Assembly (NCBI GenBank): GCA_964036045.1
Contig: OZ038378.1
Location: 162,316,001-162,380,000, forward strand
From: Eutreptiella sp. 'Long Island Sound 2002'
Lineage: Eukaryota > Protista > Euglenida
Length of the DNA stretch: 64,000 nt
Direction: 5' to 3'
The position numbers and the translations under genes are program-made. The notes below the pieces were generated by a model. That model ran no database searches. It saw only the letters and a program-made list of their open reading frames with translations, and was not told the origin of the DNA. Shown here in pieces: positions 1 through 64,000 of the stretch (the first letter of the stretch is position 1; each line of letters opens with the position of its first letter).

Positions 1-2490
1 CATGCTCATGCATGTCCCCTTGCAACTCCTGTTGTCGACCGTCATGCAGTCACACAAGACAGGGAGGGTCCAGACCTCTGACAGGGTGTTGCATACCTGC
101 TGCATTTCGCTTTTGGCTGTGGGCCCACGTGCACCCACTACCACATTATCTCGGAACTGTGCTAACGAAATGGTGTTTCCCCGTGGTGTCGACCACAGCG
201 GGTGTCCGCGGGGAGAGAAGGAAAGGTTCCCGAGTCTACGCATAAGGTCAACCCTGGTCTTGGCGCCCCATACTGAACGCAAATCGGCGCTTTGCGCGCT
301 GAATGGTCCGCCCATCGGTATTGCACCCGTGCGTGACCATATTTGACCCGATGCTTGTGTGTATGTGTCTGTGAGGAGGGAGAAGTATACCAGATTCTCG
401 AGGTCCCTGTGTGCGATGTAGTTGAAACGGCTCGACGTCCCTTTGCCCGCGCGATCCAGTTTTTTGTTATCCCTGTGGATTGACCAAACCAGTTCCTGGG
501 CGTTCCAGCGACGCCTCGCTGCTAACCATTTAACTGATGCACCTAGATCGGACATGACGGAGGCTGGTGTGACATTGTTGAACTGCCCAGAGCAGTCACA
601 CTCTCCGATCACTTCGCAGCCCCAGTCTGGCAAACCATGGAACCACGGGTGCAGATCTGATATTTTGAGGACTAAAAAGGAAGCGCAAATTTCTTCAGTC
701 AGTAGGCGGAGCAAAAGGGTGAAGGCGCGTGCCGCTGACCGCAAGAAGAAACGTTGCAATTGCGGTTCGACAATGGCAGCTGTCGGCCGCCACAAAATAC
801 AGCCCTTCGTTAGGATTTTTGCCTTGCCAAGGAGGTACAGGAGGGGAAGGGAGCGTGCTGTGTTTACCGGCCACTTGTTCTTTTTGATTATATCATGGAG
901 GGCTGTCTGGATATTGTTGTTACCGGACAGTGGTCGTGGGTCGTACTTTTCAGACAACAGAAACTGTGCTGTTTCATCCCATACCCATTGACGGCAAAAT
1001 GCAAAAAGCATCGTACTGCCCTTGTCCGCGACTCTCACGCAGGCCATGCTGCTCAGGCTGCGCGCTAGGTTCTGGACTCTGTGACGCAGCAGTGGTTCCC
1101 TGTTCCAATTCTCGGGTGGCAGTAGTGCGGCAATTGATGTGGGCGTGTACGTGTGTTGTATGTGTAGTGTGCGTGCCAACTGGGCCAAGGCGTTCACTGC
1201 CTGGTGTCGTGAACGCGTACCGGAGCAGGGCAGTGGATCTGTAGCTCGCAGTGGAGCTCCCTGGTGCTCAATGTGTACAGGCATTAAAGCGTAGTGCCCC
1301 GCAACGTTAACCACCGTGCCACACTGTTGCCACTGATCGAGTGTGTGCGCAGTGCAGCGGCATGCCGGACGCTCTGTTTGTTTTTCGTGTTTGTTAGCCA
1401 AACGTTCAAATGCTCGCCGAACGTTCAGCGGTGAAGAAGCGACGACTCTGATGCGTGCCCGAATCGCCTGACGTTCCCAGGAGGATCGTTGCGTGTGTCT
1501 GACCATTCTCCTGATGATTGTTTGGATGTGTGATCGTTGTTCGGGTGTGATGTATGGCACTGTGATGTTTACCGGGCGGCAAAGTGGTATGTTCAATCGG
1601 CTCGCTATACGTTCGATGTCTTTGTTCAATATTGCTGCGTGTGCGTAGTCTTTGTTAATGCGCGCGACGTGTGCTTGTCGTAGTGTAGCTTGGAGCTGTT
1701 TAGTGTGTTGTGCTGCAGGGCTTGCTCCTGTGCCGGACGGCAGGGCGGGGGCTGTGTCATTGATCGCCCATTGCTGTGTAGTGTGCCACCAGTGACGCTC
1801 ACGGTAGCATGCCAGGTCGTGGTTGTCCACCAGCTCTACAGGGATCAGTTGCCAGTGCAATTCTGTGGTGTTACGCAGTAAGTCGTGAAAGGAGGATTCC
1901 TCAGACCCTGCCTGTGTGGTTGTGACGTGCTTGCGCAGCCGCTGTGTCGTGGCCAGTGTTGTTTTTCCCGCGTAGCACGTGAGTAAGTATGTGTGTACAG
2001 CGATGTATATCAATATGGTTGCAGGTGTCACTGAAGTGTGCCATTCGTGTGTGCGTGACGTGGCTCGGAGCATGCGGATGATGGGATGTGTGTCATACGG
2101 CAAGTATGCAACGCGCGCCTGGAGAAGTTCAGCCCAGCGTCCCAAGTCTTTGCTGTCCAATGCCTGGCGCATGCCGCGTGTGTATGTTTTATAAAGCATT
2201 TCACGGTGCCGATGTGGCTGCCACAGGGCTGAATAACTGTGTTGATGGTGTCTGAAGTAACAATGCAGTCGCAACCGCTGTAGGGGTGACAGGTTGGACA
2301 CAGTAGCAGGCGAAGCGTACAGGAACCATGGTTTACCCTGAAAATCCGCGTATGCTAGTGGAGCACTGTGTGGTGGTAGAAGTGGTTGTTCCCGGAAGAC
2401 CCAGCGACGTGACGTGACTGAATTTTCATATTTTTGCAGGGCTTCAGGTGAGCACAACAGGATGTGTGATGTGGGCGAGAGCGTTGCGTT
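1..2490 (-). CDS. PLE polyprotein, partial: GIY-YIG endonuclease - CxC - reverse transcriptase (830 stop-free codons, open at window edge)
   Basis: EN: LIYIAVHTYLLTCYAGKTTLATTQRLRKH (~2013-1930), then ERHWW...AIND. CxC: PACRC (1362-1354). RT motifs: VRVADKGSTML, LYLLGKAKILTKGCILWRPT, CDCSGQFNNV, GQIWSRTGAIPMGGPFSAQSADL, AQFRDNVVV (FRDN at 156-145). Absent from the ORF track, presumably because it has no stop inside the window. Confidence 0.9.
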
Positions 2491-3252
2491 CTAGGTGCAC
2501 CACGGATCAAGGGGAGTGTGGTACGGATCGCGGGCCAAAGCAGATACGTCTGTCCATATGTTAATTGCCTCCAGGACAGTACAGACAAATCGGATGGTGT
2601 GTGTCGGGGGGCACGCTGCTGTAGGTTGTGTGCATGCTCGTACACTGTGGTACAGCGGCGTGTGTTGTGTGCAGTGCTGCCGGGCAATATTCTGCAGTGT
2701 CGGTGGGTGTGTCAACAAGGGAAGGAGGGGGTGGAGGTGCTGTGCCGCGAATGCAAATGGTTTTATTTGAAACGGGTCCATGTGGAAACTCGTACGGAGC
2801 CATGACGCTGGTCCTGCTGGCATGTCCAACGGCGTGTATTCGTATGTACTCTGGAAGGGCTGGGCTTGTGTTGCTTTGCAAATCTGCTCCGCCAGGGCAA
2901 GCTTCTGGTGTACCACCGCCATATCTTGTAAAATTTCAATCAGTGACGGCTCTTCGCAGTCGTTTAAAGACGAGGATGCCAGAGAGACTCTCCCCTTGGG
3001 TGCTGTGGCTCCAAATATCAGTGGTGGGACGCAGGCGCCTCGTAGTAGGGTCCGTAGGCCAGAGTGGAGTTGCCTTGTAGTGGTATTCGAAGTGGACAGG
3101 CTATCCAGCGTTGTTTTCATCTCCTCTGTCCCATGTGTTGCCATCCACTGCTGCAAGCGCAGCATATTGTGATCGCCCCATTCTGTGAGCAGTGCCTCCA
3201 ACAGGTCCTTGTGCCAGGCTTTCGGAGCTTGATCCAGGGACAGTGGGTCCAA
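2491..3252 (-). CDS. PLE linker region of unknown function, in frame with both the gag-like ORF and the EN-RT ORF
   Basis: 253-aa ORF in the track. Same frame as 3271..4437 and as 1..2490, bounded by TGA (3271-3273) and TAG (2491-2493). Confidence 0.55.
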   Translation of the reverse strand: MDPLSLDQAPKAWHKDLLEALLTEWGDHNMLRLQQWMATHGTEEMKTTLDSLSTSNTTTRQLHSGLRTLLRGACVPPLIFGATAPKGRVSLASSSLNDCEEPSLIEILQDMAVVHQKLALAEQICKATQAQPFQSTYEYTPLDMPAGPASWLRTSFHMDPFQIKPFAFAAQHLHPLLPLLTHPPTLQNIARQHCTQHTPLYHSVRACTQPTAACPPTHTIRFVCTVLEAINIWTDVSALARDPYHTPLDPWCT

Positions 3253-3270
3253 GTCAACCCACCAGCGTCG

Positions 3271-4278
3271 TCAAGAACTCCCACTGTCCGATTTACGTTT
3301 GGCTGCTGGTGTCGTTGGAGGCCCTGTGCGGTCCGCCGCTGTGCGTTTCCCCGTCGTACGCGCTGGAGACATCGCGACGTCATCCTCAGGTGGACCTGGT
3401 AGTTCCGGGCTGGAGTCGACGTTGACCGCTTGCCTGCTCTCCTTGGTTCGTGGTCCGTCGAGGTCTTTTTGCAACAGGTCTTCGAAACTGTGCTTCACTG
3501 GCTGCCATTCCTCATCCAAGAAGTTCTGAAATTGCCGCTTGTGAGGGACCCGGTCATTGTTGAGGAATTGTTGGAAATTTGCGCATATCTTGCTGGATGT
3601 TGCGATCTGTGGCTCCGCTGCTTGTTGGAAAGTCATCAGCCTGTCGACTTTAGTGTGCAGCTCCGCTAAATCTGTTTTGCATTCGTCGATCACTTTGTGG
3701 GACGCTTGTAGAGCTTTAACATCGCTTTGCAGTTGCTTGATTGCAGTACTCTGGTCGTCCTGGTCCGATGCGATGGCCGAGAGGCGCTGACTCTGTTCGT
3801 TTTGCACGCTGGGTACACGTCGTAGACATTCGTTCATGTCGTGACCAAACAGTCCACAGTACAGGCACCCTCTCTTCGTGAGATCGTCAGGGTCGGGGAA
3901 GTGGATTGGTGGATCTCTGGTCTGACATTTCACGGTTGCATGGTCACTGGTTCCACAACGGAGGCACCATAGGTTGTCAGCAGGGGGTGCAGGAGCGGCT
4001 TTTCCGACCTTGGACTCGTACATTGGACAGGCTTTGATCCAGTGGTCTGTTTCCCCGCAAATTAAGCATGCACCTCGTTCTTGGCGCTCTTGTTGTTCCT
4101 TGCATTCATCTGACCAGTGCATTTCACCGCAGGTCCAACAGGCGTGAGGAGGTGGTCGGCGAGGTCGTGGTGTGTCTGTAGTATCCTTTGTGTCTGATCT
4201 CGTTGGGCACTCGAAAGCCATGTGTCCTGCTCGGTGGCAGAGGGAACATATCTGTGGTTTGCTGAATTTCGGCGCCAT
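3271..4278 (-). CDS. gag-like / ORF1-like nucleic-acid-binding protein with five CCHC zinc knuckles and a coiled-coil-like segment
   Basis: CSLCHRAGHMAFEC, CWTCGEMHWSDEC, CLICGETDHWIKAC, CLRCGTSDHATVKC, CLYCGLFGHDMNEC, followed by a heptad-like stretch (STAIKQLQSDVKALQASHKVIDECKTDLAELHTKVDRL). First ATG at 4278 (MAPKFSKP). Confidence 0.85.
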   Translation of the reverse strand: MAPKFSKPQICSLCHRAGHMAFECPTRSDTKDTTDTPRPRRPPPHACWTCGEMHWSDECKEQQERQERGACLICGETDHWIKACPMYESKVGKAAPAPPADNLWCLRCGTSDHATVKCQTRDPPIHFPDPDDLTKRGCLYCGLFGHDMNECLRRVPSVQNEQSQRLSAIASDQDDQSTAIKQLQSDVKALQASHKVIDECKTDLAELHTKVDRLMTFQQAAEPQIATSSKICANFQQFLNNDRVPHKRQFQNFLDEEWQPVKHSFEDLLQKDLDGPRTKESRQAVNVDSSPELPGPPEDDVAMSPARTTGKRTAADRTGPPTTPAAKRKSDSGSS

Positions 4279-4473
4279 TGAGGTAGTCTGTGGTTGGGTT
4301 GGGTTGGATGGAAAGGAACTTGAACTTGAACTCAGTAGGGTGACGTAATTGATCAGCCAAACGGACGCTCCGCTGAGGAGATATGCCAATGGCTTGAATT
4401 CCCCGAAGGAACTCTGGGCTATGGTGCGTGAGCACAAGACGCGATCAGCACAAAGCGCAGAAAGAAATGTGGC

Positions 4474-4507
4474 TCGTCAGTGGCTTATAAGACCATAGGT
4501 ACCTTTC
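4474..4507 (-). ncRNA. Hammerhead-ribozyme-like core (incomplete; helix II not evident)
   Basis: Minus strand reads GAAA-GGTACC-TA-TGG-tcttataag-CCA-CTGACGA: conserved GAAA, palindromic helix III, NUH (CUA), 3-bp helix I and CUGANGA. No helix II pairing found. Confidence 0.25.
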
Positions 4508-5167
4508 TGTCAACAAGGACGCAAAGATGCCAGTGGACGGACCACTGAAAAAGCGAACTGCAGTGAGGACGCGGCGGTACGTACAAGACCATCGCTATGC
4601 AGGCCTCACCGGATCAATCAGTCAACCTGTCACTGAGTTCACATACAACAGGAAACGCCAGAGACCCCCCCCCCCCCCGGGCCGCGCACACAGACAGCGG
4701 TAGAAGGGCTAGATGGCCTCTCATGCTGTTTGGACAAGCCGCTGTCTACATGCGTCCCGGAATCCACCCTTTTTACAGTTCACCTGCACTGGGGCCAGGG
4801 CGCAGCAGCAAGTGGAGGATGCGGCATCTGCCCAAAATGCACCATACGCACCTCCACAGAAGTGAGGGCATCAAGCACACGGTTCTGAAACAAAAAAAGA
4901 CGCTCCTGGGCCTCAACACTGGGACACTTGGGCCTCGGAAGCCTCGGTGGACTGCCACCCCCAGGGGGTGCCTCCCGTCGGGATGGGATGCCTGTCGGCA
5001 AAGGGCTTGTGATGACCTGCAGCAGACAGACCTCTTCGTGCGTTTCTGTTCCTCTCGGAGAATCTTGCTTCCCTAAAATCCGGGAGGCAAGTTTGGCCGG
5101 ACTCTCTCTTTCCCCTTCAAAGCCAGCGACTTATCCCCCCCCCCCTTGTAATCTCCCCACCAATGTC

Positions 5168-5203
5168 GTGACCGTCCCCCCCTTGGGGGGGGGGGACGGT
5201 CAC
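5168..5203. repeat. GC-rich hairpin GTGACCGTCCCCCCC-TT-GGGGGGGGGGGACGGTCAC
   Basis: Direct inspection; 15-bp stem with a short T/G loop. Confidence 0.8.
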
Positions 5204-5806
5204 GGTTACACTGTGATAGTATGGTACAGTTTTGTGGTGCAATTCCCCCCCCTCCCCTAAATCAGCTTGGCGCCTTGTAAAAATTTCCCTTGGCGCCTAG
5301 TATTTTCTAGTATTTGAGTTCGTGAGGGCACTGTGTGTCAAGGCGGCCCTGCGCCCTTGGAGCCCATGGGAGCACGACGTAGTGGCGCCCGGGAGGCACA
5401 AACGCAGTGGCAACGCCGTCACCCTTCTCGGGCAGCTGAGCACGAACGGGGCCTTCGTCACTCCCGTGACGACGACTGCGCGTCCACAACATCCGTTACC
5501 TCTGCAGGCCGGCCTCACTGCCCCTGCAAGAGCCCTCCTCCCGCACCAAAAGGGCCGGGATGCACTGAATCGCGCGGCACCGACAGACCCGGAGCTGCGT
5601 CACGCTGCCGCGCGGCCACAACGGGACACCAGCCCCCCCCCCCCCCCCACCCCCGTCCAAGCAACAGTAAATGACCAGAAAGTGACGGAACCAACGCCTC
5701 GTGTTGCTTTGGACAGGGCGTTGCTTCCGCGGTACACTGCGCATGGCACACGCCGAAAGCCATGACAAGACTATTCGGAAAACCGAGGGGCAAGATATGC
5801 CACACA

Positions 5807-5829
5807 CTTAGCCCACGCAAACTGCACCC
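5807..5829 (+). repeat. Left terminal inverted repeat (23 bp)
   Basis: Perfect inverted match to 12645-12667; preceded by TSD ACACA. Confidence 0.92.
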
Positions 5830-6593
5830 TGTTTTGCGCATCGAACGCGCAGAGAAGGACCGGTTCACGACAGGGCAAAAAAACTATTTTTTCGGATGTT
5901 TGATGAACGTGTTTTTGGGCGTAGTGAAATAAATTGCTTTTTTTAGCATTGCGCAACTCCGTGCTCCTAAATGGGACGTTTTTTATATTCTACGGTGATC
6001 TGAGTGCGCGAGGCCTCGCGCACTCAAGATATTCGAAGTAGAGTTAGCTACGAAACATAAAAACCCTAAGGACTGGCGTTTGTGGAAATACACAGCTCCC
6101 ACACGTTATTAAAACTCACGTTGTGTTGACGAAGGACCATTGAAAGTGTATGACGGTCAGACTTCCCATGTTCGGTGTACACATGTACTCTAAAGTAAAA
6201 ATAAAATACAAATTTAGGCATCCGGAGTGCGCGAGGCCTTGCGCACTCTGATCACGTGATGTAGTGGTTTGCGGGATGGATATGACGCGTACAATTGCAG
6301 GTACAGTACCAGACGGACAAACACATTTGATTTTTGCGGCGTATGTGTGTGTAGACACAGTGTTGGTCACGTATAACACGGCACAGAACATTGTCCAACC
6401 GAAACAATCAGTGCGCGAGGCCTCGCGCACTCAAACCACACAAGGAAATGAAAAAGCAGGCAGGTCAGGCTACGCCGGTATTTACATTCCCTTTCAAGGC
6501 TACCACTTGTGACTGTCGATTATACATCAGTAACCTTCGTCATATTCGTCAGGGGATCAGGGGAATGATTTGCTTTTTTCCAACAGGCACTCA

Positions 6594-8894
6594 ATGGCAG
6601 ACGTGTCCAGTTTTAATAGCGGCCGTAGCCTTCGCTGCCCGAAGGATAAGGGTTTTTTTTTCAACGGGGATTAAAGACGGAAACAGAACAGGAAATTGTG
6701 GTCGGGAAAACGGTTTTCGGTTACTGGGAACGGAGCGCACGCAGACACCAAATACAAATTGCGGCGGCAGCGTGCGCACCAGAAATGACGACAGGAAAAG
6801 GCCAGATATTTTCAAAAACGCTGTTTTTAAAGAACGCCGTGCGAAACGATAATGAAAATATGTGCGCAAATTCAATTTAACACAGAAAGACGCAAAATGC
6901 CACTTCGAGCCAGAAAATCCGTAACGCATCGAATGATTGCAGAAGTAAGCAAAGGAGCAGCAGCACTAAGAGAGGCATGCGCGGCAGAACCAGCATACCA
7001 AGCAGCAGATGACTGGTGGAACGGACTGAAACGGAACGACCTGGCGGCGCAACTGGAGTTAACATTTGCACAGCGACTCGGGTTCAGCAAAAGAACGCGA
7101 CACAGTTTACCCGCAGCTAAAAGGCAGGAGGACAAGCGCTGGGTGCGCATTTTGCGACAAGAGGGCTGGAACCTGTACCTGTTGATGCGTCAACGGGCAG
7201 TACCAAACTAGAAAAAACCGGGAAACACAACAGGGTACCTAACGCAAACAGAAAGACGAACAAAAGTACGACTTGGGCAAGCAGACGCCGCCGCAGATAC
7301 AGTGGACGAGCAGGCAGCAACAGCACTTAAAGCAACGTGGACACTGGTGCTCGCATCGTGTTGCGTGCTGTGGATGGACAACTGGTACCGGGCACAATAC
7401 ACGACACACCCAGACGAAAGTGACCGGTCGCAAAACTGTACTGCAATTGCAGTACTTCAACGGAAACAGAGGCCCACGTACTGGGCAGGACATCCAGCCA
7501 TTGAGGACCTGGCAGCACGGATAACGACAGTCGCACGGGCTCTGCAACAGCGTGAAAGGAGAATCCCCCAGACTCTGCGTGACATGGGTTATGCGGATGG
7601 TGGTGTACCAGATACCGGAAACGTGAGAGCACCGTTGGATGTGAGAAGGGATACAAGGACTGTGCAGGCACCGGTGTGGCGCCCGTTTGCCCTGTCAAAA
7701 GAAAAGGTAACCGGTGGTGTTGGTCTGTTAAACTTGTTGCAGTTTGCAAAGGACACAGCACAACAGACAAACAGGGTTCTACCGCTGTTGGTTGACGAAA
7801 ACATACACTACAGGATACTAAAGTTTTTGTATGGAGCGAAGAACCAACGATGGAACATGCGTGCCTACCTGTGATACGTACCTGTAGTTTACGGTGTTTG
7901 GCATGCCTACAAGTTTGTTGTTACACACACTTTTCGGGTGTTCTGGCCTATTCTAACTTACCTACGGAAAGGTCTGCTACGCCCTGGTTCAACCATACTA
8001 TCATACCCAAAACTGATAGTTATGGAAAAAACTATTGCTGCGCTGATGCTTGCCACACCCAGAATACTACGCCCGTATCGTCGCAAGGCACAAGCTGCAA
8101 CTGCAATCGGTGGTCGTGACACGGCGCATGCCAACAGGGTAGCAGTGGCAAACACAGTGTTGCATTTGTTGTCGGAATGGTGCCCATTGTTGTTGTACTT
8201 GGGTCACCTGGTACGGGAGTGCAACTGGGCGGGAGAAAATAACGGTACAGGGTCGCGGGCCCAGGAGGTGTTGCAGTTGAGTTTGTGTCGGTTGCGGAGG
8301 CTGCGTCGAGGACCGTGTGACACCGTACTGAAGTACGAACACACCATCATGTGCACATTGCTGTACAACAGCAAGTGGCACCAGGACCTGCCCGGTCAGG
8401 CACAGTCAGAGGAGTTTGGAGAAGGGATGTTGAGCAAGCTGGTGCGTGACAAGGCGAAAAACACCGGTTCTGTTACTGTTGAGGAGGTGGAAAACCATTA
8501 CCTGTTACTAAAAGTTGGTCCAGGCGGCAAACGCGTGGGTGTGCAAAACGTTCCCCAGAACCTGGTACACAGGATGCGACAACGACTGACAAGATTTTTG
8601 GCGACAGACCGGATTTGCATGGCCTACGTGGAATGGGAGCCCGACCGCGTCAGCACCGTTGCAACTTCGTGGCCGCGGAGGTTACCGAGATTTCCACCCT
8701 CACCAACGCAACCCCTTGGTTACGACCACTACCGGCTACTTGGTCACTGCATACTGGATGCCCTCATTGACCAAAAGACAAATCCCACCAACCAACTGAA
8801 ACGGAAATTGGATGCTGTTGTGGGGCGGAGAACAGATATGGATGCCGACAGACAGGAAGCAGCAACGCGCAACGTGCGGCAACGCATGCGGTAA
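6594..8894 (+). pseudogene. Putative DDE-type transposase (Academ/DUF6589-like), ~766 aa, no frameshift but five in-frame stops
   Basis: One frame from ATG 6594 (MADVSSFN) to TAA 8894 joins track ORFs 6852..7211, 7302..7874 and 7938..8894. Stops at 6672 TAA, 6786 TGA, 6828 TAA, 7209 TAG, 7872 TGA. Motifs VLWMDNW, LLVDENIHYRI, PVVYGVWHAYK and QSEEFGEGMLSKL fit a D..D..GxxH..E layout. The gene lies inside TIRs. Confidence 0.7.
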
Positions 8895-9483
8895 CTGACA
8901 CCCGGAGTGCGCGAGGCCTCGCACACTAAAGGATACGAGAAACAGGTCTGTAATGCGATGTGAGTGCGCGAGGCCTCGCGCACTGAGTAGGTCGCTAAGT
9001 CCGGTGGAATTGGTCGCAGCAAAGACGGTTGTGCAACAGATTTGCGAAAACGACCGGCAAAATGGCGTTTCGACTGGTTTCGGAGTCCAAATGACCGTGT
9101 TTTGTGTCATGCCATCTGCCCTTTTCAGGTATTTTTTGGCACCATGAGTCAACCAGGGTCGCCAGAATGTCCACCACAAGACGCAGAGGCGATGGAGTCA
9201 TCACCAGGGACCGACCAAGGGGACACGCCGAAGAAAGGACGCAAGAAGAAGGGGGATGAGAAGCCGATACCGGAGATGAAGCTCACAGTTGACGTTCAAC
9301 AGTGGCTGCGGAAGGAGAATGGAAAAGCAGTGAAGGTAAAGATTACTGATTTGAAGATTGACAAGACCAAGGAGCGGGGACAGATCCGACAGATCGACCA
9401 CGACGACGTTGCCAGAAAAGTGGTGGGATACCAAGCACTGCCGCCACCTGGACCGTTGCGCGTAACGGCATGGGAGGATAGTG

Positions 9484-9552
9484 GTATGACTCGCTTCGCA
9501 TTCGATCGACGACATTTCTTCTCTTTGCTGTGGTACATGATTTGCGTTGCAG
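9484..9552 (+). other. Intron 1 of cargo gene (69 nt, GTATGA...TTGCAG)
   Basis: Removal restores the compact ParB-like EDSDGSLYVLNGQH motif. Confidence 0.7.
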
Positions 9553-9914
9553 ATGGCTCGCTTTACGTTCTCAATGGTCAACATGGGACAGAAACATGCC
9601 GAAAGATTCAGGAAATGCGGCTCGCAGAAGGCAAAGAACTGGAGGACTGGCAAGAATATTGCTACGTTGACATTCTCAAGTACGAAACGCCTTGGAGGAT
9701 CCGGGCCAAGGTTGCAGGATTGTAGCAAGCTGGCAGCCAGTCTGTGACGTGGATTCCGCTATCCGAGGCGCTGGACAACATGTTGTTGTAAATTGAGGAC
9801 TAGAAGCGGGAAAAGGAACCACAGGATTTCGAACGGTTCAAAACTGCTGTTGTCCAGGCTGCCGTCAACTCTGCGTTTCTTGCACCCGAGTCGTTGGAGG
9901 AACCAGGGCACACA

Positions 9915-9987
9915 GTATGTGTTCGTGCGTCACACGGTCGCAGTGCGCGAGGCCTCGCGCCCTCCATGACACTGTTTTCCCTCGTAG
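9915..9987 (+). other. Intron 2 of cargo gene (73 nt, GTATGT...TCGTAG), contains a palindrome copy
   Basis: Phase-0 junction links the exon 2 frame to the 10060..10416 frame. Confidence 0.8.
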
Positions 9988-10291
9988 GACTCGACATTCA
10001 AGCACTGGAGGGACATCTTCTCCCTGGCATACTACTGCGGCCGTGACGCGGGGACTGGTGTGAAGAACCTCGAGAGTAAGAGCAAGAAAGAGGACGTTAC
10101 AAGGAATGCCTTCAAGAAGCCGGAGGGGCTGCATCTACCAAGTTTATTGCAGAAGGTCTGTGCGCATATGAACCTGAAGGAATCGACCATACATAGCACC
10201 CAGACCTACATTGACGCGTTGATTACGGAACAATGGGTTACGTTCCACCTTGACCATCCGGACAATAAGGATTTCGTCAACCAAACCGCAG

Positions 10292-10362
10292 GTATGCGTC
10301 GGTTTCGCAGCTTCAGTGCGCGAGGGCTCGCGCACTCAACCACCTTTTTCACATCTGCACAG
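10292..10362 (+). other. Intron 3 of cargo gene (71 nt, GTATGC...GCACAG), contains a palindrome copy
   Basis: Phase-1 junction links to the 10497..12101 frame (AADAKIRAEVAAL...KALTGAPLW). Confidence 0.8.
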
Positions 10363-11056
10363 CTGCCGATGCGAAGATCCGAGCAGAAGTCGCAGCTCTG
10401 GCCACAACGCAACTGAAGATTGGCCTGGGAAATTGGGGTTATTGGGAAGACGCAAAAAGTTCCAAGTACCGGTCGCCGTGGCCAAAGTGGAAAGCGTTGA
10501 CCGGTGCACCTCTGTGGCGGACTGGGGACAAGGGAGCACCTCCGTCACCGCAGACACTGGCCGTGCGGAAACAACTACAAAGGAAGGCTGAGGCACCAGC
10601 ATCGGCACCGACACAGACACAGTTGAGTACTGGCGACGTGATCAATGTCTCCAAGCAGGACGACCAAGGGAACAAGTGCACTTTGACAGCATGCCGCATT
10701 GAGGATATCGAAGAGACACCACCAGCCCATTTCCGGGACTTGCAGTACCCGTTGTGGGTCGTCAACACTGACCTTTTCGTGGAATATGACTCTGCAGGAT
10801 TTGTTCTGAAGTGGTTGTTCGATGTGATGATGTTGGGGAAGGACGTCATTTTCTATGGCGATGCTGATGTTGTGCACCGTATTGGCCGCGACATGCAGAG
10901 GCTGTGGCGTATGGAGAAGGACAAGGATCCAACTACAGCGCCTTTCTATCATGCCCGGTTGCCGGTATACTCTTGTCGGGTTCCGTTACAAGCAACATGT
11001 ATCAGTTCGACGAGCACTGTATGTGGATCGGAACAACGAGTCGCTGGGATAAGCAG

Positions 11057-11153
11057 GTATATCTGCTTCTTTCACCGGTTTCTATGCCGTTGTGTGCGCG
11101 AGGCCTCGCGCATTGCTGTCTCCATTATTCGTCTTTATTCATCGCATTTGCAG
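11057..11153 (+). other. Intron 4 of cargo gene (97 nt, GTATAT...TTGCAG), contains a palindrome copy
   Basis: GTAT donor as in the other three introns, pyrimidine-rich acceptor. Joins ...WIGTTSRWDKQ|LPNYVTY if a 1-nt frameshift near 10965 is assumed. Confidence 0.6.
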
Positions 11154-12644
11154 TTGCCGAACTATGTGACGTATTCCGCTGGACATTTCGAAGAGATGCA
11201 GAACAAGAACCTCGGTGGTTTCATGCCTCTGATTCACGTGCTTTGGTACCTTGACAAGTATCTGTTGGACTGTGGGCATGCTGATGCAGTGGTTGTTGTG
11301 GATGACACGCCTGCCATGGCCGCAAAGATTGCGATGTCGGACGAGTCGGGGAGGACTAAAGTGGCGTTTCTGGGTGTGTCGGCGATCAAGCAAAAAGACC
11401 TTGCGAATGCCGTTGGACGTGCTCTGCAGCATGCCATCATCATGCGGTACATGTTGGAAGCCGATCAGACGGAGCAGGGAGTGACAGCTGCAACTTGGGA
11501 TACTCAAGAAGAGTGGCTTTTGCGTGGCATTCCACTGTGGGTTTTGGACAGCAACCGAGGGTACGAAGGGCACCAGAAGGTGCATGCTGCAGAAGCCGTC
11601 CAAGAACAGATCGTGACTGAGGCCCCCGCTGACGACAGTGAGCATGTTGCGCCTGCACCTACCTTGCCAAGCCAAGCCAAGGTGAAGAAGACTGCCAAAG
11701 TTGTACCTACTCGGGGTACTGCGGCCGGAAAAGGAACCCCCTCGAGTAGCAAGAAGCAGGCGAAAGGAAAGGAGAAGGAATCGGACAAGCCCGGAGAATC
11801 AGACGACGACGATGCCGACGAGGAGTCAGAAGAAGAGGATCCGGCGCAAGTGCTGGAGACCCAGCAGAAGCGCAAGCGGGCGCCCGCCTCTCACTTCGAT
11901 GCGAGTCCCGATGATTCGGGTAAGGACCAGCCAAAGAAGAAAGCAAAGACTGCTGCGACTGCTAGTGCAGAGTTCAAGCTGCCCTCGCGTTCTGGTGCTC
12001 AGTCATCCCGTGGTACCGTTGCCTCCCCAAGTGGGACAAGTACGGTGGCAAGAAGCCTGGGTTCCAGGTTGGCTAAGGTTGCAGGACCGAAGAAGAAGTA
12101 AGTCACGATTAACCCTTGTGTTTTTGTCTCTTTTTGCAGTCATGTGTGCGCGAGGCCTCGCGCACTCGCCTTCGACGCGAATGCAATTATATGCCCTCCA
12201 CGGCTTGTGCATTTTTGCCGAGCTTTTATTTCAGTGCTTGTATGTTGTGCATTTCGTGTCCTGTTTTTGTTGTCTTCCGTACACAATTGTTTCCGCGACC
12301 TTGAGTGCGCGAGGCCTCGCGCACTCAGGGACATAAAAAAGCAATTTATTTTGCAGGACAAACTTAGGTACAACTGGAGACCCACAGAATGTCATTTTTG
12401 AAAATGAGCTCCTGAAAAGGCACGTGCTAGTGGGATTTTGAAATACAAAAACAACAACATTGGTAAAACACACCCTTCAAATCAAACAAAATAATAGTTT
12501 ATTTTGGTAAACAAAAACTTAAAAAAAGCAGCAAATTGCGTAAAAACCTATTTTTTTTGTGGTGTCTGATTCATGCGTGCTGCAAATGTCCAAAAAGAAT
12601 AGTTTTTCCGGCTGCTGTTTTTTGCGTCCGCCTCTTCCAAAAGG

Positions 12645-12667
12645 GGGTGCAGTTTGCGTGGGCTAAG
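12645..12667 (-). repeat. Right terminal inverted repeat (23 bp)
   Basis: Perfect inverted match to 5807-5829; followed by TSD ACACA. Confidence 0.92.
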
Positions 12668-12972
12668 ACACAGGCCGCCATGCCCCAAGCAGCTTCCTTG
12701 ATACAAAACATCACGCATCTCAAACCCTAGGTATCGGACAGCACACGTGGCACACGGGAGGACCAATTGCAAAATGCACTGCCAAAAGCCACGGTGCGAA
12801 AAACGACGGAACCAACGCCCGGTGTTGCTTGGCCATAGATCGACGATGGGCGTCACCCTCCGGAATCCCTCTGGCATTCCAACAGTACTTCATGCATCAC
12901 GCGACACACAAAGTGCACATAGTCCAGCAAGGCGCCGTGAGGTGTTGCTTGGCGTCACCCTCCGGAATCACT

Positions 12973-13575
12973 CCTGGAACTCTCACAGTGCATTGTCATG
13001 AATACGACGCCGGAGGCACCGCCACGGATTTGGGGGAGTATGCGCACCGCGTCAGGTATTTGAACAACTTCTCCAGGAGATGGTCTACCGGGAGAGGAGT
13101 TGTAGATGGTAATTGGTGGGCTCTGAGGCGTTACCATTCCCCCTGATTGGCTCTGGATGAAAGGGTCTCCGGAACAACCCCAGCACCCGCACCGCGGCAG
13201 GTACTCCCTCATTGTCCACAGATTGTCCGTAGGCGCCGGAGAGAGTGAGGTGTTGCTTGTCCGGGGGGGGGGGGGGGGGGGGCGTACCCACCTCCGCCCG
13301 GGGGGGGGGGGGGGGGGCACCCCTCGGTTCTGGACGCCAACTAGCCCCCCACCTAACTGTTGGCCGGAGGCCCCCTCTAATCAGGGGGAATGGTAACGCG
13401 TCAGAGCCCACCAGGTACCATCTACAACTCCTCTCCCAGTAGACCATCTCCTGGAGAAGTTGTTCAAATACCTGACGCGGTGCGGGCGCGGTGCACCCGC
13501 GGTGCGGATACTCCCCCAATCCGTGGCGGCGCCTCCGGCATCGTTTTCATGACAATGCACTGTGAGAGCTCCAGG
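12973..13575. repeat. Foldback / MITE-like element: imperfect ~175-205-bp inverted arms around a ~230-bp poly-G-containing spacer
   Basis: ~12973-13148 is an inverted copy of ~13379-13575, with mismatches and one ~20-bp indel. No clear TSD. Confidence 0.75.
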
Positions 13576-13656
13576 GGGGGGGCAGGGGTAGTTGGCGTCC
13601 CAGGACCCGCGGAGTCGCCCCCCCCCCCCGGGACCTCCCGGCCCCTGAAGACACAC

Positions 13657-14100
13657 CTCTTTTTGGTCTTGATATGCTCCGCTCGGGTCCAGGGGATGGA
13701 ACTGCGCGTAGCCCTCCGTCAGGAACTCCCACACGCTCATCGCGATTTGGTTGGCGCGGGCGGCCTCGGCGTTGGTCTTGGGGGCGTACCCCAGCTGAGC
13801 CCCGAGGTAGGCCATGCAGGCGCAGACTTGGCTGACGAAGACGGACTCGGCGCCCTTCTCTGGCGGGTGATGCAGCAGGGCCGGCGGGGCCCAGGCAGGG
13901 ACCGGGGCGGTGGCCTTGGCCGCCACGGCCTCCGCGCCGCCGCGGAAGGCGTCGAAGTGACACGCGGGGCCCTCTACATCGTCGGGGGCGTAGTCGTAGG
14001 GCACGCTGGCGTCTTCGAGAAGAAGGCGCAGGAATTCCGCACGCCCTTTGAAAGTCCGCTTTTCGGTAGGGTCGAACAGAAAGAGGGTCCACTCGGGCAT
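13657..14100 (-). CDS. Glutathione S-transferase, first coding exon (148 codons)
   Basis: FKGRAEFLRLLLEDASVPY, WAPPAL, VSQVCACMAYLG, FHPLDPSGAYQDQKE; GC3-rich codons; GT donor at 13656. Downstream exons not found in the window. Confidence 0.85.
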
Positions 14101-14871
14101 CGGCCTGAATAGACGTGGGGGTGCCGTTCCCTCATGGGGCAGTTCTGAAGGGGGGGGGGAGAGGCTGTCCTTCAGGGGGGGGGGTCAGGGGGCAAACGGA
14201 TTTTTGTTACGCTTCGTGCAGGGCAGAGGGGAAGCATCCCATGCCGTGGTACGTGGTACGTGCAGATTGCAGACCGCAGTCCTGCAGGTGCACCATGCAA
14301 CGTATCAGGGCCCAAATGCCGGTGTACCATCCTGTGAAGGACCCCCCAGGTAACCCCCTGCCCCCTTGCGCAAGCACGCAAAATAACGGCCAGACGGGTC
14401 CCGTGTTTAGACAAGGCAGTGCTTGTGCAGGCGCATTCACACTGCATCAGTTCTCTGGTCTCTGGGATATGCTATGAACAATTTAGATGGAGTACCTTCG
14501 ATCCATCCTTCACTGTATTGTGTTCATCCATATCGTTATGATACTACAGAAAGATGTGTGACCTGGTCGACACCGTGGGTGCCTGCATATAACTTCCTGT
14601 CTGTCCTGCCAGCCACTGTTCCTGTAATCAAGCACTCCTTTGGCTCTCAATACCCGTGGGTGTCCTAGTTTGTGTTCCCATCAAAACTTTGAAGTGCAAT
14701 TATAGGCGAAACTGACGACGTTTCCAGGGGATTGAAACTTCAGCACAAAGGAGACTGTGCTCTGGTGTGAGACACTGTCTGGGGCGGGGGTAGTCCAGCC
14801 ATAGGACGGAAGGGTGCACTCGTCTTGATTGAACAAATGCGTGAGCGTGGAAAAAATTTGTAAATGCATTG

Positions 14872-17800
14872 CGGCCAAAAATAATAAAATGCAGCCGCCT
14901 GAACAAGGCCAAAACAGCCGAAAATAAGAAAATTGCGGCCGCCTGAACGTGGCCAAAACGGCCGAAAATAATAAAAATGCAGCCGTCTGAACATGGGCAA
15001 AACGGCCGAAAATAATAAAAATGCAGCCGTCTGAACCTGGCCAAAACCGCCGAAAAGAATAATATTTTTGGCCGTTTTGGCGATGTTCAGGCGGCTGCAT
15101 TTTTATTATTCTCAGCCGTTTTGGCCATGTTCAGACGGCTGCATTCTTATTAATGTCGGCCGTTTTGGCCACGTTCAGGCGGCCGCAATTTTCTTATTTC
15201 TGACTGTTTTGGCCATGTTCAGGCGGCTGCATTTTTATTATTTTCGGCCGTTTTGGTCATGTTCAGATGGCTGCATTTTTATATTACTTTAGTCCATTTT
15301 GGGCATGTTCAGGCGGCTGCATTTAATTTTTTTTTGGCCAATTCGGCCATGTTCAGGCGGCTGAATTTTTATTATTTTCGGCCGTTTGGCTTACGTTCAG
15401 ACGAGTGCTTTTTTTTTTTTCCAGTAATTTCAGCCGTTTTGGCTCATGTTCAGGCGGCTGCATTTTTATCATTTTGGGCCATTTTGGCCACGCTTAGGCG
15501 GCTGCATTTGTATCATTTTGGGCAATTTGGGGCATGTTCAGCTGGCTGCATTTTTAGTACTTTCGGCTGTTTCGGCCATGTTTAGGCGGCTGCATCTATA
15601 TCATTCTCGGCCGTTTTGGCCATGTTCAGACGACTGCAGTTTTATTATTTTCGGCCGTTTTGGCGATGTTTAGGCGGCTACATTTATAGTATTTTTGGCC
15701 GTTTTGGCCATGTCCAGGCAGCCGCATTTCATTATATTCGGCCGTTTTGGCCCAGTTCAGGCAGCCGCATTTCTATTGTTTTTGGGCGTTTTGGCCATAC
15801 TCAGGCGGGTGAATTTTTATCATTGTCGGCCGTTTTGGCCATGCTTAGGCGGCTGCATTTTTAGTATTATTTTCGGCCATGTCGGCCTTGTTCAAACGGC
15901 TGCCTTTTTTTATTTTCAGTTGTTTTGGGCATGTTCAGGCTGCTGCATTTTTATTATTTACGGCTGTTTTGGCAATGTTCATCCGTATTTTTAGTATTTT
16001 CGGCCGTTTTACCCGTCTTCAGACGGCTTGATTTGTATTATGTTCGGGCGTTTTGGCCATATTCAGACGGCTGCATTTTCATTCTTTCCAGCCGTTTTGG
16101 GCATGTTCAGGCGGCTGCATTTTTATTACTAGGCGTTTTGGCCATGTTTAGCCGGCTACATTTTTATTTTTTTTCGCCGTTTTGACCATGTTCAGGCGGC
16201 TGCATTTATATTATTTTCGGCCGTTGGGCTCATGTTCCGGCGACTGTATTTCTATTAGTTTGGACCGTTTTGACCACGTTCAGGCGGCCGCATTTTTATC
16301 ATTTCCGTCCGTTTTGGCCATGTTTAGGCAGCTGCATCTATATCATTTTCGGCCGTTGTGGCCATTTTGAGGCGGTTGGATTTTAATTGTTTTCCGCCGT
16401 TTTGGCCATGTTCACGCGGTTGCATTTTACTATTTTCGGCCGTTTTGGCCATCTTCAGGCGGGTGCATTTTTATCATTTTCGGCCATTTTGGCTATGTTC
16501 AGACGACTGCATTTTTATTATTTTCAGCCGTTTTGTACACGTTCAAGCGGCTGCATTTTTTATTTTTTCTGGCCGTTTTGGCCATGTTCAGGCGGCCGCA
16601 TTTCATTATATTCGGCCGTTTTGGCCATACTCAGGCAGCCGCATTTCTATTGTTTTTGGGCGTTTTGGCCATACTCAGGCGGGTGAAGTTTTATCATTGT
16701 CGGCCGTTTTGGCCATGTTTAGGCGGCTGCATTTGTAGTATTATTTTCGGCCATGTCGGCCTTGTTCAAACGGCTGCCTTTTTTTATTTTCAGCTGTTTT
16801 GGGCATGTTCAGGCTGCTGCATTTTTATTATTTTAGGCTGTTTTGGCAATGTTCATTTGTATTTCTAGTATTTTCGGTCGTTTTACCTGTCTTCGGACGG
16901 CTGCATTTTTATGATTTCTAGACGTTTTGGCCATGTTGAGACGGCTTGATTTGTATTATGTTCGGGCGTTTTGGCCATGTTCAGCCGGCTGCATTTTCAT
17001 TCTTTCCAGCCGTTTTGGGCATGTTCAGGCGGCCGCATTTTTATTATTTCTAGGCGTTTTGGGCATGTTCAGCCGGCTGCATTTTTATTATTTTCGCCGT
17101 TTTGACCATGTTCAGGCGGCTGCATTTATATTATTTTCGGCCGTTGGGCTCATGTTCGGGCGACTGCAATTTTATCAGTTTGGACCGTTTTGACCACGTT
17201 CAGGCGGCCGCATTTTTATCATTTCCGTCCGTTTTGGCCATGCTCAGGTGGCTGCATTTTCATTATTTCTAGACGTTTTGGCCATGTTCAAACGGCGCTA
17301 TTTTAATTACTTTCGGCCGTTTTGCCCATGTTAAGATGGCTGCATTTTTATTATTTCTAGACGTTTTGGCCATGTTTAGACGGTTGCATTTTTATTATTG
17401 TCGCTCATTTTGGCCATGTCCAGGCGGCTGCATGTATATTTTTTTCGGCTGCTTGGCTCCTGTTTAGGCGGCCGCATTTTCATTCTTTCCGGCCGTTTTG
17501 GGCATGTTCAGGCGGTTGCATTTTTATCATTTTCGGCCGTTTTGGCTATGTTCAGACGACTGCATTTTTATTATTTTCAGCCGTTTTGTACACGTTCAAG
17601 CGGCTGCATTTTTTATTTTTTCTGGCCGTTTTGGCCATGTTCAGGCGGCCGCATTTCTATTCTTTTCGGGCGTTTTGGCCATACTCAGGCGGCTGAATTT
17701 TTATCATTGTCGGCCGTTTTGGCCATGTTTAGGCGGATGCATTTGATAAAAATGTAGCCGTCTAAACATGGTAAAAACGGCCGAGAATAATGTAGATGCA

Positions 17801-20800
17801 GCCGCCTGAATGCGGCCAAAACGGCCCAAAATAATAAAAATGCAACTGCCTGAACATGAGCCAAACGGCCGAAAATAATATAAACGCAGCCGCATGAATA
17901 TGGCCAAAATTGGCGAAAATAATAAAGATGAAGCCGTCTAAATATGGGCAAAACGGCCGAAAATAATAAAAATGCAGCCCTCTGAACATGGCCAAACCAT
18001 CTAGAAACGATAAAAATGCAGCCGCGTGAACATGGCCAAACCGTCTAGAAACGATAAAAATGCAGCCGCCTGAACATGGCCAAAACACCCGAAAATAATC
18101 TAAACGCAGCCGCCTGAAGATGGCCAAACCGCCCGAAAAAAATAAAAATGCAGCCGCCCGAAGATGGGTAAAACGGCCAGAAATAATAAAAATGGAGCAG
18201 CCAAAACAACTGAAAATAAAAAAAAGGCAGCCGTCTGAACAAGGACGAAACATGTTCACGTGGCTGCATTTTACTATTTTCGGCCGTTTTGGCCATTATC
18301 AGGCGGTTGCCTTTTGATCATCTTCGGCCGTTTTGGCTATGTTCAATTGACTGCGGTTTTATTATTTTCATCCGTTTTGTACACGTTTCTGGCCGTTTTG
18401 GCCCAGTTTAGGCAGCCGCATTTCTCTTTTGTTCGGGTGTTTTGGCCATGTTTAGGCGGCTGCATTTGTAGTATTATTTTCGGCCGTCTCGTCCTTGTTC
18501 AGACGGCTGCCTTTTTTTTATTTTCAGCTGTTTTGGGCATGCTCAGGCTGCTCCATTTTTATTATTTCTGGCCGTTTTACCCATCTTCGGGCGGCTGCAT
18601 TTTATTTTTTTTGGCCGTTTTGGCCAAGTTTAGGCAGCTGCATTTTTATTTTTTTCGGGCGGTTTGGCCATCTTCAGGCGGCTGCGTTTGGACTATTTTC
18701 GGGTGTTTTGGCCATGTTCAGGCGGCTGCAGTTTTATCGTTTCTAGACGGTTTGGCCATGTTCAGACGGCTTCATCTTTATTATTTTCGCCAATTTTGGC
18801 CATGTTCATGTGGCTGCGTTTATATTATTTTCGGCCGTTTGGCTCATGTTCAGGCAGTTGCATTTGTATTATTTTGGGCCGTTTTGGCCACATTCAGGCG
18901 GCTGCATCTACATTATTCTCGGCCGTTTTTACCATGTTTAGACGGCTACTTTTTTATGATTTTTTGCCGTTTTGGCCATGTTCACGTGGTTGCATTTTAC
19001 TATTTTCGGCTGTTTTGGCCATTATCAGGCGGTTGCCTTTTGACCATCTTCGGCCGTTTTGGCTATGTTCAAATGACTGCGGTTTTATTATTTTCATCCG
19101 TTTTGTACACGTTTCTGGCCGTTTTGGCCCAGTTCAGGCAGCCGCATTTCTCTTTTGTTCGGGTGGTTTGGTCATAATGAGGCGGCTGCATTTAGATGAT
19201 TGTCGGGTGTTTTGGCCATGCTCAGGTGGCTGCATTTTCATTATTTCTAGACGTTTTGGCCATGTTCAAACGGCGCTATTTTAATTACTTTCGGCCGTTT
19301 TGCCCATGTTAAGACGGCTGCATTTTTATTATTTCTAGATGTTTTGCCCATGTTTAGACGGTTGCATTTTTATTATTTTCGCTCATTTTGGCCATGTCCA
19401 GGCGGCTGCATGTATATCATTTTCGGCTGTTTGGCTCCTGTTTAGGCGGCCGCATTTTCATTCTTTCCGGCCGTTTTGGGCATGTTGAGGCGGTTGCATT
19501 TTTATTTTTTCTAGACATTTTGGCCATGTTCACGCCCGTGCATTTAGGTTATTTTTAGACGTTTTGGCCGCAGTTTTATTGTTTTCGGGTGTTTTGGCCA
19601 TGTTCAGGCGGCTGCATTTTTATCGTTTCTAGATGGTTTGGCCATGTTCAGAGGGTTGCATTTTTATTATTTTCGGCCGTTTTACCCATATTTAGACGGC
19701 TTCATTTTTATTATTTTCGCCAATTTTGGCCATGTTCATGCGGCTGCGTTTATAACATTTTCGGCCGTTTGGCTCATGTTCAGGCAGTTGCATTTTTATT
19801 ATTTTGGGCCGTTTTGGCCACATTCAGGCGGCTGCATCTACATTATTCTCGGCCGTTTTTACCATGTTTAGACGGCTACATTTTCATGATTTTCCGCCGT
19901 TTTGGCCATGTTCACGTGGTTGCATTTTACTATTTCCGGCCGTTTTGGCCATTATCAGGCGGTTGCCTTTTGATCATCTTCGGCCGTTTTGGCTATGTTC
20001 AAATGACTGCGGTTTATTATTTTCATCCGTTTTGTACACGTTTCTGGCCGTTTTGGCCCGGTTTAGGCAGCCGCATTTCTCTTTTGTTCGGGTGTTTTGG
20101 TCATACTCAGGCGGCTGAATTTTTATCGTTGTGGGCTGTTTTGTCCATGTTTAGGCGGCTGCATTTAGATGATTGTCGGGTGTTTTGGCCATGCTCAGGT
20201 GGCTGCATTTTCATTATTTCTAGACGTTTTGGCCATGTTCAAACGGCGCTATTTTAATTACTTTCGGCCGTTTTGCCCATGTTAAGACGGCTGCATTTTT
20301 ATTATTTCTAGACGTTTTGGCCATGTTTAGACGGTTGCATTTTTATTATTGTCGCTCATTTTGGCCATGTCCAGGCGGCTGCATGTATATTTTTTTCGGC
20401 TGCTTGGCTCCTGTTTAGGCGGCCGCATTTTCATTCTTTCCGGCCGTTTTGGGCATGTTCAGGCGGTTGCATTTTTATCATTTTCGGCCGTTTTGGCTAT
20501 GTTCAGACGACTGCATTTTTATTATTTTCAGCCGTTTTGTACACGTTCAAGCGGCTGCATTTTTTATTTTTTCTGGCCGTTTTGGCCATGTTCAGGCGGC
20601 CGCATTTCTATTCTTTTCGGGCGTTTTGGCCATACTCAGGCGGCTGAATTTTTATCATTGTCGGCCGTTTTGGCCATGTTTAGGCGGATGCATTTGATAA
20701 AAATGTAGCCGTCTAAACATGGTAAAAACGGCCGAGAATAATGTAGATGCAGCCGCCTGAATGTGGCCAAAACGGCCCAAAATAATAAAAATGCAACTGC

Positions 20801-23800
20801 CTGAACATGAGCCAAACGGCCGAAAATAATATAAACGCAGCCGCATGAATATGGCCAAAATTGGCGAAAATAATAAAGATGAAGCCGTCTAAATATGGGC
20901 AAAACGGCCGAAAATAATAAAAATGCAGCCCTCTGAACATGGCCAAACCATCTAGAAACGATAAAAATGCAGCCGCGTGAACATGGCCAAACCGTCTAGA
21001 AACGATAAAAATGCAGCCGCCTGAACATGGCCAAAACACCCGAAAATAATCTAAACGCAGCCGCCTGAGGATGGCCAAACCGCCCGAAAAAAATAAAAAT
21101 GCAGCCGCCCGAAGATGGGTAAAACGGCCAGAAATAATAAAAATGGAGCAGCCAAAACAGCTGAAAATAAAAAAAAGGCAGCCGTCTGAACAAGGACGAA
21201 ACATGTTCACGTGGCTGCATTTTACTATTTTCGGCCGTTTTGGCCATTATCAGGCGGTTGCCTTTTGATCATCTTCGGCCGTTTTGGCTATGTTCAATTG
21301 ACTGCGGTTTTATTATTTTCATCCGTTTTGTACACGTTTCTGGCCGTTTTGGCCCAGTTTAGGCAGCCGCATTTCTCTTTTGTTCGGGTGTTTTGGCCAT
21401 GTTTAGGCGGCTGCATTTGTAGTATTATTTTCGGCCGTCTCGTCCTTGTTCAGACGGCTGCCTTTTTTTTATTTTCAGCTGTTTTGGGCATGCTCAGGCT
21501 GCTCCATTTTTATTATTTCTGGCCGTTTTGCCCATCTTCGGGCGGCTGCATTTTATTTTTTTTGGCCGTTTTGGCCAAGTTTAGGCAGCTGCATTTTTAT
21601 TTTTTTCGGGCGGTTTGGCCATCTTCAGGCGGCTGCGTTTGGACTATTTTCGGGTGTTTTGGCCATGTTCAGGCGGCTGCAGTTTTATCGTTTCTAGACG
21701 GTTTGGCCATGTTCAGACGGCTTCATCTTTATTATTTTCGCCAATTTTGGCCATGTTCATGTGGCTGCGTTTATATTATTTTCGGCCGTTTGGCTCATGT
21801 TCAGGCAGTTGCATTTGTATTATTTTGGGCCGTTTTGGCCACATTCAGGCGGCTGCATCTACATTATTCTCGGCCGTTTTTACCATGTTTAGACGGCTAC
21901 TTTTTTATGATTTTTTGCCGTTTTGGCCATGTTCACGTGGTTGCATTTTACTATTTTCGGCTGTTTTGGCCATTATCAGGCGGTTGCCTTTTGACCATCT
22001 TCGGCCGTTTTGGCTATGTTCAAATGACTGCGGTTTTATTATTTTCATCCGTTTTGTACACGTTTCTGGCCGTTTTGGCCCAGTTCAGGCAGCCGCATTT
22101 CTCTTTTGTTCGGGTGGTTTGGTCATAATGAGGCGGCTGCATTTAGATGATTGTCGGGTGTTTTGGCCATGCTCAGGTGGCTGCATTTTCATTATTTCTA
22201 GACGTTTTGGCCATGTTCAAACGGCGCTATTTTAATTACTTTCGGCCGTTTTGCCCATGTTAAGACGGCTGCATTTTTATTATTTCTAGATGTTTTGCCC
22301 ATGTTTAGACGGTTGCATTTTTATTATTTTCGCTCATTTTGGCCATGTCCAGGCGGCTGCATGTATATCATTTTCGGCTGTTTGGCTCCTGTTTAGGCGG
22401 CCGCATTTTCATTCTTTCCGGCCGTTTTGGGCATGTTGAGGCGGTTGCATTTTTATTTTTTCTAGACATTTTGGCCATGTTCACGCCCGTGCATTTAGGT
22501 TATTTTTAGACGTTTTGGCCGCAGTTTTATTGTTTTCGGGTGTTTTGGCCATGTTCAGGCGGCTGCATTTTAATCGTTTCTAGATGGTTTGGCCATGTTC
22601 AGAGGGTTGCATTTTTATTATTTTCGGCCGTTTTACCCATATTTAGACGGCTTCATTTTTATTATTTTCGCCAATTTTGGCCATGTTCATGCGGCTGCGT
22701 TTATAACATTTTCGGCCGTTTGGCTCATGTTCAGGCAGTTGCATTTTTATTATTTTGGGCCGTTTTGGCCACATTCAGGCGGCTGCATCTACATTATTCT
22801 CGGCCGTTTTTACCATGTTTAGACGGCTACATTTTCATGATTTTCCGCCGTTTTGGCCATGTTCACGTGGTTGCATTTTACTATTTCCGGCCGTTTTGGC
22901 CATTATCAGGCGGTTGCCTTTTGATCATCTTCGGCCGTTTTGGCTATGTTCAAATGACTGCGGTTTATTATTTTCATCCGTTTTGTACACGTTTCTGGCC
23001 GTTTTGGCCCGGTTTAGGCAGCCGCATTTCTCTTTTGTTCGGGTGTTTTGGTCATACTCAGGCGGCTGAATTTTTATCGTTGTGGGCTGTTTTGTCCATG
23101 TTTAGGCGGCTGCATTTAGATGATTGTCGGGTGTTTTGGCCATGCTCAGGTGGCTGCATTTTCATTATTTCTAGACGTTTTGGCCATGTTCAAACGGCGC
23201 TATTTTAATTACTTTCGGCCGTTTTGCCCATGTTAAGACGGCTGCATTTTTATTATTTCTAGACGTTTTGGCCATGTTTAGACGGTTGCATTTTTATTAT
23301 TGTCGCTCATTTTGGCCATGTCCAGGCGGCTGCATGTATATTTTTTTCGGCTGCTTGGCTCCTGTTTAGGCGGCCGCATTTTCATTCTTTCCGGCCGTTT
23401 TGGGCATGTTCAGGCGGTTGCATTTTTATCATTTTCGGCCGTTTTGGCTATGTTCAGACGACTGCATTTTTATTATTTTCAGCCGTTTTGTACACGTTCA
23501 AGCGGCTGCATTTTTTATTTTTTCTGGCCGTTTTGGCCATGTTCAGGCGGCCGCATTTCTATTCTTTTCGGGCGTTTTGGCCATACTCAGGCGGCTGAAT
23601 TTTTATCATTGTCGGCCGTTTTGGCCATGTTTAGGCGGATGCATTTGATAAAAATGTAGCCGTCTAAACATGGTAAAAACGGCCGAGAATAATGTAGATG
23701 CAGCCGCCTGAATGTGGCCAAAACGGCCCAAAATAATAAAAATGCAACTGCCTGAACATGAGCCAAACGGCCGAAAATAATATAAACGCAGCCGCATGAA

Positions 23801-26800
23801 TATGGCCAAAATTGGCGAAAATAATAAAGATGAAGCCGTCTAAATATGGGCAAAACGGCCGAAAATAATAAAAATGCAGCCCTCTGAACATGGCCAAACC
23901 ATCTAGAAACGATAAAAATGCAGCCGCGTGAACATGGCCAAACCGTCTAGAAACGATAAAAATGCAGCCGCCTGAACATGGCCAAAACACCCGAAAATAA
24001 TCTAAACGCAGCCGCCTGAAGATGGCCAAACCGCCCGAAAAAAATAAAAATGCAGCCGCCCGAAGATGGGTAAAACGGCCAGAAATAATAAAAATGGAGC
24101 AGCCAAAACAGCTGAAAATAAAAAAAAGGCAGCCGTCTGAACAAGGACGAAACATGTTCACGTGGCTGCATTTTACTATTTTCGGCCGTTTTGGCCATTA
24201 TCAGGCGGTTGCCTTTTGATCATCTTCGGCCGTTTTGGCTATGTTCAATTGACTGCGGTTTTATTATTTTCATCCGTTTTGTACACGTTTCTGGCCGTTT
24301 TGGCCCAGTTTAGGCAGCCGCATTTCTCTTTTGTTCGGGTGTTTTGGCCATGTTTAGGCGGCTGCATTTGTAGTATTATTTTCGGCCGTCTCGTCCTTGT
24401 TCAGACGGCTGCCTTTTTTTTATTTTCAGCTGTTTTGGGCATGCTCAGGCTGCTCCATTTTTATTATTTCTGGCCGTTTTGCCCATCTTCGGGCGGCTGC
24501 ATTTTATTTTTTTTGGCCGTTTTGGCCAAGTTTAGGCAGCTGCATTTTTATTTTTTTCGGGCGGTTTGGCCATCTTCAGGCGGCTGCGTTTGGACTATTT
24601 TCGGGTGTTTTGGCCATGTTCAGGCGGCTGCAGTTTTATCGTTTCTAGACGGTTTGGCCATGTTCAGACGGCTTCATCTTTATTATTTTCGCCAATTTTG
24701 GCCATGTTCATGTGGCTGCGTTTATATTATTTTCGGCCGTTTGGCTCATGTTCAGGCAGTTGCATTTGTATTATTTTGGGCCGTTTTGGCCACATTCAGG
24801 CGGCTGCATCTACATTATTCTCGGCCGTTTTTACCATGTTTAGACAGCTACTTTTTTATGATTTTTCGCCGTTTTGGCCATGTTCACGTGGTTGCATTTT
24901 ACTATTTTCGGCTGTTTTGGCCATTATCAGGCGGTTGCCTTTTGACCATCTTCGGCCGTTTTGGCTATGTTCAAATGACTGCGGTTTTATTATTTTCATC
25001 CGTTTTGTACACGTTTCTGGCCGTTTTGGCCCAGTTCAGGCAGCCGCATTTCTCTTTTGTTCGGGTGGTTTGGTCATAATGAGGCGGCTGCATTTAGATG
25101 ATTGTCGGGTGTTTTGGCCATGCTCAGGTGGCTGCATTTTCATTATTTCTAGACGTTTTGGCCATGTTCAAACGGCGCTATTTTAATTACTTTCGGCCGT
25201 TTTGCCCATGTTAAGACGGCTGCATTTTTATTATTTCTAGATGTTTTGCCCATGTTTAGACGGTTGCATTTTTATTATTTTCGCTCATTTTGGCCATGTC
25301 CAGGCGGCTGCATGTATATCATTTTCGGCTGTTTGGCTCCTGTTTAGGCGGCCGCATTTTCATTCTTTCCGGCCGTTTTGGGCATGTTCAGGCGGTTGCA
25401 TTTTTATTTTTTCTAGACATTTTGGCCATGTTCACGCCCGTGCATTTAGGTTATTTTTAGACGTTTTGGCCGCAGTTTTATTGTTTTCGGGTGTTTTGGC
25501 CATGTTCAGGCGGCTGCATTTTTATCGTTTCTAGATGGTTTGGCCATGTTCAGAGGGTTGCATTTTTATTATTTTCGGCCGTTTTACCCATATTTAGACG
25601 GCTTCATTTTTATTATTTTCGCCAATTTTGGCCATGTTCATGCGGCTGCGTTTATAACATTTTCGGCCGTTTGGCTCATGTTCAGGCAGTTGCATTTTTA
25701 TTATTTTGGGCCGTTTTGGCCACATTCAGGCGGCTGCATCTACATTATTCTCGGCCGTTTTTACCATGTTTAGACGGCTACATTTTCATGATTTTCCGCC
25801 GTTTTGGCCATGTTCACGTGGTTGCATTTTACTATTTCCGGCCGTTTTGGCCATTATCAGGCGGTTGCCTTTTGATCATCTTCGGCCGTTTTGGCTATGT
25901 TCAAATGACTGCGGTTTATTATTTTCATCCGTTTTGTACACGTTTCTGGCCGTTTTGGCCCGGTTTAGGCAGCCGCATTTCTCTTTTGTTCGGGTGTTTT
26001 GGTCATACTCGGGCGGCTGAATTTTTATCGTTGTGGGCTGTTTTGTCCATGTTTAGGCGGCTGCATTTAGATGATTGTCGGGTGTTTTGGCCATGCTCAG
26101 GTGGCTGCATTTTCATTATTTCTAGACGTTTTGGCCATGTTCAAACGGCGCTATTTTAATTACTTTCGGCCGTTTTGCCCATGTTAAGACGGCTGCATTT
26201 TTATTATTTCTAGACGTTTTGGCCATGTTTAGACGGTTGCATTTTTATTATTGTCGCTCATTTTGGCCATGTCCAGGCGGCTGCATGTATATTTTTTTCG
26301 GCCGCTTGGCTCCTGTTTAGGCGGCCGCATTTTCATTCTTTCCGGCCGTTTTGGGCATGTTCAGGCGGTTGCATTTTTATCATTTTCGGCCGTTTTGGCT
26401 ATGTTCAGACGACTGCATTTTTATTATTTTCAGCCGTTTTGTACACGTTCAAGCGGCTGCATTTTTTATTTTTTCTGGCCGTTTTGGCCATGTTCAGGCG
26501 GCCGCATTTCTATTCTTTTCGGGCGTTTTGGCCATACTCAGGCGGCTGAATTTTTATCATTGTCGGCCGTTTTGGCCATGTTTAGGCGGATGCATTTGAT
26601 AAAAATGTAGCCGTCTAAACATGGTAAAAACGGCCGAGAATAATGTAGATGCAGCCGCCTGAATGTGGCCAAAACGGCCCAAAATAATAAAAATGCAACT
26701 GCCTGAACATGAGCCAAACGGCCGAAAATAATATAAACGCAGCCGCATGAATATGGCCAAAATTGGCGAAAATAATAAAGATGAAGCCGTCTAAATATGG

Positions 26801-29800
26801 GCAAAACGGCCGAAAAATAATAAAAATGCAGCCCTCTGAACATGGCCAAACCATCTAGAAACGATAAAAATGCAGCCACGTGAACATGGCCAAACCGTCT
26901 AGAAACGATAAAAATGCAGCCGCCTGAACATGGCCAAAACACCCGAAAATAATCTAAACGCAGCCGCCTGAAGATGGCCAAACCGCCCGAAAAAAATAAA
27001 AATGCAGCCGCCCGAAGATGGGTAAAACGGCCAGAAATAATAAAAATGGAGCAGCCAAAACAGCTGAAAATAAAAAAAAGGCAGCCGTCTGAACAAGGAC
27101 GAAACATGTTCACGTGGCTGCATTTTACTATTTTCGGCCGTTTTGGCCATTATCAGGCGGTTGCCTTTTGACCATCTTCGGCCGTTTTGGCTATGTTCAA
27201 ATGACTGCGGTTTTATTATTTTCATCCGTTTTGTACACGTTTCTGGCCGTTTTGGCCCAGTTCAGGCAGCCGCATTTCTCTTTTGTTCGGGTGGTTTGGT
27301 CATAATGAGGCGGCTGCATTTAGATGATTGTCGGGTGTTTTGGCCATGCTCAGGTGGCTGCATTTTCATTATTTCTAGACGTTTTGGCCATGTTCAAACG
27401 GCGCTATTTTAATTACTTTCGGCCGTTTTGCCCATGTTAAGACGGCTGCATTTTTATTATTTCTAGATGTTTTGCCCATGTTTAGACGGTTGCATTTTTA
27501 TTATTTTCGCTCATTTTGGCCATGTCCAGGCGGCTGCATGTATATCATTTTCGGCTGTTTGGCTCCTGTTTAGGCGGCCGCATTTTCATTCTTTCCGGCC
27601 GTTTTGGGCATGTTCAGGCGGTTGCATTTTTATTTTTTCTAGACATTTTGGCCATGTTCACGCCCGTGCATTTAGGTTATTTTTAGACGTTTTGGCCGCA
27701 GTTTTATTGTTTTCGGGTGTTTTGGCCATGTTTAGGCGGCTGCATTTTTATCGTTTCTAGATGGTTTGGCCATGTTCAGAGGGTTGCATTTTTATTATTT
27801 TCGGCCGTTTTACCCATATTTAGACGGCTTCATTTTTATTATTTTCGCCAATTTTGGCCATGTTCATGCGGCTGCGTTTATAACATTTTCGGCCGTTTGG
27901 CTCATGTTCAGGCAGTTGCATTTGTATTATTTTGGGCCGTTTTGGCCACATTCAGGCGGCTGCATCTACATTATTCTCGGCCGTTTTTACCATGTTTAGA
28001 CGGCTACATTTTCATGATTTTCCGCCGTTTTGGCCATGTTCACGTGGTTGCATTTTACTATTTCCGGCCGTTTTGGCCATTATCAGGCGGTTGCCTTTTG
28101 ATCATCTTCGGCCGTTTTGGCTATGTTCAAATGACTGCGGTTTATTATTTTCATCCGTTTTGTACACGTTTCTGGCCGTTTTGGCCCGGTTTAGGCAGCC
28201 GCATTTCTCTTTTGTTCGGGTGTTTTGGTCATACTCAGGCGGCTGAATTTTTATCGTTGTGGGCTGTTTTGTCCATGTTTAGGCGGCTGCATTTAGATGA
28301 TTGTCGGGTGTTTTGGCCATGCTCAGGTGGCTGCATTTTCATTATTTCTAGACGTTTTGGCCATGTTCAAACGGCGCTATTTTAATTACTTTCGGCCGTT
28401 TTGCCCATGTTAAGACGGCTGCATTTTTATTATTTCTAGACGTTTTGGCCATGTTTAGACGGTTGCATTTTTATTATTGTCGCTCATTTTGGCCATGTCC
28501 AGGCGGCTGCATGTATATTTTTTTCGGCCGCTTGGCTCCTGTTTAGGCGGCCGCATTTTCATTCTTTCCGGCCGTTTTGGGCATGTTCAGGCGGTTGCAT
28601 TTTTATTTTTTCTAGACATTTTGGCCATGTTCACGCGCGTGCATTTAGATTATTTTCGGTAATTTTGGCCATGTTTAGGTGGCTTCATTTGTATTATTTC
28701 TAGACGTTTTGGCCATGTTCAGTCGGCCGCAGTTTTATTGTTTTCAGGTGTTTTGGCCATGTTCAAGCGGGTGCATTTTCATTCTTTCCGCGCGTTTTGG
28801 GCACGTTCAGGCGGCTGCTTTTGTATTATTTCGAGACGTTTTGGCCAAGTTCAGGCGGCCGCATTTAGATTATTTTCGGCAATTTTGGCCATGTTCACGC
28901 GGCTGCATTTTTATCATTTCTAGACGTTTTGGCCATGTTCACACGGTTGCATTTTTAATATTTTGGGCCGTTTTGCCATGTTCCGAAGGTTGCATTTTTA
29001 TCATTTTCGGCAACTTTGGCCATGATCAGGCGGATGGCATTTCATTCTTTCCGGCCGTTTTGGGCATGTTCAGGCGGGTGCATTTTTTTTTTGTATTTCT
29101 AGACTTGTTGGCCATGTTCAGACGGCTACATTCTTATTATTTTCGACAATTTTGGGCATGTTCAGGCGGCTACATTTTTATTATTTCTAGACGTTTTGGC
29201 CATGTTCAAGCGGCTGCATTTTTATTTTTGTCGACAATTTTGGGCATGTTCAGGCGGCTGCATCTGTATTATTTTCGCCCGTTTTGGCCATGTTCAGGCG
29301 GCTGCATCTATATTATTTTCGGCCGTTGGGCTCATGTTCAGGCGACGGCAATTTTTTTTTTTGGACCGTTTTGACCACGTTCAGGCGGCCGCATTTTTAT
29401 CATTTCCGGCCGTCTTGGCCATGTTTAGGTAGCTGCATCTATATTATTTTCGGCTGTTTTGGCCATGTTCCGACAGCTACCTTTTTACTATTTTCGGCCG
29501 TTGTGGCCATTTTCAGGCGGTTGAATTTTAATTGTTTTCCGCCGTTTTGGCCATGTTCACGCGGTTGCATCTTATTATTTTCGGCCGTTTTGGCCATCTT
29601 CAGGCGGGTGCATTTTTATCATTTTCGGCCGTTTTGGCTATGTTCAGACGATTCCATTTTTATTATTTTCAGCCGTTTTGTACACATTCAAGCGGCTGCA
29701 TTTTCTTTTTTTTTTTGGCCCTTTTGGCCATGTTTAGGCGGCCGCATTTCATTATATTCGGCAGTTTGGGCCCAGTTCAGGCGGCCGCATTTATATATTT

Positions 29801-32800
29801 TTTTCGGGCGTTCTGGCCATACTCAGGCGGCGGAATTTTTATCGTTGTCGGCCGCCTTGGCCATGTTTAGGCGGCTCCATTTTTAGTATTATTTCGGGCT
29901 ATTTCGGCCTTGTTCAAACGGCTGCCTTTTTTTTATTTTCAGCTGTTTTGGGCATGCTCATGCTGCTGCATCTAATTTTTTTCGGTCGTTTTGGCAACCT
30001 TCAGACGACTGCATATTTAGTGTTTTCGGTGGTTTTGCCCATTTTTCAGGCGGCTGCATTTTATTATTTTTGGCCGGTTTGTCCATGTTTAGGCAGCCGC
30101 ATTTAGCTTATTTTGGGTTGTTTTACCCATGTTCAGGCGGCTGCATTTTTATCGTTTCTAGATGGTTTGGCCATGTTCAGAGGGCTGCATTTTTATTATT
30201 TTCGGCCGTTTTACCCCCGTTCAGACGGCTTCATTTTTATTATTTTCGCCAATTTTGGCCATGTTCATGCGGCTGCATTTATATTATTTTCGGCCGTTTG
30301 GCTCATGTTCAGGCAGTTGCATTTTTGTTATTTTGGTCCGTTTTGGCCACATTCAGGCGGCTGCATTTTGATCATTTCCGGCCATTTTGGCAATGTTTAG
30401 GTAGCTGCATCTACATTATTCTCGGCCGTTTTTACCATGTTTAGACGGGTACATTTTTATTATTTTCGGCCGTTTTGGCCATGTTCACGGGGCCGCATTT
30501 CACTATTTTCGGCCGTTTTGGCCATTATCAGGCAGTTGCCTTTTGATCTTCTTCGGCCGTTATGGCTATGTTCAAATGACTGCATTTTTATTATTTTCAT
30601 CCGTTTTGTACATGTTTCTGGCCGTTTTGGCCCGGTTCAGCCGCATTCGACTTTTTTCGGGCGTTTTGGTCATACCCAGGCGGCTGAATTTTTACCATTG
30701 TGGGCTGTTTTGTCCATGTTTAGGTGGCTGCATTTTTGGTATTATTTTCAGCCATTTCGGCCTTGTTCGCACGGCTGCAATTTTTTCATTTTCAGCCGTT
30801 TTGGGCATGTTCAGACCGTTGCATTTTTATTATTTTCGGCCGTTTTGGCAATGTTTAGACAACTGCATTTTTTTTTTCGGGCGTTTTGGCCATATTTAGG
30901 CGCATGCCTTCAGATGATTGTCGGGTATTTTGGCCATGTTCAAGCGGTTGCATTTTCATTATTTCTGGACGTTTCTGCCATGTTCGGGCGGCGGTATTTT
31001 AATTACTTTCGGCCGTTTTGCCCATGTGAAGATGCCTGCATGTCTATTCTTTCTAGACGCTTAGGCCATGTTGAAACGGTGGCATTTTCATTAGTTTTGC
31101 CGATTTTGGCCGTGTTCAGGCGGCGGCATGTATATTATTTTCGGCTGTTTGGCTCATGTTCACGCAGCCACATTTTCATTCTTTCCGGCCGTTTTGGGCA
31201 TGTTCAGGCGGTTGCATTTTTATTATTTCTAGACGTTTTGGCCATGGTGAGGAGGCTGCATTTAGATTATTTTCGGCAATTTTGGCCATGTTCAAGTGGC
31301 TTCATTTGTATTATTTCTAGACGTTTGGGCGATGTTTGGCAGGCCGCATTTTTATTTTTTTTGGGTTTTTGGCCATGTTCAGGCGGCTGCATTTTTTGCA
31401 TTTCTAGACGTTTTGCCCATGTTCAGACGGATGCATTTTTATTATTTCTAGACGTTTTGGCCATGTTCAGGCGGCTGCATTCTTATTGTTTTCGGCCGTT
31501 TTTGAGCATGTTCAAGCGGCTACATTTTTATTATTCTGCGCCGTTTTGGCCATGTTTAGGCGGCTGCATTTTTATCATTTCTGGCTGTTTGGGCCATGTT
31601 CACGCCGCTGCATTTTTATTATTTTCGTCCGTTTTGGCCATGTTGAGGCGCCTGCATTTTTAGTACTTTCAGCAACTTTGGCCACGTTCAGGCAGCTGCA
31701 TTTTTATTATTGTCGGCCGCTTTGGTCATGTTCAGACAGCTCTGTTTTTATCATTTTCGGCCGTTTTGGCCATGTTTAGGCGGCTGCATTTTTAGTATTT
31801 TCGGCCGTTTTGGCCATGTTTAGGTGGCTGCACTTTTATTATTTTGGGCCGTTTTGGCCATGTTGAGGCGCCTGCATTTTTAGTACTTTCAGCAACTTTG
31901 GCCACGTTCAGGCAGCTGCATTTTTATTATTGTCGGCCGCTTTGGTCATGTTCAGACAGCTCTGTTTTTATCATTTTCGGCCGTTTTGGCCATGTTTAGG
32001 CGGCTACATTTTTAGTATTTTCGGCCGTTTTGGCCATGTTTAGGTGGCTGCACTTTTATTATTTTGGGCCGTTTTGGCCATGTTGAGGCGCCTGCATTTT
32101 TAGTACTTTCAGCAACTTTGGCCACGTTCAGGCGGCTCCATTTTGATTATTGTCGGCCGTTTTGGCCATGTTCAGACAGCTGCATTTTCGTTCTTTCCGG
32201 TCGTTTTGGCCGTGTCCAGGCAGCTGCGTTTTTATCATTTTCAGCCGTTTCGGGCATGTTCAGGTGGTGTATTTTTATTACTTTTGGGCGTTTTGGGCTC
32301 AATCATGGTCGGTAGCAGATACTGGATGCCCCCGCCCAGGCAATTCCAGCCAATGTTCCAAATGTCCATCAGTAATCCAACTGCTATGCTACATCCAGTC
32401 GTTATGATACAACCTGTAATGTATACATGTGACCTAAAATGGTTCACTTGATATCTGGTGCACCGCATGCACCTGTTAGCATGCACCTGTTGGGCGTTTT
32501 GGCCATGTTTAGGCGGCTGTATTTTTATTATTTTCGGCTGCTTTGGCCATGTTCAGGCGCCTCTATTTTCATTATTTTTGGCCGTTTTGGCCGCGTTCAG
32601 ACAGCTGCATTTTTATTATTTTCGGCCGTTTTGGCCACGGTCAGGCGGCTGCATTTCTATTATTGTCGGCCGTTTCGGCCATGTTCAGACAGCTGCATTT
32701 TCATTCTTTCCGGTCGTCCTGGCCATGTTTAGGCGGCTGCATTTTTGTTCTTTCTGGCCGTTTTGGCCATGTTCAGACGGCTGCATTTTTATTATTTTCG

Positions 32801-33258
32801 GCCGTTTTGGCCATGTTCAGGCGGCTGCATTGAGATTATTTTTGGTCATTCCGGCCATGTTGAGGCGGCCGCATTTTTAGTATTTCAAACCGTTTCAACC
32901 ATGTTCAAGCGGCTGCATTTTCATTATTTCTGACCATTTTGGCCATGTTTAGGCGGCTGCATCTTAATCACTTTCGTCCATTTTGGCCATGTTCAACCGG
33001 CTGCATATTTAATATTTTTGGCCGCTTTGGCCATGTTCAGACGGCTGCATTTTTATCATTTTCGGCTGTTTTGGCCATGTTCAGACGGAGGCATTTTAAT
33101 TATTTTCGGCCGTTTTAACCATGTTCCGCCGGCTTTATTTTCAGCATTTTTGGCCGTTTTGGCCATGTTCAGGCGGCTGCATTTCGCTATTTTCGGCCAT
33201 TTTGGCCATGTTCACGTGGTTGCATTTTTACTATTTTTGGATGTTTTGGCCACGTTTA
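14872..33258 (+). repeat. ~18.4-kb satellite of a ~44-bp monomer (consensus GGCCGTTTTGGCCATGTTCAGGCGGCTGCATTTTTATTATTTTC)
   Basis: Continuous degenerate tandem monomers. The left tip (14872-~15058) is inverted, and a ~190-bp unrelated island sits at ~32300-32490. Confidence 0.95.
17234..28640 (+). repeat. Near-identical 2951-bp higher-order repeat (3 full units, one 2226-bp deleted unit, one partial unit), each unit with a ~500-bp inverted block
   Basis: The same landmark recurs at 17234, 20185, 23136, 26087 (+2951 each) and 28313 (+2226). Inversion starts at 17745, 20696, 23647 and 26598. Confidence 0.92.
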
Positions 33259-34234
33259 GACAGATAGTAAGTGATGGCTGGGCTGTCTGCTAGACTTAGG
33301 AAGCGTGGTGATGGTGTGTAATTGACTGTACTGGGTCGATGTGGGGGTCAGGGTGCCATAGGTGTAGAGACTGCAAAACCGCTTGCACGCGAATCAGGAG
33401 CACAACGAGCAGGTGCGAGGTGAACAGGAATGGAGGGTGCAGAAGACTCACTTACAGATGAGTGTGACTCACAGTCGGAAATAAATGGCGGTTCGGAGCG
33501 TGGCGGGGGCCAGCGCCCCTTTGTGGTGCCAAAGAGCGGCGTAGGCTTCGCGCCTGTGGGGCCACCGATTGTTTGAGTATCATGACATCTGTGACACCTT
33601 ACCTCTCATTACCGTGCCTCCTGTCGCCCGGAGGCTTCAGTTCAGGGCTCTAACACCCTCACTGGCTGTGTCACAGCACGACATTGGTTTTTCTCATTGC
33701 CCTTCCCTACCATAGCATCACAACCATACACCTTTACCTTCATGTCCCTGCACGGCACAGTTCTGGTCATACGCTGCAGTCCCACATGCCTTAGGTTCAA
33801 TCAGCTGGCAACAACCTGCGTGTCGCACCCTGCAGCCTCCCGCACCGGGAGACCACGGTCCAGACATCCTCTTCCATCTAGATCCTCAGCAAGACTTAAG
33901 GCATAGAGATGGCCCGGCTCCGGCAGTGTCTGCACGGGCATGAACCGTTGGGAAAATTTCGCCTGGGAAACTGTAAATACCTATCGATCAGGCGCGATCA
34001 GGCACAATCAGGCGCCGAAATAAAAATACTCAAACAAACACCAAACCCTCCTGGCGTTAGCGATGGCACCCCCGGCCACCGCCGCTGCTCACAGCAGGGT
34101 CCACGCCTGGAGCCGCAGGACGTAGGTGCCCCTCCTCCTGGGCCGCAAACTATTCTTCATACTGACGGATATGTATACATACACTGTCACGGCAGAAATG
34201 AAAACTTACACAGGGCCCGCTGCTTCTCCCGCCC

Positions 34235-34805
34235 TGGTGGTGGCGGGGTAAAGCGTGGTGGTGGTGGTGGCGGGGTAAAGCATGGTGGTGGTGGTGGTCG
34301 TGGGGTAAAGCGTGGTGGTGGTGGTGGTGGTGGGGTAAAGCGTGGTGGTGGTGGTGATGGTGGGATAAAGCGTGGTGGTGGTGGTGGCGGGGTAAAGTGA
34401 GGTGGTGGTGGTGGTGTTGGGGTAAAGCGTGGTGGTGGTGGTGGCAGGGTAGAGCGTGGTGGTGGTGGTGGTGGAGGGGTAAAGCGTGGTGGTGGTAGTG
34501 GCAGGGTAAAGTGAGGTGGTGGTGGATATGGCGGGGTAAAGCGTGGTGGTGGTGGTGATGGCGGGGTAAAGCGTGGTAGTGGTGGCGGCGGGGTAAAGCG
34601 TGGTGGTGGTGGTGGCGGGGTAAAGCATGGTGGTGGCGGTGGTGGCGGGGTAAAGCATGGTGGTGGTGGTGGTAGTGGGGTAAAGCGTGGTGGTGGTGAT
34701 GGCGGGGTAAAGCGTGGTGGTGGTGGTGGCGGGGTAAGGCGTGGTGGTGGTGGTGGTGCTGGTGGCAGGGTAAAGTATGGTGGTGGTGGTGGCGGGGTAA
34801 AGCGT
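34235..34805 (+). repeat. G-rich minisatellite (GGT)nGGCGGGGTAAAGCGT, ~24-27-bp unit
   Basis: Direct inspection; unit length varies mostly by whole GGT triplets. Confidence 0.95.
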
Positions 34806-36454
34806 TTCTTAATTGGTCCAACTGTGTGTAATCTGTTGTTGCCCCTTTCTTGCACTGTGCATCCCCGCGTTACCCCTGGGGTGCTAGGGGAATCTGTTGT
34901 TACACCTGGTTTGGTTGTAGCACCTCGGCTCGGCCACCCCTGGTCTGGACCATACAGGGGCGTGTTGAGCAACTCATTGCTTGCATTGGGCACATTCCAT
35001 ATGAAATGCGATTCACCAACAAACTTTGTGATGATGGTTTGTGTATCTCCCAATTATTCTCTTTTTGTTTTTGACAAGAGGTGAACTTGACATGGAAAAA
35101 GTGAACTGTGGAAAAGTGGTTCCCCAATTGAAATGAACGGCTTGCGCGGACCCATCATTATGTACAGTCTCAATAGAATAAAATCCATGAATCATGCCGC
35201 CATGGATTGTGTTGTAAACCTTGCAAAATTTCAGAAATGACCATTGACAAGAACAAGGCGATTGGCACAGGAGAAATCACACCAATTAATCAGACTTTGG
35301 AGATCCCCAGTCCAAATCATGTTCAAAGCAAGGCTCTGTGATAATTATATGACTTCTGATCACCAAACTAGCAAAGGTCAGCGACACATTGAAACTGTAA
35401 TATCACAATCTCAAATAATGGCCTGCATGATCTGTATATTTGGTGCATCTACATACACCCAGATGCAGGATCGCGCTGATCTCTGAATACCCTATCAGGG
35501 CCATTCCATTACAGTGGGGAAGGATGGGTACAATAATTGCCTGATAATATTGATTGTTTCACTCTGTGATAATCACATGACTTCTGATCATCAAAGTACA
35601 GCAAACGTCAGCGACGTATTGAAACTGTGATATCAAAATCTCAACTCATGATCTGAATCTAATTTCTGGTGCATCTACATACACCCAGATGCACAATCTA
35701 GGATAGCGCTGATCTCTGAATACCCTATCAGGGCCATTCCATTACAGTGGGGAAGGATGGGGGTACAATAGTTGCCTATTACAGTGGGGAAGGATGGGGG
35801 TACAATGGTTGCCTGATAATATTGATTGTTTCACTCTGTGATAATCACATGACTTCTGATCATCAAAATACAGCAAATGTCAGCGACGTATTGAAACTGT
35901 GATATCACAATCTCAACTCATGATCTGAATTTAATTTCTGGTGCATCTACATACACCCAGATGCACAATCTAGGATAGCGCTGATCTTTGAATACCCTAT
36001 CAGGGCCATTCCATTACAGTGGGGAGGGATGGGTACAATAGTTGCTTGATAATGTTCATTTTTTTTTATTTCCCATTTTTTTCGGAGGGGGAGGAGGGGG
36101 GCTGCTGCCTGCATGGTACTCAAGATAAACTGTTGGAATCAAGGTTCAGAGCTGTTCAGTTCCATGATGATCCCACAAATGACTGTGGTAGCCGATCCAA
36201 TCGTTCCCTTTTGCATTCTTTCATGATTCATTTCACGTGCATTGATTGTGCAGGATGTCAGGGCAATAGGGTGAGGACTAACCTATACGTACTATGTTGT
36301 TGACATCGAGGGCAATAGATATTTCATGCACATGTGTGCGCATGATATTACCTCAACAACCACTCACACAACAAAGATGATGACTGCCACACTGAGGGCA
36401 CAGCAATACAACAAACACTGGATGCCATTGCATATGAGGGTGCCCCAGTTGGGC
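34802..36454 (+). repeat. Left arm of long inverted repeat (contains three copies of a ~230-270-bp subrepeat)
   Basis: Near-identical reverse complement of 38816-40223; mirrored ORFs appear in the track (34850..35074+ vs 39951..40175-). Confidence 0.9.
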
Positions 36455-37385
36455 CCCGCGCCGCACCGCGTGCACCGCACACTTTGGTAGACGTGTCATT
36501 TAACGAGTACTACACCCGTTTTCGGGCAGGGGCATGGTAGCCTAAGGGGGCTGCAGCCCACAAACACACCACACACAACCACTCCTGCACCCCAATTGGA
36601 GGGCGGGCGAAAAAAGAGAGGAAGAGGGAAAAGAAGGAAAGGAAGGAGAAAGGGTGAAGGAGGGGGTGGAGGAGGGAGGTGAAAGAGGAGGGCATGGGTA
36701 TGGTAGTGGATGGGGTGGCAGAGTTGGTTGGGGGAGAGGGGGGGGGGGGGACTGGTTTGTGGTTTTACTGGCCGCTCTGTATTGTCTTCTGAATGCCATG
36801 CGATTGAGCACCAATGGGGGCAGTGTTGGAGCCAAATGGTCACAAAAAAGGGGGACAGGGTTTGGAGAATTCGACGTTCCGCCCCGCAGGAGAGCTGATT
36901 TGCGATACGAGTTTCTGCACAGTCGCCCCCCCACAAAATTGTTACATACACGGTGGTGATTTTATGTGAACTTGGGTCTAGGTTGGGACGTCCGTTAGCT
37001 TTTTGGACGATTGTGGTGGGGCAGATGCAACAAGTGGCACATTGCAATCACCAATCCCAGGCCAGACCTCCAGTGCGTTTCCACAAGTCCTAACCCATGC
37101 GTAGGTTGCAGAATCCATCACCCCAAGTGTCATGCTTTCGCGGTCAGTTTTGTACAAACCCAAGAAACGACTTTTCCAGACTTCCAATTTCCCCAAACAG
37201 CACCCGAGAAGCAGTCGACCAAATTGATCAATTTGACCAATTCGACGAATGACGGTGCAAATTTCGAAATTGGCATTTCTAGAAAATTACTCAACCAGAA
37301 TTCGACCAGAGTACAGGGAGGCATTCTGTGGGCTGCCTGTCAGTCCAGCGAGATACAAAAGGATCTCGGTGTCATCATTTTCTGG

Positions 37386-38665
37386 TCACAACCTTAGGAG
37401 GTAGAGCCTATCCAAGGGCGCAGGGCACAGAAAAGTGACACTGCCCTGCGTGTAGGGCCAACCCCATCTTACCGTCATACCCACCCCTTCATGTCCATGC
37501 ATAAGCACGCCATGTCTCAATACGAGGCAGAAAGATCCAGCGGTCCCAGTTGCGCCAGACTGGAATCGGCGCTGCACGGGATCTATGTCGCATTGAACCA
37601 CCTTCAGCTTCACCGCAAGCGACTCAAGGGCCAAATCATCCCTCGGACGCACCACAAGAATGTTCTTGCTCTCCTTACACTTGCTGATGAGGGTGTGCGT
37701 CGACTTCTGCAACTGCTGCACCTTCGCCCCCTTGGCCCCAAAGAAGCGGCCCAAGTCCTTCATCTGGATCTCGAAGCTGTGCGTGGGCGCGATTTGGTAG
37801 ACCCGCAGGGCTTTCTCCACTGCACCGAACTTGGCCTTGTCTGGCGCATAGCACACGACCTGGTCCGTGGACTGGCCGCTTCTCACGTAGAAGCTCACCC
37901 CCAACGCCTCCCGAAGCTCGTTTACATTGGCCCCTTGCTTGCCCACACGAACTGGCTGACCAACGCCGGGTCGATGGCATTGCTGAAGAGGCACACAAAG
38001 GCGTCGCGATGGACCGTCAGATGGCGCTCTTGGGCCGCCAGGCGGGTGGCCTTCTCTGTCTCCTGGTGCTCGAGCCTCGCCAGTTGCTTGTCCCGGAGAA
38101 GGAACAGGTTGTCGATGTCTCCCGCTGCTCGTGCAATCATGTCGGCGGTCAGAGGGCGCGTGGCCCAAAACTCGGGATTCTTGGTGTAGACGGCGCGGTC
38201 ATGCATCGCACTAATAGGGCATTCGTAGTACTTGAGAGTGTCATTCAGGCCCTGCTGGACGTCGCTCAAGGCCAACGTGTCATGCACCCCCGCCAGACGG
38301 ATGTCCAGCAGATGCAACAGTGCGTCTGAATCCTGTCGGCGGTCATGAATTATTTTGATCACTGATTCGTCCTCCAGAATCCCCTTAAGGAATCCGACCA
38401 CCTTTGGCGACGCATCCTTGTCAGCAACGTCGAACGGGAATGTCGGCCCACCTCGGACGCTGAGCTGAATTAGCGACAGAGTGCCCAGACGGCCCAGATG
38501 GACCCCCTCGCAGTCCAGGGCAAGGACGGACTGAAAGGTAAAGAACCATTTCCACTGCTCCAGTTGTTCATCGGCCACAATGACGACCACCCACGGCGCA
38601 GATGCTGTGACAAGACAACGACGGGGATCTACGGCTGGCACACACGGGGGCTGGATGGCCTTCAC
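37386..38665 (-). pseudogene. EXD1/Egalitarian-like DEDDy 3'-5' exonuclease domain followed by two KH domains; 2-nt frameshift (start and end not resolved; may be a large exon)
   Basis: ExoI VLALDCEG, ExoII IIHDRRQDSDAL, FWATRPLT, ExoIII MIARAAGD. KH GxxG loops FVGKQGANVNEL and FFGAKGAKVQQL. An extra TG at ~37944-37948 shifts between track ORFs 37922..38665 and 37386..38168. Confidence 0.8.
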
Positions 38666-38815
38666 CCGAGATATCGTAGGGCCTTGGGGGGGGGGGGGGG
38701 GTGAGACCTAATTATTCAGAAGAATTTGTTTGTTAGGGCCTGGGGGATGAGGAGGGGATGGGATGGGATGGGAGCTTGTCCAACATCTGACAGGCACGTG
38801 CCCACCGACCAATGT

Positions 38816-40223
38816 GCCCAACTGGGGCACCCTCATATGCAATGGCATCCAGTGTTTGTTGTATTGTTGTGCCCTCAGTGTGGCAGTCATCATCTTTGTT
38901 GTGTGAGTGGTTGTTGAGGTAATATCATGCGCACACATGTGCATGAAATATCTATTGCCCTCGATGTCAACAACATAGTACGTGTAGGTTAGTCCTCACC
39001 CTATTGCCCTGACATCCTGCACAATCAATGCACGTGAAATGAATCATGAAAGAATGCAAAAGGGAACGATTGGATCGGCTACCACAGTCATTTGTGGGAT
39101 CATCATGGAACTGAACAGCTCTGAACCTTGATTCCAACAGTTTATCTTGAGTACCATGCAGGCAGCAGCCCCCCTCCTCCCCCTCCGAAAAAAATGGAAA
39201 ATAAAAAAAAAAAGAACATTATCAAGCAACTATTGTACCCATCCCTCCCCACTGTAATGGAATGGCCCTGATAGGGTATTCAAAGATCAGCGCTATCCTA
39301 GATTGTGCATCTGGGTGTATGTAGATGCACCAGAAATTAGATTCAGATCATGAGTTGAGATTTTGATATCACAGTTTCAATACGTCGCTGACATTTGCTG
39401 TACTTTGATGATCAGAAGTCATGTGATTATCACAGAGTGAAACAATCAATATTATCAGGCAATTATTGTACCCATCCTTCCCCACTGTAATGGAATGGCC
39501 CTGATAGGGTATTCAGAGATCAGCGCGATCCTGCATCTGGGTGTATGTAGATGCACCAAATATACAGATCATGCAGGCCATTATTTGAGATTGTGATATT
39601 ACAGTTTCAATGTGTCGCTGACCTTTGCTATAGTTTGGTGATCAGAAGTCATGTAATTATCACAGAGCCTTGCTTTGAACATGATTTGGACTGGGGATCT
39701 CCAAAGTCTGATTAATTGGTGTGATTTCTCCTGTGCCAATCGCCTTGTTCTTGTCAATGGTCATTTCTGAAATTTTGCAAGGTTTACAACACAATCCACC
39801 ATCGAAATGCAATCGGATCACATGGCGGCATGATTCATGGATTTTATTCTATTGAGACTGTACATAATGATGGGTCCGCGCAAGCCGTTCATTTCAATTG
39901 GGGAACCACTTTTCCACAGTTCACTTTTTCCATGTCAAGTTCACCTCTTGTCAAAAACAAAAAGAGAATAATTGGGAAATACACAAACCATCATCACAAA
40001 GTTTGTTGGTGAATCGCATTTCATATGGAATGTGCCCAATGCAAGCAATGAGTTGCTCAACACGCCCCTGTATGGTCCAGACCAGGGGTGGCCGAGCCGA
40101 GGTGCTACAACCAAACCAGGTGTAACAACAGATTCCCCTAGCACCCCAGGGGTAACGCGGGGATGCACAGTGCAAAAAAGGGGCAACAACAGATTACACA
40201 CAGTTGGACCAATTAAGAAACGC
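38816..40223 (-). repeat. Right arm of long inverted repeat (two subrepeat copies)
   Basis: Reverse complement of 34802-36454, lacking one subrepeat copy and carrying a ~21-bp insertion near 39800. Confidence 0.9.
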
Positions 40224-40989
40224 ATTGCCAAAATTCACAGTGCAGAAATTGGCAGAACCAACACCTAGTGTTGTAGGCAAGGGTTTTGGACACAGCGGGG
40301 GGGGGGGGGGTTCAGGTCCGCAAGGACCTGGGGGTCATTGGCAGCCATTACCCTATGCCCGTTGAGGAATCACACTCATTGGAAACAGGCCTTAGACACA
40401 AGAGAAGTGGCATGAGAACAAAATGGGCGCAAAAAGGGGCACGCAAAGGGCCCACTAAAAGGTTGCAAAAAGGGCACAAAAGGGGGTGCAAAAAGGAAGG
40501 AGATAGGTATGCAAAGCGCCTGGCCAGATCTGTAGATCCAACTGGCACAAAAGAAAATTTCTAAGGGCATTGCATCCAAAATCGCCGGACATCATGAAAA
40601 ACAGCGGATGACAACAATGGATGTGTAGTACCATCACTCACCATTTGTGCAAGAAACTCAGCAGTGGCAACTACAAATGGGCGCCACAAGTGGTGGCCCC
40701 TGGTGTCAAAATCTATCAAAAATGACCGAAGAAGGCCTTTTTTCTTGACTTGGGGGATCTTCTAACAGGTTTCGTGTTGGTGACCATATGCATCGGAACC
40801 GTTCTAGATAAAGAAACAATATGCTTGAGCAATAATGGCCGCAATAATGGCCCCATTACCCATTTCAGAAAAGCTTTGAAAAGCCAAAAAAAGCTTTGAA
40901 AATGACCCCGCGTTCCCTACTTTTTTTTGTTTATACCCTTCTTTTGCGCAGCGGGAGTGCTATGCAATGTCTTTTTACTGGGCACTTTT

Positions 40990-41419
40990 GTGGCGGGGTA
41001 AAGCGTGGTGGTGGTGGTGGCAGGGTAAAGCGTGGGGGTGGTGGTGGTGGCGGGGTAAAGCGTGGTGGTGGTGGTGGCGGGGTAAAGCGTGGTGGTTGTG
41101 GTGGTGGTCGTGGTGGTGGCGGGGTAAAGCGTGGTGGTGGTGGTGGCGGGGTAGAGCGTGGGTTGTGGTGGCGGGGTAAAGCGTGTTGGTGGTGATGGCG
41201 GGGTAAAGCGTGGTGGTGGTGGTGGTGGCGGGGTAAAGCGTGGTGGTGGTGGTGGCAGGGTAAAGAGTGGTGGTGGTGGTGGCGGGGTAAACCGTGGTGG
41301 TGGTGGTGGTGGCGGGGTAAAGCGTGGTGGTGGTGGTGGCAGGGTAAAGCGTGTTGGTGGTGGTGGAGGGGTAAAGCGTGGTGGTGGTGGTGGCGGGGTA
41401 AAACGAGGTGGTGGTGGTA
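40990..41419 (+). repeat. Second (GGT)nGGCGGGGTAAAGCGT minisatellite, same orientation as 34235-34805
   Basis: Direct inspection. Confidence 0.95.
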
Positions 41420-44400
41420 GCGAGGCATTGTTGGGGGTGACGGCATCGTTCAGCTGCCCTTAGCGTGCAACACATTAAGGAACATCTTTCAGTGTGGTGG
41501 TGGTGGCGTTCAACTGCAATCATGAGGGGGTGGTGCCAGAGCAATGCATTCCTAATGACAATGAAGCATGTGTGCCCGTCATGAAGCACGCCTCTGCCGA
41601 GATCTCCGGCTAGTGCATTGCGTATTGAAGTGTGGCAATGATATTAAAAGGTAACGTAATGCTTGTTGTGCTTCATCTTGCATTGACCCATGTTGCACAC
41701 ATTGGTCAAGGTACGGTGTTGCCCAAATACGATAATGATAGGTTTGTTGTGACACCATGTGTGTGCAGCACGCCGGTGTAGTGCCATTTGGGTTCATTTT
41801 ACATGAAGTGAATCAACATGAGTCCCACACAAATCCTACGTGAGTATGACATTGGAGTGATGGGATTCTAACATGAGTCCAGCGTGAGTTTGGCATGTGT
41901 CTTACATCAGTTTGACATAAATTTGACATGAGTCTAACTTGAGTGTAATGTAAGTGTGCTTGGTACTTGTAGCACCCGCTACCTCCTCCTTCCCTAGCCC
42001 TTTTCACAGACTATGTAATTGCACAACACCCACACTTCAAATACAAAAGCACAATGGGTGGCGCATGTACCCATGGAGAGGTTAACACTGGCAACAAATT
42101 TGTATCCACCGGAATCCTAGTCCCCCTCATGGGTTGCGGGGAGGACCACTTCTACGGTGATGGGTAGCATAGATATGGGGATTGGACACAAAAGCATGCC
42201 CTCGTCTAGGCACAACGCCGTCTGACCATCACCTGTGCCATGCTTGCGTAGCAGGATGAAGCTTGCACGCATGTTCATTGTGTGCCTCAACAAGCCAGTC
42301 AAAGGCCTTTGCAACCACACAACTCTTTAAGCCGGGAAAACCAAGGGTGGACGGGCTTTCAATTGAGGGGGGGGATAGAGCATCCTAGCTAGACCCTCCC
42401 TCCAAAAAGGCTCAATTGACGGAACCCCCGAAAATCAACCTTGCGACCTTCGTGTTTCAAATGGCGGTGGTAGTTGCGTTTGAGGACACTTGGTCCCCAG
42501 TCCATTCCGGCTACACATGTGTGTAGCGCCCCGCCAAGGCCTTCCATGAGAACCGCATGACCTAGTGAGAGTGAATCATAAACCGGGTGCAAAGGATGGG
42601 CCAGATTCTTAGACACGGCGAGAAGCTACTCCAGATTGTTTGGTGATGGGAGGGGGGGGGGGCAAAAACAGGCACGGGTGGGGAATGGCAAAAAAAAAAG
42701 CTGCCCGGCACGCTAATACTCCCCCTCTAGGCATTGCTAGTAATGCATCTCACGTCTAAGGAAAATGTGAGATTTGGTCTTGCATCTTCGAACTCAAGAT
42801 GCATCAAGATTGGCGAGGCATTTTTGTTTGCCGTCGAAGTTTTTGAAAGTTGCACAAACATTACGGAAAAGTAACGTTTGCAACCTGAAACAGCTTGATG
42901 CACCCATAGTTTATGGGATAGAACATAGGTCTTATGAGCCGAAGAGACGGGTTTGACCCCCATAGGGAGCAGCATGGTACCCACCCTTGTCTTTCTTGCG
43001 TACAACACCTACAATTTTTTTTGGGTATAGACTAAGATAAGCTGGCGTAGCATGCTAACTCAACTCATCAAGGTTCAGAGCTGTCCAGTGCTACGATGAT
43101 CCCACAATGGCGTGGCATAAGGCATAACACGTACAATGCACGACATGGGGGGGATCATCATTAGTACCTCCCTCTCGTGTCGCAGGTCAGTGAGTGAGAT
43201 ATTCCACAAACCCTGTCTTTTTCACAAATTCTTCAGTGTTAATCGACACTCATTTTTCAATTTTTTTTATTCACTCACATCATCCGACAATGAAATCTCT
43301 GATCTAGGATCCATGATTGTGATGCCAACACCACTAGTCTCACGACGTACAATTTCCAACATCCTCTACATTAGGGGTTCCATGGCGCGGATACCTCTTT
43401 TGTTTGGATATTGATTGAAACTCAATGTAACGTACCGCTTTTTGGCTGTCCTCAAACTTCGACCTACAATCCCAACGTTGTATCTCTCCGTGTTGTTTTC
43501 GTATGGCAACAAGTGAAGCAAGTAGTGGTGAGGATTTGGGTGCTACTCCTCCACAGATTATATTTGATGGACCCAGACTTGTGTTGACAGCTGACACGAA
43601 AAATTTTGAAAATGCAAAAGGTTGCGTGGTGGGGGTTGCAAATCAGAAATCAGCATAGGGAATGTGACAAAACCTCTGACAATGGGTTCAAGAGACGGAA
43701 ATCCGCAGCAAGAAGCGCGTCACTCTGCGGCGCTTCTTGTCCAGGGCCATGCAAACGTGTTCTGCTTTTGGTGTTCAGCAGAAAAATGAAACCGAAAAAT
43801 GGTGCTTTGGGGTTCACCACCGTTTTCGCATTGCGGGCACCAAAGAGCAACAGTTGCAGAAGCTTACCATCCCTGTACTCGGCTGTACTTGGCGCAATTA
43901 TGGGCCAAGTTGTTGCACTGTGTGCGCCTCTGCGTGCACACGGCGCACACAGAGGCCGGGATACTCACCCAAGAATATATGTCACCTATCCGGCAGCACG
44001 GCGAAGTTGCAAAGCCCACATGAGAACAATGAAACTGCCTTCAACTTGGTACTCCACTGTCCCTGTGAACAACCCACTCAGACTTGTAAAATACAACTAT
44101 GCAGGGGCATGCAAGATGCACACATGTTCAAATGGCTAGTGCCACACTCGGATATATCACCAGGACGGTATGGTTACATCACCCCTGCCTTCTCTGGGTC
44201 CCCATGGTGGGGAGAAATCAATATGGCTACATCACCCCTGCCTTCTCGGGGCCCCCATATAGTGGGGAGAGTCCAATATGCAGGAAAATGGGTAAAAATG
44301 GTTGAAAATGGGCAGGCAAAAAAGGGTGACAATGCAAATGTGCCACATCCCAAATGCATAGGAAGCTAAAAAACCCCACTATGGAACCAAAAACTTGTCA

Positions 44401-47399
44401 AAGGGGGCCAAAAGGAGGGTCCGAGTATTTGCCGCCATCCAAAAATTCGCACTGCGTGCATGGCATTCCCATGGAATGCAGCTCTGGATGCTGCATGGTT
44501 TCTCTGACTCTAACGATGAGATGAGCGTTGGCACATCCCACTGTGCAGTCTCCAACGAGCCCAAGTGAGAATAGGGCACAGCACTCATCGCGTTGCATGA
44601 TGATGATATTCCTGCTGCCAAGAGCACAGTTTCTTGGGGAATAAAACACTTGTTGGGGAAGACTCTCCAAAGAATATCAGTGCCATTGACCAAGGGGACA
44701 GTTACCAAGGCCCCAAACTGCGGGTGCATGATTTGGGCACCATGCGTCATTTTGTTGTTGTTGTTGTTGTTGGGGGTGGGGGGGTTGCCGTTACCTGCGG
44801 TAAAATGGAGCTGCTTGATATTTCCTTGCACACCCATGCTAATGTTTGAATCTTTGTCAGTCAGTCAAACACCCATTCCGTGAACCTCATACAGTATACC
44901 AATACATTTCAATAGTCTTTGAGCCCTGAAATGAATACCATACTGGGCATGCACTTCCCCAGAACAGTATGCAAATAGCCTCCAAACTAGGGTCCTCAAA
45001 GCTCCCACAGTAAACAAGACTGTGCAATGTGTGCCCCCCACGGCAAACACAGCAAAAAAAAGCAGGTCAAAATGGTTGTGTACTGAGCTCCAGCCTGAAA
45101 CCAATCAAAATGTTGGTAGGGCTACTCGTGGTTTCACTAAACTGCTGCTGCTGATGTATGGTTCAAGGGTGCACTACACCACATGGCTGTAGAGCACAAG
45201 CTGCACGTGTGCACAGCGCGTGCACACTGTGGGCACCTGCGTTCCCGGAAAATGTTTCTGTGACGCATTTTTCCGGGAACCTTTTCCGGTGTGAAGAAAC
45301 GTAATCGTCTGCACTTCGCACACTAAAGACAAGCCACACTGCAATGGCCTGCAATAGTCACAAAACACAAGGGTCAACAGAGCACTGGCACAATTACCAG
45401 GCAGCACAAAACATCAAACCAACGCCCAACGCCAACGCACCTCAAAAAAAGCACAATCCGCACATTCAACATCTCACAGCCCACACATTTTCCTTGTATG
45501 GGTGTGTCCACACAGGTGCTGTGGGTTTATAATGAAAGGACACGATTATTCACCGGGTGAATGCTGCCGGTACAACCACAACTTTGGACCACAGAAAATA
45601 TTACGTGAGGGTTGTGAGTAATGGTGGCTGCATCTCATTTGCGCATGCACGTTGTCGATAGGGGCATGTTGTGAGAGCGGTGGATAAAACGGTGGGCGGT
45701 GAAAGAGTGGGAGTTCCAATGAGGTGGCTTACGCATGTACACGTTTAGAAGTGGGTAACCACCGCGTATCTACTCCTCGTCGTCCTTTCTGGAGAACCCG
45801 TCAACATACATGTGTCATACAGCGAGGGAGAAGGCACAGATGCAAGCCCAATTGCCCAGGCCTCCTGACAGCCAACACCACCCAAATCCATCCAGCTACA
45901 TCACCGACTTAAGGGCAATCCGATCCTCCCCGAATGAAGTATTGCCGTCCCCTGTCACCTCTCATGGAAGTGCCACAATCCACATCGGGTGCGCGTTGCA
46001 CACGCAGCACCGATTTGTGGCCAACCCAGCACCCTGCCAGCCTGGGCTTGGTGCCTTTGTGTGTGTGTTGGGACGGGGGTGGGGGGACAACAACACCATA
46101 TTATAGAGGAGGGGCTGCATGGGTCTGTGGGTCAGCCGTCTTACTGAGGGCACGCTCTGCCTCGCTCTCCCCTGTGAAGGGCGAGCTGCCAGCGCCCTCC
46201 TGCAGATGAGCCCTCGCCTAGGCCAGAGCCTCTGTGCTGGAGACGGTTATGAGCATTCCGTTCCTGCGTGGCCATGCCGCTCCACCGAAGGGCGCCCCGA
46301 AGGGCACGTGCACTTGTTCGGCGCCACTGTGTTGGGACGGGGGGGGGGGGGGTGCCATATCATATCATGTCACATCAACAAAGGCACGAGGGCATAGGCC
46401 CATGCAAAATTTTCGTGGCCATCAGGTTAAGGAGGGGAACGGTATGAAGTAAACGGGAGCACTTGAATAGGTCGGACACTACTGAAGAAGGACTGCAGGC
46501 GGCTTCTGCTGGCAACCCCTGCCCTTGAGTAGGACCACCCGACGGGGCAGATGCAGCCCTGTGTGCGGGCAGAGTAGGGCATGGGATTCCCAAAGGCTGG
46601 TCCAGTGACCAGCGATTGGCAGCGCTGCAGACGTACACTGCATGACATTTCTGTCCGCTACAAAAATGGGGTGAGCTTGGCAGGGTGCAGGAGCGATGGG
46701 CTCAGGGTCAGAGGGAAGCGTCTGCCGGGGGCGGCGGGGGGTGCACCTGTTCCCGGGCCCCGGGCGTGGCTCTGCGGAATGCGCCGGCTGTGGTTGTGAA
46801 GGTGGGCCATGCCCTGACCATCTTCCTCGCCTTTTTGGGAGAGCGGGTGAAGGGGGGGTGGCGGCAACCGACCGGCTGCTGGCAACAGCAGCCGTCCGTT
46901 GCAGAGGAGCGGAGGAGCAGGCAGACATGCATTGGAACAGAAGAGGGGGGGAGGGTTGGACCCGGAGGGGGGGGGGGTGGGCCCTCCTCCTTGCCAACAG
47001 GACTGCCAAACATATTTTTTGGTGCCAAAGTCGCCGGAAATCTATTGCCTTCGGCAAGGCACCTCAAAGAGGGGAGAGGGACAACCATTCTCGAGCTGCC
47101 GAGGCTGGAAAACTGCATCAGCAAAGTGTGCCCTAGACCCCTTGGGACCCCCCCCCCCAACACCCAAATAGGGTGAAAAACACATAAGGAGGGCATTCGT
47201 CTTTTAGCGTCCACTGGCCTATGTACAGAGGCAGAGGGGCCCCCCGCCATCCCGAAGACGAAGCACAGTCCCGTACGGAACCGCCCTGAATCGACACGGC
47301 CCCTACGCCGACCGTCGCTGAGGCCAGGCCGCAGCCCGCACACAGCACATAGAAACGGGAACTGCCGCGCTGGTGCGAGGGGGTGCAGGAAACTGCCCT

Positions 47400-47657
47400 G
47401 AGCCTCTCAAATGAACATTGGCGGGCCCCATCAGGCACACAAGAACAACTGCGGTGGTTGCAGCACCGAGCCTCCAGGTCGGCCCCGTGGGTGCACAGCA
47501 TCTTGACCACCTCCAGGTGCCCGGCGGTCGCCGCGGCCGTGAGCGCGCGCGACTCCAGCTCCGGGAGGAAGACGTTGCACAGGTCCTCCACGAACGACTT
47601 GGTGAGCAGGATGGCGACGGCCAGCCCCTCCTCCGGACGCAATGAGGTCAGTCCCAA
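47400..47657 (-). CDS. Probable exon encoding an ankyrin repeat (boundaries approximate)
   Basis: RALTAAATAGHLEVVKMLCTHGADLEAR with GC3-rich codons. Confidence 0.65.
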
Positions 47658-49637
47658 GTAACACAGTCCCTACGCTGCAGCCCGGACCAGACTGCAGCTT
47701 GGACAAGTGGTGTGAGGGTACTTGTGCCCCACCATCCACGCCCCCCAAGTCTAGGGACCGGGCTACGTGTGCCCGGTCCAGTAGAGTGGGGGTGGTGGCG
47801 GGGGGCCGGGGGGGGGGGGGGGGGCGGCGACGGCAATGGCTGTGTGCTCTGGCAGGGGACCGGCAGACGCGCGCGCGACGGTGGTGCAGGGTCCAGCACC
47901 TCCGACGGGCACTGCACGGTCAGAGGGCGCATGCGACACGCCTCAGCACCCCCACCGCCCCCCTTTTTGTACACGCAACTGTGGCCAAATGTCACCTCCT
48001 CCGCCCGTGGCTTTGGGCGTATGACGCACTCCACACGGATGACCTCCAGCCCCACGGGCCCAGGCCTGGGAGGTGCGCCGGGGTCCCCGACGAAAGGGCG
48101 TGCAGGCCGCCCCCGCCGGAGCCGAGCAGGGGGGTCGACCGCAAAGGGGCCGGGGGCCTGCGGTTCCTCCCAAACGGACACAACCCCTTGTCCGCTCACG
48201 ATTCGCGCCCCTGCGCCGGACAACAGCCCCGCAGACACGCCAAAGAAAAGTCGCACGGCTCACCCCCAGACGAGGCCCAGTGCGAATCCCGTGAACGGAA
48301 ACGCAGGGTCCGAGGCACTCGGATGTCGAGGACCCCGCAGGCCGGGGGGCCGCTGCGAGGGGTAAAGGGCAAGTAAGGCAACTTGACGCTGGCGTCCGGA
48401 GATCGCCCGGACAACCTCCACCTCCACCTCCACCGCACATCCGCCATCACATCACCTCACATCACATCACATCCCCGTGCACATCCCCAAGTGGCGCAGC
48501 AGCAGCGCAAACAGCAGCGCAACTTGCACGACCGCCTTCGCCAGGGAACGGACGGGGATGGGGGCCTCTGGGGACTTTGTTGCGGCGATTCGGTCATGCG
48601 CATTGGACTTAAGGCGCATTGTCCGTCGCGGAGGTTTCTGTGGGGCTGCCGGCAGAGTTTTCCTCATGGGGGGTGGGTGGGTGGGCGGGTGGGGGGGTCC
48701 AAGGGGGGTGGATGGGCGGGGCTATTAGGGGGAGCCCCCCTCAGGAGACCCTGAGTTGTTAGAGGCACCGAAGGCGCCGAAGAAATTTTTTGGCCTAAAC
48801 TGACTTGTGCCGAAGGCGCCAGAGAAAATTTTTGATTGGCCGAAGACCCGGAGAAAAATTTGCCCAATCACTTAAGAGGGGGGGAGGGGTCCGGGGGGGG
48901 GGGGGGTGTCAGACCCCCCCCCCTGCGGAGATGCTGAGATGTTAAGCAAAACTCTGGGGCGGGGGGGCGGGGGGAGGCGGCACGAATTCAAGGAATGCAA
49001 TGCGGAGGTTGGGGGCGAAGACCCCCGACGGTCCAAAACTCCGCGGCCTCGGCCACGGGAGGGGACCGCAATGTCCCTTCGGGCACGCGGTATGGGCCCA
49101 CGCGCTGAAATGAGGGAATGGCCACGACACGAGAGCGACCGCCTAATGACCGGCGAGCACAGTCCCGCGGGGCGTTGTGTTAGGGCACGTGGGGTTAGGG
49201 GAGGGTCCAGGCCAGGCCTGTGCTCGAAGAAGAGGAGGGCGACACTGCGTCACACTGTTTGGGTGCGATGTCCGGCGGTTCAAAAACGGTTGGAGCGGTT
49301 AAGGGGAGGGGGCGGTTTGGCCCCGAGTGGAAGGGGGGGCCCATCAGCCCCCTTCAAGTACGGGTTGGGTCCAGACCCATGGAGCATGTGGGGGTCAGGC
49401 TCCAGGGTGCCGTGGGAATCAAGCCAGAAACGGGTCAGGACGGGAATGCCGGGGTCAGAGGGGGTTGAACGGTCGCAATCCGTGGCCGCGTCCGTGCCGC
49501 GTCACGTCATGCGTGATGATCCTTCGAGAATCCACTTGTGCCTGCGGAACGTGGCCAATGAAGCACGGTGCCCATCGGAATCACGCACGCGCGCATACCG
49601 CGTGGTAGCCCGGCAGAAAGGGACTGCCACGCGATGG

Positions 49638-49790
49638 CACTACCTCACTGCCTGCCCGAGCAAGCGACCAGAGGGGGCGGTTGCGTTGAGCGCCCCACCC
49701 CGAAACAGCGGTAACAAGTCTAAAACATGCGGAAACTACGCGCGTCCCACGAGCTGACGGAACACAACACAGGCACAGACGAGGCGAGGG
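49638..49790 (-). CDS. Probable exon completing a ZZ-like zinc finger (acceptor firm, donor uncertain)
   Basis: TTTTCTTCTGCAG|CCC acceptor at 49791/49790, phase 0. Continues CRICQ|PSPRLCLCC. Confidence 0.45.
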
Positions 49791-52252
49791 CTGCAGAAGA
49801 AAACCAGAGCCACTCTGAGTCAGATGCGCTCCGTACATGATCAACTCCATGACTACGGAACCCACAGGAAAGCATGGCGCTAACCCACAACAACATGTCC
49901 ACACCTGGGGGCCACCATGGCGGCAAGGCTGGACCCCAGCTCTTTGCTCTTCTCGGTATTGACCCGGATCGATTTGTGGGTTTTCTTCAGTTCACTGCTG
50001 TGCCACTGATGCCAGCATTTGGTGCACAGGTTGACCTGCACCCGAAAACACAGTTGCCGGTTATCATTTTGACGCGCACCGTAACAGCAGCCGTGACCCT
50101 ATACCCTATACCCCACCGACCAAGCAGACGCACAAAGCTGGAGCGTCCTCCCACGCGGACATACATGTGGGTGGGGCGGCCAGCACCGTCGACGTGCACA
50201 GAGGTGGTGCAATGTGCAATGTAGGGGGCTGGGGTCCTCAGAGCCTCCTGGCCAGAACCGGCGCCCCCGCCCCCCCACAAAAAAAAAGGCTCCATTGACG
50301 GGACTCCCACATCCGACTCAAAACAGATGCTTTTTCTGGAGGTGCAATGCCCTCCCAGGACACACGCTGAGGTGAAGCACCGTCCCTTCCATTCCCAAAA
50401 TAGTCCAACAAACAGGGTTTATACTCTGCGGCATCCACCATTGCTGAGCCCCAGGTAACCATGGTGGCTTGGGTGAGCACCTCAGACCCTCTTGAGGAGA
50501 CCCTCCATATCGTATTTCCTGGAAATGTTTAGGGTTAGGGTCACTGAGCTGGTGTAATTAGCAAGGACTTGCAACCCCTTGTAGGGCGCTAGGGTGGAGG
50601 AAGGAGTTCTAGTAAGCAAGCAAGCAAGCAGCGCCATGCACTTATAACAGAGCCACCAGCCCCTTACGCCACATTTGCGCGGGAGGGGAGGGAGGTGGAG
50701 GTTATGGGGATGACTTTGCACTGGGTGTGCACTGCGTGGGCACTGTGTTAACGCTGCATGCGCAGTGCACGCATATTTGATAAAACCCTCCAAAATAGCT
50801 CACCACCTCTGTGCACCAGGGCAATGTAGCAACACAATCAGATATAAGATTCTGCTGTCCCCAAATGTGCCAAGGGGTTCTCCACCCCTGCATGATGATC
50901 TCTTGATGGACATCTGGTGGTACATCCTTGAGATGCATTGTGGATGTTCCAGCCGTGAGGTTATTTCCCATCATCACACTCCAATGTTCACCTCCAAAGA
51001 ACACAAAGAGGTGAAAGGGGGTGAACATGGGGTGAAAGTGAGTGAAAAAAGGTTAAAATTGTGCAAAGCGCGTGGTGCGCACCCCCCAACGCGGCTGTAC
51101 AGCAACCATCTGTTACTTGTGTTGGCCGAGCACCTCGACAACCACCAAACACACCTTCTGTAAACCCCCTCAACACAAATTCTTATCGCATGGGTGCCAT
51201 CAATATAACAACATGTGGAAAACAAACCCCGGGTTTGGGTAGCCGTGCCCATAGAACACTCTACGCTGCAAAGTCATCCCCTGTGGGTCATGACCATTCC
51301 CTGACCCCCCCCTTCCTGGGTGTAGCTCTTGGGAGGTAGCTGTGTCAAACAGGGAAAGTCCTGCGTAGCTCACCTGAATTGGGCTTTAACCCCCCTCCCC
51401 AACCCCCGTTTTCAAGGGGCTCCATTGATGGCTGCATGCCCTTCTTTGCAATCGTGCGGAGCGATGCAGCATTGGGCATATTGGCTCACTTGCATGCGGA
51501 TGCCTGTCAGATTCCTACAATCAGGGCGTAAAATTTCCCTGCAATCCCGTGGGCCTCTTTCGCTCGCGGGTTTTAGATTGCAGGCCCGGCATAGAGCCCT
51601 GTGACCGGACTGTTTTAGTTCTCGCGTTCTATTAGACCGGCCAGGCCAATTCGCAAGATCAATATCGGAGCTTAAAGTACCGAGCAACGAAAATACATTT
51701 GGCCATTTCCGGCCCAAACCACAAAGAATCTAACTTGGGCGAGGTGCCCAATTTGCGGGCAGTGGATCCCCCTCATCATCATCACATCGGTTTAAGTGCT
51801 TGGTTTTCAGCACGCCGAGAAAGAAATGACCACCCAAGTTTGGATTCCACTGGTGATCTGATGTGTATCAGCTGAAGTAGACTAGGACGGCTGAAACCAC
51901 TGCAACGAAGCATAGAACTCTGGCCGGAGGCCTTCAGTGTGTTTACAGGGTGACTGGTCTGCACTGGCTGAACGACCGCTACATGGTTTCCAAAATGCTT
52001 CATCCAATGTCTTCATAGACCGTGACCCTTGAGCCCAACCGTGCTCATGCGACATCCTGCGAATCACTCGCAATTGGGTGACTCCTGTACCGGCACCACT
52101 GTGTACCTGTACTCCATCCTGGCAGGAATACGGAAGCGGGGAATTGCGTAGAATCGGGCAGTTTGCAGAAACAGACGACCGCCAGTTGGGATGCTCGGAG
52201 GAAAAGAACCCACGCACGCCATTGCAATCCTCACGCCCCAACCCGAATATAC

Positions 52253-52377
52253 CTGACAGATCCTGCAGTTCCATAGCCAGAGCGGGCTCATCCCGCAGGT
52301 TCCACAGACAGACGACTGCGAGTCACTGCGGGAGCGGCGCCGCAAACTCGTGGTGCGTTTGACACTGAGAGCGGTCC
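52253..52377 (-). CDS. Exon (125 nt) of large host gene, first half of a Cys-rich ZZ-like finger
   Basis: GATGCAG acceptor and CAG|GTATAT donor. Phase 1 matches the preceding exon. Encodes GTALSVKRTTSLRRRSRSDSQSSVCGTCGMSPLWLWNCRICQ. Confidence 0.65.
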
Positions 52378-54355
52378 CTGCATCAGAAGAATTCGCAACA
52401 TACACTAAGAATTCTGTATTTGTGCTGTTGGAACGGAACTTAGCTGCCTCCCAATGGAATCAGCCGTTTGCTGGAGCAGCTGCATCCAGCCCCCATGTAG
52501 CCCAATAGAAGCACTATTTCATTATACCATCTGTCATCATGGAGGAGAGGCATGGGGCTGTAGCGGGGTTCAAGGCATGCTTGTGCCTACTGAGAGGTAC
52601 ACCAACTGATCCCGGGGTTTTTGGTGTGATGCAAACAAAAGAAGTCTGAAGCCTACAGTTACAACACATGGGCTGCACTGCATTTCTAGGCAAGTGCCAA
52701 TGTGCACATGGGCGAGATTGCTCAATGCTCATCTAACGCCGGAGCACCAAAAAGAAAAATGTGGAGAGCACTATAGTTCTCAATGTGTTGTCACGCTTTA
52801 TATTTTTGACAATTCAAAATGACTCCTCTTGAGGCTTCCAAATGAGTTGTTGCCTTGAATGCGAGCCTTACCAAACACACAGATTTGCGCCTCTCAATGG
52901 TCTTGGGAGACCCGTCGAGGGGATAGGGGTGCGACACGTTGCATGACCGGTACGCACGGTGTAGGACTCCTGCGGCTTCCTTCGCGCCGCAGGGAAAGGG
53001 TAATTAGCTTTAGTGTACACTGCCCAAGAAATTTACAATGGACTAATAGAGTTCCGTGCATCGTATGGGGGGACCTCTTGGGGACTGTAGGTCACATCCT
53101 CATGTAGTGGCTGATGCGGAATTGGTCGGAGGATCTGCGAGGGACGGTACTAAACCGCGGGCAACTTGGAGGATCTGTAGTACCGGATGCCGCTACCACC
53201 GCCTCAAAAGCGGCTTTCTCTGCGGGAGCGTGGGTAGTTGTAGATGGGCCTTCCATCACCCTAACTCAAGGGGCCACACCTCAGCGTGGGAGTCCATCAC
53301 CCCAACTTGAGGGGCCTCCAACGTGCAGAAGAAGATTGTGAACCGGTTGTCCTCAATAGCAGCGGAAGGCTAACGAATCCATGGGAGGCAGTTGGGAGGA
53401 ATACAAGTGCACCATTTGTGAAAAAGAGAGGCCCCAAAAGGAAAATGTTGCAATAAAATAGGAGAAAAAGTTATGTTCGGGAGGTAGACGGTGTGTAGAA
53501 AATGTGTGTATGTATGAGGCACTATTCCGCCTGTATTCTGGGATCATTACCGAGGGCGTGCCACAGGGGATGTGTTCCTCTTGCGTTCACACCTGAGACT
53601 ATAGCAGGACATGTACTGCTGCGCACTGCAAGCATTTCCCTTTGTGACTGCTACGTACCCCTGGGCTGCGTGTACTGCTCATGCCACTCATGAGCCCAGA
53701 AGCCAAGTGCTCGCTGAGGATTCGTGTATCGTTTGGTGAGTTGTAGAGGGTTTCAGACAAAATGCCGCCACATACTACCGGGTGTCTTGGTGTGGCAGCC
53801 AAGTCCTGTGAACTGATGCAAACTTCTACTGCTACGAACAAATACGGCACAAAGTTGCCCCCCCCCATACCCCGGAGGTACGGGGGGGGGGAGGGGGGGA
53901 GGGGGCACGGAGGGTGGGCATGGGCATGGCGGCTTGTAGTTTGTAGACGCAGTCTGCCCCAAGTGGACACGGTCTGCAAATTGTAGACACTGCCTGCATG
54001 TTGTAGTCGCTAAGTGCCAATATTCCCCCCAAAACAGGATGCTACGGCGTTTACCCGTGCACATGGAAACAAATTCTGAAAGTGAGGAAGCCTTGAAGGG
54101 GCGACGAAGGCGCCTCTGGACCCTTGGTGGGGGGTGGGGGTAACAGGGGGGGGAGGGGGTATGGGGTTGGGTCCGGGGGGCAGTGGGGGACTTCGTGCCG
54201 ACTAGTGCCACGAGCGGATGCAACTGCGTGAGGTACGGCGTGCAATGATGCCCCAGAAGCCCCCCCCCCCCTGCTCCTCAGCATCACACGCCGGAAAACT
54301 CGCGCATACAAACCACAAACCAGAGCAACACCAACCGACAGAGCAACGGTCACAC

Positions 54356-54474
54356 CCGCAGGCTCTGCCGAGTCACTGCCACTGCGTTTCGGGAACTTTG
54401 ATAAAACTCGTCTCACTGCGTGCGACCGAGATCGCCTTCGTTCGTTTGCTGGTGGACTCGGGTGTTCCATGGAC
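54356..54474 (-). CDS. Exon (119 nt) of the same host gene
   Basis: TGTGCAG acceptor and G|GTGTGA donor. Phase 2 in and phase 1 out match both neighbours. Encodes SMEHPSPPANERRRSRSHAVRRVLSKFPKRSGSDSAEPA. Confidence 0.6.
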
Positions 54475-56573
54475 CTGCACAGTGACAGGGCGCATGGCAA
54501 ATCCGTCTTTGTGCGAACACATCCCCCACACAGCCCCGCTGCTGCAACGCATCCCCCACACAGCCGTGCCGGTGCAACAATGCATCAGTTAATTCAGATT
54601 TCAATTAAACAATCAATCAATCAATCTAAATCTAAATCTAAAGATATATTTAATAATTCATGCATGAAAATACCTCTCAATCGATACATTTCAAGTCCTC
54701 CGAGCACAACATGCGGCTGGGCGGCTGCGTGGGTGAGGGTTTGGGTGGGTGGGCGGGCGCGTGGGTGGGCAGGGCAATGGTGTGGGGAGGTGGGGCAAGC
54801 CGCAACCCCCACCCCCACCCCGCGCACGTGCACCCCTTCCAACGCAGCAAAACTACCGCCGTGCGCTGCTCCCACTGACCCTTCTGTTTGGGGTTTCTTT
54901 TGAGAGCCACGCCCGGGAGGTCAGCACGGAGGCCAGTACTCACGGGAGGGCGACTACAACCGGTCCTGATGCGACCCCCCCCCCCCTGTGTGACATTCCG
55001 TCTGGTTGTTGTTCCTTTACGGGGCCCTGGACGGTCACCCATTCTTCCCTTCGCATGTTGCGTCGGGTTGCTGCTTTCTGTTGGCCGCTGCGGCCGGTGC
55101 TCCTGCTGGTGTTGTTCCCGCGTCTGCGGAGCCCAGTAGTTGGTGTGTTGGGGCTGTGCTGAATGTGGCATGGTGTGCCGTTTGCGCGTCAGCGGCGCCC
55201 AATAGTTGGCGTATTGAGGATGTGCTGGTTGTTGCCGGGGTCGTTTGACTGTTTTTGCTGTCCACGCGCCTCTGTCCACAGGCCGTCTATAGCCTGCCTC
55301 GCTGTGTTTCTGTGTGCGTGAGGCCCAGGTGCCCTGTTCCTCCATGCGTTGTCCCGGCCATCCACCATATGTCCTTTTCCCCCTCACGGCTGGTCTGCCC
55401 CTGATGGGCTCCCGCTCCTGCTGCGCAAACAACCCACCTGGGCTGCGGGAGACAGCCCCCACCTGATGCCGGTTGAGCAGGGGTTGCCTTGGCACCCGGT
55501 AGCGACGGGGCTGGCTGGCCAGGCCATCCCCTTTGTTCTCGCTGCCTCCCATGCGCATGCTCTCCCATCCCCTCCATTTTGGTTCCCTGTTCCCGCTGTT
55601 CTGGTTGCCTCTCCCGCCCGCCCGCTATCTGTCAAAACTTGGCGGGGGGGGGGGGGGTTGGCGAGAGGGTGGGGGGGGCTTCCTGAACACCATGCAATCC
55701 CCTCGCTTCAGCAACTTCTCAAGGTCAAGTGTTGCCATGGTGTGTCACTGGGCTATACAAAGAGAGCAGAGCAAGGACCAAAGGCATAGTACCCCCTTCA
55801 ACTAAGCATGAAAAACAAATTCGGCGCCGTTGGTACCATGGCCCCTGCACCACTATCTCTCAAAACTCGAAGGGAGGGGGGCTGGGGGGGGGGGTTGCAT
55901 ACAAGGACCCCCCCCCCCCCGTGCCAGTACTGCAGGCCGGGCACCTCTTGCGACACCGGGGGCGAGTGCCTCTGGGGACGAAGCTCCCGCCCGCACACGA
56001 TCCCGGGCAACTACTGCCCCCCAACGGGCCAAGGGTCTGTCGCCGCAGGGCACATCCACGCGGCTGTGCCCCGATCTCAAGCGCTCGTTGACCCCGGAAG
56101 ATGAACACCGAAATGGGCATTGCCACGCCACGGACGGGCCCACACCCGAGGACGGGATGCCTGGGATGCCACCCTTCCACTCCAGGGGGGGATGCGTCCT
56201 GAGGGACATGGGGCGCGACGCGTGGCCACGCGAGGGCGGGGCGCGCACGCACGCACAGGGGTCGTGTACTGACGATGGGAGTTGGGCAGAAATGATGGCT
56301 CAAGGCATCCCAACCAACCAACAACCGCCGACTGCAATCCTGTCGCACCCAAGAGCCCGGCACCCAGCGAAACATTGGAAGGGAAGGAGGTACCCCCCTC
56401 CGCCCCCTCCAGGGCACCCAGCCTATGCTCAGCCACTGTCCCCCTGATGCCAAGCATTTGTAACCGGCAGTAACTGACCTCAACCGCTTTGGCAACCTCC
56501 TCCAACCGTCTGCCTAACCGCCTCTGGGGCTGCCTCCGAGGTCCCTTCCGTTCAACTGCAGCCCTGCCGGCAC

Positions 56574-57184
56574 CTGCTGTCGTGCTGCGGGATCACGAGA
56601 GTCCCGTTGAGGGCTCGGAAATGGTTGGGAGGCTGCGGGAGGGACGGCAGGCCGAGGGCGTTGAGGTCGGCGCTTCTCCTCCGGCGCAGGCTGGGGATGA
56701 CCACCGTGCCATTGAGCTGGGGCTGCACTTTGGGGATGACGATGGTCCCGTTGAGGCCGTCGTGCGGCTGGGCCCGCAGCGCCGGGCTGCCGCTGGGCTC
56801 GAAGTGCGGCCTCGGGGGCGGGTGGCTGCTGGGGGCTCGGCTCTTGGCGGGTTTCTGGGGGATGACCAGACTTTTCCCGGGGTCTTGGGGCGACATGAAC
56901 TTGGCCGCCTTTTGGGGAATCACGATGCTTTGGGCCGGGTCTTGGGTGGGGACCGTCAATTTGGCGGCTTTTCGGGGGATGACAACGCTTCGGGAGGGGT
57001 CTTGGGCAGCGGCCGCGGTTTTGGTTGGCTTATGAGGGATCCGGACACTCTGGGCCGGATCGCCGGGGGTGAGCATCTCCGTGGCGGCCGGGGGTGGGGC
57101 CTTGGGTATTTGCATCTTCGGCTGGGCAGCAGAAGTACTGGTGCCCATGACGTTCACAGGGGGCGGGGATGGCAAGGATCGCAC
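56574..57184 (-). CDS. Exon (611 nt) encoding a Pro-rich disordered region with repeated DPxxSxVIPxK and LNGTxVIP motifs
   Basis: CTCTGCAG acceptor and AG|GTGCCG donor; amino-acid-level repeats with synonymous divergence. Confidence 0.7.
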
Positions 57185-59203
57185 CTGCAGAGCATAGCAG
57201 AACACCGTCGCGGCACAACCGTAAGCCTCAGGGGGGACTCGGCGCTGATCCAGCGGGCAGTTGCAAAACCCATACGAAGCGCAGGCAAAGTATTCTTTTC
57301 CCCTGTCATCCGCCCTACGGCACCCGGTACCTAGCGTCGCTGTTGAGACGTTCCAGCGCAGAGCAACATGGCCGCATGGCTTCTGACAATCCGTGTGCAC
57401 ACTTGGGCTGATTTGGGGTTTATCGTTACAGGGGTGGGGGTGGGGGAGATTTCGCCTGCAGACAGTTTCGCCGGGGGAAAATTTCGCCACCCTTGCAATC
57501 CCCAAAGCTCCAAGTGCCATACGCCCAAATGACTGCAACAAAACAACAAGACATGCACCAGACAGAGAGTCCAGAAATGCAACACATTGCCACAACATGA
57601 TCCCAGAATTGTCTTTTCCAAGAGGAGCTGAGCTACAAACGCGCCTGAGCCAACCGTTTCTTGCGCAGCTTCATATTCGTTCATAATCGCGCCTGGCCCT
57701 TCTTAGGAAACACAATGCCTGCAGCTGTGGCGAAGGATGGAACTGTTCCGCTGAAATTTCGCCAGGGGAAAAATTTCGCCACCTTTCTTAACGGCGCAAT
57801 TTTTCCCCGTGAAATTCTCCCCTTGCACAATTCCCCCTCCACCGTGTAGGTGCAATCCAAAAGCAAAAATGCCGCAAACGATTGTTCACACTGTCTCTCA
57901 CTTGTCAATGCGAGTGTCACCGAGTGGGGCCATTCTCCGTAGTCTTGTGTATGTGTGGGTGCCGGGAGGGTCGGTTGGGAGAGAGGAAGCTCCAGAGCCA
58001 GTGATGCATTGCAGATGACAAAGAAACGGACATATTCTCGCTGGTTGCCTTACCTGACCGAGTGAATCAATTATCAAAGGAAGCGTTAAGCCACACCCTC
58101 CAGCAAAGCAATCTGAGTTGAAGAGCACGGGTTCACACAAAACATACCGAACATCGAACGTCCTTGGTAACATAAAATTCGGCTACATGACCATGAGAAA
58201 AAATCCTGCATCACAAAGAAGTGTGGAACTCAAATGAAAAGCACACGCTCACAGCTCTTGTTTTGTGAACACAAAAGCAAAGGAGCCCTATTCCATGCCT
58301 GTAAAAGTTCACTTGTATAAGCAATGCTGGGCAGTGCAATAGGGGAGTATCGGCGCCGGGCATGCGCCGCGCGCTACTTTTACGTCAGGTTGCCGGGAAT
58401 GGGTTGGCTTTTACCCCCTTACAAAATGCCCTTTCAGGAGAGCTAACCCTTGGGTACAAGAACTGTGTACACATCCGTCTTGCCCTATCCGTTGCCCCCT
58501 GAGCTGAAAATACACAAGATGGCCCCTTGGGAGCAATCACCACGCAAGCCCTAGTTGGGGGTCTCCTTGCTGGATTGTCAACTTTTCCTACCCTAGTCCA
58601 AATTGGCCCCTACAACCACCAATCGCCGTTCAACAGATACAAATCAATGGTGTGCGTGATTTGAACAGGGGTTTGCAATGCCCACACCCCTTGCAAACGG
58701 AACCCAATTCCCTATTGTTTGCGCTGGATACTTTGTATTGTCCAAGGTACTCTGTATGTCCCGAGGAAAAACAATCATTTCATGAAAGTAATGTTTTCCC
58801 CGGATCCAGTGAAACTGGGCTTTAGAAGTTCCCACAAACAATTTTAATGCCAGTTACAACACGTAATGCACGGGGTAATGCACGGGGCCATTCGGAGATA
58901 ACAAGGTGGGTCCCGGAGGGCCAGTAGCACCTTTGCTACATGCCCTGGCACCAAGGGGGTCGACGGCCACTTCGCAGCACATGCTCGGCCTCCTAGCGGC
59001 TGGCAGCCAATTCATGGCACGCCCCCAGCCACCCACCGGTCAGAGTCCACCTTGCGGCACGCGCTGGCCTTGGGGCCTCACAACTACTCTAGGTGGACTG
59101 CCAGCCGCTTTTGCGTCACACACCCAGCCACCTGGAAGCTAGAAGCCCCTTTGCGGTACACACACGGCCTTGGGTGGGATGGCACCCAGTTTGCAGCAGG
59201 CGT

Positions 59204-59822
59204 GTGCCGCAAATTAGTCGCCAGCCGCCTGTGGCCAGGCATGTGCCAGAAAGTGGCTGCCAGCCCCCAGCCCCCTAGGGCATGCCGCAAATTGGCTGCC
59301 AAGCGCCGCGTGGCCGGGGGCGTGCCGCAAAACGGCTCAATGCCGCCAAGTGGCTGGGCAGGTGCCGCAATATGACTGCTAGCCTCTGGCTGGCTGGGCG
59401 TGTGTTGCAAAGTGGGAGCCAACCCCCTAGGGCCAGGGCATGATGCCAAGTGGAGGCCAGCCCCCCCATGTGGCCAGGCCGTGTTGCCATTGCGGTGGTG
59501 GCCGGGGGTATGCCGTAAAGTGGCTATCCGCCGCCAAGTGGCTGCGGGCAGAAAGCAAAATGGCGGCGAGCTGCTATGTGGCGATGTGTGTGCCACAAAG
59601 TGGCTGTCATCCCCAATGGGGCCGGGGAGTGCCGCAAAGTGGCTGCCAACCGCTGGGTGGCATGGGCGTGCCACAAAGTGGCCGCTAGCCCCCCCCCCCC
59701 CCCCTCCCGGGCTGGGCGTGCCGCAAAGCGGCTACCAGCCACCGGGTGACCGCGTGCATGCCACAAAGTGGCTGCCAGCCAAAGGCTGGCCGGGCGTGTG
59801 CCTCAAAGTGGCTGCTAGCCCC
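59204..59822 (+). repeat. Degenerate array of roughly a dozen copies of TGCCGCAAAGTGGCTGCCAGCC separated by variable GC-rich spacers
   Basis: Direct inspection; copies differ by several substitutions. Confidence 0.75.
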
Positions 59823-61314
59823 CCTCCCATCCGTCCCACTATGGATGGGGTTTCATGGGGTTGTCTGTATTTTGCCTGTTCAAGTGTGCCTTCCCTTTTT
59901 GTTGCCACCTGTGAAATAGGTGCTTGACTGTCCCCTTGGTGTCCGTGTAGTGCATCTTGCGGGCTTGTAGTACACTATCCATGTGTTGTGCATTGTCTTG
60001 CATTGCTCTGAGGGTAAACTGCATAAATCTATGTGCCCCCATCGGAGTGTATGACCCTGGCGCACATAGCATGGTCCACCTCGGGTCGATTAGCCAAGTG
60101 AGCCATGTCATTTGTTGTGTGCCCCTTACCGGCATTTCTCACTGCATCACCAGTAACAATTTGAGTTTCATTGTGCTAAAATAGGTTTTTTTCATTGCGG
60201 TCCACCGTCTGAGAGAATGTGTTTTTTTTTGGTTTGCAGTACATAGATTCCGTCAGCTGCAAAATGAGTTCTCAGATTCAGGCATCTGTCACATTACGGT
60301 GCAAGACCAGAGGAGGAAGAGACGTGCTCTGCGCACCCTAAGATCCCTACCACTGCTTGAGGCATGCCCCAGGCTGTGGGATGCTGGACCTGGCCCATTC
60401 TGGCCGCACCATCTGTGCTGTATGGCAGTCAAGGAGTGTGGGGCCTCCCCGGTGTGCCACACACCGGGGCTGCCCCCATGCCTTAGTAGTAGTGGGGCAG
60501 CGTAGCAGCATGTTGTGGTGGTGGAGGCGGCATGGCCCTGGCCCGGTCTGTTGGGCAGGAAACTGGTCTTCTTGATCCTGACGGCACTGTTCCTGAGCAG
60601 CACCGTCGTGCAGCCACACCAATACGCGGCCCTGGCGGGCGGGTACCAAGAGCACCTGACCCGAGAAGATGGACGAAGCCGGCGCAGCACCAGCGAAGTA
60701 TTGGAACAGGGGAAAGGGGGGGGAGGGGTCTGGGACCCAACAGTTTGTGTACCAAAAATGGCCTGATCAGATTTTCCCGCGTAGCCTGCTCACTTTAAAG
60801 TACTCGAGACAACCTCTCGGGATCAAGGTTCAGAGCTGTCCAGGTGCTATGATGATCCCATAGTGGCCATGGTAGCGGATCTGACACACAGTGAGGATTA
60901 GCTGAGTCTGAAACCAGGGTATGCGGTGGGAGACTGCCACGCCCGTAGGCTTCCAAGTGTGCAGGAGGCACAATGACTGTAGGCTGAAAAAGACAGCGGT
61001 GTGAAGATTGAAGGCTGATTGAAGGCTTTCCCCATTGTATTCCCCCACGATGGTCACTTTGGTCTGGGGGGGGGGGAGGGTGGTCCAGGGAGGGGTACCC
61101 CCCCTCCTCCTACGGCGTACGGCTGTTGTAATACTTCCATGCGCACCACCATGCGTATGCTGTACAGCACAAGGTACACCATACATGGTGGGCTGAGCGG
61201 AAGGCTCCCCTAGCCTCCCCACTGTGGGCCCCAAGCACCGGGCACATGCGTATCCCTCCTCCCCCCACGCGCGCGCACCAGCGTCTCCCGCACACCAGCG
61301 CTACAGTGCGGTAC

Positions 61315-61416
61315 CTGGGGGCTGTCCCAGTCCGCTTGGCCTTGGAACGGGACAGCCAAGATTTGGGACCAATGCCTCGCAGGGACGGACACGCAGGCCC
61401 GCAATGCAATCCCCGC
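61315..61416 (-). CDS. Possible upstream exon (102 nt, frame unresolved)
   Basis: ACACAG acceptor, CAG|GTACCG donor, open in more than one frame. Confidence 0.3.
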
Positions 61417-62676
61417 CTGTGTACGGCCCTGTCCCAACCCAACCCAACAGCCCGGACAATGACTGAGGCCTGCTCCGCCCCCCCCCCCACGCTTGGACAT
61501 TATGGAGTGTCGATTTTGCAGAAATGTTCACCATGCAGCCACATGCACCCCTGCGAACCGCTTGAATAGATTCCGTGCACTGTGGTACTGCAGGAACGCG
61601 ATCGCGCGCACGGTGCCGAACGTAGACAGTCAGAAGAAGAACATTTGAAATATCCGTGAGACCAAATTGCATTACTTACAGAAGCGGGAGATAACATTAT
61701 GTTTTGGAATTGTCTTCTGTTGTCCGTCCAAATGCTGCTCTCAAAATTTTGAGGAAAACTGAGTTTGAAGAAAGCAGACGATGGACCCGTCATATAGCCT
61801 GCTTTGTTTGCTGACAGGCCCCTGCCACCCATCCCCTGGAACATCATGCAGCTCGACATCAAACACCCACCACCCAGTCAATATAATGACTGCATGGTAC
61901 CGCACGCCGTACGGAAGGAGCATTTTGGCAGAACGCGCAAACACCGCAACAGAATGGGGGGAAACAATCGGTCTGCACAGGTCACCCATTTGTTGCTAGC
62001 TGACTGTCTGGGCGGCGAGGGCATGGATGTACAAGTGGTCACAGTGGGGCAGGCAACCAGGGGCGACTGCCTGGGGCCCCCTCGAAAGCGATGGCGGTCA
62101 AAGCGCATCACGTCCGCAGTTGTGGGCATGATTTGGAAGATTTTGGGTGTCACACACATAGTGGGGTCCCCTACACCATGCGACATGTGCACGTGCGTGC
62201 GGTACTCGTGATGTTGCCCTCCACACACGCATGCGCACATGTGCTCGGCCGTTGCCCTTGCGAGACAAGTCAACGAAACAGAGTCCCGGATGCATGACTC
62301 TGCCGAGGTTCTGCCAAGGTAAGACCTGCGGCGAAGCGACCGAAATGTGAGTTCTGATGGTCTTGCGACGCGTTGACAGGCTTCAGGTTTGTGGGCGGAG
62401 CCCGTGCCCTGACATCAACCCCGACATTACATCTACGGGCCCCGCCCATAGAGGGGCCAAATGGAGCGCAATGGGAGCGCTGGACTGAGCCAATCGACAT
62501 GGCGGATGAGAACTGAGTGATAGAGTGTCAGCCATGACACAAATGGCAGCTGTTGGCGAAGCTGCACGGCGACGACTGGGCGTCGTGGGGCAACGCAACG
62601 GCGGACACTGTGCAGTTGGCAGCCAGTGCCAACCGAACAGGATAGAAGCTGTGTGGAAGCAATGCACTGCACTGAC

Positions 62677-62843
62677 CAGTGTGCAGTGCCCCAAATGCAC
62701 TTTGGGTGGGGAAGGGGTCTGCCATGGAGGGAAGGCGGCACTGGGTGACGTGGTCGAGGGGAACGAGACCACGGCCTGCCTCATGGGCCCCAACGCGCGA
62801 GTACCCGAGGCTGAAACATTCCATGTGGTGGAGGGCGTGGAGG
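62677..62843 (-). CDS. Possible upstream exon (LHALHHMECFSLGYSRVGAHEAGRGLVPLDHVTQCRLPS...)
   Basis: TTTTTAG acceptor, G|GTCAGT donor, GC3-rich codons; no recognisable domain. Confidence 0.35.
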
Positions 62844-63066
62844 CTAAAAACAACATGCCTCCCAAATCTGAAAGGAGAGCGCGTGGTCGCCCCCCCCCAA
62901 AAAAAACATGCGCGTTTATGGCCAGCGTTTTGACTTTGACCGCGGAAAATGGTGCCGTCAGGCCCATTCTCATCTGTCTCATGAATGGTCACGCTGGTTT
63001 TGGTGCCAAACCGACATTTGACACAATACACTGCATTACAACTGCAATGCAATCACATCCCTAAGG

Positions 63067-64000
63067 GGGCATGGCTGGGGGTGCAGTACTGGGCATGGCT
63101 GGGGGTGCAGTACTGGGCATGGCTGGGGGTGCAGCACTGGGCATGGCTGGGGGTGCAGTACTGGGCATGGCTGGGGGTGCAGTACTGGGCATGGCTGGGG
63201 GTGCAGTACTGGGCATGGCTGGGGGTGCAGCACTGGGCATGGCTGGGGGTGCAGTACTGGGCATGGCTGGGGGTGCAGCACTGGGCATGGCTGGGGGTGC
63301 AGTACTGGGCATGGCTGGGGGTGCAGTACTGGGCATGGCTGGGGGTGTAGTACTGGGCATGGCTGGGGGTGCAGTACTGGGCATGGCTGGGGGTGCAGTA
63401 CTGGGCATGGCTGGGGGTGCAGTACTGGGCATGGCTGGGGGTGCAGCACTGGGCATGGCTGGGGGTGCAGCACTGGGCATGGCTGGGGGTGCAGCACTGG
63501 GCATGGCTGGGGGTGCAGCACTGGGCATGGCTGGGGGTGCAGTACTGGGCATGGCTGGGGGTGCAGCACTGGGCATGGCTGGGGGTGCAGCACTGGGCAT
63601 GGCTGGGGGTGCAGCACTGGGCATGGCTGGGGGTGCAGTACTGGGCATGGCTGGGGGTGCAGTACTGGGCATGGCTGGGGGTGCAGTACTGGGCATGGCT
63701 GGGGGTGCAGTACTGGGCATGGCTGGGGGTGCAGTACTGGGCATGGCTGGGGGTGCAGTACTGGGCATGGCTGGGGGTGCAGCAATGGGCATGGCTGGGG
63801 GTGCAGTACTGGGCATGGCTGGGGGTGCAGCACTGGGCATGGCTGGGGGTGCAGCACTGGGCATGGCTGGGGGTGCAGTACTGGGCATGGCTGGGGGTGC
63901 AGCACTGGGCATGGCTGGGGGTGCAGTACTGGGCATGGCTGGGGCTGCAGTACTGGGCATGGCTGGGGGTGCAGTACTGGGCATGGCTGGGGGTGCAGTA
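63067..64000 (+). repeat. Homogeneous 24-bp tandem repeat GGGCATGGCTGGGGGTGCAGYACT (~39 copies, runs off window)
   Basis: Direct inspection; mainly one T/C polymorphic position. Confidence 0.97.

Follow-up and report, generated by a model that had tools for sequence, protein, structure and literature searches.

DNA transposon superfamilies are few, about 20–25, and each one added is a further branch in the history of the DDE recombinases, from which V(D)J recombination and a number of domesticated genes originated. The target site duplications (TSDs) are 7–8 bp long in P and hAT elements, and Kolobok elements duplicate TTAA. Transib elements combine a 5-bp TSD with CACAATG-type ends and GC-rich targets, and in 2005 the 5-bp duplication was described as a hallmark of Transib alone (PMC1131882). 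Within Academ, TSDs measure 3–4 bp in AcademX and 9–10 bp in AcademH (PMC10045372). An earlier reading of the present locus from its letters only (the sequence-only reading) had given the Transib signature (5-bp TSD, CAC ends) and the Academ TSD lengths (3–4 or 9–10 bp) in agreement with these two sources. Further transposon superfamilies of algae are already on record with a ParB-like accessory gene and palindromes, namely, in Plavaka/EnSpm elements of Bostrychia, Mutator elements of Chondrus and Sola1 elements of Ectocarpus (bioRxiv 10.1101/2025.02.11.637652; PMC12477816). In Repbase, the superfamily criterion is E < 0.005 (PMC4455052).

Here, a transposon is described from a euglenid genome, within a stretch of 64,000 nucleotides (the window). 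Positions 5807–12667 most probably (about 75%) represent a full-length, coding-dead, very high-copy cut-and-paste transposon of a distinct DDE lineage, possibly at superfamily level. Its features are as follows.

5802–5806, no strand: left TSD, 5 bp, ACACA (from unoccupied paralogous sites with a single 5-mer)
5807–12667: transposon, full-length, coding-dead copy
5807–5836, + strand: left terminal inverted repeat (TIR), CTTAGCCCACGCAAACTGCACCC and a further 7 bases
6004, 6227 and 6411 (span 6004–6430), no strand: three palindromes in the 5' non-coding part
6897–8894, + strand: transposase coding sequence of 665 codons (in line with intact copies over its length, at 92% amino acid identity)
8907 and 8964 (span 8907–8983), no strand: two palindromes between the transposase gene and gene 2
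9144–12101, + strand: gene 2, a conserved second gene of several exons, with exon 1 from 9144
9943, 10316 and 11094, no strand: three palindromes in likely introns of gene 2
12146 and 12305 (span 12146–12324), no strand: two palindromes in the 3' non-coding part
12638–12667, − strand: right TIR (from comparison of the inverted ends)
12668–12672, no strand: right TSD, 5 bp, ACACA

Ends and target sites of the element

The perfect TIRs of the sequence-only reading were found again: the core is identical in 23 of 23 bp (5807–5829 against 12645–12667) and starts with CTTAG. Over a longer stretch, 28 of 30 bp match, with the mismatches between left and right end at positions 24–25. No such pair was expected by chance (0 matches), and the TIR sequence was almost unchanged across 67 genomic ends. 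The termini read CTTAGCC. The proposed 5-bp TSD, ACACA, is likewise present at both ends. The host repeat around the element occurs in three unoccupied paralogous copies with a single 5-mer each ('...ATATGCC ACAAA GGCC...'), and these empty sites, for which the sequence-only reading had suggested a search, fix both the element termini and the 5-bp duplication. A check of further genomic copies, also suggested there, gave the same length: across eight paired copies only a TSD of 5 bp fits, six of the pairs agreeing at 5/5 positions and the remaining two at 4/5. Termini and TSD were measured in one lineage of the transposon. TIRs at both ends, a TSD of fixed length and single-copy empty sites are features of DDE cut-and-paste TIR transposons (class II, subclass 1).

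Insertion targets showed a preference for CC-WNNNW-GG-like sites. A/T accounts for 79% at TSD position 1 and for 82% at position 5, and the sequence outside is C-rich.

Transposase gene and predicted fold

Both genes of the proposed two-gene element lie on the + strand. The element had also been called intact; this was not borne out, as two premature stops interrupt the transposase coding sequence (TAG at 7209–7211, codon 105; TGA at 7872–7874, codon 326) and three interrupt exon 1 of gene 2 (9723, 9789 and 9801). Directional CpG decay was considered as the source of the stops and rejected, since substitutions relative to an intact copy were symmetric. The window copy and the intact copy compared with it belong to different subfamilies that are 90% identical. 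The transposase frame, previously given as 6594–8894, has to be shortened to 6897–8894 by comparison with intact copies; the frame upstream of 6897 is non-coding because the open frame in these copies has only 672 codons. For the transposase protein, the intact sister copy L071:460–2454 was used and not the window copy read through its stops.

The motifs DN, VDEN, GVWH and EEFGE noticed in the sequence-only reading are real, and 40 relatives show little or no variation in them. Over 40 sequences with 20–45% identity, the residues D161, D248, D300, W335, H336, E377, E505, E506 and E509 are invariant, as is an R-x-P-x-D-x-x-R loop, and the D-D spacing is 139 residues. Of these residues, the window copy retains D161 (7377), D248 (7638), D300 (7794), W335-H336 (7899) and E505/E506/E509 (8409–8423).

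The structural model of the transposase (pLDDT 65, pTM 0.59) has the order strand-strand-strand-helix-strand, with low confidence in the helix bearing the glutamates. In the predicted core, D161 is located on strand 1, D300 after strand 4 and E505/E506 on a helix past an all-helical insertion domain. The best Foldseek match was the P element transposase (E 4e-3, prob 1.0), followed by Hermes. In the fold comparison, the P element reached Z 12.2 with 291 residues aligned, Hermes 8.0 and Tn5 7.5; the scores were 6–7.6 for integrases, 6.1 for RAG1 and 5.5 for Transib. The sequence-only reading had asked for structure prediction as a check for an RNase H-fold transposase. Model topology, fold matches and the invariant D161, D300 and E505/E506 agree with such a fold. 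At the level of the model, the transposase thus combines a DDE core of RNase H type and an insertion domain made up of helices, and catalysis is predicted.

Searches with the transposase and with 39 diverse relatives in Pfam, NCBIfam and the PDB sequences gave no match, and the models for Plavaka, KDZ, MULE and Sola matched none of 40 family members. The transposase profile detected 1,721 clusters of relatives (at 50% identity). Given this number and the absence of Pfam, NCBIfam and PDB matches, the family is large and nameless in Pfam and NCBIfam; Repbase or Dfam may already have a name for it.

Gene 2 and palindromes

The last long open frame of gene 2 is located at 10497–12101 and its tail is rich in Lys, Asp and Glu. 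When searched separately, the pieces of gene 2 had no sequence match in Pfam, NCBIfam or PDB. The AF2 model of exon 1, built with 18 close paralogues, had a pLDDT of 33. In ESM-Atlas, ParB_N appeared first at rank 24 and there were seven DUF3723 matches. The 20-bp palindrome GTGCGCGAGGCCTCGCGCAC is present in ten copies in the window, all of them within the element (0 expected by chance).

Copies in the host genome

The transposon is present in thousands of copies, many of them with an open 665-codon transposase gene. The family is young in the euglenid genome and, judging from the many copies with open genes, probably still active, which would make it a major driver of the size of this 2.3-Gb genome. 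A second transposase lineage with 45% identity (P0036) is carried by the same genome. In agreement with a euglenid host, the Euglena spliced-leader sequence had 3,309 exact matches in the genome compared to 0 for the control. A word search with the 40-sequence profile yielded nothing beyond the close copies already known. A metagenome scan yielded one contig of 3.1 kb, which is too short for element ends. In the literature searched, nothing was found on euglenid transposons of this kind.

Transposition would begin with a transposase multimer binding both element ends. The element would be excised and then joined to phosphates of the target with a stagger of 5 bp; gap repair there would yield the duplication. 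The window copy would make neither protein now, yet it has kept perfect ends, so that intact sister copies could mobilise it in trans.

Classification

A divergent Academ lineage, in which DUF6589 would be the Academ transposase domain, the nuclease or helicase partner would have been exchanged for a different accessory gene and the TSD length changed, is unlikely. The sequence-only reading had called the transposase Academ-like, and for this there is a single lead, a resemblance to DUF6589 in ESM-Atlas: 29 of the 30 nearest clusters carry this domain (score 0.94, 196 of 256 features shared), but the recognition value, 1912, does not reach the range in which high scores are taken as strong evidence. 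TSD length already varies with the partner enzyme within Academ (PMC10045372), and the DUF6589 clusters come from Basidiomycota, Mucoromycota and animals, a range of taxa resembling that reported for AcademH (PMC10799480). Against this stands the 5-bp TSD compared to 3–4 or 9–10 bp in Academ. Academ elements also have an XPG nuclease fused to the transposase or else a helicase gene, and Pfam detected neither of these domains in the two genes of the element or among 40 relatives. The comparison with DUF6589 itself, which the sequence-only reading had recommended, was negative with the HMM PF20231, both for the transposase (E ≤ 10) and for 39 relatives (E ≤ 1). The same HMM matched nowhere in the genome, and as the control of this search also matched nowhere, this is weak evidence. 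A source equating DUF6589 with Academ was not found in the literature search. Since its ESM-Atlas neighbours almost all carry DUF6589, the transposase may belong, as a remote offshoot, to the superfamily that this domain stands for.

A very divergent member of P, hAT or Kolobok was considered as well, since these groups share such a fold and its insertion domain. The best structural matches are the P element transposase and Hermes, with alignments covering the insertion domain, and past the second Asp there is an H-containing motif (DENIH, then WH at 335–336), as in these groups. However, the models for P element, THAP, hAT dimerisation and other transposases in Pfam had no match in 40 members, the TSD is 5 bp and neither 7–8 bp nor TTAA, and the D-D spacing of 139 residues and the invariant loop are unlike P, hAT and Kolobok; such a membership is therefore improbable. 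An assignment to Transib/RAG1-like transposons, the classical superfamily with 5-bp TSDs, is largely refuted and would be very surprising. The TSD length is the same and RAG1 and Transib structures are among the fold matches, but their Z-scores are no better than those of generic integrases and far under that of the P element, and no RAG or Transib chain was matched in the PDB sequence search. The element ends with CTTAG and has A/T at the TSD edges, whereas Transib has a CACAATG heptamer with a nonamer and GC-rich targets (PMC1131882).

As the transposon lacks the features that together define Academ, Transib, P or hAT, and the KDZ/Plavaka models tested and Pfam and NCBIfam gave no match, it is best treated as a distinct DDE lineage, possibly at superfamily level. 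The suggestion of the sequence-only reading that the combination of TIR, TSD and cargo fits no family and may be a new lineage held in so far as the features match no superfamily tested; the type of cargo, in contrast, was already reported in algal superfamilies. The family is absent from Pfam and from the literature searched. Somewhat short of an even chance is given to the wider proposal of a new eukaryotic DDE superfamily, which would be characterised by a P/hAT-like fold, the RxPxDxxR loop, CTTAG ends, a W-N3-W TSD and an obligatory accessory gene. Such a superfamily would have a long spacing from first to second Asp and lineage-specific palindromes, and would be widespread in uncultured eukaryotes, as represented by the 1,721 clusters. 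If true, Transib would no longer be alone among superfamilies in its 5-bp TSDs but be joined by a second one, and an unrelated family with a 5-bp stagger would show more than one origin of that stagger. The transposon could also be tried as a gene-transfer tool for euglenids.

Comparison with known transposons

With AcademX and AcademH, the element shares the pairing of a large DDE transposase with another enzyme or protein, and possibly a remote link via DUF6589, which is a lead only; it differs by its 5-bp TSD and has no XPG nuclease or helicase. With Transib, it has in common the TSD length of 5 bp and the size of its DDE transposase, about 650–700 amino acids. The CACAATG-type ends and GC-rich targets of Transib (PMC1131882) are different, and RAG1 and Transib are weak matches in the fold comparison.

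Among solved structures, the P element transposase of Drosophila (PDB 6p5a, 6pe2) comes closest in fold, with its RNase H-like core and helical insertion domain. Both are cut-and-paste systems with short TIRs, and in both the insertion domain separates the second Asp from the Glu. However, sequence identity is about 9–10%, there is no HMM match, the euglenid protein showed no THAP domain, the TSD has 5 instead of 8 bp and the termini are different. Hermes (PDB 8edg, 2bw3, 4d1q) as a representative of hAT is the second-best fold match (Z 8.0) and is similar in its all-helical insertion domain and in conserved W/H residues past the second Asp. Differences to hAT are the lack of any match to the C-terminal hAT dimerisation domain (PF05699) in 40 members, the TSD of 5 compared to 8 bp and the non-hAT termini.

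Unlike the algal Plavaka/EnSpm, Mutator and Sola1 elements, the element has a transposase without Plavaka, KDZ, MULE or Sola match. Its organisation is like that of the algal ParB-accessory transposons in so far as these have an accessory gene beside internal arrays of inverted repeats or palindromes (bioRxiv 10.1101/2025.02.11.637652; PMC12477816), while here gene 2 occurs together with the ten 20-bp palindromes.

Element ends and target site

The element is delimited by the perfect terminal inverted repeats (TIRs) and the ACACA target site duplication (TSD) that the sequence-only reading had described. Its main features in the window are:

5807-5829: left TIR, CTTAGCCCACGCAAACTGCACCC; found as a sequence match, none being expected by chance
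12645-12667: right TIR, CTTAGCCCACGCAAACTGCACCC reverse-complemented; found as a sequence match, none being expected by chance
6897-8894: transposase coding sequence; colinear with, and 92% identical to, the 665-codon intact sister copy L071:460-2454
5500-5806 and 12673-12860: older host repeat, the copies of which are ~82% identical to each other

The inverted repeat reaches 30 bp with two mismatches, and its first 23 bases were near-invariant across 67 distinct element ends from genomic loci. The element is nested in a repeat with more than 1,000 first-look candidates across the genome. Three paralogues of this repeat are uninterrupted and contain the 5-mer only once ("...ATATGCC ACAAA GGCC..."), while the occupied site in the window reads "ATATGCC ACACA [element] ACACA GGCC". 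Among eight coordinate-paired genomic copies, the flanks matched at a length of 5 only, perfectly in six and with 4/5 bases in two. Empty sites, paired copies and conserved ends together fix the element boundaries and the 5-bp length of the duplication.

The first base of the TSD was A or T in 79% and the last in 82% of the 67 ends (loci L001-L078), and the bases immediately flanking the duplicated 5-mer were C-rich, giving the target consensus CC-WNNNW-GG on both strands. The A/T preference at the TSD edges (~80% of ends) was seen despite a genomic GC content above 50%.

A poly-C/poly-G inverted pair flanks the element (5635-5666 and 13251-13282), and a 106-nt inverted repeat with 96% complementarity lies just downstream (13043-13148 and 13379-13484). 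Both could mark termini of the host repeat or of a different element. Elsewhere in the window, a 44-bp satellite array covers ~18 kb (14872-33261) with a higher-order period of ~2.95 kb and inverted blocks of ~457 bp at 17746, 20697, 23648 and 26599. A tRNA match at 42900-42971 barely exceeds the Rfam gathering score (30 versus 29 bits).

Coding state and abundance

The window copy had been taken as intact. This does not hold, as the transposase coding sequence is broken twice, by TAG at codon 105 (7209) and by TGA at codon 326 (7872), and three stops interrupt the first exon of gene 2. The frame previously extended upstream of 6897 is non-coding, because intact copies are open over only 672 codons. 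Nucleotide differences between the window copy and an intact copy are symmetric in direction; at 90% DNA identity, the former simply represents another subfamily. It is a real transposon with the described signature, but dead.

Within the 2.28-Gb assembly, the genome search returned more than 700 first-look candidates per element end and more than 5,000 for a piece of the transposase. Of 125 scored transposase matches, most had an open frame across 672 codons and scored identically, the signature of a very recent burst. Internally deleted copies were found as well; one on C6 measures 4.8 kb and has a right end 99% identical to that of the window element. A second lineage with a 45% identical transposase (P0036) is equally abundant and also retains open genes. 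A fragment of a third lineage (L021:2771-3193, - strand), 65% identical to the P0036 C-terminus, adjoins an element copy. The family also occurs beyond the Eutreptiella genome, since a metagenome contig (Ga0129333_10075129, L082), which at 3,139 bp is too short to reach the element ends, encodes a transposase with 36% identity across residues 13-665. Exact matches to a 24-base segment of the Euglena spliced leader numbered 3,309 in the assembly versus 0 for the control, so the host is a euglenid.

Transposase family and fold

The transposase and 39 relatives (20-45% identity) gave no Pfam match, including the DUF6589, P-element, hAT, MULE, KDZ and Plavaka models, and NCBIfam and PDB sequence searches with the transposase gave none either. 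When 1.84 billion cluster representatives were searched with a profile, 1,721 relatives were retrieved at E <= 0.001 (437 at E <= 1e-30). This makes it a large family, and one that has no name. All four motifs noticed earlier (DN, VDEN, GVWH, EEFGE) contain residues invariant in the 40 members: D161 (W-x-D-N), D300 (VDENIHYR), W335-H336 (GVWHAYK) and E505-E506-x-x-E509 (EEFGE), to which R244-x-P246-x-D248-x-x-R251, W261 and E377 are added.

In the AlphaFold model (pLDDT 65, pTM 0.59), the order strand-strand-strand-helix-strand corresponds to the RNase H fold, with D161 on strand 1, D300 directly after strand 4 and the EEFGE glutamates on a helix downstream of a long all-helical insertion. The P element transposase was the top Foldseek match (E 4e-3, probability 1.0), followed by Hermes.

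Exhaustive structural comparison of the predicted transposase model (Z scores)
P element transposase: 12.2 (291 residues aligned)
Hermes: 8.0
Tn5: 7.5
Retroviral integrases: 6-7.6
RAG1: 6.1
Transib: 5.5

At model level, topology and fold matches thus show the RNase H fold, the absence of which would have counted against the sequence-only reading, and place the protein among DDE enzymes of the insertion-domain class. A D-D spacing of 139 residues, combined with the invariant loop that joins strands 2 and 3, sets the transposase apart.

Gene 2 and proposed mechanism

A second gene is present as claimed, its first exon starting at 9144. Searched one by one, its exons matched no family and no PDB entry; the Atlas gave weak hints only (DUF3723 and ParB_N at rank 24). 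The 20-bp palindrome GTGCGCGAGGCCTCGCGCAC occurs ten times in the window, each time within the element and either in a non-coding part or in a likely intron. One copy (11094-11113) sits within the open frame 10497-12101; the surrounding stretch is probably an intron open by chance in the window copy, since the equivalent part (residues ~161-294) drops out of the protein match in some sister copies.

A transposase multimer would bind the CTTAG ends, excise the element and integrate it through a 5-bp stagger. Although it makes no protein itself, the window copy could be moved in trans, and the gene 2 product probably binds the palindromes.

Comparison with known systems

ParB-like accessory genes beside inverted-repeat arrays are described for Plavaka, Mutator and Sola1 elements of red and brown algae (bioRxiv 10.1101/2025.02.11.637652; PMC12477816). 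This cargo type is therefore already known; its pairing with the present transposase family would be new.

The label "Academ-like" finds its only support in ESM Atlas proximity, where DUF6589 is carried by 29 of the 30 closest clusters (score 0.94, 196/256 shared features), at a recognition value below the reliable level. However, the DUF6589 HMM matched none of the 40 family members; it also matched nowhere in the genome, a weak result as the control did not either. A literature search found no paper stating what DUF6589 is. Published Academ hallmarks are of two forms, TSDs of 3-4 bp together with an XPG nuclease, or TSDs of 9-10 bp together with a helicase (PMC10045372); the element shows neither. 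Transib shares the 5-bp TSD, but its CACAATG ends, GC-rich targets and RAG1-like enzyme (PMC1131882) are all absent from the element. Repbase defines a superfamily by the lack of PSI-BLAST convergence with another one (PMC4455052). The element could represent a new superfamily, a reading to which we assign a probability of roughly 40%.
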